From: Geosiphon pyriformis uo1
Taxonomy: Eukaryota > Fungi > Glomeromycota
Direction: 5' to 3'
NCBI GenBank assembly: GCA_016748015.1
Contig: JAAOMT010000086.1
Location: 12,983 to 76,982 of the forward strand
DNA: 64,000 nt
The translations under genes and the position numbers were made by a program. The notes under the pieces were generated by a model. The model was not told the origin of the DNA and ran no database searches. It worked only from the letters and a program-made list of their open reading frames with translations. Positions 1 through 64,000 of the stretch are shown here, in pieces. Positions within the stretch are counted from its first letter, which is position 1. Each line of letters opens with the position of its first letter.

Positions 1-6
1 GATTAA

Positions 7-1230
7 TTATCTTTTTGAATAATGTTCAATTAAAACTATTAGTTCTAAATCTTGTGGAATTTGTTCTGGTAGAATTAAAGATAATTGTGTTCCAATTTTG
101 AATGTCTTTATTATTATTACTGATTTACTGTAATAGAATTTTAGCTGGTTACCATGTGCTGCTTTTCTTAATATTTTATCATTTAGTCTTAGCTTGTATG
201 CTTTATTTCCAAGTATTTTGTGAATATAAAATAGTCTATCCCACTTGTGATCAAATTTTCCACTCCATTGTTTTTCCATTTTTGTACAATGCAACAATAC
301 TTTATCTCTAATTTTGTAGCTAATTATATTATCTGGTAACTGGTTATTATGTCTCACTTTTTGTTGTTCTTGTGATTGTTCAATATTTTGTGCTGCTTTT
401 CTTCTTTTGTTTTCTAAAATTTCTATTAATTTGTATGTTCTTCTAAGTAGTATTTCCTGGAATGTTGTTTCAGTGATAGTGTTACTTGGATAAATTGGAA
501 TAGTAAGTTCAACTGGTAATATGGCTTTTCTTCTATAAACTAGTTCAAATGGTCTGAATTGTATAGTATCTTGTTTTACTGTTTTATATGCTAGTAGTAC
601 TGCTGGTATAAACAAATTCCATTCTTTTTTATGTTTATTACTAATTTTTGCCAGTGATTCACATAATTTGTGATTAAATCTTTCAACTAATCCATTTGTT
701 TGTGGGTGGTATGGTGATGACAGTGGTTGCTTGATTCCAAATTTTTGGCTAAGTTCTTTTAAGGTGCTATTTACGAAGTATGTGCCTTGATCTGATAGCA
801 ATTTTTGTAGACATCCATGCTGGCAAATTAAGTCTTTATGTACGAATTGAGCTATGGAAATAGCATCAGCTGTTTTAATAGCTCTAACTTCTGGCCATTT
901 GGTAAGATAGTCCAAAGCTATTGCAATATAATAGTTGTTTTTTGTTGTTATAAGTAAGGGTCCAACTAAATCAATTCCAATTCTGTCAAATGGCTGTCCA
1001 ACTTTTATTGGTCTTAATAATTCTGTTGTTTTTGCTCCTTCTTTTCATTGGTATGGGTCACAATTTTTTATGTATTAAATTATGTCTGAACTTATTTTTG
1101 GCCAATAGTAATGGCTAGTTGCATATTAAATGGTTGTTGTTTTTCTAAAGTGGCCTAAATAAATATCTGAGTGCATGTTAAATAAGATAGTTTCTTTTTT
1201 ATCCATGGTTATAACTCTTAATGGATTATC
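7..1230 (-). pseudogene. Integrase of element A
   Basis: ORF 7..915 has DYLTKWPE, LLSDQGTYF and YHPQTNGLVERFN (DDE core) plus a GPY/F-like tail. A broken HHCC region lies upstream. No chromodomain seen. Confidence 0.93.
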
Positions 1231-1439
1231 TGGATTTTGTTGATTCTAGTAATAAAGTATGTGATTTTGAATGAAATCATGTTTTGCTAATTTTTGGAGC
1301 TTAATTAGCTTTTTTACTAGCATTTTTTTGTCTATTTGTAGTGTTTTCAAGCATTGGTTAAGGTTTTTGTAAAGATGGTTATTCATTGTTGTTATGGCAA
1401 GTGGGTTGGTAATTTCTATGTGTGTTTTATTCTTGACAA

Positions 1440-2800
1440 ATAGTCAGCATTAGCATTTTTGGTATCTTCTTTGTATTTGATAATATAATTGTATGGTACT
1501 AATATTTGTGACCATCTGGTGTATTTTTTTTTTAGCACTTTCTTGTTATTTAATCAAACCAGACCTTTATGATCTGTGATAATTTCAAAGGGTTGGTACT
1601 GTAAATATGTGTTAAAGTGAACACAACTCCAGACTACTGGTAAGCATTCAAGTTTGTGTGCTGCATAGTTTTGTTTTGTCATACTGAGACTTCTGCTGGT
1701 ATAAACAATTACATGCTCTCTTCTATTATCATCTTTTTGTGACAAAATGGCTCCAAGTCCAGTTCCAAAGGCATCTGTGGCCAAAATAAATTTCTTATTA
1801 AAATTCGAATAGATTATTATTAGTGATTCAATAAGCTTTTGTCTAAGGTACTCAAAAGCTTTTTGTTGTGCTTTAGTCTATTCAAATTTCACATTTTTGG
1901 ATAGTAGGTAATTAAAGGGTTTGGCAATGTTTGAAAAGTTTTCTACAAAGCAGTGGTAGTAAGATGCAAGTCCTAAAAAGCTTCTAACTTCTGAAACGTT
2001 TTGAGATACTAGAAAATTTTTCACTTTGTTTATTTTTAATAAATCTGGTTTTATTCCATCTTTTCCAACTACGTGTCCTAAAAATGCTAGCTTATTATTC
2101 CCAAAGAAACATTTTTTTAAATTAAGTTTAAGTCCAGTATATTTTAATCTCTCAAAAACTTGTTGTAAATATTGGAGATGATCTGCGAATTTTGGTGAAA
2201 AAACATTTGTATTGTCCAAGTAGACAACAATGAATTGCCACAGAATTCTGGAGTAAATTACATCCATTAGTCTTTGGAATATTGCAGGAGCATTTGTCAA
2301 TTCAAATGGCATTACATTGAACTTATAATTGCTATTTTGTGTTTTGAATGCTGTTTTATGCCTGTTTTTTGGGTCCATTTCTACTTGCCAGTACCCACTG
2401 GTCAAGTTCAGTATAGAAAACCATTTTGCTTCTCCAAAAATGTTGAAAATTTTGTTAATTAATAGTATTGGGTATGAGTCTTTAGTTGTTTTGCTGTTTA
2501 GTTTGCAATAGTCGATGTAAAATCTAATTTTTCCGTTCTTTTTCCTTACTAAAACAACTGGTAAGAACCATGGGCTTATTGATAGTTGAATTATTCTTTT
2601 TTTCAACATGCTTTGGACTTTTTCTCTGATAAAATTATGCTCCATTGATGGGACACGGTAAGCCCATTGTTTTTCAGATCTGGTGTTTCCAGTGGGGATT
2701 TGATGTTGAATGAAGTTGGTTCTTCCAAATTTGCCATTTTATGAAAATATATCAGAGTATCTTAAAATTAATGCTTTTAATTGTCACTGTTGGTCAGAAT
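1440..2800 (-). pseudogene. Reverse transcriptase and RNase H of element A
   Basis: SPWFLPVVLV, RFYIDYCKLN, MPFELTNAPAIFQRLM, YLDN (from YLDD). RNase H: TDAFGTGLGAILSQ, ITDHKGL. Confidence 0.95.
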
Positions 2801-3249
2801 CCATTGTTCTAATGTTTAATTTGGCCAATTCTTCTGGCATAAATTGATAGCATTCTAATGATTGTTGCCAATTTATTGAAGTGAGTTCACAGTAGAGGGC
2901 AATTTCTGGGAAATTTAGAATTTTTTGTGGTATTGATGTGTTTTCCAGCTCTATTTCAAGGTATCCAATGATAGTATCTTCCAGAATATAGATGAGTTCT
3001 TCTGTGGTGTTTGCGATAGAAATTTTTATCTATTGAGCTTTATCAGCTGAAATAAAAAGGTTAGTAAGTCCTATGAAAAACTGTTGACAAGTTTTTGGGT
3101 AGGGCTCAAATATTAGGTTTTTTTTTTTAATTGTTCTTTTTATTCTTATTTCTGATTTTCCATATGGTAGGAGCATAATGAACTGTTCAGTTTTAATTAC
3201 TTTGCCTTTTTTCTCTATTTTTTCAGTGAAATTCACTTCAATTCCTTTT

Positions 3250-3660
3250 TTTGTCGATCCGAAACCAAAAGTTCCTCTCGTTGTTTGTAACAATTCCTCA
3301 TGATTTTCCACTGGCATGAATTTCCCAATTTTTACCAATGGTAGGAAAATTGCTTGTGCAATCTTTTCCTTAGATTCAATGGTATAAGGCTTTTCTGAAT
3401 TGTTCTGTAGCAAAACCATCAAATTTCCAGTGTATTCAGAATCAATTACTTCTCCTTGAATGCTTATTCCTTTTTTTGCGAAACTTGATCACAACACTAT
3501 TTGAACCATTATTCCTGGCAAAATTTTAACCACTATTTTTAGGTTGATTTTGGTAATGCTCCTGGATAGTAACGTTGTGGATTGGTCTTCCAGATAACAT
3601 AGATCGAATCCGGCATCAGTTGGATGGGCTTTTTCAGGTATTATTCCTAAGTGACTATTG
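3250..3660 (-). pseudogene. dUTPase domain of element A
   Basis: All five trimeric dUTPase motifs: DAGFDL, (R>*)SS, VIDSEYTG, IAQ, RGTFGFGST. Confidence 0.93.
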
Positions 3661-3809
3661 TTAAAGTATCAGATGTCAATCACCTGTTCTAGGTTGGTAT
3701 AGGCTACAAATTTTTCTGACTCGGAACTGTCAGGTGAGTCTTGTTGATTTATTGATTGATTTTGAGACTGCTGATTCTCAATTTCCAATTTTTTTCTAAG
3801 TTCTTTTCA

Positions 3810-4420
3810 TTTTGACACTCTTTACAGCACTGATTTTGGCATAGGATAAAACAGTTTTCGCAGAGGTAAGTGTTGATTTAGACAAGGTATTGTTCTTGTT
3901 CTTGTCGAGTGAGGCATAGTTGTTGGTAGTAGTCCTGAAATTCATTCACTGGGTCGAACATGTTGTAGCTGACAACTTTGTCAGCTACTTTGGCTGACTC
4001 TTTCCAACTTTGTATTTTTTTGGCAGTTTTTCCTCTTACTTTGGCTTGTGCGGTGTTATACAACTCATTCTTGTCGTGTGAATAGTGCTGTAATCTTTTT
4101 AATGCTCTGTTGAATGCTGCTTCAAATGGCATTTCTCCTCTTATCTAGTTACAGATAAGGATTGTGTATTGGCAAGTTATATCACACATTCTTCCTCTGC
4201 CTGATATGTCATTCCAGTTGCACCCTCTTGGTAATAGTTCTCTATAAGCGAGGCACGGTTCCTCATCCCATTTTCCATGTCTTTCTGGATAACCATATTT
4301 TTTTTTTTTACAATAGTTGCAATAGTAGTGGGTGAAGTTTCTTGGGTCTTTGTCTGGTGCACTGCACGCAGTCATAGATGAGAGTTTCTTCTTGCAAACT
4401 GAACATTCTAGCTTTGGTTT
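3810..4420 (-). pseudogene. Cys-rich putative multi-zinc module of element A
   Basis: CSVCKKKL...YYCNYC...PCLA...CDITC...LCENCFILCQNQCCKEC; the same pattern recurs in B, C and E. Confidence 0.75.
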
Positions 4421-4659
4421 GCGTTGCTGGTGGTTTCTTCATAAACTTACCTGGTTCCATTTGGATCTTTGTTTGCTAGTCCATGTTAGTACAGCTAGTA
4501 GTCCTGTTCTTTGGTCATCAATCCAAGAGAGCTGATAGGTTTTGATGACTGGTAGTACTGAATTTTTTTCAAATTCAAAGGTAGGTCTTTGGTTGGTGCT
4601 GGGTTTTTGGAAGTGGCTACAGGTGGCCAGAATTCTGGCCTGGTGGCCATTATAATTGA

Positions 4660-4990
4660 TCAAAAGCTCTTGAGTAGTCTAGTCTAGAATGGCATTGGCT
4701 TTTGTTAACCAGTCATTCCCTATTAATGCTTGATATTATATAGTGTTTATTACTAATACTTTTGTAGGTATTACTATGTCATTAACTTCAAAAGGAAATG
4801 AGTTGATTTCACCATGAGACAGTTTTGTACTTCCATTGGCTGTTATAATTTGAGACATTACAGCACAATCAACTTTAAAACCCAGTTGGTTTACTAGTTG
4901 AAGCATTATGATGCTTCTAGTGGATCCACTATCTAAGATAAGTTTGATTGGAGTATTTTTTATAGTGGCTTCCGTATACATAGCAATAAT
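4660..4990 (-). pseudogene. Retroviral-type aspartic protease of element A
   Basis: LILDSGSTRSII catalytic motif and ALIGNDWL. Confidence 0.9.
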
Positions 4991-5459
4991 TGGGCATTTT
5001 TTGTCCAATGCTGCTCCACTAAACATAGCCTCATTTTCCTCTAATTCAAAAGAAAAAATAGCTACAAGACTGTTATCTTTGGTGGCAACTGCTGGTGGTA
5101 TTGTTTGGCTCAATTTGTTAAAGGAATTTTCGGTTCTGTTTATGTTTCTACTGTTAGTGTTTTTGATGATCAGATTTTCCAGTATATTAAGGTAAGTTTG
5201 TTGATAATTTTGGTAGTTTGAATTGGTTTGCTAACTGGTTCCGGCGCGGTTTGAATTTCTCTGAACCAATGTATTCTGGTTCTATATAGGCTGATTTTGG
5301 GGCTCAGGATGCCAATTCAGGTTGGCTATCATGGGCTGTTGCTGGTAAGTTCCTTGATTTTGATATGTGGTGAGATATTGGTGTGATAGTGGCGTGTACT
5401 GGTTTCTAAACATTTGGGATGACACATAATAATTATTTTTACGTGCTTTCTGCATTATT

Positions 5460-7097
5460 TGCATTCAATATTGACTAATCAAATGTCCTATGCATTTGCA
5501 AAAATGGCAGGCACGTGTTTCTGTTCTGAATTTTTGGCACGATGAGCAATTATTTCAACTGTTGCTGACTTTCTGGCTGCATCTTTGGGGTGGTTGGTAT
5601 GTATTTCTTCTTGGATCCAGGATAAAGTAACTTTCTATTTTCTTAGAGAGTTCTTTCCATAATTGCATTACTCTTTTCTCTAACATTTTTGTCTTATTTT
5701 TCTTCATTACTATGTTAACTATTTGACTATGATTAGCTTCTTTCTCAGCCAATTCAAAAGCTTTGGTGAGCATTATGGCTTCTGGTAAGAAATTAGGATG
5801 GGCAGAGCATACTCTTCCTAAAATGCTGCTTTTTAATTCTTTAATAAACTGATTTAAAACCTAAGGATCAGTGTAGTATTCTTGTTCAATCACTTTAATC
5901 TGATGGTGAATTTGATTGAATCGAGCAAGATATTGGGTGACAGTTTCACCAGTACCTTGCTTGATAGTATTGAATTCGTTTTGTAGTTGAATTATGGTGT
6001 TTGGGTCACTAAAATACTCCAGGAGTGCATTTTTAAATTCAGTGAAGCTTGTGGGTTTTGTTTCCAGACTTTGATACCATGAGTCGGCTGTGTCTTTCAA
6101 AAAGAAAGGTAATGTTTGAATTGCTCTTTGGTCATTTCAGTTATTTGCCTAAATGGCTTTTTTTGCTTCTCTGAGCCATGTGTACATGTCCATTTCTTCT
6201 TTTTCTCCTGAGAAATCTGTTAGTTTTGCAATATATAATGTGGCCATTTCGTCGCTATTTTCTACTAGTAGACTTATAAGTCTAAGAGGAGGTGGGATAA
6301 TATTTCCTTGAGCATTCCTAAAAATGGCTTTTCTTATATTTGGTTTTTTCACTTGATCATGAGTTTCTTGGTTTCTGGACTGGCTGCTTGTTCCAGTGAC
6401 TGGTCTCTTTTTTGGATTCCAATTCAGACTCCTCTTCACGGTTTTCAAATCCCATTCCAAATTTTGGCTGAAAAAAAGAGTTTTGGAATAGCAATGAATA
6501 TTTTTCTGTAATTGGTATGTTTCTCTAGTTATATTGTTTAATTTTATCAGTATAACTAAGAGTTCTTGGCATTTGTGAAGTTGATGTTGATGATAATGCA
6601 GCTCCTAATAGAATTTGTATCTTATTTTCTGGTGAAAAATGGTATGATTTATTTTCTGGTGAATAAATACATTGTTTCTTTATTGATTGAGTAACAGTTT
6701 TCTTTGGTGTTTGAGCAGGTGTTCATAGTTTTTGCTGGTTACTTTCCTGATTAGTGTTTAAATTTTTTTTGGTTTTGTTGGTGCATTCCCTAGTGTTTCC
6801 TGTGAATATTGGAAAATTTTTGTTGGCGTATTGCTCAATTTTTCAATGGATTTTGATAATAGTTGTGACTATTACTTCTACTTCCTTTGTATTATGATAA
6901 TTCTCTATACAATCCAAGTTTTGCATGTGTGGTTCTTCTTTCTTTTCTATATGATAATTTATTCTGGCGTTAATATAATAAGTGAGGGCAGATTCTACTG
7001 GACAACACTTTTCTGGTAATTTAAGATCACTTTGATGTTGTGTGTAAATAGCATGGCAGAATTCAAGAACAGTAAGATTAGGAGTTTTTGTCGCCAC
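5460..7097 (-). pseudogene. Gag of element A with long N-terminal extension and zinc knuckle
   Basis: FSGEKEE..WLRE, ADSWYQSL, IKQGTGETVTQYLARF (retrotransposon Gag); degenerate knuckle CHFCKCIGHLISQY near 5470-5512. Confidence 0.85.
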
Positions 7098-7179
7098 TTT
7101 TGTCTTTTTTTTTTTAGCAATGAATTATTGCTAATTATTATTTTCTTTTTGATTTTCTTTCCTCATAGGGTTCACTAAA

Positions 7180-7524
7180 TGTTACAGAATAATTTTCTTG
7201 TTATATTTAATTGCTAATATCTCATTTTAATTGCAATTAGTCTCTTGTGAGTTCCTCAATTCTATTTGTGTGATAATGTTACTGTTATACTGAAGGCTTT
7301 CTCTTTAATGTTGTGATGTAAGTTATTTCTCAATTCCTAATTGTTGTGTGTGTTTATGTACTCCTTCTCAGAAGCTGAACTGAAATCTACCCACTGTTTG
7401 GGGTCTTCTCTGAAGCTATCCTTGTAATTGCCTAATGTGTTTCTCTAATCTAGAAACACGAAATATTAATGGCCTTTATCACTTTTCTTAATTTTCACAA
7501 TAAAGCTTTTATCAATTAGTAACA
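7180..7524 (-). repeat. Putative 5' LTR of element A
   Basis: TGTTAC...GTAACA termini like the other LTRs here, adjacent to the PBS-like site. Partner LTR is outside the window, so the outer boundary is unconfirmed. Confidence 0.55.
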
Positions 7525-7867
7525 ACATGAATAATCTTGATTAGAGATTATTCTTCCAAGAAATTCAACTGATGAATGATAGTTTTATTCAATAATTAAC
7601 ACAAGTGAGTTTTTTACTACTTTGGGGTTGTGATAATTCAGTTTTAAATATTCTTTTTCAATTTTTTTTAATTTAAAAGTTTCTTGAGATATTTAATTTA
7701 AAGGTACAATTTAAAGTGGAGTTTGTTGGATAAATTGGATCTATTGCTTGATAAGTTATGATTTTTATTATTTGATTGTCTTTTCTCAATATTAAAACTA
7801 TTATATATATACATGTTTGTAGTTTTATAAAAAAACACATTGTAATACTTTCTTTTTGATATTTCAA

Positions 7868-7956
7868 CCTGGTGTTTGCTGCTATCACCAGTTGGTGTTG
7901 GCTGCTATTGTGAACTGGTGCTTGCCACTATCACGAGATAGTGTTTGCTACTATGT
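7868..7956. repeat. Degenerate ~23-bp tandem repeat, about 4 units
   Basis: GGTGTTTGCTGCTATCAC-like unit is repeated. Confidence 0.6.
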
Positions 7957-8073
7957 TAATCATTATCTTTCTAAGATTATTACTGCACTATATTATGATT
8001 GAATAGTTTATATTATTTTTATGATTCTTTTGCTAAATTCTTAAACCATAACAGTGTGATATATTTAGTATAA

Positions 8074-8850
8074 TTTGATAAATTGTTTAGTGTGGTTTTT
8101 GACCTGTCTAATGGCAAAGCTGCTGGTCTCTCAGATGTTTCAAATAAGCTTTGGAAGTATTATGACAAGTTAATCTTAGATATGCTTTTGGTGCTTTTGA
8201 ATTCTTGTTTATCTAATAAATCAGTGCTTGGGCCTTGAAAAGAGGCTTGGGTATTGATGATTCCCAAATCATATGAATGAGAAGGTGTTTTTACAAATAC
8301 TTGTTCTATTGCTTTGATTAAAACAGCTTGCAAGATTTTTTCCAAGATTTTTTTTGATAGAATTTCTTTGACATACAGCACTTTTGATGTTCTTTGTGGT
8401 GACAATTTTTTGGTTTTAAAAGGTATAACAATCCAATCTCCTATTTTTGCAATTGGGTCCATGGTTGAGAATGTTCTAGAAAAAAATTGAGAGTTATGAC
8501 TAGTCTTACAGGATATGCAGAAAGCATATAACTTAATTGGATGAGAGCATCTCAAGAAGAACTTGGTCAGAATTAAAATGTATGGCAAATTTATTAGGTT
8601 TTTTGGTAGTATTTATAGGGATTATACCAATCAAGTTATGACTGATTTCAGACTTATTATTGGTTACCATGTACATGATAGTTTGGACCAAGAAAAGGTT
8701 TTTTTCTGTCTTCTGTGACACATATTTTATGATCTCCTGTTTTGTAAAGTTAAGCATCAAGAAAATGTGTGTGGGTATAGACTGAATTCTTAGTTTATCA
8801 CCTGAAATGGTCATGCTGAATTTAGAGCTGATCTCAATTAAAATCTGCAA
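8074..8850 (+). mobile_element. Non-LTR (LINE) reverse transcriptase fragment
   Basis: Plus-strand translation through stops: GKAAGLSDVS, *KEAWVLMIPK, TCSIALIKTACKIFSKI, LQDMQKAYNLIGWEHL, DSLDQEKVFFCLL*HIFYD. Not shown in the ORF track. Confidence 0.88.
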
Positions 8851-8899
8851 GGTTGAAGAACATAAATTGGTAATTTGGATTTGTCTTTTTAATAATTAT

Positions 8900-9273
8900 T
8901 GTATTTTAGAATATAGATATAGGATATAATAAATATAATACAAAATAAAATTAAACACTATTTAACTATTTTTTTTTTCTAACTTCTACAATTATCTGCT
9001 TTTATATATTTTTTTGGTTTTACAAGATTGCTTTCCATTGTTTTGCTATTGCCAGCTATTGCTTTGCTATTTCTGTTATTGCTTTATTTTTCTATGTTAT
9101 CTTTAGTTATCTTATGTTATAATATGTTATTTGATATTATTACATGTTATTCTGTGTTATCTTATGTTATAATGTATTATTCTGCACTATTATATGCTAT
9201 TTTGTGTTATATTACATTTTTTTTTTGGTTATATTTCTTTATAACTTTGGATTGGTTTTCTATTCAGATAATA
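8900..9273 (-). repeat. Putative 3' LTR of element B
   Basis: Begins TATTATC (from TGTTA..) right after the purine tract AAAAAGTGAGAGATAA and contains short ATAAC repeats. Distal end uncertain. Confidence 0.55.
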
Positions 9274-9287
9274 TTATCTCTCACTTT

Positions 9288-10016
9288 TTAGAATTGAGTT
9301 TCTGCAAAATTATATGTATTTGATATAATAACTTCATTTATGTAGTGTTCAATTGTTGTGTTAAGTATTGTTTTTTATAGGTTCTCAAACCATTGATTAG
9401 TTATTCATTCTATGTTGTTAATTGTTATGGTTTTTATAGATCTATACACCAGTATATTTGGACAATGTTGGAAAGCAATGTACAATTAGTATGCTGTTTT
9501 ATAATATAACATCAAGTTGCTTCTTTCTATGAATTTTTCTACTTGTTGTATTGCTTTTTTGTTGAATGTTTTCTGGCTGAGGTCTTCATATAGTGTTTTC
9601 AAGTCAAGCTGTTCTCCAATTTTGTAGAACCAATAAGTTAACAAAAGTTTTTTTTTTTATTTTTGAGTGTTGTCTGGTGTCCATCCCCCTGTTTTGGGGA
9701 GATTGGTTTTTTGAGCTAAAGTCTTTTTGATTTCTTTGAGCTTGGAGACCAAGTATCTTTTTTTATAAAATACTTCTTGTTCCTTCACTCTTTCTCTTTC
9801 ATGTCCTGTCTGAAAGGAAGCTTTTTGCCAATTTTTTTTTTTGGATATTGTGAAAAGATAAGAATGGTTAGTTTCAATTAAACTTTCTTCTTTCTTGCTT
9901 CTGTCTTTGTATTGTATTTCTTTTTTATTAATTGTGATTTTTATTTGAGCATTGGATTGTTAAATCATGTCAAATAGTTGTTTTGAGAGTTGTAGAATTT
10001 AATCTGAAAGCTTCAT
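9288..10016 (-). pseudogene. ORF3 (unknown protein) of element B
   Basis: Frameshifted ORF MKLSD*ILQLSKQL...LLTYWFYKIGEQL...KTAY*LYIAFQHCPNIL...; aligns by eye with ORF3 of C. Confidence 0.7.
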
Positions 10017-13000
10017 GTTGGAAGTTTTATTAACTTATTTTTTTTTGTTGTTTCAGTAGTTATATATACTTAAATTTTTTCAGTTAAATAGTTGTGTATT
10101 AATTTTATGTTTTGATGATGATGATTGGTTCTAAATCTCATGATATATTTTCTGGTCTGATTAATAGAATTTGTGTTTCTAGTTGATGCATAGATGACAA
10201 TAACTGTTGTTTTGTATAATAAATTTTTAATTAGTTTCCATAAGCTACTTTCTTTAAAATCTTGTTTTCTAATCGTAATTTGTAAGCTCTATTTTCTAAC
10301 ACTTCTTGTATATAAAATAGACCATCACACTTTGGGTTAAACTTTTTACTTCATTGTTTTTTAGCTTTTATATGATGTAATAGTACTTGGTCTCAATCTT
10401 GAATTCCATTGGTTGCTTAGATAAACAGTTATCATATCTTTTTTTCTGTTGTTCTTGAGTATTACTAATATTGTTAGCTGCTGTTTTACAATTGCCTTCT
10501 AATGTTTCTATTAACTGGTATGTTTTTTGGTATAAGGTAGCTTCAAAATTTCTTTCTGTAATCATTTCAGTTGAGTATGACTGTATTTTTTGTTCAATAG
10601 ATAACATTGCTTTTTTTTCATAAACTAGTTCAAATAATATAAACTGAGTCATATTTTGCTTTAATGTTCAGTATGCTAGTAATACAGAAGATATGAATAA
10701 GTCCCATTCTTGTGTGTTTTCATAGCTTATTTTCACTAATACTTTACACAATGTTCAGTTAAATCATTCAACTAGTCCATTTGTTTACAGATAATATGAT
10801 AACAAAAAGGATCACTTTATTCCAAACTGTTGGCTTAATTCAGTCAGTGTACTATTAACAAAATACATTCCTTGGTCAGATAGCAATTTTTTCAGACATC
10901 TATGTCTACAAATCAGGTTTTGGTGTACAAACTCAGCTACTGTTTTAGCATCTGCTACTTGGATGGCTCTGGCTTTTAGCCATTTTGTTAAGTAGTCTAT
11001 GACTACAATAATGTATTGATTTCTCTTAGATGTTATAGAGAAAGAACCAACCAAATTGATCTCAATTCTATCAAATGAATTTCCAATTGGAATGGATTGA
11101 AGTGGTTCTGTTATTTTGGCTTTTTCTCTTTTTTGGCATGAATTATAATTAAAAATATACTCGAAAATATTCTTATATATTGTTGGCCAATAATATATGT
11201 TTATTGTTCTTTCTAAGGTAGTGTCTTTATTAAAGTGTCTTGCAGTTGGGTCTAAGTATATGCTATATAGAATAGTGTTCTTTTTACTGTCTTTTATAAC
11301 TTGCTGTGGAGTGATGTGGTTTTGTTATTCTCGATGGTATAGTTGATTGTTTTAAATAAAGTAGTTTCATGCTTGTTTTCATATAGTATTTTGTTCCTGT
11401 TAAGATAATATTTCTTGGAACTAAAGTGTTGATAAGTACTGCTGTATTTACTAATAAGGGATTGTGTTTATGATTTTGAATTAGATTTGTGGCATTCTCA
11501 ACAAACTGTTGGTATTGGTATTCTTTAATTCTTTTTTGTAGTAAACTTTGAGTGAGAATTGTTGTAGATAAGTACCCCATCTTACATATTTTCTTTTTAA
11601 TTGTGAATTATTGAATAACCAAATAAGTTCTTTGTAGTCGGTATATAAGTCAAATAGTTGACTAAGATAATGTTTCCAAGCTGTATGGCCCAATAAATAG
11701 TGAGACATTTTAAATCTATTGTACTATATATCTTTTCTGTGGAGTTAGTGCTGTGACTGGTGTAAACAATTGGATGTTCTCTTTTGTCCAGTCCTATTTA
11801 CAATAAGTCAGCTCCTAATGCATTTTTCAAGGCATCTGTAGCAACAATAGAATGTTTAGTGAAATTGAAATAAATTAATATAGGAGAGGTAATCAGTCAC
11901 TGCTTGAGATAGTCAAATGCTTTCTGTTAATCTTTCTTCTACAAATATGGTATGTATTTAGATAATAAGTAATGGAGTGGTTTTTGAGAATTTTTTGACA
12001 AATTGGTGATAGTATCATGCTAATTCTAAAAATTTTCATAATTTACACAGATTGATTGAGGCTGGAAAGTCTTTAACTTTTTGGATTTTGTCTGAATCAG
12101 ACTTAACTCTGTCTTTTCTGATCACTTGTTCTAAGAATTTCAGTTTGGTTTTTTTGAAAAAGCATTTGTTGGGATTAAGTTTTAATTCAGCATCTCAAAA
12201 GTGCTCAAACACTTGTTAAAGGTAAAGCAAATAGTCATTAAATGTTTCCAAGAACATGTTAGTATCATCCAGATAAACTACGACTGATTTCCAAAGAATT
12301 CCTTTGTATACTACATCCATAAGACATTGAAAAGTGGCAGAAGCATTACAAAGTCCAAAAAGCATCACATTGAACTCAAAATTGCTGTCTCAAATTGTAA
12401 ACACTGTTTTTTTTTTGTCTTTGAAGTCCATTTCAACTTGCCAATAACTACTTGCTAAATCTAATGATAAGAACTATTTCTTTTTTCTTAAATTGTCCAG
12501 AATTTCTTGGATAAGAGAAGTGAAATAACTATCTTTTCAAATGATGCTATTTAATTTTCAGTAATCTATACAGAATTGCACTTTTCTATTTTTCTTGGTA
12601 ACCAAGACTATTGGAGAAGACTAAGAGCTTAATAATTCTTTGATTAAAGATTATTAAGCATTTGTTGTACTTTTTGCTTAATTAAATTATCACCAAATAG
12701 AGGTACTTGGTAAGTTTATTGCTTAATAGGTCAAGTATTTCCTGTGTTGATTTGGTGTTTTACGATGTCTGTACATTGTAACTCATTTTTGCTGACAAAA
12801 ACATTGGCATACTGATTCAGAAGAACTTTGAGTTGTATTTGTTGCAGAGTACTTAAGTTTCCTAAATTTAATTTATTGATCTCTTCTGGTGTGAACAAGT
12901 AACTTTCTTTTGGCAAATTCCATACTTGTAAGATAATGTCACAGAACAAAAACAATTGCATGAAATCTAAAATGGGCTGAGATTTTTCTGAATTCTGAAT

Positions 13001-13297
13001 ATTTGGAGATATAAAACTAATAAGAGTTTCCTCCAGAATTTCTATAACATTTTTAGTCAGATTGTAAATGAGAATTTTAAAGTGTTTATAAGCCTTTGCG
13101 AATAAGTATAAGTTAGCAATATTGGCTAAAAAACAGATTTTGGGATCTGCTTTAAATAACAGAACTTGACTTTGGATTTTTCAGTTTACTTTAAGAATGT
13201 ATTGTCTGTATGGAGGAATGAAAATAATGGTATTAATGTAAATAAATTCTATTTTGTTACTGTCTTTCTCTGTGAAATTAACTGGTATATTTTTTTT

Positions 13298-13700
13298 TCT
13301 ACTTGATTTGAATCTATTGATTTTTCTGGTGATAAAACTTAACTTTTTGTAAGTAGTAACCAAAATTAATTGTGGTATTTTAATTAGGAACAGAAAGATA
13401 GCTTGGACTATTTTTTTATGTAATTCTATTTTGTAAGATTTATCTGAATTGTTCTGTAACATTGTAATAATGTTTCCCATGTAACTGGCATCAATAATTC
13501 CTCTTTTTACATTAATTCTCTTTTTTGCTAGACTGGATTAAGAGACAACTTGTACCATTGTACTAACTAGAATTTCTAGTGGTATTTTGAGATCTACTTT
13601 TACTAGGGAGTGTGAGGCTATAACTATGGGTAATTGTCCTGAGTATTATAAGTCAAAGCCAGCATTGGTCTTATGTGTTCTTTCAGAGCAAATTCTTTTA
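13298..13700 (-). pseudogene. dUTPase domain of element B
   Basis: NAGFDL, *SSLAKK, GIIDASYMG, IVQAIF, and a degenerate motif V. Confidence 0.88.
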
Positions 13701-16700
13701 TTATTATTGTTATACCATTTCAATTCTATTTCTTTGGAAAGATTAGGATATGCGAGATACTGTTCTGTTTTGGCAGCCTTAGATGGTTTTTGAAATGACA
13801 TGTCTTTGGTAATTAATTCCTCTTTTTTCTTAGGATCAGGTAGTTTAATGATTGGAAACAGTATTCTTGGAGACAGATTGAACATGAAATTACATTTATT
13901 ACAGTACTGGAAATAACAAAGAATTAAACAGTGATTGCACAGTTTAGTATTCAAGTCAGCTAATTTTTGCTCTTGTTCTTCTTAAGTTAAGGCCAATTCT
14001 TAGTATTGATCCTGAAATATGTTCAGATTATTAGTGAAAAAATCTTCAGTGATATAATCAGGTCCCTTATATTTAGGTACAAATAAATTTTTTTTGATTT
14101 TTTGTATTTCATTGAATGTGGTTTCTTCAGTCTTGGCACTTGCTATTCTCCTTATTTCATGCTCATTATGTAAATAGTCATCTAATTTATTTAGTGCTTA
14201 TCACCAGATGGCCTTAATTGGAATTCTTTTTTATACCTAATCATTGATTAAGATGGTGTATTGTCATGCTTTATTACATATTTTTTCTCTGCCAAGCACA
14301 TTATTTTAGAACTTTTTATTTAGCAAGATTCTGCCATAGGCAAGACATAGTGTATTGTTCTATTTGTTTTGTTATTTCAGTCTTCTAAATCTTTCCAATA
14401 CACATAGTCTACAATAATATTTTGTCACAGTTGGCCATTTTTCATTATTTCTTATACATACACTCATAAAGGTTAACTTCTTTCCACAATTGACACAAAT
14501 TAGCTTTGGAGGTTGATAAAATAGATTTTGTTAACTTAAAGCTAAATAACCTAATAGTAATGCTAAAGGTTCTTCTTCAGCTCTTTTTTTTTTTTTCCAG
14601 ATTGGTAGTAGTGATAACTCCATTGGGAAATCATCTGCCCAAGAAACTTGGTATGTCTTTATTGTTAGTGATAAAGTTGTTTCTTTGAATTTTATTAGTG
14701 GTGGCTCTAAACTCTGGACTTTAAAGTGTCTACATATAGTCAGAACTTGGGCATGTTATCTATTATAAGTAATCTGCAGTTTCTGTATATTCCAATCAAG
14801 GATAGCATAGGCTTTGGCTAACCAGTTATTTCTAATAAAGGCTTAATATTGTGTTGCTTTCATGACCAGAACTTTAGTAGAAATTTGGATTCCATTAATC
14901 TTAAAGAAGAAATTATCAATTTCTTCAATGGAAGTCTTGGTATTGTTATCTGTGGTGATGATTCAGGCAGTTGCTGTACAGTCTACTCATTAACTTAATT
15001 AGTCTATAAGTTGTTTTGTGATTATACTATCTGCTGATTTGTTATTGAGGATTAATTTAATGTCTATGTTTCTAACTTTAATATCAATGTATAGTGTCAT
15101 TATGGATTTATTCTGGTTAATGGTGGTTCTACTAAAAAGACTAGAAGTATTCAGATTATTTACATTAAAAGAGAAGATAGTGGCAAAGATAGTGTCTTCT
15201 GTAATAATGGTAAGTAGGATGGTATTGTGGTTTTGCTTTTAATTCGAAGAATTGGGAATTTTTTCTATTTCTTTTCTTTCTAAAGGTATAGAGCTATTAA
15301 AATTCTGGATTTCATTAAAACCAAGATAGAAGGCTTGATTCGGATATCCAGATAGTATAGGCCAAGATGGGACATAACCATAATTGATGAATCATGCTGG
15401 TATGCTATTTGTTTGCATCTGATTGTTGCTGGAGTTCCTCCATCCTTGGTTGTAATCTATTGCATGAGGTTTAAGTTGGTTATAATTGGAGTTTTGATAA
15501 TGAGATACTGCTTAAGCTATTGGCTGTAATGGCTAATAATAGTTTTAAGGTGGTTGCTAGTTATATGTAAATGGTTGTGAGTATAAAAGCAGTAGATATT
15601 GGGGTCTTCTGGTCTGAGAATATTTTGGTTGTTGATATTGATTTTTTCAATTCTGGTTTACTAATTTCTGTTGACAATCCTGGACAATATGTCTAGGTTT
15701 CTGGCAATAATAACAATTATAGAGATCAGTTTTCCAAGGTTGTTAGTGGTCCTATTGCTGTGAATATCTGCTGCTGTTATAATTTTTTCTCCTTTGGGAT
15801 GGTTGATAGGTTTCTGTTGTACCAGCTAAGAATCCCTCAATTTTTTGAGTTAATTTTTTACTTAATTGAGTTATTTTTGCATCCATGTTGAAGATTTTGT
15901 TGATGGCTAAGTTAATAGCTTTAGTATGACTTGAAATTGTGCATCAGGGTGACAGCATCTTGCAGATTTGTCAGATGTTGGAGTTTTACAGATCTTAGAA
16001 TATTACTTCTTAACCCCTTGATGAATTGTTTAAGAACTTGCATTATGGTATAGTAGTCCTTTTCAATGGTCTGTATTTGATAAAAAATTTGATTAAATTA
16101 TTCAAGATAAGTGGTTACTGCTTCATGATTTTTTTGTTTTATGATACTGAACTGATTTTGTAATCTGATTAGAGTATTAGAATTACAGAAGTATCATAAA
16201 AAGGCAAGCTTGAAAGTGGCAAAGTCAGTTGGCTTTTCTGTCAGACTTTGATACCACAAGTTTGCAGTTTCTGTTAGAAAAAATGGCAGCACTTAGATAG
16301 CTCTGTTATTATTCTAATTATTGGTGGTAATTGCTTTCTCAGCTTCTGCAATCCACAAATATGTATTGTTTTCTTTACTAGAAAATTTTTCCAATTTCGT
16401 GGTATCTTAGTAAGTCATGATCTGGTTAATAGGTAGAAGGTTTAAGAAAATTGATGTTTATATGTTAAAGAGTTTTTCTGGTGCTAGTTCTGATTGTTTT
16501 CCTTTGTCATTAGAACCAATAGGTTAAGAAATAGCTGTTTTTTTTATAGAAAAAGTTGCTGATCTTGCTAAGGTTTGTGCTGTTAGTAATTCTTAAATTG
16601 ACATATTTTCATCAGTTTTATGAATTTTAGGAATCAGATTTCTAAACAACAATCTGTATTTTTCTAGGAATTTGGTCCAACTGTGGTGCTCTCAAGGGTG

Positions 16701-17000
16701 TGGATTTCCAAGAGTTTGTGGTGTTTCTAACTGGATTTCTGGGGGTGGGTTGAATACAATTCTACTTTGGGATGTCTGATAGTATAATAGAGTTGTTAGG
16801 GAAAGAATTTTCAGTTTTTTGTTAACTGTAGACTTGGCTTGTTCCCTTCTAGTTGTTAGATTAAATCTGAACTTGTCTTTTCTAGAGTCTAATTTTCTGG
16901 TTTGGTTTACTTAAGAAAAACATTTTTCCATATAATTTTTAATGTCCATATCAACTATGCGAAAAGTTTCAGTAATGACTCATGTTATGGTGTTTGTTAA

Positions 17001-17989
17001 TGTTACTAGTAGAATTTTAGCTATTAATTAGCACGAAATTATCTTCATAATTCTTATTATTAAGTAGCATATTATTATTATTTCAATTATTACTTATTAA
17101 TTAGCCAAATTATCAAATATTATTACTTAACTAATAACTCGATTTGTACTATAAAAATTAAAATGATCAAATTATACAATACCCTGAACCATTTAATATA
17201 GTCAAAATTGGCCAAAATTAATGAAAAATTGGCCGAAATAATTAATAATTTGTAGAAATAACTTGTAGTTCACCAAAATATATCTTAAGTTTAGTAAAAT
17301 TAGAGCAAAAAGAAAAGTGCAAGTTCAAAGACTAGTATTACAACAAGTTATATAAAAAAAGAGCTTCTCTTTTCAAGAAAATGTATTTTTTCATATCTTT
17401 TTATATCTTCTCATAGTATCTTAACATAATATCTTACTTTAGATATCTTAATTAAAACAAATTACTTTTTACATATTTCAAATAAAAATTAAATATTCGA
17501 AAACAAATCCTTAAAATTATTACACTTGAAATTCCCTTAACACAACTAATGTTTTGAAATTAATTAGCTACCAATTTCAATAATCTGTTAATGACTCTAG
17601 ACTTGGATAGAAAACGTTTTTTTTGACACAATTTTATTTCTTTTATATTTTGTTATTTTTCTTTTCTTTCTTATTATAATCATTTGGATAGTTTATGGAT
17701 GAAATTCCTATAGAAGAGTTGACTTTCACAGTAAAGTAACTACACATTTTTAGTAAGCTTCCAGACAAACAATTCCTGGGAAAGAGTTGACATTTTACTA
17801 CAATGTAACTACATAAAATAACTGGCAAGAAATTGGCTATTCCACTTATAAGCCCAGTGGTTCAAATTATAGAAGATAATTTAAATATAAATTCAGTTAC
17901 AAAAGGTCCAATTACTTCCTAAGAACATGAATTCATAGCAAATCAACATTAATAACATTCAAAAAAAGAAACTAAAACCTCCAGTAACA
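17001..17989 (+). repeat. 5' LTR of element C
   Basis: TGTTACTAG...CCAGTAACA; direct repeat of 26775-27733, roughly 85% identical by eye. Confidence 0.95.
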
Positions 17990-18002
17990 TTTGGTGCTCT
18001 CT
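17990..18002 (+). promoter_or_regulatory. Primer-binding site of C (TGGTGCTC...)
   Basis: TGG-initiated motif 2 nt after the LTR end. Related TGGTGCTT motifs follow the LTRs at 29592 and 42076. Cognate tRNA not determined. Confidence 0.8.
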
Positions 18003-18087
18003 TACAGAAACAACACAGCAAAAACAATTTCAAAGTGGTGACTACACCAGACACAACAACTCTAGAGTATTATCAGTCAATCTACGC

Positions 18088-18951
18088 TGTTACTCATAAA
18101 ATATAGGAAGTATATTAACATATAAATTAGCCAATCAGAAGGAGACATAGTAAATGTGAAATTCCAGAATTTCTCTCAGAAGAATTACAGAATTCCAGGA
18201 ATTCCAAGATTCCTGGTGTGAAAAATTAAGGAATTGAGGAATCTCAATTATATATATATAGCAGTAGTATCAGAAGCTAGAAAATGAGTCAAATAGACTC
18301 CCAAAGTCAATTAGACTTAAAGTTAAAAAGACTGAGAGTCAGTCAGACTCTCAGAGTCAATTAGACTCGCAGGTCATAATTATTAAATACCCTTCCTTCA
18401 AAAGATAGAATACTATAACTTGAAGTGAAATCACTCTCATATTAATAAAATTATCCATTATCTTCAAATCCATGTTATTATCCACTACTTAATCTGCTGG
18501 CACAATAGCTCTTGATCATGGCTATTAACAGGACACTTATTTCTTATTTTATTTTCTTTATTTCGTTATTTTCTTTATTTTTCTTTATTTTATTTTCTTT
18601 TGTTGTTTACTAATTGATTAAAAAAATTAAGCACTGAGTTATTGATGTCAAGAATAGTCTGGTAAAAGACCCAGAAATAAGGATAGAATTATATATATTA
18701 ACAAATAGTTTACCAGAAAAGCACGACTGCCAGAATAAATCCGGCTGCCAAGCTGAGAAAGAAATTGGGCATAATTGCGACTCCAGGAAAACTACTACCA
18801 TCACCATTGAATCTCTGTCCATTATACAAAGAACTCAACCAAAATCTTTAGATAACAATACCTTCAGATATTACCAATAACATTATATCAATTGAGCACC
18901 AAGTTACAGGTTTGTTATTTGATTTGAAACCCCAAATAATCATCTGTAACA
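18088..18951 (+). mobile_element. Solo LTR (element-F family) inserted in gag of C
   Basis: TGTTAC...GTAACA with 4-bp TSD ACGC/ATGC. Removing it restores EYYQSIYAHCKQRF. Homologous to 28450-28795, 41900-42073 and 44763-45320. Confidence 0.92.
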
Positions 18952-21900
18952 ATGCACACTGCAAGCAAAGATTCAACATTCAAGACGGAATTGAAATTTT
19001 CAAGAAATTACTATACCAATATATTGAAAATTACATCAACAACTATTTTTTTGGAAACTATAATATTTCAGAAGTCAGAAACAACTTCTACAATAATTTA
19101 GTATACTATTTACAATTGGGAACAGATAACCTGAGCAGTAAAACACTTGTTACCTACTTCCAAGAATTTAATTTTAACATTATTAAGTATTGTGAAGGAA
19201 AATACCCAGTACAGTCCAAATACTTTTTTGACTTTGAATTAGAAACAGAAACATCTACCAAAGGCAAACAAAAAGTGAAACAATACTTAAGAACCACTCC
19301 AAACACTCCAATACTACCAAAAACAACTGCCAAACATTTGCAAACACCTGAACAAGAAACCAGTGTCAAATTACCACTTTCTATTACACTATTTCTAATT
19401 TTACTTATTCAATTACAAATACCAAATTCACCACTTAACCATTTCTCCAGACCAGAAGATTATTAGTTATTTAGAAATCCTACTCAATAGCAGAAACCCA
19501 TATCAACAAGCACCAATATTATTGATTACTTACAAAAAAACAAAAGTAATTATTCAGAAAACTTGGAAAGTGAAGAAACTGAATCAGAACAAGAAAACAA
19601 AGAAGAAATAGCAACTGCTTATATTGCAAAGATTCCAGAATTTACTGGTGAAGATAATGATACCAGCCCTTAAAAATGGCTTGACAAAGTTCAAAAAGCA
19701 GGAGATGCAAATGGTTGGAATACAGCAAAAATGCTCAAAGCAATCCCATACTTTCTCTAAGGAACTGTAAGAGAATGGTTTGAAAACTTAGAAGAACTAT
19801 TTAGAAATTGGCAAGCATTCAAAGATGCTTTTTTACAACAATTTACCAACAACAACACCTCTATCACTCTCTGCAATCACTTTTGCAATATCAAACAAGA
19901 AACATCTGAAACTGTTATGACTTATCTTAGGAGATTCAACAAACTTTTTTGATGAATTTAACAATTAGAAACCAATGAATACTATTCTGATGCCCAGATT
20001 TTGGATCAATTTATAATAGGATTAAAAGACAAATTGATTAAAAAAGTTTGTCCACATGCTCTAGCAGATTTAACAACAGCCATTAGACATACAAAGAACT
20101 ATAAAATGGCAATAGAAAAAACAAACCATACTAAACTTGTGAATCTTACTATTGAAGAAACCAGCTCAGCAGCTGAAAAAAAAATTGTTCAACTTACAAA
20201 GAAGATTGAAAACTATTTTACCAACTAGCAACAACAGCAACAACCACAAAGATATCAGCCACCACAATAACAAAACCAAACCAACTATTCATTATTATCA
20301 AATAATTAAAGCTAAAGTTGTCATTATTGTGGAATTCTAGGACATTGAAAACGAAATTGCAGAAAATTGTAAAGAGATCAACAAAACAGAAGTAATCAAC
20401 ATTACTCTCCATTACAACAAACTTATTACCAATTCCTACCACCAATTTATTGCCCACCAAAACCACAAAATCAAAACAATTACTATTAACCAGCTCCACA
20501 ACCAATATAGCAACAATATTAGCAATCTTTACCAATTCAGTAATATCAAACACCATCCACTTAACAATATCAAGTACCAGCCAGAAAATTGGTCCAACAA
20601 AACCAATTTACACCACAAAACCGTTTTTTAACAAACCACAAAAGATTTAATCCCAATAATCAACTAGTTTCCTGAAATTCTGTTCAACAAAGACCCATTC
20701 AGTTTCACACTTAACCCAGTTATTTAACAATACAAGAAAAATCAGATTTTCAACAAACTGCACTTTTTGAAGATGAAATTGTAGCACCAAAATCAAACTC
20801 TTTCAACAATACTATTCTATCAGCCCAAATTGCCCAAAATGCCAATTTTTCAGATATATTCCCATTCAAATTTGAAGCAAATGAATTACTATTCTTGCTT
20901 AGCAATGCAGCAGTCAATGAGCAAAAAGCTATCACTGCCATGTATACTAAAGCTACAGTAGAAAGAAAGCCTATTTGATTAATTCTAGACAATAGATCCA
21001 TTGGAAGTATTATCACCTACCAATTAATGCAATAACTCAATCAAAATGTCGACAGACCAGCCCAAACAGTAATTGTTACAGCAGATAGTATGCAAAAAAC
21101 ACCAATAGAAGAAATTAACAACTTTCCATTTACTATTGATGGAATTACTATTTCAGTTAAAGCTCTAGTCATAGATGTACCTCAATACCAAACTTTTGTT
21201 GGAAATGATTAGCTTCTTAAGGCCAATACAAACTTAGACTGGGAAACTCAGGAGCTAAAAATCTCATATCAAGAACATTACACCATAGTATCTGCTACTT
21301 GTGATACTTTTAACAAATGATCAGAAAAAGCCCCAGTATTCGAATTTGAGAAGAAGAAAAAAATGCCACTTACTGAGACCTACATGGCTCTTGGATCAAC
21401 ATCCAATTGGGCTGAGGAAACAGAATAAGAAATTTTTAAAAAATCAAGAAGATAGAAGAAAGTTAAGTATTTTACACCAGAACCACGAAAAGAACCATCA
21501 TACATTCTACTAAAATACAAAGATTGCAAAAAGAAGCTTTTATCTATGAGAGCCTATATTTCTTCAAAAGAAGAATATGAAACTTGCATTTGCTACTTCT
21601 GCAAAGCATGCCATAGAGAACAATTTGGATCCCCAAAAAGAAGTGGAAAATAAAACAACACACCTTGTCTCACATATAGAAATATGCTACTAGAAGAATG
21701 CAACTGGATTGATGCTGCAATGAGAGGAGAAGTATGTAATCAAACCTGTTAATATGCTCTATTAATTTCGAAAAAAGTCAGAAAAGAAACACTATTTAAT
21801 GCAGCATGCAACAGTGCTCTCAATAAATTTTACCACTATCTTTATGATGCTGAAATGATTTTTGACTTAGTAATGGCATTAATTAATAGAGCCACCCAAA

Positions 21901-22264
21901 AAAATATCTGCCAAATAAAAGAAGCTAAATACATTGAGTATACTATGAAATTAGCTGGATTTGATTATAAAAATGAAATAGAAACCTACCACCAAATTAC
22001 AAGTCATACATACCCAACCAAAGAAGCTTAAATTCAATGATTAAAGTAAATAAACATTCAATTATGTGAAGAATGTGTTATGTCTTGTGATGATCAATGG
22101 TGTTTAGAATGCTATGCTTTTAGCATTCCCCTGCCATACAAAAATGATAAAAATAAAATCGAATTTAAAGTATCTGAACTGGTAAAAAAACTACCAATCA
22201 CTCCTATCTATCTTCTTAAAAATCAACTATCTTTACAACTCAAATATTTTAACAACTATGGCCA

Positions 22265-22660
22265 AAGAATCAGATCAGAAAAAACACACGAGATTAATGC
22301 TAGATATGATCTAAGATACCCAGAAAAAAATACTTTCATTCTCTAACCAAAGTCTGACAAAAATCAATCTAAAAATCACTTTTAAAATTCCACCTAAAGC
22401 AATAGTTTAAATTGCATCTAGATCATTATTGGCAAGCAAAGAAATCAATGTTAGAGAAGGAATCATAAATGCAAAATATACTGGAAACATTATCATTATA
22501 TTGCAAAATGAAACAGACAAACCATTTAGGATTGAACATGCTGGAAAAATTGCCCAAGCAATTTACCTATTCTTAATCAACATTTCGGGTTTACAATCAG
22601 TTAACAACAGAGAACAATTGGAAAAAAGTAAAAGAGGAATACAAGGTTTTGGTTTAACTG
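22265..22660 (+). pseudogene. dUTPase domain of element C
   Basis: NARYDLRY, SRSLLAS, GIINAKYTG, IAQAIY, RGIQGFGLT. Confidence 0.9.
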
Positions 22661-25600
22661 AACGATTTACAGTACCAGTAAACATAGCTCTCAATGTACA
22701 GATTAAATCTTACCAGATTCTTCAACTTCTCCAACCAATTACCATTTCACTTTTTGGAAAACATCAAAAAATTTACACTTGCTCAAAACCCACCACCATT
22801 CAACAAATCTTTGAATCCAATGAACATATTTGTTTAAAACATGAAATCTCAATCCCAAATGTTTATATTCCCAAAGGAATGAAAAAATTTTGAGTTATAT
22901 TCTACAATTTTAATAATTATCCTATTGTCTTATTGAACAAATTAGAGATTGGAATCATACACAGTAATATCTTTCAAGATAAAAACCCTCAAATTGTTTT
23001 TAATTTTATCGAAATTATAAAACATATATTACTTTCAAATCTGAACATTATTTCTACTACTGAAAACTACTACTTTTTGGAAGAAAAACTTTTTTAAATT
23101 AACATGGATCTCTTAGAACCCTAACAACAAAGACAATTGAAACAACTAATAGCTGAATATGCAGATATATTTGCAAAAAACAACAATGACTTTGGAAAAA
23201 CTGATATTGTTCAATATCAGATCCATACAGGAGATGCTTCACCAAAATGCCAATCAGCCTATCAAGTTCCACCTGCTAGCCACCAATTTATCAGAGAAGA
23301 GATCCAAAGAATGCTCAATAACGGATTGATTCAACCATCAAGAAGTTCTTAGGCCTCACCAGTAGTCCTTATTAAAAAAAAAAACAGAAAAATCAGATTC
23401 TGTGTAGATTATCATTAGCTTAACAGTGTAACAATTAGAAATGTCTACCCTCTTTCAAGAAGTAATAACGTGCTAGATGCCTTAGGAAAAGCCAAGTTCT
23501 TCTTAACTTTAAATTTGGAAAGTGGATACTGACAAGTCGAAATGGACCCAAAACAGCATTTACCACCCAAAGAGGGAACTATAAGTTCAATGTTATGCCT
23601 TTTGGACTCTCTAATACACCAGCAACATTCCAATAACTTATGGATGTTGTATATAAAAAACTCTTGTGGCAATTAGTAGTTGTTTATTTTGATGACACTA
23701 ATGTGTATTCCTCAAGCTTTAAAGCTTATTTCATTCATCTGCAAAAAATTTTTCAACAATTATAGAAAGCAGGATTAAAATTGAACATTGAGAAATATCA
23801 CTTTGGAAAAACAAGTTTAATTTTTTTTGAACATATTATTAGCAAAGATAGAGTCAAACCAAATTTTAGAACAATCAGTGCTGTCAAAAACTTTTAAACC
23901 TCCAAAAATACCACAGAACTATTAAAATTTGTAAGATTAACTTCTTACTATTAAAAATTCATAAAAAAATTTTCAAAAATTGCCAAACCACTTAATTATC
24001 TCATCAACAAAAACGTGTTATATTAATAGACTGAAGAACAACAAAAAGCTTTTGAAATCCTCAAAACAAAATTGACAACAGCCTCAGTTCTTGTTTATCC
24101 AGACTTTAACAAATGGTTCCAACTAGCCACTGATGTCTCACATATAGCATTTGGTGCCATTTTATCACAATTAAATAAAAATTGCCAAAAACAAATCATT
24201 GCCTATACCAGTAGAACACTTAAGCTAACAGAACTCAAATATGGCTCAACTGAATTAAAAGCTGCTACTGTCATTTGGACTATTAAACATTTTCAACAAT
24301 ATTTGAAAAATAAAAAAGAATTTAACATTATAACTGACAATATTGGCCTCAAATAGCTCAATAAAAAAAAACCAAACAAAGTACCAAACAGTCTTAATAG
24401 AATGATTTTCTAGCAGACTACAAATATATTGTATATTACAAACCAGAAAAACTACACATCAATGTTGATAGCCTCTCAAGAATAAGACAAAATTAACACT
24501 ATCAACAAACTCACTACAACTTACCAACTTACTAACAAAATAACAAAACAACAATAGATCCCAGAAATTACAACAATCTTAAAAACTATTTGAACACTTT
24601 TACCATACCAAAAAATTGGTCTCCAAGTAAAAAACATTAATTACAACACCAATTCAAACAATATTTCATACACCACAACAAAATCTATTACAAAAATTGC
24701 AGAAATCCAAACCAACTACTCAGATTAATACAGGAAAATGAAAATAAAACAATTCTATACAACATGCACACAGATTCTTCTTCAGCACACTTGAGAAGAA
24801 ATAGAACAATTCAAAGAACTCTTGAACATTATTTTTGGTCTCATATGCAAAAAGACATTCAACAATATATAGAATTTTGTGATAGTTGTTAAAGAAGAAG
24901 AGAAACTCGTCCCACAAAACCTTTAAATCCAATCAAAGTTGAACAATCTTTTGACAAAGTTAGAATTGATTTAATTAGACCATTACCTATTACAACCCAA
25001 GGAAATTGTTATATTGCAGTTGCAGTAGATTATCTCACCAAATGACCTGAAGTTAAAGCTATCCAAAAAGCAGATGCAAAATCAATAACAAATTTTATCT
25101 ATAAAGACATTATTTGTAAACATGAATGCCTAATTGAACTTTTATCTGATCAAGAAACACATTTTGTGAACAACTTGATACAAGAAATTTGTGAATGATT
25201 CAATGTCAAAAGATCTCTATCTTCACCCTATCACCCCTAAACAAATAGACTTATAGAACATTTCAACAAAACATTGTGTAAATCTTTAGCCAAAGTCTCA
25301 ACAAATTTTGAGCAAGAATAAGATATCTTTATTCCATTAGTGTTACTAGTATACAGAACACTAAAACAAAATACTACAAAACATATACCATTTGATCTTA
25401 CTTATGAAAAAACAGCAACATTACCAATTAATTTTACAGTGGAAACTTACCTAGTACAACCAATCAATAAAGAAATTTTTCAAGAAACATTCTAAAGAAG
25501 AGCTTATACTCTTCTTAGTATATTGGAGGGAAAGAGACACATAGCAGCCACTTATATTGAACACTTTCAAGCCCTATAAAAAGAAAAACATGACAACAAA

Positions 25601-26086
25601 CTGCCACCAATGACCAACAAATTTAAAGTTGGAAATAAAGTTCTCTTATACAAAATTAAGGCTGAAAAACAATGGAGTGGAAAATTTGAACATAAATAGG
25701 ATAAACCATTTTATATTCACGAAATTCTAGGCAATGGATTATAAAAATTAAGACTTGATGACAAAGTACTAGTAAAAGTTGCACATAGAGATTAATTAAA
25801 ACACTATCACTTCAAAAACAATCCTGAATTATTAATTCCACAAATTAATACACATTTTTCTTTAATTAATTCTGAAAATATTCCCCGAAATTTAGAACCA
25901 ATAATTATAATAGAACAACAACCAAACATGAACACTTAATTTAACAGAATTTTACAATAATTTTTTTAATAACACAAAAACAAAAATAGTAAAAAAATTA
26001 CAAAAAACACCCAAACCCAAAAACAAATAAAACCCCATATCTAAAAATAATTTTCTTTATTCTTTTTATTAATTAACTATTTTATT

Positions 26087-26764
26087 ATGATTATTCCCCA
26101 AAATATTCAACAAATATCTCAAAAATTAATATTAACTTTGAAAACACTTTCTGACTTATTCATAATAATTAATGGAAGTCAAATTAATTACATTCAGAAA
26201 GAAACCACAGCCCCAGTAGCAAATAATTCTCAGAATTATCACTCCTATAAAAAAAAAACAAGAAGTTACTCTGGAAATCAATTACCAGAACTTTTGAAGC
26301 AAGCACTAAAAGAAAACTTTTTATTTGCTCCTATTGACAGTCCATCAAATATCACAATACAACAGAAACTTTTACTATTCCTTAATAAACAGAACAATAA
26401 ACATACTCTTATATATAGATATTTTCATATTGGAAAAACATTTTATGAACAAAAACTGGAACTTGAAACAACCAACATCACTCTTAAGACTATATAAAAA
26501 CAAATTCACAATAAATTCAAAACAGCAGCTAGACCAACAAATATTCGCTACAAACTTAGAGCAGCATTTAGACTCTATGATTTATTCAATACTTGTGAAA
26601 ACGTCCTACAAAACCCAATACTCTACACAATAAAGATTCAATATATTAGAAAGCTCACAGAACTGAAATTTCAACAATTTTCAGACCAAATCATTTCAAT
26701 TATTTTGGATTACTATCTTGACATTACAGATAGTGTTTGGACTTTGACAGAACTTAATTTTAAG
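26087..26764 (+). pseudogene. ORF3 (unknown, ~225 aa) of element C
   Basis: ORF 26087..26497 continues in the same frame past one TAA (KQIHNKF...RAAFRLYDLFNTCENVL...ELNF*) to the PPT. Confidence 0.78.
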
Positions 26765-26774
26765 AAGAAGATTA

Positions 26775-27733
26775 TGTTATCAGTAGAATTTTAGCTATTA
26801 ATTAGCATGAAATTATTCTCATAATTCCTATTATTAATTATTATTTCGATTATCACTTATTATTTAATCAAATTATCAAATATCATTACTCAATCAATAA
26901 TTCGATTTGTACTATAGAAATTAAGATAATCAAATTACACAATACCCAGAACCATTTAACATAGCCAAAATTCGCCGAAATTAATGAAAATTGGCCGAAA
27001 TAATCAATAGTTTAGTGAAATAATTTGTAGTTTGCCAAAATATATCTTTAATTCACCCAAATTGTAGCAAAAAGAAAAGTACAAGTTCAAAGACTAGTAC
27101 TACAACAAGTTGTATAAAAAAAGAGCTTCTCTCTTCAAGAAAATGTATTTTTTCATAGTATTTTATTATAGTATCTTACTTTAAATATCTTAATTACAAC
27201 AAATTATCTTTTACAAATCAAATAAAAATTAAAAGTTCAAAAACCAAATCTTTAAAATTATTACACTTAAAATTCCATCAATACAACTAACATTTTGAAA
27301 TTGATTAACTACCAATTTCAGTAATCTGTTAATGACTTCAGGTCTGGATAGAAAATGTTTTCCTTAATATGATTCTATTTTTTTTACATTTCTTTTATTT
27401 TTCCTTTTTTTTTCTTATTATAATTATTAGGATAGCCTATAGACAAAATTTTTGTAAAAGAGTTGACTTTTACAGCAAAATAACTACACAATTTTAGTGA
27501 GCTTCCAGATGAGCAATTCTTGAAAAAGAGTTGACATTTACTACAATATAACTACATAAAATAACTGGCAAGAAATTGGCTATTGTACTTATAAGTCCAG
27601 CAGTTCAAATTATAGGAGATAATTTGAAGATAAATTCAATTACTGGAGATCTAACTACTTTCTAAGAACATGAATTCACAGCAAATCAACATTAATAACA
27701 TTCAAAAAAAGAGACCAAAAATCTCTGATAATA
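26775..27733 (+). repeat. 3' LTR of element C
   Basis: TGTTATCAG...CTGATAATA, preceded by PPT AAGAAGAAGA. Confidence 0.95.
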
Positions 27734-28430
27734 CTGCTCACTATAAAACTATAGTAAAGAGTTGACTTAGTATTGAACTAATACTTTTCTAAGCTAACAA
27801 AAAAGCTGTATATATAGCTAAATTATATTAGATCTACATACTATATTAAAATTATTTAAATACATTAATTATTTATATATATTATATTAATCAATTTATG
27901 ATAAGTTTACTCAGTCTGTTATTTATCCAAGAGCTAGTAATTTAGATGATTAAATTTTAGATGGCTAGATTTAGAACATTGATTGTAAATTAATGATACC
28001 AATTGTAATTATAATCAGCATAATCAAAAGTAAATCAATTGATTATATTTCTTGATAACTACTTTTAACTATTGATTACAGATCTAAAATATTAAATTAT
28101 TCCAATAAGGGTGTATAAAAATTTTGGAGCATAACAAAGCCTGTTGTTATTAAATTACATGTATCAATCATTTATTTCTATTGGTGTTTCCTAATTTCCC
28201 AAGATTTCTTTGTATCCAACTTAGTTAAACTGTTAAATTGTGCCATATTTTTTTGTTGTAATTGGACTGATTGTTGATTATTTATTTTCAGATTGCCAGC
28301 TGATTTTGTTGATTAAATACAATGATATAGGCTTTTTTCACATGATTTTATTGTTAATTTTTATTGTATGTGTTGTAATTTTTGCATTAAAAAATGTGAA
28401 AATTTTCTAATAACAACGGAATACTAATTT
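27734..28430 (-). mobile_element. Displaced 5' part (gag N-terminal extension) of element B
   Basis: Joined to 17000 with 4 bp removed it reads SILSQLFTIVL**AANTIT*VITETFRIVD in one frame. No 5' LTR recognised. Confidence 0.6.
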
Positions 28431-28449
28431 TGTTGCCTTTGCTTACATT

Positions 28450-28795
28450 TTATTTCTTTAATTTTTTTTTATATTTTATTGCTTGTTGTTGACAAATTGA
28501 TTAAAAATTAAGTGCTAAGTTATTAAAATCAAAGATTGCCTAGTAAAAGACTCCTACAAGAGAGTAAATACTTGAATTGAAAAATTACTTATCAAAAGAT
28601 TACTGGCCACCACACTAAAAAAAAATTCAATGAAATTGTGATTCCAAGAGACTACTGATAAAACAACTATTGAATTTCTGTCTATTATATAAAGAACTTA
28701 ACCAAAATTTTTAGATATTTAACAACATTAAGTGAATTAGCACCAAGTTACAGGTTTGTTATTTGATTTAAGACCCCAAATAATCACCTGTAACA
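28450..28795 (+). repeat. 3' half of an LTR of the solo-LTR/F family
   Basis: Matches 18590-18951 and ends CACCTGTAACA; no PBS follows. Confidence 0.88.
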
Positions 28796-29300
28796 CCAAA
28801 CTATACAACTATATTTGCTTTTGATAATAGTTTTAATTATGTAGCATTTAGTAAAAATGCTTTAATTATAAGCAGAATAAATTTAAGTTCAGGTGGAAAA
28901 CAATTATTGATACAAAATACTTCTTTTAGATTAGATAATCAATTATAATCAATAATTTTCTTGGAAACATATTCAGATGAAAAATTTTGAGAATTGCTTA
29001 AAGAAATTAAACAAGTATTAATAGAATGAAAAAAATGGCTATTAAAAAAATTAGTATTAGAATGCCAAAAATGCAAAGAAAAAATCAAAAATTCTTTAAG
29101 AGTTTCTTGTTGTGCATGTAATAAATGCGATTATTTATGGAAAAAATTACAAAAAACAGTGTCTGAAAGTCTTAAATCAGTATTTTTAATAACTATTAAA
29201 CAATTTTCAAGAAAATGTTGGTGTTTTATGAATTTTTATAAAAAAGTCTTAGTAAAAAATTAGTATAAAAAAGTATAAATTTCATAGAAAAATTTCAGAT
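28796..29300 (+). mobile_element. Decayed, internally deleted Tc1/IS630-like DNA transposase fragment
   Basis: IFAFDNSFNY, INLSSGGKQ, KEIKQVLIE, CCAC, CDYLWKKLQKTV, TIKQFSRKCWCFM resemble a common fungal FDNSSNH/PGGKQP transposase family. Confidence 0.72.
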
Positions 29301-32300
29301 AATATTCTTGAAGAATTAGACAAATTAAATAATATTCAAACTTTATAATACTGTATTTAGTTTTATATTATATAAAATTTAATAAAATTTTATTTTTTAT
29401 TATAAATAATATATTAAAAACACATATATATTAACCAATAAAATTTAATTATATAAATAAAAACATGTAAAGATTATTATTTAAAATTTCGAACTAATCT
29501 ATATTTTTGATGATTATAAATAGTTTGCACCATATAATCTTGTTTTCCCTTGCTATCCATTAGCTTGTTACTTTAACCCATAACATAAAAGTGGTGCTTC
29601 CTATAAGATTGTCAAAATCCACTTGTTTTTTATTGTATAAACAATTATTCATACCTGCCACAACAATCAGAAAAACACTTTGAAGCACACAACAAAAATA
29701 ATCTAGACTTTATTGAACTCAATCTTTTGCTCTTCTGCTTAATTTGCTTTCTTATTAAAGAACAATCTAGTAAACAATTCCAAACCTTTTAGAACTGGTT
29801 TCTGAACAAGCATTCAGCTGAAACCTACACAGTCTATACAACTTATTATTTTTATCAAGCTTATTTTGAAAACAACTTTAAAGAAAAAAATAACAACATC
29901 AATTAGCTTTTATACTCCACAACTTTTAAACAACAGCCCCCTAATTCTGAATATCTGAATTATTAAATTCACATTTGGATTGCTGTCTATTAACTAGCTA
30001 AAACACTCTTTAAAACAAAAAAAGAAAGCTATCAAACTGCTCCTGTTTTTGACCTCTTCTTAAGTAAATTAGAACATTCTACACAAACAGATATTCTTGA
30101 ATCAATGGCTTAAGATTCTATACAACAAAACATTCTGGTCATTCTCCAAAGTATACAAACTGCTTTAAGATGAAAAAACAATATTTTATTACCATTATTC
30201 AGAGGTGATGTCCAAGATTCAATTGAATAGTTAAAAGAGTTACCACAGCCAACCAATATTATAATGAATACAAATTCCAAATTGTTGGTGGCTACCTTCA
30301 AAACTTTTTTGCTACTTGGTTTTCACAAGAAACCAATGTCAATACTTAGCAAAAAATTATTAGATGAATATCAGCAAATGTTGAAGAAAACAACACATCT
30401 TTTATTACCCAATTTAAAATAAAATTTAGAACTTCTATCTTGATATCCAAATGGCACATGAAATTAGAAAAAAAAACCCAAGATCTTAATAAAGCTGTAA
30501 CTGAATATGTCAAAGCAATCAGAAAGTTAATCAAGTAGGTAGACTCTAAAAAAACTAAACAGAAGAGCAGAAAACTCATTTCTTTACAAAAAAATTGAAA
30601 ACTGATCTCTCATATGTTTTTTGGCTTTTTTTGGCCCTAAAAAACAATCCCACAATATATATGGCTGTTAAACTAGCCCAATGAATTAAAAACAATTAAA
30701 AAATGTACTTGGGATCTACACTTTCAGTTTTTGCTTCTGCTTCTGCTATGGCCCCTGCTTTTTCAATAACTACCACTTCTTTTGTTGCTTAAACTCCAGA
30801 TTCCAATGAACAATTGATAAATAGATTCACAACCAATCTTGTATGGTTATTAGAACTCTTAGCTTAGCAATCAAAGAAAATCAACAAACTCAAAGATCCA
30901 AATTTGAACTCTGTTTTAATTATCCCTAGCAACTCTCTTATTAAAGACAGCAAAATCATGGCCCACCTGTGTGTTATTGCTGTAAATTAATTAGACATTT
31001 CTTCAGATATTGCAACAATTTTCTTTTGCTTACCTCAGCTCTCAAAAACAATGACAATCAAAATAACAGAACTATTAACAATAATGTTTTTAATTAAAGA
31101 TCTAATTATGTCAACATCAATTTCTTTGAAAAGAATTCCTTAGTTGAAGCCACTGTTTATTGGCTTTTAAACTGGTAGGCACACCTCCAAAAAGTGAAAA
31201 TGCAAAACAACCAAAAAAAAACCCTTTTTATGCTTTTAACCTAACTGATAATAATCATAATATGGATGAACTAGCAATAAATGCTTTTGAATTAACAAAA
31301 AAAAAGAAAAAAGTCAAGGTTAATTTCGTTCTAAATCCAAACAAAGCATCTAAATCAACTGCTAATAACAATGAACTACTAAAAATTAAAGTTTTTAAAA
31401 ATTCTCCAAAGTTGAAATCCCCAGAAATTGTACAAAAATTTGGTTCTTATTTTGTTGTTAAAAATCTCATAGAAATTTTAGTTTACATTACCTTTGGCCA
31501 GTTAATAACTCATCCACAATTTAGAAAAAACTTTTGCAAATCTTTGATCCCAAAAAAAAAAACACCAAAAACTAACAAATGCTTTCACCAAGCTAAATTC
31601 ACTAACAACAGCAATGTTATTTCTCTAATTTGCAAAGCCCAAGTGGCTGGCTACTTTATTGATCTGATCTTAAACAGTAGATCATTTGTTAATGTTATTG
31701 CCAAACATTTTTCTAAAGCAATTGGCAGAAAGATTAATGAACTCTCAACTAAACCTATGACCAATATATATGATAACAAAAAAAAGACCTGGGTATAGCT
31801 AAAGCTGTTTCTATTTACATCAATAGCATTAGCATGAAATTAACATAGAAGTATTTAAAACAAAAGAGTATATTATCATTGTTGGTAATGAGTGGCTCAA
31901 GAAAGCCAAAACACTACTTAACTATGAATTTTGTAAACTAACCATTAGATGTAATAAGAAACCCATTGTGGTTAAGTGCTGTTATTAGACAACTCTTTCA
32001 GTAACCAAACAGAACCAAGAAAAAAAACAATCAAATAAATCAGATAATGATGAAAATAATAATAAAGAAGATCAAAAAAAACAAAAAAAAACTGCTGAAC
32101 TTACCTATACCATCTTTACCAGTAATGGCAAGCCACTGGGCAATATTAAAGCTAACAAAAAAGAAATTATAGTAAATGGCAAGCTAATCTGCTGGTTTTA
32201 TTATAATATTTTCAGAAGAATTTTTAATAAAAAGCCTGGCAAGAAAGCCAAATACAGCTATTGGTGGCATGGTTCTTGTGTCAAATGCTAGTGCAATAAA

Positions 32301-35219
32301 ATTTTGTATTCTTTTAGTAATGAATACAAGTTTTGTCTGATCTATTACAAAGATTGGGAGCCAATTAATTTAATACCCAAAAAACAACTAAAAGAAATAC
32401 AAAAATTCTTTGAAAATAAACCATCTGAAATCCAATTACTAGTTATAGAACAAAGCAAATCTTCCTTTAAAGAAAAAAAAATAGACATTGAAAATCTGTT
32501 GGCTAGAAATAGCCCAATTATTTCAAAAAAAGATAACACCTCTGGACAAACTCATGTAATACAACATACTATTACCACCAAAGAAACTTGTTCCATCCAT
32601 TTAAAGCCTTATCAATCCAATCAACAAAATAATAAATTCATCAAAAAAAAAATAAACCAGATGAAAAATTTTGGATTTATACAAAAAACCAAAAGTAAAT
32701 AGACTTTCTCAGTTGTAGTGGTATCCAAGAAAGGTGGAACTCTATGTTTCTGTGTCGACTACTACTAATTAAATGCCATCACTATAAGAGACATGTATCC
32801 ACTCCCTAAAATTAATGCAATGCTAGATAAATTCAATAGTGCTGTTTTCTTTTCAATTATTGACTTAACTGCTGGATTTTGACAAGTAGAAATAGATCCA
32901 AAAAGCAGAAAAAAAACTGCTTTCATTACCAAGTATGGCACCTATAAATTCACAGTCATGCCTTTTGGTCTCACCAATATTTCTCCTATCTTTCAATGTC
33001 TAATAGACAAAGTATTTGAATTAGTAAAAGAAAACTTTGTTCTGGTCTACTTAGATAACATAATAGTATACTCAAAAATCTATGATAAACATCTTGAACA
33101 TTTGCAAAAAGTTTTTGACCTGCTCAGAAATGCTGGTCTTAAGATTAATCCAATCAAATTTTTCTTTGGACATCAATTCACCCAGTTTCTTGGTTATCTT
33201 ATTACAAAAAACGGAATCTTTCCTAACCCAGCTAAAATTAAAAAAGTTCAAAACATTAAACAACCAATAAACGTTTTTGAACTATGCTTTTTCCTTAGTT
33301 TGGCTTTCTACTATTGCAAATTTATCAAAAATCTTTCTAAAATCGCCTTTTCTCTCAATCAGCTACTCAGAAAAAATGTCAATTATTACTGGAACACTTA
33401 TTAACAAAAAGCTTTTGAAATTTTGAAAAAAAAAGTTGTTACTGAACCAATTCTTAAACAATCTAATCTGAACCAATTTTTTATTCTCTATACTGATACA
33501 TCTGGCTATAAACTTGGTGCTGTTCTCTTACAAAAAAATAAAAACAGCAGAGAAAATGCTATAGCATATGCCAATAGATCCCTCATACCAACAAAAAAGA
33601 ACTATTCAATAACTAAACAAGAATACTTAGCAGTAGTTTGGGCTACTAGTTACTGAGATCAATATTTTCTTAATGTAAAATTTTTAATGGTAACAGATTA
33701 TCAAGCCTTGGTTTGGCTGCACAATAAAAAGAAGCTGAAACACAAATAAATAACTCACTAAATACTTCACTTGAATGAATTCAACTATGATATTCAATAC
33801 CACAAAAAAACAAATCATCAAAATGCCAATGTTTTTTCTAGACTTATCATCCAATAATAGTACAAGCTTCTCAAACCAAACCAACTTAATTATTAATAAC
33901 TCTCCTTTTAACAAACACAATAATAAACTTAGACAACTACTCTGCTTTAATAGAATTTTTAGGTAAAAGACAATACCTATCAGAATACACTAAACAACAA
34001 AGAGAACATTTGTGCAAACAATCAAATTTTTATTTGATCTGCTAGAACCAAATATATAAAAAAACAGAAAAAATCCTGACTGTCCTTAAAGAGTCATCAG
34101 GTTTAAAAAAAAAGAAATTGTGATCTACAACATGTACACTAATTTATTAGCTGGACATTTTAGAAAACAAAAACAATTCAAAAAACTTTAATTCACTATT
34201 ATTGGCCTACCTTAGGAAAAAACATTGTTGAATACATTAAAATATGTAACATTTGCTAAAAAAAAAACAAATCCAATTACAAAAAAGATATCCATCCAAT
34301 CTCTGTTGGTCAACCATTTAACAGAATTGGTATAGATGTTGTTGGATCTTTAACAATAACTCCTAATGGCAACAGATATGTTATCACAGCTACTGATTAT
34401 CTTATAAAATAAATAGAAACAAGAGCTACTCCAAACCAAACAGCAGTTTTAATAGCCAATTTTATTTATGAAAATATTATCTACTATTATGGCTGCCTTA
34501 AAAAACTTTTATCTGATAAAAGAAGAGCTTTTCTTAGTACACTAGTTCAAAAACTTTGTAGAAAAATGGGAATATGTCATAAATTTTTTTTTTTTACCAC
34601 TCCTAAACAAATGATCTAATAGAATGTTTCAATAGAACACTATGTAAAACTCTAGCCAAAACCAGTAAAAAAACAAACTTATAGGACAAAGTACTGCCTT
34701 CAGCTTTGTTTGCTTATAGAACTATAAATCATAACATTACAAGTTATGAACCTTTTTATTTGCTCTATGGATACATGACAACAGTACCAATAGAAACTGA
34801 CATTGAAACAATACTCTTTGAAAAAATTACAATAAAAAATTATAAAAACATTTTGTAAATAAAACTTAGTACTAGTCGTGACTTCTTAATAAAAGCACAA
34901 ATAGTTGCTTTTGAAAAGATAAAACAGTTTCAAGAAAAGCTTAAAAAGAAAAAAATCTATAAAACACTTTTTTTAAATATTGGAGACTTGATATTAGAAT
35001 ATTGTTTAGACAAAAACAATGTCTATAGTAATAAATTTTCTAACCAGTAAAATAAACTCTTTTTAGTCAATAAAGTTTTAAACAATGGTTTTTATATTCT
35101 TCAAGATCAATTCAAAACAATCTTTAATAATTATTTTGTTTATGGTACATGATTTAAGAAATATTATAAACAACTTGATTGATTGTCTGTTGTGATAATA
35201 CCAACCCAAATGATCAGTT

Positions 35220-35900
35220 AAAATCAAGTATAAATAAATGCATCATTCTCAAAACAGAGGTATTTTCAATTAATATAAACAATTATTTTCTAGATTAAAA
35301 CATTCAAAACACCTTCTATACTTTCTATGAGTATTGAATTAAAAACTATCCAAATGCTATTCTGACTATTGGAAAACAAATCACTATAACTAATAACAGT
35401 AAAACACATACTGTTATTAGACCAAAGAAAACTACTATCAGAAAAGAAAAAATTGGTAGCAAAATAGATAAATATCTATTAGAAAGTATAACAGCAGCTA
35501 TATTCTCACTTTCTAGCACAATTGAAAAAACAATCCAAAAAATCTTGTTCATAGACAAAAATTTGTCATATGGAAGACAATTAGAACTCTATGATCACAT
35601 TAGAAAAATTATAAAAGATATGAAACTCATGAAGAAAACAACTTCAGAAATACAAACAGAAATTTTGGGCATTATATAATTAGATGTCTTAAGAGTTTTA
35701 ACTATTGCTAAAAGAACCAAAACTCTAATACAAAGATTTGATTTTTTAGATACAAAACTTATTTTGTCTCAAGTATTATATATTCTATTCACAAAAGATT
35801 TCAACAAACTAGTTAGCTTTGAGTTAGATAAAACTCTTCAAATAGATTATATCATGAATAGCTTAATTTTGCCAGAGCTCAATTTCTTTGGAAAAAATGA
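35220..35900 (+). pseudogene. ORF3 (unknown) of element D
   Basis: Long frame with few stops: ...QLELYDHIRKII...LTIAKRTKTLIQRF...FTKDFNKLV...PELNF. Same position as ORF3 in B and C, with weak motif similarity. Confidence 0.6.
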
Positions 35901-36567
35901 TATTATTGTTGAAATCTATACTTTTTATTAATTATTATATGTATTAGCCACTGATGTCATATAATTAACCACTCTATTTTTAAATAGTGATCATTAAACT
36001 AATTATTGACCTAGTTGTTGACTTGATTATTGACCACTTTTAATAGCTATATAAGTGATAAATCTTTTAGCTATAGAAAAACATGTAAGAATCAAAGAAA
36101 GAAAAAAAATAAAATAACAACTTCATTTTAATTCTGTTTTTATTACTAAATTTTTTTTCCTTACTTTCAAGTATCTGAACATTTTAGAATAAAAAATTAC
36201 TTGTTGGCATTTATTTACTCTTTTATTAACTTGTATAATTGTAGTATTTGAAGATTATTAAATAAAATGTGACTAAAAAATACATTTAATATCTAATATT
36301 GAATTCTAAGAATGCTGACATGAGACATAGAATTATACCAGTGTGTGATCATTTGTTGACAGTATAAACTATTCTTTTATCTTTAGATTCTTTGGTTATC
36401 TATTAAAAAAATATAACAACTGAGATATTTTATGAAACTAATCTCATATATTGAATTTAAACTCATTTAATTTGCTCTTTGATATTGAATTTCCTTCGAT
36501 TTTTTTTATCACCCTACAATTCTATTCTCTCTTGCTATTTATTAGCTTGTTATTCCAACCCATAACA
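35901..36567 (+). repeat. 3' LTR of element D
   Basis: Starts TATTATTG after GGAAAAAATGA; last ~45 bp match 29541-29585. Confidence 0.8.
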
Positions 36568-39500
36568 GTATTAAACTCTCATACCAATAATTTATTAACC
36601 ACTACAGCCACAAATAATCTATCAAATCTCATAAATTCAAACACTACTTTAAACTACTATATCAATTGAAAACCAAAAACTAAAGATTATGTACACTCAA
36701 CAAAACTAAAGATTAGTAATAGTAATATACCAACCAATTTCCAGTTTATTAAGCCAGCCATCAAGATTATGTTTCAGAAATTTGGAAAATAAGTACATTT
36801 AAAACCCAAATTCCCAGAATTATTTAAGTTTTTTGGTTACTCCAGAAAATATCCAATTTAACAACCTAGAAACTAGCAAACCACTTATCAATAACATTTT
36901 ACTAGCAATTATTATTAAAGATAAATTACTTGTTACCATATTTTTATTTGAATTAGAAGAGTTATTAATCACACCTCTATTCAGTAAAGTTACTTTCAAT
37001 ACTAAACCAATTATTATCATGTATATTGACACTAAAGTTAATAACTACTTTATTAAGCTAATTTTAGATAGTGGCTTAGCAGGCAGTATAATCACAAGAC
37101 AATTCATGGACTAATTAGATTGTTAAATTAATCAAGTGGCTAGCACTAAAATTATTATTGCTAATGAAATAACAAAAACTTCAATTAGCAAAATTGATGA
37201 TTTTCTGTTTGAAGTCAATAGTATTATTGCACCAATTAAGATTTTTATCATAGAAGCCACCCAATACCAAGCTCTTATTAGTAATAACTGGCTGTCCAAG
37301 ACTAATATTGTTTTTGACTGGACCATTCAAAAGCTACAGTTTAGTCAAAATAGTTAACAAACTTAGATATCAGTTACTTGTGGCCACTTTAAAACAACTA
37401 CTACTACCCAATTATAGCTATTGATAAAATTTAAAGAAAAAAAAAAACCTATTTGAAAAGTCTACCAAGTTTTATGGATTAACAATAACCACAACAAATT
37501 ACTACCAATTTTTTCTTGGGATAACAAAAGAAAGAAAAAAGAAGAAAACAAACCACCAGCCACCACCAACACAAACAAAACAGTAAACAATTGACATATA
37601 CTGTACTCTATAGACACCAAGAAAGAACTGCCATATATTTTACTTAGGTGTATTAATTGCAAAAAAAAGTTTTTATCTATAGAAGCTTGGATATTCCCAA
37701 ACAAAAATTACTGGATGCATATTTATTACTATTGTAAATCATGCCACAGAAAACACTATGACTACTTAAAAAGACAAAAAAAATAAGACAATAAACTATG
37801 TTTTATTTACAAAAAAACATTGTTCAATAAAGAAATATAGAATAATATTCTTGAACAAAAAAAACATGTAATATATCATATTAATACATAATTCTTATTA
37901 GTAACTGGATGAACTAAGAAACACTTTTTAATGCTATATAAAACTAAGCACACACATGCTTAAAAAGCTATTTACATAATAAAAACAAGATCTGAAAAAT
38001 GGCAAGTGCCAAAGTTGAAGCTATTTTACCCAGTAAGATATTCACAATCAAAAACAACCCACTTAAATCTGTTAAAACCATTTTCATTTCCAATCTAGAT
38101 ATATTTCTTAACATCCTGAATAATCCAGAGCAATTTCACAAACACTACCAAGATTTAGCACTTACTAAAAAAAAACAAAAGCAGCATTTAAAACAATTAA
38201 ACACTAGATTTTATAGGCATTGTCTAATTCTAAGTAACTTTGAATATTATAATAATTATAATATTGTTTACAATTTACTATCATATATAATTTATTCAAT
38301 TTCTGAAGAAAAACTAATTAGCAGCTATACAGCAAAATTGAAATCAAATTTTAATTGTCATTTAAACTTTAATAATAATAACAACAACAATTTTAATTCT
38401 ATTTAAAATAGCAACAGTAATAATAATAATTCAAATTCTAAACAATATATTATACTTTCAGATCTTTCAAAAGAACAGAAACTAAAATAGTTTAGCAATA
38501 ATGATAAAAATATTATGTTAAAACATGTGTATGATACTGATATAGAATTTGATTTCAAGTACCCAAAAAAAACTGCTATTAGATTAGAACCATATTTGCA
38601 CACCAATATTAATTTAAAAATAACACTGAAAATTTCAGCAATTATAATAATACAATTAGTGTCTAGATTTAGTTTAGCAAAAAGAGGAATCAATATTAAA
38701 GAAGAAATAATTAATGCAGAATATATAAAATATATTATTGCAATACTACAAAATAAATCAAAAAAAGCATATATTATTAAGCCAAATAAAAAAATAACAT
38801 AGTCAATATTTCTATTTTTAATAAAAATAGCTTAGTTAATGCCAATAGAAACAAAAAAAAAGTTAAAAATTACTGCTAAAAGAATAAATAAATTTGAATC
38901 TACAGATAGAATAGAGATACTAGTTAATATAATAGAAAAAAAAACTATTAATTAAGAAGAAATTATTTTTACTAATCAAATAATTTTTATTCTACTATAT
39001 GACCAATATTTAGTAGTTATAGAAAGTAAAGTGAAGGGTCAGTTCCAAATTTTTGAAGCAAAACATCCTATTTGTAAATCAGAAAAGATTGTCATCACTA
39101 ATTTTTATATACTAACCAAAAATTATAAACACATCAAAATTTCCATATACAATACAACTGAAGTCCCAATCAAAGTACTAAGTAGAACTATTATTAGATA
39201 TTTAAGCACTAAAGTTAAGAACCAATTACCAATTACTATTCCAGATTTTTCACAATTTTATGGATATATAGATATTATTTCACAAATAATATACAAATGA
39301 AAAGAATGTTATTTGTTACAACTAGAACAATTGGAGCAAATAAACTTAAAAAACTTAAATTCACTTTAAAGTATATAACTTAAGCTATTATTTAACAATT
39401 TCACTAACATTTTTGCCAGTAAAAACAAATTTAGCAGAACTAACATTATCTAATACCAAATTAAAGTTAGAGATACTATGCCAATAAAACAAAAAACATA

Positions 39501-41895
39501 CCAAGTATCACCTGCCAGCCATGAAATCATTTGTCAAGAAATCAACAAAATGTTGAACAATAAGTTAATTCAATCATCAATAAATCTATAGTTATTATTA
39601 GCAGTATTTGTTCAAAAAAAATAGAAAGATCTACATTTGTGTAAATTACAGAAAGCTCAATAGTATTACTCATGAAAACAGTTATTTAACTCCATGAATC
39701 CAGAAATTATTTGATGCTTTTGAAGGAAAAAAATAGTTTTCAATATTAGATTTAAATAGTAATTACTGGCAAATAGTAATAAATCTAGCAGATAAAAAAA
39801 AATGCTATTTACTATTAGAGAAAAGAATTTTGAATTCAATATTATGCCATTTGGCTTAACCAATGCTTTAGCCATCTTTTAATAACTAATAAAAATTGTT
39901 TACACTAAATTATTATAAAAATTAGTAGTAGTTTATTTGAATAACATTAATGTATTTTCCGTAACATTTAATAATCATTATTATTATCTTTAACAAGTGT
40001 TTGAAAAATTAAGAAGAGCAAAACTAAAGTTGAATACTACCAAGTGTTTCTTTAAAAAAACAAAGCTCAAGTTTTTGGAATATTTCATAAGCAAAAATAG
40101 TATCAAAATGGATTCAGATAAAATTGAAATCATTAAAAACTTCTTAGTACTAACAAACTTAATAAAACTAAGAGCATTTTTGGAATTTGCTGGATATTAT
40201 TACTGTTTTATTCAAAATTTCTCCAAATTGGCTCAACTACTTTACTAACTTCAAGCTAAGAACATTAAATACAAATAGACCGAAATTCAACAAAAAGCTT
40301 TTGCTATCTTAAGAAGAAAGCTTATTTAAGCCCTAGTATTAATTTATTCAGATTATAGCAAACCATTTATCATTATTACCAATGTATTAGGCCAAGCATT
40401 AAGAGCAGTGCTGTTGCAAAAAAAATCAGATAGATAAAAGCATTCAGTAATATATGCCAGTTGAAGTTTAAGTTTAGTTAAAAAGAACTATAAAACATTA
40501 ACACTAAAATATTTAGCTATTTATTAGACTGTCATAAAATAAAAAAAATACTTAAGTTAGAAGTTTGATGTGTACACTAATTATAAGGAATTGATATCAA
40601 TTCAAAAGCAAAAATTATCATACAAAATAGAAAATAGAACTTTTACTATTTAATTATACAGTATATCATAAAAAGAGAAAAAAACAGAAATACTAATGAT
40701 TTATCACAAATAAAACAAATTTAAAACATTTTAACTCAAAAATATAACAAAAAATAAACACACAAAAATATCAACAATTTCAACATTATATTAATACTTA
40801 ATAGTTTAAGGAAACATTAACTTAAAAAAAACAAAACCACATAAAATAACAATCAAAATATTTTATCACTTACTAAAATATACTATATTAAAAAAACAAA
40901 AAAGATTCAGATTAACAATTCAAAGTAATTAAAAATTAGAAAAAGAAACAATATTGTTCAATATGTACTTAAATCTAATAGCAGAATATTTTTATAAAGA
41001 AGCAATCATAAAAAGAACCAGAAAAAGATATTATTAAACATTTATGTATTTAAATATCATCCAATATTTTTAAAGTTGTGATACTTGTCAAGAAAAAGAA
41101 GAAAAAAAATCTAGTGGACCATTAAGACCAATCAAAATAAGTTAATCATTTGATTAAATTGGAATTGATTTAGTTAAATCATTAACAATAATCAACAAAA
41201 GCAACTAATATATAATAGTAGCTATTAACTATCTTATAAAATAGCCAGAAATTAAAACAATTTAAAAAGCAGATGCAAAATTTATTGCTAAATTCATACA
41301 TTAAAATTTGATTTATTGACACAAATGTCTAAAAAAATTGTTATCAGACCAAGATATTCACTTTATAAACAAAACATTAGCAGAATTAAATTAGAAATTT
41401 GGATTTAAAAAATCATTATTATTATTATATTATTTACAAACCAATGGCTTAGTTAAAAAATTCAACAAAATATTGTGTAAAGTAATAGCCAAGATCAATT
41501 AAAAAAATCAAGACAAATAAAATTTGTTCATATTATTGGTATTATTTGCTTATTAAACAATAAAACAAGATATTACACAAGCAATACCATTTGAACTAGT
41601 TTATAGTAGAACTGCAGTATTACCAGTGAAAATAGAAGTTAATACATATTCAGTAAAACCAATAACAAAAGCAATTTTTAAGAAACATTACTAAAAAAAA
41701 CATATGACTTAATAGAAACTCTAAAAAACAAGAAACAAAAAACAGCTAATAATATACAAAAAAAACAAAAAAAATAACATGATAACCAGCCAAATTCAGG
41801 ATTGAAGACAAAGTACTTTTATATTATATTAAAACAGAAACATAATAGAATAGAAAGTTTGATCCCAAATAAGATAATTTATTTCACATTGAAAA
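36568..41895 (+). mobile_element. Ty3/Gypsy element E (5'- and 3'-truncated, heavily decayed)
   Basis: PR LILDSGLAGSII ~37060, Cys-rich ~37640-38270, dUTPase ~38510-38905, RT ~39400-40250 (YLNN), RH, IN ~40950-41890. Confidence 0.9.
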
Positions 41896-41899
41896 TATG

Positions 41900-44800
41900 C
41901 TAAAAAAAAATTTGCTAAAGCAAACCAACAATTAAATCTCTGTTCATTATACAAAAAACTTTACCAAAATTTTTAGATTATGAAAATTCAGAAATTACTA
42001 ATATTAACAGTTATTAAGCACTAAGTTACAGGTTTATTATTTGTTTTAACACTCCAAATAATTATCTGTAACATTTGGTGCTTTCTGTGAAGTTTAATCC
42101 AACAAAAAACCAGCACCAATAGCAACTATTTAGATCCATATTGCTGTTAATAACAAAAACATCATTATTCAGAGTACTGTTTCAAAATAATAAAAAAAAG
42201 CCAAATTATTAAGAACCTATAGCAATTTCTTTAAAGGATTTAAAATCATGACTAACAATTCTATCAAGACTTCAATTACTGCTATATTAACCAAATTTCG
42301 AATTTACTAGTAATTAGACAAATACCAATTTGGAAAAAAAAACAGTAATCAGAAAAATAAGAATTAAAACCTGATTCCAAATAATTTGAAAGTTTAAACT
42401 CCAATTGTTCAAATTTTATCAAACTCAAACAATCTAAACTTAGCTTCTATTCTTTCAAAAAACTTATTTTCAATTATTTAAATTAATTTATCACCAGTAA
42501 TACTAATTGCTGATTAGAAATAACCACAATTAAACAAAGAAACACAGAAGCAGTTATTACTTACTTGAGATGTTTCTATAAAAATTTGCACCAAATTCAA
42601 ACAATTAATGTTAACTATTTTATAATACTGCAAATTTTAAATCAATTTATTTATTAATTGCACAGTAATCTGTTATAACAAGTATACAAATACTCTTTAA
42701 GATATAATTACCCATACCAAAGATTTTAAATTGGCAGAATTTAAAGTTAACTATGCCCAAGTTATAAATTTAGTCATGAACAGATTATCTAAATTGAATT
42801 CTAAGCTAAAACAATTTAGTAATTAGATCAACCAAAAATTAAAAAGATATTTAATTAATAATTTAGCAATTTATTAGTCTCTACAATATTATAAAATCAA
42901 AAAAATTCTAATTGTTTCCACAATCAGTTATGTTTATTATTATCATCATTAAATCAATTATGACAACAGAAAACACATAATTGTTACTACTGTGGTAAAC
43001 AAAAGCACCTAAAAATAGACTGTAGAACCAGATTAAATAACTAATAATTGGAAAATCAATATAAAAACCCTAATTACTGGTTTCAAACTCAGAATCAAGA
43101 ACAATATTAACATTAAACTCCATATTAACCAATAATACAATAATCTATATATGTATCTTTTATTTATTAAATTCTAGCATTAATAATATATTAATCACAA
43201 TCACAAATAATCTATTAGTTCTAACTAATTTAAACACCACCACAAAATTTAACTCAAATAACAACTGGAAATCAAAGACTGAAAATTATGTACACACAAT
43301 AAAACTAAAGATCAGTATAGTAATATATTAACTGATTTCCAGTTTATCAAATTAGTTATTAGAATTATGTCAGCAAAGTTTGAAAAATAAGTATATCTAA
43401 AACCCAAATTCTTAGAACTATTTAAGCCTCTTTGTTATCTTAGAAAACAATCTATCTAACAACTTGGAAAGCCCAAAAACACCACTTATCAACAATATTT
43501 TACCAGTAACTATCACTAAAAACAAGTTATTAGCAGTCATATTTCTTTTGAATTAAAAAAGTTAACAACAATATCTCTATTCAGTAAAGTCACTCTCAAT
43601 GCCAAACTTATTATAGCCATATATACAGATGCCAAAATTAATAGCCAATTTATCAAGCTAATTTTTAATAGCAGGTCAGCAAGCAGCATTATTACATAAC
43701 AACTCATAGACCAAGTAGATTATTAAATTGATTACACTATTAGTGCCAAAATTATTACAGCTAATGGAGTAATCAAGACTCTTATTGGCAAAATTAATGA
43801 CTTTTTTTTTAAAGTTAATAGTATTATTATATTCATCAAAGTTCTTGTGATAGGGCCACATAATATTAAGCTTTTATTGGTAATAATTGGCTGTTCAAGA
43901 CTAATATTATGCTCAACTAAAATATTCAAAAGCTATAGCTTAATCAAAATAATTAACATACTTAGATACCAGTTATTTGCAGTTATTTTAAAACAAACTA
44001 ATCACAATTACTAATAAAATTTGAAAAAAAATAAACAAATCTATCTAAAAAGCCTATGTAGTCTTGTAAGCTAAGAATGACTACAACAAGCTACTATCAA
44101 TACTTTCTTAGAATGACAAAAGAAAAAAAAAAAAGAGGACAAACCACAAAACATTACTACCAAAGAAACAGTTAGCAGTTGGCATAAATTATTTTTATTT
44201 TAAATTCAAGTATTTTTGTTAATATTTTGAATAATCTAAAACAATTCTATAAACACTACCAAGATTTACTAAAAAAAAACAAAAGCATTATTTAGACTCT
44301 GTGAGCATTGCCTAATTCTATGTTACTTCAAATATTACAATAACTATAATGTTGTTTACAATTTACTATTGCATATAATCTATTTAATTCTTAAAGTAAA
44401 AAAACCAATTAACGAATGTATTTTAAAATTAGAATCAAAATTCAATTTTAATTTAGACTTCAATAATAACAACAATAATAGTTTTAACTTCATTCACAAT
44501 AGCAACAACAGCAATAACAATTTAAACTTTGATTACAATCTTAAACAATATATTATGTTCTCAGATTTTTCAAAAAACAGAAATTTAAATAATTTAGTAA
44601 TAATAATAAAGATATGATATACATGTACATAATATTAAAACAAGGTTTTATCTTAGATATTCAAAAAAACTGTCATTAAATTGGAACTTTATTTACACAC
44701 CAGTATAGAATTAGAAGATTTAGAAAATTTTGATGGAGCTTAATATTAAAAAGAAAGAATAATATTACTCAAGAAATTAAGAATTATAATAAGTAGATAA

Positions 44801-45320
44801 AATAGCCAATTAGAAATAAACATAATAAAAAAAAATTCCAGGATTCCTTTTAAAGAATTGTAGAACCCCAGAATTCTAGAATTTCAAAATTTCTCTTAAA
44901 AAAATCAAAAAAATCTTGTATAATATAAATTATGTATATATAGCGAAAGTATTAGAAGCAGAATAAAGTAGTACAGATATTTCAGAACATTTTAAAAGAT
45001 AGTTTTTTATAACTTGAAATAATATCATATTAATATTAATAAAATTATTTATTGCCATTCAATCCATGTTATTATTACTTAATTAAAAAAATATTAAAGA
45101 ATTCCACACTATGAACACTCTATGTTAACAGAATCCAATATTTAACTATACTGGATCAATAGCTCTTAATTATGGCTATTGATAAAATACTAATTTTTTT
45201 TTTCTTATTTTCTTTTATTTTTTTTATTTTTCTTTTGTTTTATTTTTTTGTTGTTATTAATTGATTAAAAGAATTATGTGCTGAGTAATTTTGATGTTAA
45301 AGATAGTCAACTAAAAGAAA
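41900..45320 (+). mobile_element. Ty3/Gypsy element F (internally deleted; same subfamily as E)
   Basis: LTR end at 42073 plus PBS TTTGGTGCTTTC, gag (CYYCGKQKHLKIDC ~42981), PR ~43620-43950, start of dUTPase ~44615-44710, then a jump to the PPT and partial 3' LTR 44763-~45320. Confidence 0.88.
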
Positions 45321-45789
45321 TTAAATATAAAAGTATTTGGTGAATTGAGAAAGTTTTTAATTAAATTATAAAATCAGATAAAATTTACAAAAAATAGTAA
45401 ATTTCAGATTTTTTTGAGATAATTTTAAAAATTTTCAAATGAGTGTTTTTATCCAGTTGTAATAATTTTTATAAATTTAAATATTTTTTAATGGGTAAAG
45501 TTTTTTAGTTATTCCAAAGTAATAGTTTAAAAATACTAAATTAAATAAGTTTTTATTTCAAATAAATAATTTTTTTTATGAATATTTAAATAATTCAAAA
45601 TTAATAATTATTTTATATTTAAAAATAGAGTAAATAAATTAAATAAATATGTTTTAAATTCTCTTAACTAATCAAACTATATATAATATTTTTTATAAAC
45701 AAACAATTTTTCGTTTAAATTATTTATCTGTTTCAAACTATTTAATAGTTAGATATTAATAAAAAACAATTAATATTATTATTAAAATT

Positions 45790-48385
45790 TGAAAGTGCTT
45801 ACTAATTTGGTCAAAAGTGTTTTTATTTGTATAATTAATACCAATAAAAAAATTCAGATCTGAAAAAAAGATACTTAAATCAAAAAAATTTTTGATCATT
45901 AAATATAAATAAATGAAAATTTTATTACCTATTGAAAATATAAAGTTTAAGATTAATTGACTTTTATATCTTGTTGTATCATGTTAAAAATTTTTTATCT
46001 CTTCAGAATAAAGTTTTTTTTTACAGACAAATTTATTTAAGTTACAAATATTGTGAACAGCAATAACTCTTTGTTAAAGTTTTTTTGCAGTATTATAATA
46101 TTGTGAATTACATTGCCAATTTTTTTCAATTTTTTCTTAAATACACTGAAATATATGTTTCTGGATTGTAAGACACTTTTTTTTAATTACATTATGTAGT
46201 ATATAAATAAAATCTGTATTATTTAAAGATCTTTTTCCTGATATAATTTTACATAAAATGATAGCAAAGCTGTATATATTGTTATACTTAGTATAAAAAC
46301 TACTCTTGCAAATTTTAGGTGCAAGATATTTGAAAACATTATAAGTGTTTCAGATTGTAAAACATTATCTGCAAAATGACAGAGTTTAAAATCAGAAATA
46401 ACAATTTTTAAGAGATTTGTTATCAAAACAAAAATATTTCCAGAATGTAAGTCTTCATGTATTAGTTCTAATTTATACATAAACTTTAACCCACCAGCAA
46501 TTTGAAAAAAATACGAAAAAACATGTCCTAATTAAAAATATCTTTGTTAGACTTAAGAAAAGCTTTAAAGTCTCCATGTTTCACAAATAATAAAATCATA
46601 ATAAATTTATTAGTTGTAAGATTTCTGGTTATTCCATAGTATTCAAAAATGTATTTACAAGTAGTACTTTAATAATGTGTAATAAGCTATATAAATACAG
46701 TCTTTAGTTTAAAAAAAAATTGGAATAATAAAAATCACATAGATTTTTTAAAAGAAAATACCATATCTGAATTAATATATTTTATATTTTGTCTATTTTA
46801 AGATATTTCAAAGCAATTTTTGTAATTCCAGTTTGTTCATACTTTTGAATTTTTTTGTCCCAAAATAGAATTCTACTATTTTTCTATCTATTTTTTTTTA
46901 TAATACCAAATCTTTCCATTCCTACTTGATTTAAATGTATAATATTATTAGGAAAAATCTATTTCAAACAGCCTCTGCAGTTTTCAAAATTATGCTATAT
47001 ATATAATATATACTGATTAATATTATTATTTTTACTATTTCATGTTCTCCAAATATTTAAAAATCGTAATGATTTACAAGAATTATATCAAACTAGATTT
47101 TTTAATACAATATAATATTTTGAACATTTCAGCAAACCTGTTTCAAAAACATTATCATTACTATTATTAATATTACAAAATAAACATATAGAAGATTTAT
47201 TAATGATTATACTCAAGTTGCTATATTTAAAACACTTGAATTCATATAAAAGCTGATTAAAAAAAGCTTCAAAATCTAAAAATTCTCTATTAAAATTATT
47301 GAAGTATTTAAAACTTCAATTTTGAAATTGTAAAATGATATATTCAAGATTGTTTTAGTCTTTTAAGAAAAGATTATAAACATTCAAATTAGTAAAATTA
47401 CTTGATAATATAAGTTATTTGCTCTTGCTGTTTTTAAATAGAGTTTAAATGCTTTTTGAAAACTTTTTATGATTTCCCATTCATTTTAATAATACTATTC
47501 AAAATTATATTATATATTTTGATTTCTTGTCTCTGTTGTTTTTAAATAAAATTAAAATGTTTTTTCATAATTTTTCACTATTTTTTATTCATTTTAATAA
47601 TATGTTCTAATACTAATTTGTGAATTCAGATTTCTTACTTTTTCTAAATCTTTTTGCTTCCAATTATTTTCGATAATATGCTTTAAGAGTAATTGGTCCA
47701 AGTAAATATCTCATCTTTGCAACTTTTGAATAAAGTTCAAATGCTATTTTCTCATTTTTTGTCATTTTTTTTTCATTAGCATAACAAATTACAAGATTGT
47801 ATTCTGTATCTATATGTTCTGTCTCTGCAACTTTTAAATAAAGCTCAAATATTACATCTAAATATTCTGTTTCTGCAACTTTTAAATAAAGTTCAAATGC
47901 TTTTTTCTCGTTTTTTGTCATTTTTTTCCATTATCATAACAAAATACAAGGTTGTATTGTATATCTAAATGTCCCATTTTTGCAGTTTTTGAATAAAATT
48001 CAAATGCTTTTCCTTGATTTTTTGAAGTACTAATTTTATTATTATAACAATAACCTAAGAAAAATTGTCCAAAAGAATTTTCTGTATTTGCTGCTTTTGT
48101 TAAATTAGGAGTAGTTTTAATTTCATGTTCTAAACAAAAACTAAGCAAGATATTATCTATTAAACATTTTAGATTTTTATTATTCAAGTAATTGAATAAG
48201 TTTTTAGGAATTTTCTGATTACTTACAAGATAATTTTTAACTATGTTGACAACTTTTGAATATTTACTAGCTAAAAAAATAGGCAAACTTTTATTAATAA
48301 CTATGAATGTTCTTTTAAGCCAGTTGAGAAATGAAATTGAGTTTTCAATTAATAATTTTAAAGACATAATTTTCAAGCAACACAA
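45790..48385 (-). pseudogene. Sel1-repeat plus TKL-type protein kinase pseudogene
   Basis: Sel1 repeats (GQFFLGYCY, KAFELYLKVAE, YNLVICY) at 47664-48385. Kinase LIHEDLHSGNIFV and ISDFKLC at 46223-46480. Many stops and frameshifts. Confidence 0.85.
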
Positions 48386-48699
48386 ATAAATTATTAAATT
48401 TTGAATGTTTTATATGAATAAAGTTTTGCTAATAAATAAGGATTTTAAATTTTCAAAAAAGCTAAATTTAAAACATTAGAAAGTTCTGAAAATAGACTTT
48501 TATTTTATTTCTTTATTTAAATAGTTTAAACAAATAGAAATTGTTTAAAACTTAAATGATCACATAGAATATAAAAAAATAACTATTTTTATTAATGTTT
48601 TATTGCTATTTTTAAATGAAAACCTAAAGTTAGATTATAGTTTATTGGTTTTAATAGCTAATTAATAAATTTCTTGAATATATAATCTAGTTCAATGAT

Positions 48700-50882
48700 T
48701 GTAACAGTCTTTGTTTACCCTAATTGCTTTTTTAATTTTAGTAATAGGTTTAATAACAAGTTTAATATAATTTTTTTAGTTTTACTTGCATAAAATTTAT
48801 TTTGAATTTCAGTAAATCAATAAAACTATAATTATTTAGATTTTATTTTATGGCTTTTATTAATAAATTATTATAAAAAAATGCTAAAACTCAGTAATTA
48901 TCTTGATATTAAGTTTAATATTATTAAAACTTTAAAATTTTATCTGTTTTAGGCATCTTTTACTTGATAAATATATTACATAAATCTACTTAAAAAAGCT
49001 ATATTTTAGAATCTAATATAAAATTTGATGTATTTGGCATAACTTTATCAAATAAAAAATTATTTGGTTTAATAAAACAATTAATAAGATTTGCTCAAAA
49101 AAAAATTAAAGTATATTAAAATTTATAATGTAATTTCACCAAATGTAAGTTTTAGAAATAAATAAAATTTGAAAATAACTTATTTTGTTATTTTTTTTTG
49201 TAAATTTTTGTCTCTTAAGTCAAAGCATTTTAAATAGAAAATTGTTTATCTGATTGTATTGTTATAGGTTTAAAAATAAATTGAATGTTAGTTACATTTT
49301 TGATTGTTTGATACCATGACATAGTATTGTAGTAAGATTTCAATTTGGTAATATAATATAAAATATTGCAGTTTTATCTATGTTAAAAATATCACATAAT
49401 TTTCAATTAGCAAAAAGTATTATTATATGCATTTACTTATCTTCAATATGCTCAACATTAACTAATAATATATTATTATGAAAGCAAAGTAAATACAATT
49501 CAACATGGTCTTTAAAACTTTTAAGCCAACTATTAGATAGTTTTTGGTGCTTATTTTCTAAAATATTTAATTGATTATAGAACTTTATGTCAGCAGCTCA
49601 AAATATATTTCTAGTAAGTATTATTTTATATAATTTTGTCTCTTAAACAACAAGTGCTTTATCAAAGTCAAGATTACATATTATACATATATATTTGCTA
49701 ATCAAATCATATATTGTATTTGCTTATGCACAAAAATTTGGTTTATTTTTAATCCAAGCCAAAACTAAAAGCTGTTTCATGTATAGAAAACTATTTTTTT
49801 TAAAGTGCTTTGTAGTTTTTAATTGGTTTTTATTATTTGCATAATACCAATTAAGCATTATAAACTTATTATAAAGTGTAATATTTTTATAACTTTGCAG
49901 AATACAAGCTAAAAAAATAGCATGTTTTTTGCTATTAAACATAATAAAATCAAAAGGCAAAGAAAAAATACAATTAAAACTCTAATCAAATAGAGCTGAT
50001 CCAAAAATTTGACTTGATTACTCACATAATTAATAATAATTTAAAACTTGGAACAATTCGAAACTCTGTTTTAATTATTTATACAATTGATAATAATTTA
50101 GAACTTGGAACAATTTGAAACTCTGACTTAATTACTTATACAATCAATGATAATTTGGAATTTGGAACAATTTGAAACTCTAATTTAATTATTCACAAGA
50201 TTAGTAATAATTTAAAACTTGGAACAATTCAAAACTTTGATTACTTATATAATTAATAATAATTTAGAACTTGAAACAATTTAAAACTTTGACTTGATTA
50301 TTCATAAAATTAGTAATAATTTAAAATTTAAGACAATTTGAAACTTCGACTTAATTACTTATATAATTAATAATAATTTAAAACTAGAGACAATTTGAAA
50401 TTCTAACTTAATTACTTATATAATTAATGATAATTTAGAACTTGAGACAATTTAAAATTTTAACTTAATTATTCACAAGATCAATAATAATTTAAAACTT
50501 AGGACAATTTAAAACTCTAACTTGATTACTTACACAATTAATGATAATTTAAAACTTGAGACAATTTGAAACTTTAACTTGATTACTTACACAATTAATA
50601 ATTATTCTATTAAATAAATGATGTTATATTATCATATAATATTTTTAGTCATGAAAATATTGGTTTGCTTTACTGTAATTTTACTAGAATTAGCAGAATT
50701 TAAACTAAATCTAACACTTAAAATAACTCATATTGATAATAAAAAGTTATGAATTATTAGATATCACAAGTATGATTATAAATATAGGAATTCTTTAATT
50801 ACCAAATTAGTAGATTCAAAATGCTATGGTTTATTACAGATTACGAATTATCTTAATATGAATTATCTTAGGTTTGACTATA
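48700..50882 (-). mobile_element. Decayed pogo/Tigger-like (DDE_1) DNA transposon
   Basis: NWYYANNKNQLKTTKHF, DFDKALVV*, LSNSWLKSFK and DIFNIDKTAIFY (from DETALFY). TIR-like TA|TAGTCAAACCTAAGATAATTC at 50860-50882. Other TIR not found. Confidence 0.78.
50003..50604. repeat. 57-bp tandem repeat, about 10.5 units
   Basis: Unit AATAATAATTTAAAACTTRRRACAATTTRAAACTYTRACTTRATTAYTYAYAYAATT repeated head to tail with no spacers. Confidence 0.95.
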
Positions 50883-52791
50883 TGTCTAAATTTTTATTTT
50901 CAAGAATATGTAAAAAAAACATTTTTTAAACAGACAAAAATTCTTAAAGCAAATATTAATACAAAAATATCAACTTTTTTATTTCTTTATTTATTTTTTT
51001 TGATTTGGATAATTATTAGTTTTTGTAAAATATATTTAATAGATGTTTATTAAAAAATACAAATAATACCTAATATTGAATTTTAAGAGCACCAATATAT
51101 GACATAAAATTAAACTAATGTATTATCTTTTATTAATAATATAAATTATTTTTCTATTTTCAGATTTTTTTGTTATCTTTTGAAAAGAATAGTGACCGAA
51201 ATATTTATAAAACTAATATCATACATTGAATTTTTTAATTCAATTTGCTTATTAAAATTGAATTATTTTTTGCTTATTTTATTTTCATACAATACTGTTT
51301 TTTCTTGCTATTTATTAATGTATTATATCTGATTATAACAATATTAGTTATTTAAAATAATATTGAATTAATTAAAGAGTTATTATATCTCTTATCTATA
51401 ATAAAATAAGTTTTACAAAAACTGGTTTACCAAAAATGAAAAAAAAGTTTAAAAAATTACATTTATTTTAGATCTGAAAAAATTTCAGTAAACTAACTTA
51501 AAAAACTATTAAGTTCATATTTTTGTCTGCTTTATAAACTTTTCAAATAATATTATTTAATAAAACATCATAAAAAAATTACCAAAATCTTAATCAGAGA
51601 TAGACAAAAAAGACATTTGTTTAAAAAATTTTTTTATTATAAAAGTTGAATAAACTAAAAGAATTCTTAATTAATATTTCATCATAAAGCAGTAATTTAT
51701 TAAATTAAAATTTAATGAATAACAAAAACAATATCACTTTTTAAGATTTTTGCCAATATTATATTTAAATTTAATTGTACAAATTTTAGCAAAAAATTAG
51801 ATTATATTGTTATCAATATATTAAGAAACATTAATTAAAATAATATGTGTTATTATTCATAAAAGACTGTGCAAAAAATGCTAAACCAAAACCATTTTTA
51901 ACTGTTGCAAATGCCTTATATATCTTAATATTATAATAAAGTTTTTGAATTTTATAGTTAAAGAATTCTTAATGCAATAAAAGAGTCAAATTTTTAACTT
52001 GAAGATTTTCAAAATACAGCAGATTAGTAAAACAAGATATTAATTATAAAAAATTTACACCTTTGTTTAAATTGGTTAATAATATTTATATTATTATATA
52101 ACTAAATCAATTTTAAAAATATCAAAAAAAGGAAGATAAATAATATATAATAAAAAAATTTATGCAAATTTCTTAAAAAATTTCTCTTTTAAAGAAATCA
52201 AATTTCCATAATATGTCTTAAAATTATAAAAGATTTAATCATTTATTTAGTTTGGCTAGAGTAAATTCATAAAATAAATCCAGAAAACAAAGAATAGATA
52301 TAAAATGAATTTTATCTTTTGAATTTAATTGTTTTTTATTAAGGTTTCAAACCTGTTTTTATGCAATTGGTTTTAACAAAAAAATTTTTTGATTTTTTAT
52401 ACTTAATTTATTTTGTTTATAAAATCGGGCTTATTGATATTAATTTTAGCATTACTTATGAATTATTCAAAACCATACTATAAATCCATAAGGCAAATTA
52501 ACTTATTTTAACTAACCAATTATATTTAAAGTTTTAAAAATTTCAACAATTTTGATTTTAAATATTTCTATATGATCAAATACTAATATTTTAAAAAAAT
52601 TAATTTATTTTAATGCTCAAATTCATTTGCAAACACTGAATTTCAAAAATGGGTGTTTTTAATTTAAATGGTTAGAATTTTTATTTAAAATAATATCTGA
52701 TCACCTGTCATATAAAACTCTGTGAAAATGCCTTTTCTTAAATACTGCAGATTGAAATATCAATATTTTAAAGTTTTTATACCTTTTATCA

Positions 52792-54284
52792 ATGGCACCT
52801 CAGCAATTCTTTCAGGCTTTATCCGATGATTTTGGAAATTTACTGGATAGCCAGAATTTTTTTGATGTTAGAATTGTTATTGGAGAAGCGCCTAATATTA
52901 GAATTTTTCATGCTCATTCACCAATTTTAGCAGCAAGATCTCCATATTTTGCTGTAGTACTCTCTAGTAATGAGCTTAAAAGAGAAAATAATGCCATTAT
53001 CTTCGCTAAACCTAATATTTCACCCAAAATTTTTGAAATAATTCTCAGGTAAAGATTTTCATTTGCTTTAATGTATTTTTGCCAACATAAATTTATATGT
53101 TTTATTTTCCTGCACAGATATATTTATAATGGCAAGATTTCTCTTGATAAACATGGAGTACTTACCATTTTAGAATTGCTTGCTACTACTGATGAGCTTA
53201 TTCTAGAAAACTTTATTGAACCCCTTGAAGACTATTTGATTGAACACCATGCAAAAAATCTTGAAGAAAATTTTGCTACTTTGCAGAAAACTTCATTTAT
53301 GCATAATTCTTTCAAAAAGTTAAAAAATTTCTGCACTGAAATAGCTGTTAACAATCCAGCTATAGTTTTCAACTCGCAAGATTTCACATCTCTTAGTGAA
53401 AATACACTTTTCTCAATTTTAAGCTGAAATGACCTAAATATGGAAGAATCTGAACTATGGGAAAAGATTGTAGAATGAGGAGTTGCTAAATTAGATAAAA
53501 ATACTCAGGTAAAAAAAGTTCTTGACTGGGCAGATGACAACTTTAACACCTTTAAGGAATCAATTGAAAGACTTTTACTTTTAATCTGGTTCTTTCACAT
53601 ATTTTCAGTTGACTTCTATCACAAAGTAAAACCATTTGCGAGAATTTTACCTGGAACTTTATATGAAGATCTTTTACATCATTATCTCGTACCAGGTAGT
53701 CATCAAAAATCTGTAGACACTTAGCCATTATGATCAAATCTTGATTCAGTGCTTCTTTAACCACATAATATAAAACAGCTTGATCATTGAATTCAAGGAA
53801 AAGACAAAAATACTCCTTTTGAAGATCAACTAGAAAATCATTTTCAATTGTTACTTCGAAACAGTCGAGACAGATTTGCTCCAGCCAATTTTCATCGATT
53901 ATGTGATTATAAAAGAGCAACAATTAGTGTAATCAAAGTGAAAGAAAGTGGTCAGATAATTGGGGGCTTTAACTTACAATCTTGGCACTTTCTGGAACAG
54001 CGGATAGATGGAAAAAGAAGTTTTATTTTTTCTTTTGGAGATGACAAAGCTGAAAATGCTATACTTAGCAAATTTGTTACAGAAAATGGGCCATATGGTA
54101 GGCCAGGTTGAGGACCCTATTTTGGAGATGGCAATATTGAATTGACTGGTAATGACTTTAGAAGTGGTCATGGGTGCTATTGTAGAATGAGAACAGAATA
54201 GAGCATGCTCTAATGCCTGGATCGAAAAATCAAAAGAAATTTTTTTCCGAGGAGTATGAAGTTTTTCAAATCATAAAAAGATAA
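52792..54284 (+). pseudogene. BTB/POZ-BACK-TLDc protein pseudogene
   Basis: FHAHSPILAARSPYF (BTB), GT-AG intron 53049-53117, BACK region, TLDc (FHRLCD, IIGGFN, SFIFSF, EYEVFQI*). Several in-frame stops from 53425 onward. Confidence 0.92.
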
Positions 54285-55169
54285 AATTAGTTAGATTAAT
54301 ATAATCAAATTAAGTTTATTATTTTTCATTAAATCTAACATAAATTTTTATTAAATATTATTTCAAGAATTTTATAGTCACTATATTCTCAGTAGATATT
54401 ATTTCAGAATGTCTTTTCTTGAAAGAAATTACAGAGAAATTTTAAACAAGATAAAGCATTATTTACATATAATTATTTAAACAAAAGCTCTTTTAGCTTT
54501 ATGATATATTTTATTGTAGGTGAAAATTGTAGAATTTTTGAATTTTCATAATTAGGTAAGAAGCACTAAAAATAAAACTTATATAAGATATAGCCTTGAA
54601 ATGGATATTTTTGCTTGATTATAGTTAACAGCTATGTAATAAACGTAATTTTAGATTAAAGTGAAAATTAGAAATGAGTAATTTAATCTTCATTGATAAT
54701 GGCAACAAAAAATAAAACTCTAGCAAAAAAAATTAAATTTCTTTTAAGTGTTGATATTTTTATTAAATTTCAAAATTTAAATTACTACTAAAATTTTATA
54801 AATATCAATCATTCAAGTAATCAATAATTCATAAAAAAAATTATATTTTTGAATTAATATTTAAATTTTACAAAAATAATATTAATTAAAGCAACGAAAA
54901 TTATCAATATTATCATAAATTACAAGAATTTGATTTTTGTATTTTCTTCAACAATTTTTACATTAAAAGTTTTTTGTCTTATTATTTTACAATTTTTGAA
55001 ATTTGGTATTTATTAATTAAAATAAAGCTGTAAAATTTTTAAATCTTAAATTTGTTGTTTAAATTTTAAGAGCATTAATTAAAACACAAATTATAACAAA
55101 CTATTTCTTTATTTTTTGATTTTTCTAAAAATATTAGGAACTGTAATTTTAAAACTGCTCACATTAAGA

Positions 55170-55850
55170 TATGTTTCTTACACATTCAATTTACTTTATT
55201 CTTTCATGAAATTGATAAACGATTGTCTTGTCAAAAAGATCTTTATTCTTATTATAGTTACAATTATCGGCTTAATCTAATATTCTACCATGGAAGTGCA
55301 AATAATCCTTGTTTTTGGTGTAGACCATTATTTGGAAGATTCACCACAATATCATTTTTGTAAATAACTCAAGCATGTATAAGTGTGGCTTCATCCAAAG
55401 CTCGAGAAAAATGTCAATTCTTTAATTCTTGGATGGCCATAAGTAAATAGCTATAAAGAAATATGCGGTGTTCATTTAAATTGATAAAATTCATGAACAG
55501 CAAATGCTGTATAGACTACAAGATTAAAAAAAAGTAATTTTGAGCTTGAAAAGAATATTTAAAATCATTAAAATAATAATATATTGCCAGTACACATACT
55601 TTGTACCACAAAAGTTACTATGGCAATTGCATTGAATCTTTGTTTTTCTATTTCTTCTAAGATACTTGAAAAATGATAATGAAAACACCAGTATTGATTC
55701 CAAAAATATTTTATTACTTTTGCTTTTGCATATAATAAATATTCCACTATTCTTCTAGAGAATGTAGTTATCTATTCAGATGGTAATAAGAGATTGCCAT
55801 AAAAATAAAAATTTTGTTTATAAAAACATTCAATCCCATTTGATGCTAAA
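55170..55850 (-). pseudogene. Class 3 lipase-like pseudogene
   Basis: VTFVVQSM (from GHS), LFTYGHPRI, *VIYKNDIVVNLP and EY*I motifs; frameshifted. Confidence 0.62.
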
Positions 55851-57434
55851 TAAATAAATACAATTTAGAACTTTGTCTATAGAAAAAACTTGAATTCTAT
55901 TTAAGTCAAAAACCAAAATAGTAATTAATAATAAAAAATCTATGTGATTTCTAATATTTATATGTTAAAATATCTATAATGAATCTTCTAAAAAAAAAGC
56001 TAATTTGGCATACAAGACATATTTTTAAAGAAGTTTTTAGTATTAAATATTACATTACTTTTCACAAAATCTAATTTTTACATTCATATTTTAATTTTAT
56101 TCATACTCTTCGAGATCCAAAAACAATCACAGAAATCTTAAATACTTTAAGAAATTTTGCAGTTTTATTGAAATATGTTGAAAAATCTTATAGATTCTTT
56201 TATATTTAACATGTTATCAAACTAATTAATATTCGAGATATTGTAACAATTAAATATAGATCTGGGGCCAGTTTGTATTCAACAATATTTTTTTTATTTA
56301 ACTTTTGAAATTCAATGAAATTTTTCTCGAATCCACACAATAATCTATGTCATCTTAAAAGTCCTGGAATTAATTATCTTCTATTAGGTCTTCAATCCCA
56401 AATTGAAATCATAAGAAATTAGGAGTTTGCACAATATGTGAACTACTTTTATACACATAATATTTAAGTAGTCTTTAAACACAAAAAACATATTGCTTCT
56501 TGCCATAATAAAAATTATAAAGCTTAAATAACATTTCTTTGGAATTGATTAAGTAGATTATATTATTTATAAGAATTATTCTACTGAAATAAAAGTAATT
56601 TATAATAGAGAAAGCATGTAAAACATGCAAAATATTTAGATTTATTTATATTTTAGAATACTTGAACTTAATCAAAAAGTTTCTATCTAGGAAAGTAAGG
56701 TCCTTTAAAATTTTGAAAAGATGTATCGATTTGTATCCACCATAAAAAGAATTGATATAACATGAATAGAAATTTGAATACATTCTACATAAATTTTATT
56801 TAAAAACTTTTGTTTGTTTTAAGTACTGCTAGAATTGTGAGAAAAAACTTAATAATTCTTTTAATTGATTTACTTAATTTAATATTCATAGATTCTGTTT
56901 TTTGTTAACAAAACTCAGAAGAAACTTTTTTTATATAAATAAAAAAATGAATTTATTAGCTTATCTAAAAGTGCTGTTCATTAAAAATCAGTTCTCATAT
57001 AGATAAAACAATTATTAAAATATTATTGTATCAAAAGTATTTTTCTGGTACAAATATTAATTTTACTTTCTTAACTATTTTATAAGTAAATTACATGTTT
57101 CTTTCAAAAAAAAGAAAAGTTTATTAAAGTATGCTGAAAACGAGTTATAGCAGCAATCATTAATTATTTAAATCTAAAAAATAAATAAAACAATAATAAT
57201 TACATTATATTGTACTAGTTTGTATTAAAAGTATATTCAATTAATTTTATTCTAAACAATTTTAATTAATGTTAATATGAAAATTCAATCTTTATAAAGT
57301 AAATTAAAATTTTTTATATTTAAATATTCTATGGCCTAGCCCTTTTAGAAACATAATTTTTGACAAAATTATAAATTGAACTAATATTTAAAAGCAATAT
57401 CCTTCTTTTTTTTCTTATGGAACTTAATAATTTC

Positions 57435-57845
57435 TTGAAAATCATGTTTACAACTCCATTAATTGAAAACCAAACTTAGCTTTTTGACTTGATTTAAGAA
57501 GAATTTTTTAGAATTCTCATTCATCAAAAGTTGCTGAATTGTTAAAAAACACAAACAGAAAACACTTAAAAATTATTTGAATAAAAGTTCAAAGTATTTA
57601 ATAGACCATGTTTTGTTTAGCTTTTCTTTAGAACATGAATTAAATTTTTGCCAAGCTGATAAAAGCATTTTTAGAATTTGAAAAATCAGTGAATGCAAAA
57701 GATTCTTTTAGATAATTCTTTTTAAGTCATTGTTATAGTAATAGAACTCTATTCAAAAGCACCAAAAGCAGAAAATACGTGTGCATAATATGGCTTTGGA
57801 TGGTGTTATCAAATAAATAGGAACAGCAAAAAATTAGCTTTGAGG
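57435..57845 (+). pseudogene. Sel1-repeat gene remnant, paralogue of 47918-48385
   Basis: LIENQT, SKVAEL, YLIDHVLFSFSLEHE and KDSFR*FFLSHCYSN match LIENSI, SKVVNI, CLIDNILLSFCLEHE and ENSFGQFFLGYCYNN. Confidence 0.75.
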
Positions 57846-59011
57846 TATTGAAAAATATTTCTACTACAAAATAGAATAAAATTTTAACATATTTTTACTT
57901 TTAATCACTTCATTCAAGAATTATGTCTGATTGCCTCAGTTGAAAATTACTTCAAATTGGTTTACTTAATTTTTATTAAGATTATTTATTTTTGATGAAG
58001 CCAGTCAAAAATGAATTCTTGAAAATCATTTTTACAAAAATTATTCAATTGATTAAGTTTTATAAAATTTTATAAAGTTAATAACTAATCGAGAGCTTTA
58101 CTTCTAAAATGAAACTCGTTTTTTTTGCTTTTACCATACTGTGCATCATCATCATCATCATCACATCATCAACAACATCCTAATGATCACTGTTTGTTTG
58201 TAACCATTAATTTAATGCAAGAACTAAGGCACAGTTCAAAAGGGCACTTTTATTCAAAAAACCTAAACTCAATTTCTCTTAATTTAGAATAATTGAGTCA
58301 GTTTAAAAGTAAAGCTTTGATATAGTTTGTATTTTAGTTTTCCTTCCAACTCTAACGAATTTTTAATTTTAAAGACTTATCTTCATCACGTCCCACCACA
58401 TCATGTACACAAAGGAAAATCCAGTTTTTTTTCATATTCGTCCAGTCGATATCGAAATAAACTAGATTAAAACCTGATAATACATGCTGGTCTCTAACCT
58501 AAACAAGAAGTTATATTGAAACATATATATTTTAAATCAAAGTTGTTTCCTGCCGAGGATATTCAATAATTGAGTGAGTGATATAAAGAAGTATAATAAT
58601 AATAACAAGTTTTGATTATTCAAAGTTTTAACGGTATAATCCTTTTTGAAAGATTACAAAAATTACCCAATTAAATTGGTATCTTGAGCTTTCACAAATT
58701 CCATTTACTGACCTATTTAATGGCATCATCATTTTTGAAAAAGGACTAAAATTACCAGTGTTCCCTTAAATTAATACTTTGACATTTCACAAATTCCCTT
58801 TATTAACCGATGATACATTGTTGTATGGCACAAGAGCTACAATTTAAGTTGCAAGAGAATCTTTGTGAAAGGCAATACGATTTAACTTTAAATAGATATT
58901 GCATCGAAATCAGTCAAACCTAGCTCTAATAATAATTTTAATAGCTTATATATAATTTTTTCGCTATAAAAGGGAAGCTTTTTAACAATCAAAAAAAGCC
59001 TCAACTTTTCT

Positions 59012-59038
59012 GAAGAAGAAGAAGAAGAAGAAGAAGAA
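59012..59038. repeat. (GAA)9 microsatellite
   Basis: Directly visible. Confidence 0.9.
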
Positions 59039-60404
59039 AAAGCTAAAAACATCTAGTTACTTTTTCTTCAAATTAAAAATATTCTTTAAACACAAATTTT
59101 TATTCAACCCCTCAATATTTATTTTCCAATTTTCACAAGTAAAATATTAGATCAAGAAATTTATCAAAATTTAACCATTACAAATTCCTCTAATGACAGA
59201 GCTGAATTGTACAAAATTGTGACTAAAAACATTTTTCAGACTACACATATAACCCAAAAAAAAGCAACCAAATTTAGTATCTTTTTCAGAAAATGAATAT
59301 TTTTCTCGCCAAAGAGTGCACCCATACATTCTAACAAGTATCAAAATGGCCAAGATTAAGCATTTTCAACACTTTTAAAAAAGTTTATTGTTCAAAATTT
59401 TTTTGCACAAAATCCGACTTTGAATTCCATTTCCGGATTTTAACCTTTGTAATTCGTTTTCTAAATCAATTGAATTCAAAAAAAAACAATCCTACTTGAT
59501 TCAATATCAAATTTGGAACCAAACTCAATTCCTGATTTACAAGGGTTCAACCAATCAATGGAGGAAGCTCGTATGATCGTGAAATTTGTCGGTTGTTTGA
59601 CGCTCCTTAATTTGATAAACAAATTAAAAATTAAGATTTCGATATATTCATTATTTTTATTAAGATAGTTAGTCTTCCCAATTATTAATATATTTTGTTT
59701 CATTTTCATCACTTTCATCAATAATACAATCAATCATCTTTTATATTATGATTATTTTCATAATTATTAAAAGATGAATCATTTATTTTGCTTTCTTGTT
59801 GAAAATGTAATTTCAATAGTATTATTAATACTATTAGATTGTATATGCGAAAAATTGAGAAGTAATTTTTCCTCTAATTCATGCATTTTATTTAACTTTA
59901 AATTAATAGAATTTCAATTTCATTCCAAGCTTTTTTCACCCATTCCCGGGTACTATAGGTAGTACTCTACGTTAATAAATAAAAAAATTATCAACTTAAT
60001 AAATTTTATCAACTAATAAATTTTATTATTTAATTTAAAAGTTATATATATAGATATATAGAGTCTGTATTAAACTGAAAAACGATAAAAATAAATTTAA
60101 AAAAATTAGGAAAAGAATTAATAAAACTAAAATTAATTAAATATAATTTGTAATTTTTTATTATTTTTGTATAAGAAAGCCGGATTCATATATAAAAAAT
60201 AAAAAGATTTTAATAAATTGAATTATTAAAGTATTTATACCTATGAATTTAAAAATCTAATTAAATAAAAAGTTTTGATGTCTAATATTTATTTCTTGAA
60301 TTTAGTTTGTTTTATTTGATTAAACTTTCTTTACTTTAATAATGACAAAGAAATTAATTAAAATTAATTTTTGAAAAACTTTACCGTGACTTTTTAAGCG
60401 ACAA

Positions 60405-60625
60405 TAAAGTAATTGATGAAATAATTCAGAATCCAATCTATATTCCACTTAATAATGAAATATTTATTATAATTGTAGTTTAAATCACTACTCTTGGATT
60501 CCATGGGAACGTTTATCGAATTCAACGAAATTGCTAAAGGGGGTCTCGGTATAATTTATAAAGCAACCCTAATTGATGGATTAATTAATAAATATTCTAT
60601 AAAGCATCATGTTTCAATAGAATAT
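60405..60625 (+). pseudogene. N-terminal fragment of a TKL-type kinase
   Basis: KVIDEIIQNPI, WIPWERL, EIAKGGLGIIYKATLIDG (Gly-rich loop) with frameshifts; ends at the GAA tract. Confidence 0.75.
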
Positions 60626-60634
60626 GAAAGATAT

Positions 60635-60635
<1 letters not shown>

Positions 60636-60665
<30 letters not shown>

Positions 60666-60923
60666 AAGAAGAAGAAGAAGAAGAAGAAGAAGAAGAAGAA
60701 GAAGAAGAAGAAGAAGAAGAAGAAGAAGAAGAAGAAGAAGAAGAAGAAGAAGAAGAAGAAGAAGAAGAAGAAGAAGAAGAAGAAGAAGAAGAAGAAGAAG
60801 AAGAAGAAGAAGAAAAGAAGAAGAAGAAGAAGAAGAAGAAGAAGAAGAAGAAGAAGAAGAAGAAGAAGAAGAAGAAGAAGAAGAAGAAGAAGAAGAAGAA
60901 GAAGAAGAATAATAATAATAATA
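60636..60923. repeat. (GAA)~90 microsatellite with one interruption, then (AAT)5
   Basis: Directly visible; phase slip at ~60813. Confidence 0.99.
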
Positions 60924-61130
60924 AGAGATGAAAGTAGCAATAAAAATCATAAGAAACAGCTCAAAAATGTTTAAAGAGATAAAAAAAAATTGAATATTCA
61001 AATGATTTATAATTTTTTTGCTTAATTTTATTTAAAATATTTTTGGTTTTAATATAGTTTATTTTTATGACTATCGATAATTAAGAAATAAGCTATTTTA
61101 ATAATAATTTCATAAGTTAATTCTAATAAG

Positions 61131-61135
61131 TAATA

Positions 61136-61166
<31 letters not shown>
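61131..61166. repeat. (AAT)n microsatellite
   Basis: Directly visible. Confidence 0.9.
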
Positions 61167-61169
<3 letters not shown>

Positions 61170-61582
61170 TTTCAATATTATACTTGTCATTTTTAAAAGT
61201 GAAAACTTTTTTAATAATATAATTTAATTTTTATTTAAAAAAAATAAAATTGCACAATAATAATAATTTTTAATATATATAAATTTTGAATTTAAAACAC
61301 TATTTTTATACTTCATAAGCTCCAATATATAATCAAAAATTAAATTATTATTTTTTACAAAAATGAGACAGTTTTTATTATTATTGTTATTATTGTTATT
61401 TATTTATTTAATTATTATTTCAATATTTTCAAATTATTTATTATCAAGAGTTTTTATTATATTTAATTGATTTAAAAAACTTATAGATATTACTATAAAT
61501 ATTACAAATTACTTTCGGTTGTATTTGAAGTTCTTTTTAGATCCAAATGTAAAAGCGCAACCAGTATGGACAATTAATAATT

Positions 61583-61596
61583 ACAACAACAACAAC

Positions 61597-61641
<45 letters not shown>
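61583..61641. repeat. Compound (AAC)n(AAT)n microsatellite
   Basis: Directly visible. Confidence 0.9.
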
Positions 61642-61985
61642 CTTGTGTATTTTGATTTTTCAAAATTTTCTAATAAAAAATGTACAGCATATTTTTTCTT
61701 ATAGTAAGTTATAAAAAAAGAAATAATTAATCTTTAAAAACTTTAAAATATTAACATTTACCTGTTTTAAATTTATCACATGTTTCTATAAATTTTCTTA
61801 ATGGTATCATTATGGTATGCATCTTTTACCAAATTATTATTAAGAAAAGTAAAATAATTTCTACCTCATTTATTAAATATACTTCCAATTTAACACATAT
61901 AGTTTTATTATCTGCTTACACACGAAAATCTTGTGACTCTGCAGAAATACTTTGCATCAAAATCAGTTTTAGTTTCATTATTTTT

Positions 61986-62002
61986 GATAGATAGATAGAT
62001 AA

Positions 62003-62055
<53 letters not shown>

Positions 62056-62065
62056 AAGAAAGAAA
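61986..62065. repeat. (GATA)n then (GAAA)n microsatellite
   Basis: Directly visible. Confidence 0.95.
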
Positions 62066-62439
62066 TACAATGGCTCACAAAAGTCCATTGTACCATTTAA
62101 AAAAATTTAGATATCATGTTGGAGATTGAGGATAAAGAAATAAATTTATTAAATCTTTGTCAAGATCGATTTTGTACAATGTAAAGCAGACTTTTTTTCT
62201 ATCTCTTAGAACCGTTAAATGATTTATATATAGTGACGAATATGGCATTTATTCTACTTATTTCACGAATATGCATGCAGATATGGTTACCACCTTGCTG
62301 TTGAACATTCTTTGTATAGAAATAAGACAAACAATCTTTCATTCATCACGTTTAATTAAAAGTCAGATCTGTGTTTATCTGTGAAATTAATAGTTTCATA
62401 TTTAAATTTTTTAATATAGACTTTATGAAAAACTTTTGG

Positions 62440-62719
62440 GGTAAAATATTCTTCAAAAAGTGGACGGAAAATAAAATTATGACTATTAACTGATCGGCGA
62501 ATTGGCCAAACCTGAATCCAAATGTGAACATTTGGAAGCTATTGAATGACAATATCCCAAAAACATTAACTCAATTTCAAGTTCGACCACAGACTTCGAA
62601 AAGACTTCAAGTAGGAATGGGAGAAATTCGATACCTCTGTTCTCGAGGAAGTTATTGCCTCAATGCCAAGGAAGATTAAGGCATTATTAGAGTCAAATGG
62701 AGAGCCGGCAAAATATTAG
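62440..62719 (+). mobile_element. Tc1-type (DDE_3) transposase C-terminal remnant
   Basis: N*SANWPNLNPNVNIWKLL (cf. WPAQSPDLNPIENVW) and EWEKFDTSVLEEVIASMPRKIKALLESNGEPAKY*. Possible TIR near 62915-62945. Confidence 0.82.
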
Positions 62720-63462
62720 TTTGACCAAAGTTTTTATTTGGTGTATAAAAAATTAAGTAAATCGGGAAAGTATCAGAATTTTTAGGGTTACAATAAGAAA
62801 GAGCAGAGTTTAAGAACCTAAATACATATATCTATTTTATAAGAGTTTTTCGTAATACCAAATATTTTACCGAATATAATTGGCTATTTATTAACTATAG
62901 CGCTTTTGAATATTCATTTATTCATTTTTGGGTTGGTAGTACATAAATTAATTTAAAACTATTTTGACAAGTGATCGTACAAAATCACTATTTGAACTTT
63001 GTTGTAATTTTTAAAAGGATACCAATACCTTAGAAGTTAAGCTAATATTTCATTCAAATGTGTTTAAACTTATTGCATTTTAAACTTATTCATTTATAAA
63101 AAACTTACTTAGTGCGTGACCATTTTCTTAATGCATCACATACATTATTATGTGTTACATACAATCCATGAAAGTTAAATAGAATTGGAGATGGTTAGCA
63201 AAAATTGTCTAATTTAGGCTTTCAAAATGTGTTTACACCTAAATAACATTGATAAGGAAACGCTTTATAACAATAACCTTCATAAATAAAGGTAAAAATG
63301 AACTAATTATGATAGTCTATACTATATTTTAAATATAAATAAAGAACCAATTCCTATTCCAAATTAAATATCATTAAAATGCTTATTGATTTTCGTCGAT
63401 TTAAACAGAATTTTGAATTCATCAATTGCGTACATACCATGCATTAATTTATCATTGCTAAC

Positions 63463-64000
63463 TTAACTAAAAGCCAAATCCAACTCTGAAAAAAAGGCCT
63501 TTATTGTTAAAAAACTCCTAAAGATTAAATAATAATAAATGAAAGGCTTACCATTTTGAGAAATTGAAAGGCTTGCAATTTTTTGACTCTTATCATGCTT
63601 AGCACCTTGTATGGTTTTGTAATTAAGTCTTTTTCTAACGATAAATTCATTTAAGTTACAGTTGTCGCGAGCAGCAATAATTCTTTTTTGAAGTTCTTCT
63701 GCACTATCACGGCAATGCGGTTTATCATCCCAATTTTTTTCAATCATTTCCTGAATACATTGAGGTGTATGCTTTTGGATTGGGAGGCGTTTTCCCTGAA
63801 TTTTATATAATTGAATGGACATAGGATCTACAATATGATTCCACGGTCTTTCTCCTGCAATAATTTCCCAGGAAATGATGGCACAACTATAAATGTCGCT
63901 GTATTTGGTATGCTTGGTATGAGGCGATAAGTTACAAATTTCAGGCGCTAGGTATCGAACAACACCAAAAATTTTGCCAGGCTGTGGAGAGTAATTGGCA
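63463..64000 (-). CDS. 3' end of a TKL-type protein kinase gene (continues beyond window)
   Basis: Open frame IFGVVRYLAPEI, YSDIYSCAIISWEIIAGERPW, WDDKPHCR. Probable GT-AG intron 63551-63486. No stops and CpGs retained. Confidence 0.88.
   Translation of the reverse strand, partial: ANYSPQPGKIFGVVRYLAPEICNLSPHTKHTKYSDIYSCAIISWEIIAGERPWNHIVDPMSIQLYKIQGKRLPIQKHTPQCIQEMIEKNWDDKPHCRDSAEELQKRIIAARDNCNLNEFIVRKRLNYKTIQGAKHDKSQKIASLSISQNGKPFIYYYLIFRSFLTIKAFFSELDLAFS

Follow-up and report, generated by a model that had tools for sequence, protein, structure and literature searches.

LTR retrotransposons normally carry gag and pol, and some carry env as well; in errantiviruses Env is encoded directly after integrase. 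Genes other than env are also known from the interval between pol and the 3' LTR. Bdelloid elements have extra sense ORF3s there that encode non-Env proteins of DEDDy, GDSL, TM or coiled-coil type (PMC5408684), and the plant Retand elements have lineage-wide, antisense TRP28 ORFs in the same interval, with predicted DNA-binding products proposed as regulators (PMC11963269). Fungal Gypsy elements are described with an extra ORF of unknown function, and with a dUTPase that lies between PR and RT (PMC2864245). A regulatory precedent is the foamy-virus Tas gene, a small 3' gene made apart from gag-pol that acts on the LTR and an internal promoter (PMC8670036, PMC4929722 and PMC13220597), a scheme that the gene described here would share. 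Extra ORF3s are thus already known; a search of openly available papers found no description of the present ORF3 family.

The 64,000-nucleotide stretch of Geosiphon pyriformis DNA analysed here (the window) is AT-rich and packed with decayed Gypsy elements, with A and B on the minus strand and C, D and E on the plus strand. Both LTRs are identifiable only in C among C, B and D, and this element shows the Ty3/Gypsy order PR-RT-RH-IN between LTRs, with a PBS and a PPT. Its features are as follows.

17001..17987, plus strand: 5' LTR of C, its right end approximate; a TGG stretch resembling a PBS comes next
18852..24496, plus strand: decayed gag-PR-dUTPase-RT-RNase H region (left end approximate)
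24494..24496, plus strand: RNase H stop
24554..25939, plus strand: integrase, a separate decayed ORF (start at about 24554, stop 25937-25939)
25940..26086, plus strand: IN-ORF3 spacer, AT-rich (16% GC) and ATG-free, a candidate internal promoter or leader
26087..26794, plus strand: ORF3, 235 codons, interrupted once by a stop (codon 137)
26749..26771, plus strand: conserved DNA motif and PPT, within ORF3
26775..27730, plus strand: 3' LTR of C (right end approximate)

Because its two LTRs are only 83.6% identical, C is an old copy. The sequences 3' of ORF3 in B and D have no match to the LTRs of C, in keeping with the dissimilar LTRs reported by the first-pass annotation. Four elements (A, B, C and E) have a dUTPase between their protease and RT (window 3030-3488, 13097-13537, 22423-22869 and 38671-39111); no dUTPase match was obtained for D. 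By tblastx the same four share a conserved stretch of several hundred codons that separates protease from dUTPase (about 21200-22300 in C), and cysteine-rich motifs are visible in gene models of this interval. The Gag of C has an N-terminal extension of about 250 codons ahead of its capsid-like part (18852-19700) that gave no Pfam match; pieces of it recur near 28731, upstream of D, and near 42009, directly after the integrase of E, an element that lacks an ORF3 there. Elsewhere the window holds an open frame of 150 codons without a Pfam match (8160-8612, minus strand, between the 3' end of B and the gag of A), Sel1-repeat gene fragments (47400-48409, minus strand, and about 57550-57750; Pfam Sel1 E 7e-6, 108-nt repeats) and tandem arrays with periods of 57 nt and 9 nt (49946-50687 and 60562-60944).

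The first-pass annotation had described a sense frame after integrase in C, B and D that ends at the PPT. Such frames are present, with lengths of 218-242 codons, and all three are broken. The corresponding regions of B and D are:

9288..10016, minus strand: ORF3 of B, 242 codons with 6 internal stops
10105..11483, minus strand: RNase H stop (11483) and integrase (stop at 10107) of B
33855..35206, plus strand: RNase H stop (33855) and integrase of D
35275..35931, plus strand: ORF3 of D, 218 codons with 3 internal stops and a decayed start (ATA)

The frame ends at the PPT in B alone; those of C and D cross the PPT into the 3' LTR. In C the stop codon (26792-26794) lies beyond the LTR start at 26775, so that the frame extends 20 nt inside the 3' LTR. 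The overlap of ORF3 with PPT and U3 in C and D, and the integrase carried as a separate ORF, are differences from the additional ORF3s of other elements. The final 20 codons of ORF3 overlap conserved DNA signals. A GGAGCTCAAT-like motif stands directly 5' of the PPT in C, B and D (window 26749-26771; 9302-9278, minus strand; about 35873-35900) and in L001, a metagenomic locus from another sample (about 3090-3114), and is probably a cis signal for plus-strand priming. The last ORF3 residues read ELNF or ELSL in C, D and the metagenome members, and GAQF or GAQY in B and others. Because this single DNA motif is read in different frames by different subfamilies, the shared C-terminal residues are not protein evidence, and we dropped the ELNF/GAQF match as such.

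The ORF3s of B and C are homologous by sequence comparison: their local alignment score has z=11, none of 2000 shuffles scored as well, and the B and C family profiles matched in HHalign at 94% (E 1.2e-7). The place of D in what had been put forward as a three-element family is borderline. In window comparisons C-D gave z=4.5 (4 of 2000 shuffles as good) and B-D z=2. HHalign of D against C, B or the joint profile was not significant, the C+B profile gave E 1.7 against D, and D copies were at chance level against B, F, C2 and M2. The D profile scored z=4.4 against the joint profile (0/150), and 11 of 20 D copies exceeded z=4 against the metagenomic member P0177, as did 0/20 against each of seven decoys; the shared C-terminal residues were excluded from both of these tests. 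A BLASTP alignment of P0214 to P0177, with the C-terminus included, is colinear and full-length (24% identity over 216 columns, pairwise E 2e-4). The order and spacing of predicted elements (H, E, E, H, H, H, H, H) are the same in the D and P0177 models, that of D being of low confidence (pLDDT 39). We consider it likely that the ORF3 of D is a distant member of the family.

Integrase was found as a separate ORF, outside any single Pol polyprotein, in all five window elements and in L001 (6/6). The RNase H frame stops 4 codons past its conserved end in A-E and 3 codons past it in L001, at the following positions:

1418/1386, minus strand: RNase H stop of A, with integrase following
11483, minus strand: RNase H stop of B
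24494, 33855 and 40722: RNase H stops of C, D and E
772-799 of L001: RNase H stop of the metagenomic locus, with integrase following

The distance from this stop to the start of integrase is 24-57 nt in C, A and L001; the integrase ATG is intact in L001 and also in A, where it lies in another frame. The near-intact L001 runs RT-RH, stop, IN (with one internal stop), a spacer of 316 nt, an unbroken ORF3 of 230 codons, motif, PPT and LTR. Since RNase H has a separate end, integrase its own start and ORF3 its own frame, the element has three predicted cistrons, namely Gag-PR-dUTPase-RT-RH, a free integrase and ORF3. The linkage to integrase raised in the first-pass annotation held among database proteins. 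An ORF3 match is present in 322 proteins. Their N-terminus is extended by at least 35 residues in 47 cases, and in 44 of these 47 the extension matches integrase; such proteins are gene models that have taken in the adjacent frame. Among the C-, B- and D-type models tested, each ORF3 type is mostly paired with its own integrase type. ORF3 is an accessory gene that has been passed on together with integrase in a lineage of fungal Gypsy elements bearing a dUTPase.

The same arrangement bears on a reading of ORF3 as an adaptor for the free integrase, which would carry it into the particle or nucleus, or tether the integration complex to chromatin in place of a chromodomain. An integrase encoded in a separate ORF cannot be packaged within Gag-Pol, which applies to the integrase of these elements, and Pfam detected no chromodomain on the integrase of A. 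The pairing of ORF3 and integrase types and a PY-NLS-like linker in ORF3 (described below) are also consistent with this role. However, adjacency alone predicts co-inheritance, and we regard an adaptor function as unlikely.

The spacer 5' of ORF3 measures 84-316 nt and has 16-26% GC. In L001 the heptamer TTGCCCT occurs twice in the spacer (2258-2285) and three times, with two variants, in the LTR (3403-3590), all on one strand. None of 2000 shuffles yielded any such shared 7-mer, for a motif picked after inspection in this one element; C, B and D have no counterpart shared between spacer and LTR. The sites in L001 suggest an internal promoter that shares sites with the LTR.

The family is large in Geosiphon. 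Searches with ORF3 of C returned 201 relatives among 461 candidates and those with B 24 among 175; all 120 matches listed for C and all 24 for B are G. pyriformis hypothetical proteins. The D-led profile retained 137 of 2733 candidates, 117 of the 120 matches listed being D-type. Many of the G. pyriformis hypothetical proteins among P0001-P0322 are chimeric models in which ORF3 is spliced to pieces of integrase, gag, protease or LINEs. When 1.84 billion representatives were searched with a profile, 69 matched, which added subfamilies F, G and H; the 10 matches looked up comprise 8 Geosiphon and 2 metagenomic proteins. Searches of phages and plasmids by tblastn gave no ORF3 match, and viral contigs gave none for ORF3 or integrase. 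The top Atlas match for P0205 is a eukaryotic cluster of 98 members (190 aa; commonest phylum Mucoromycota; 0.93, 173/256 features), which, as a match with no alignment behind it, is a lead to a family wider than Geosiphon. Identity between ORF3 subfamilies is about 23-37% (about 64-65% for C1/C2), and RT-RH identity between elements is 38-52%.

Selection was examined in 66 near-full-length C copies (27 C1, 39 C2) at the protein level and not by codon dN/dS, in annotated models biased towards open frames. Fixed differences between C1 and C2 occupy 12 of 80 outgroup-conserved columns versus 23 of 67 others (p=0.007) and are more conservative than private changes (p=0.016). Departures within subfamilies are equally frequent at conserved and other columns (6.3% and 6.3%), and private changes are mostly of the G>A and C>T type. 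Because fixed differences avoid conserved columns and private ones do not, ORF3 was selected during element replication and decays after insertion. In neutral simulations a frame survived unbroken in 2-11 of 2000 runs when identity was 64%, and in 0 of 2000 at 30%. We conclude that ORF3 has been under purifying selection in the replicating lineages, as judged from these protein sequences.

Where the changes fall is relevant to the possibility that ORF3 counters host silencing, by DNA methylation or small RNAs, through protein contacts and not nucleic-acid binding. Low identity between subfamilies fits such an antagonist. So do the small RNAs and variable methylation of Rhizophagus Gypsy elements (10.1101/2021.03.30.436303) and the 41.2% of the G. 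pyriformis genome made up of LTR elements (PMC11952901). The fixed differences lie mostly in residues 20-105, however, and only 3 fall in residues 140-200; the core is the most conserved part and bears no sign of an arms race, and no similarity to a known suppressor was found. We hold this role to be improbable, and the first-pass suggestion of an anti-silencing protein gained no evidence, while its description of a lineage-wide, helical, non-Env protein outside any named family was borne out.

ORF3 shares its position with errantivirus Env but differs in being a soluble protein of about 230 aa with neither a TM anchor nor a furin site. Across 52 proteins the highest 19-residue Kyte-Doolittle mean was 0.4-1.4 by subfamily (1.79 in one D copy), which agrees with the missing anchor noted in the earlier reading, and the R-X-K/R-R furin site had a mean count of 0.0 in each subfamily. 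No Env-type cysteine pattern was seen in ORF3. As a proxy for a signal peptide, the best 11-residue hydropathy mean in the first 40 residues was 0.2-1.4; an Env leader can come from a spliced exon. The AF2 model is that of a soluble protein. For P0177 it has pLDDT 79.9 and pTM 0.65, with 85-96 in the core. A head of one helix and a beta-hairpin (residues 7-38) leads into a basic, disordered linker (41-51) and then a single helix (54-67). The core begins with helices at 82-93, 100-119, 126-141 and 146-160 and closes with a long helix preceded by two short ones. The subfamilies share Y-x-Y in the second core helix, G-K-T-N ahead of the fourth, A..L-Y..F inside that fourth helix, and L167 and N..G..T..F beyond it. 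A remnant of Env, or a frame without function that the PPT and neighbouring cis signals hold open, would account for the env position and for the overlap of the last 20 codons with conserved DNA. Such an origin is contradicted by the selection and open-frame tests, by the confident predicted fold and by the lack of a TM helix, furin site or cysteine pattern, and its probability is close to negligible.

Family searches placed ORF3 in no described family, as the first-pass annotation had supposed. No Pfam family matched at E ≤ 0.001, which together with the absence of an enzyme or TM domain separates ORF3 from the additional ORF3s of bdelloids, and the lack of a matching Pfam family likewise separates it from the TRP28 ORFs. 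In particular, no DEDDy- or GDSL-type alpha/beta catalytic domain was found by Pfam, and the modelled core is all-helical. PHROGs (best 0.0012) and PDB sequences gave nothing at E ≤ 0.001, nor did Foldseek against PDB and BFVD viral structures, where the N-terminal 70 residues were barely covered. VIA returned no row at Z of at least 5, the best (4.5-4.7) being to designed helical proteins. A homodimer prediction, made without an alignment, scored 0.01.

The helix order of the core (three helices, short, short, long) resembles that of ParB/KorB-type HTH domains, including DUF1016_N (PF17761) and DUF3102 (PF11300), whereas the scores are below significance and ORF3 adds the helix/beta-hairpin head and the PY linker. 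Among the weak Pfam matches DUF1016_N recurs most often, in 5 of 27 members with a best E of 0.015, and it aligns in register (P 0.08-0.13). HHalign of ORF3, a comparison of low power, gave P 0.59 for ParB (PF17762), 0.08 for DUF1016_N and 0.15 for DUF3102; among controls ParB against DUF1016_N reached 92.5%, and DUF3102 against either only P 0.04. In VIA the KorB, Spo0J and ParB DNA-binding domains (1r71, 1vz0, 6s6h) scored Z 3.4, 3.4 and 3.2 over 96, 95 and 59 residues (rmsd 5.0, 5.3 and 3.1), level with unrelated rows, with three such domains among 50 rows. These model-based hints are weak and level with noise, and we do not file ORF3 as a ParB-family member.

The linker carries an R/H/K-X2-5-PY sequence, in a segment of pLDDT below 50, in 6 of the 8 subfamilies examined (seen in the C1, C2, B, F, M1 and M2 representatives), versus 1.5-4.3% per sequence by chance. 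It is absent from all 20 D sequences and from both G-type models checked, and among 66 C copies it is intact in only 28, decayed copies reading LY or SY. The sequence corresponds to the C-terminal consensus of the PY-NLS (PMC2408616), so the linker is likely PY-NLS-like, with predicted nuclear import. The helices at 120-160 have a net charge of +7 in P0177 and +3 in P0173, and the conserved G-K-T-N precedes the third helix there. With its HTH-like modelled core, basic third helix and PY-NLS-like linker, ORF3 is plausibly a nucleic-acid-binding protein. The basic pI of Geosiphon copies was rejected as evidence; E>K is the commonest decay change (111 counts) and inflates it, and the intact metagenome members have an acidic overall pI of about 5.5.

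RNA could be the ligand. ORF3 might export unspliced RNA as Rev does, or coat genomic RNA so that it can move through coenocytic hyphae. A three-cistron element needs several RNAs, and PY-NLS cargoes often bind RNA. A coat-like protein is also hinted at by an Atlas feature match to Closter_coat (PF01785; rank 2, 0.93, 154/256 shared) and by a VIA row to a protein of a filamentous archaeal virus (Z 3.8 over 67 residues, rmsd 3.3). Yet 4-10% of shuffled proteins also reach Atlas scores of at least 0.9, and fewer than 170 features are shared; Foldseek found nothing among viral structures at E ≤ 0.001, and PF01785 is absent from the members' Pfam rows shown. We judge an RNA-binding or coat-like role quite unlikely.

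The reading we prefer, by analogy with foamy-virus Tas and with a probability of roughly 0.45, is that ORF3 is a nuclear HTH-type DNA-binding regulator of its element's own transcription. ORF3 would be translated from its own RNA, internally initiated or spliced, and imported by transportin via the PY linker. It would then bind short repeated sites in the LTR and the IN-ORF3 spacer, contacting DNA with the basic helix after the conserved GKTN turn, and would in this way control LTR and internal-promoter activity in the manner of Tas. Unlike Tas, ORF3 belongs to a fungal element that has no env, and no match between the two was found in sequence or fold; DNA binding and transactivation by ORF3 are our inference. 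In a bolder and doubtful form of the proposal, these are three-cistron 'complex' retrotransposons whose ORF3 is a ParB-like HTH transactivator with a PY-NLS driving LTR and internal promoter. This would be an envelope-free fungal convergence on the Tas circuit. It would be common to elements of Mucoromycota and might have driven the burst of LTR elements that now occupies 41% of the Geosiphon genome.

That selection has kept a soluble third gene across elements whose RTs are only 40-50% identical suggests a layer of regulation of the kind seen in complex retroviruses. Since the element also has its integrase in a frame of its own, downstream-cistron expression and the delivery of integrase to the particle become testable. 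For G. pyriformis itself, hundreds of 'hypothetical proteins' are decayed copies of one retrotransposon gene and not host genes.
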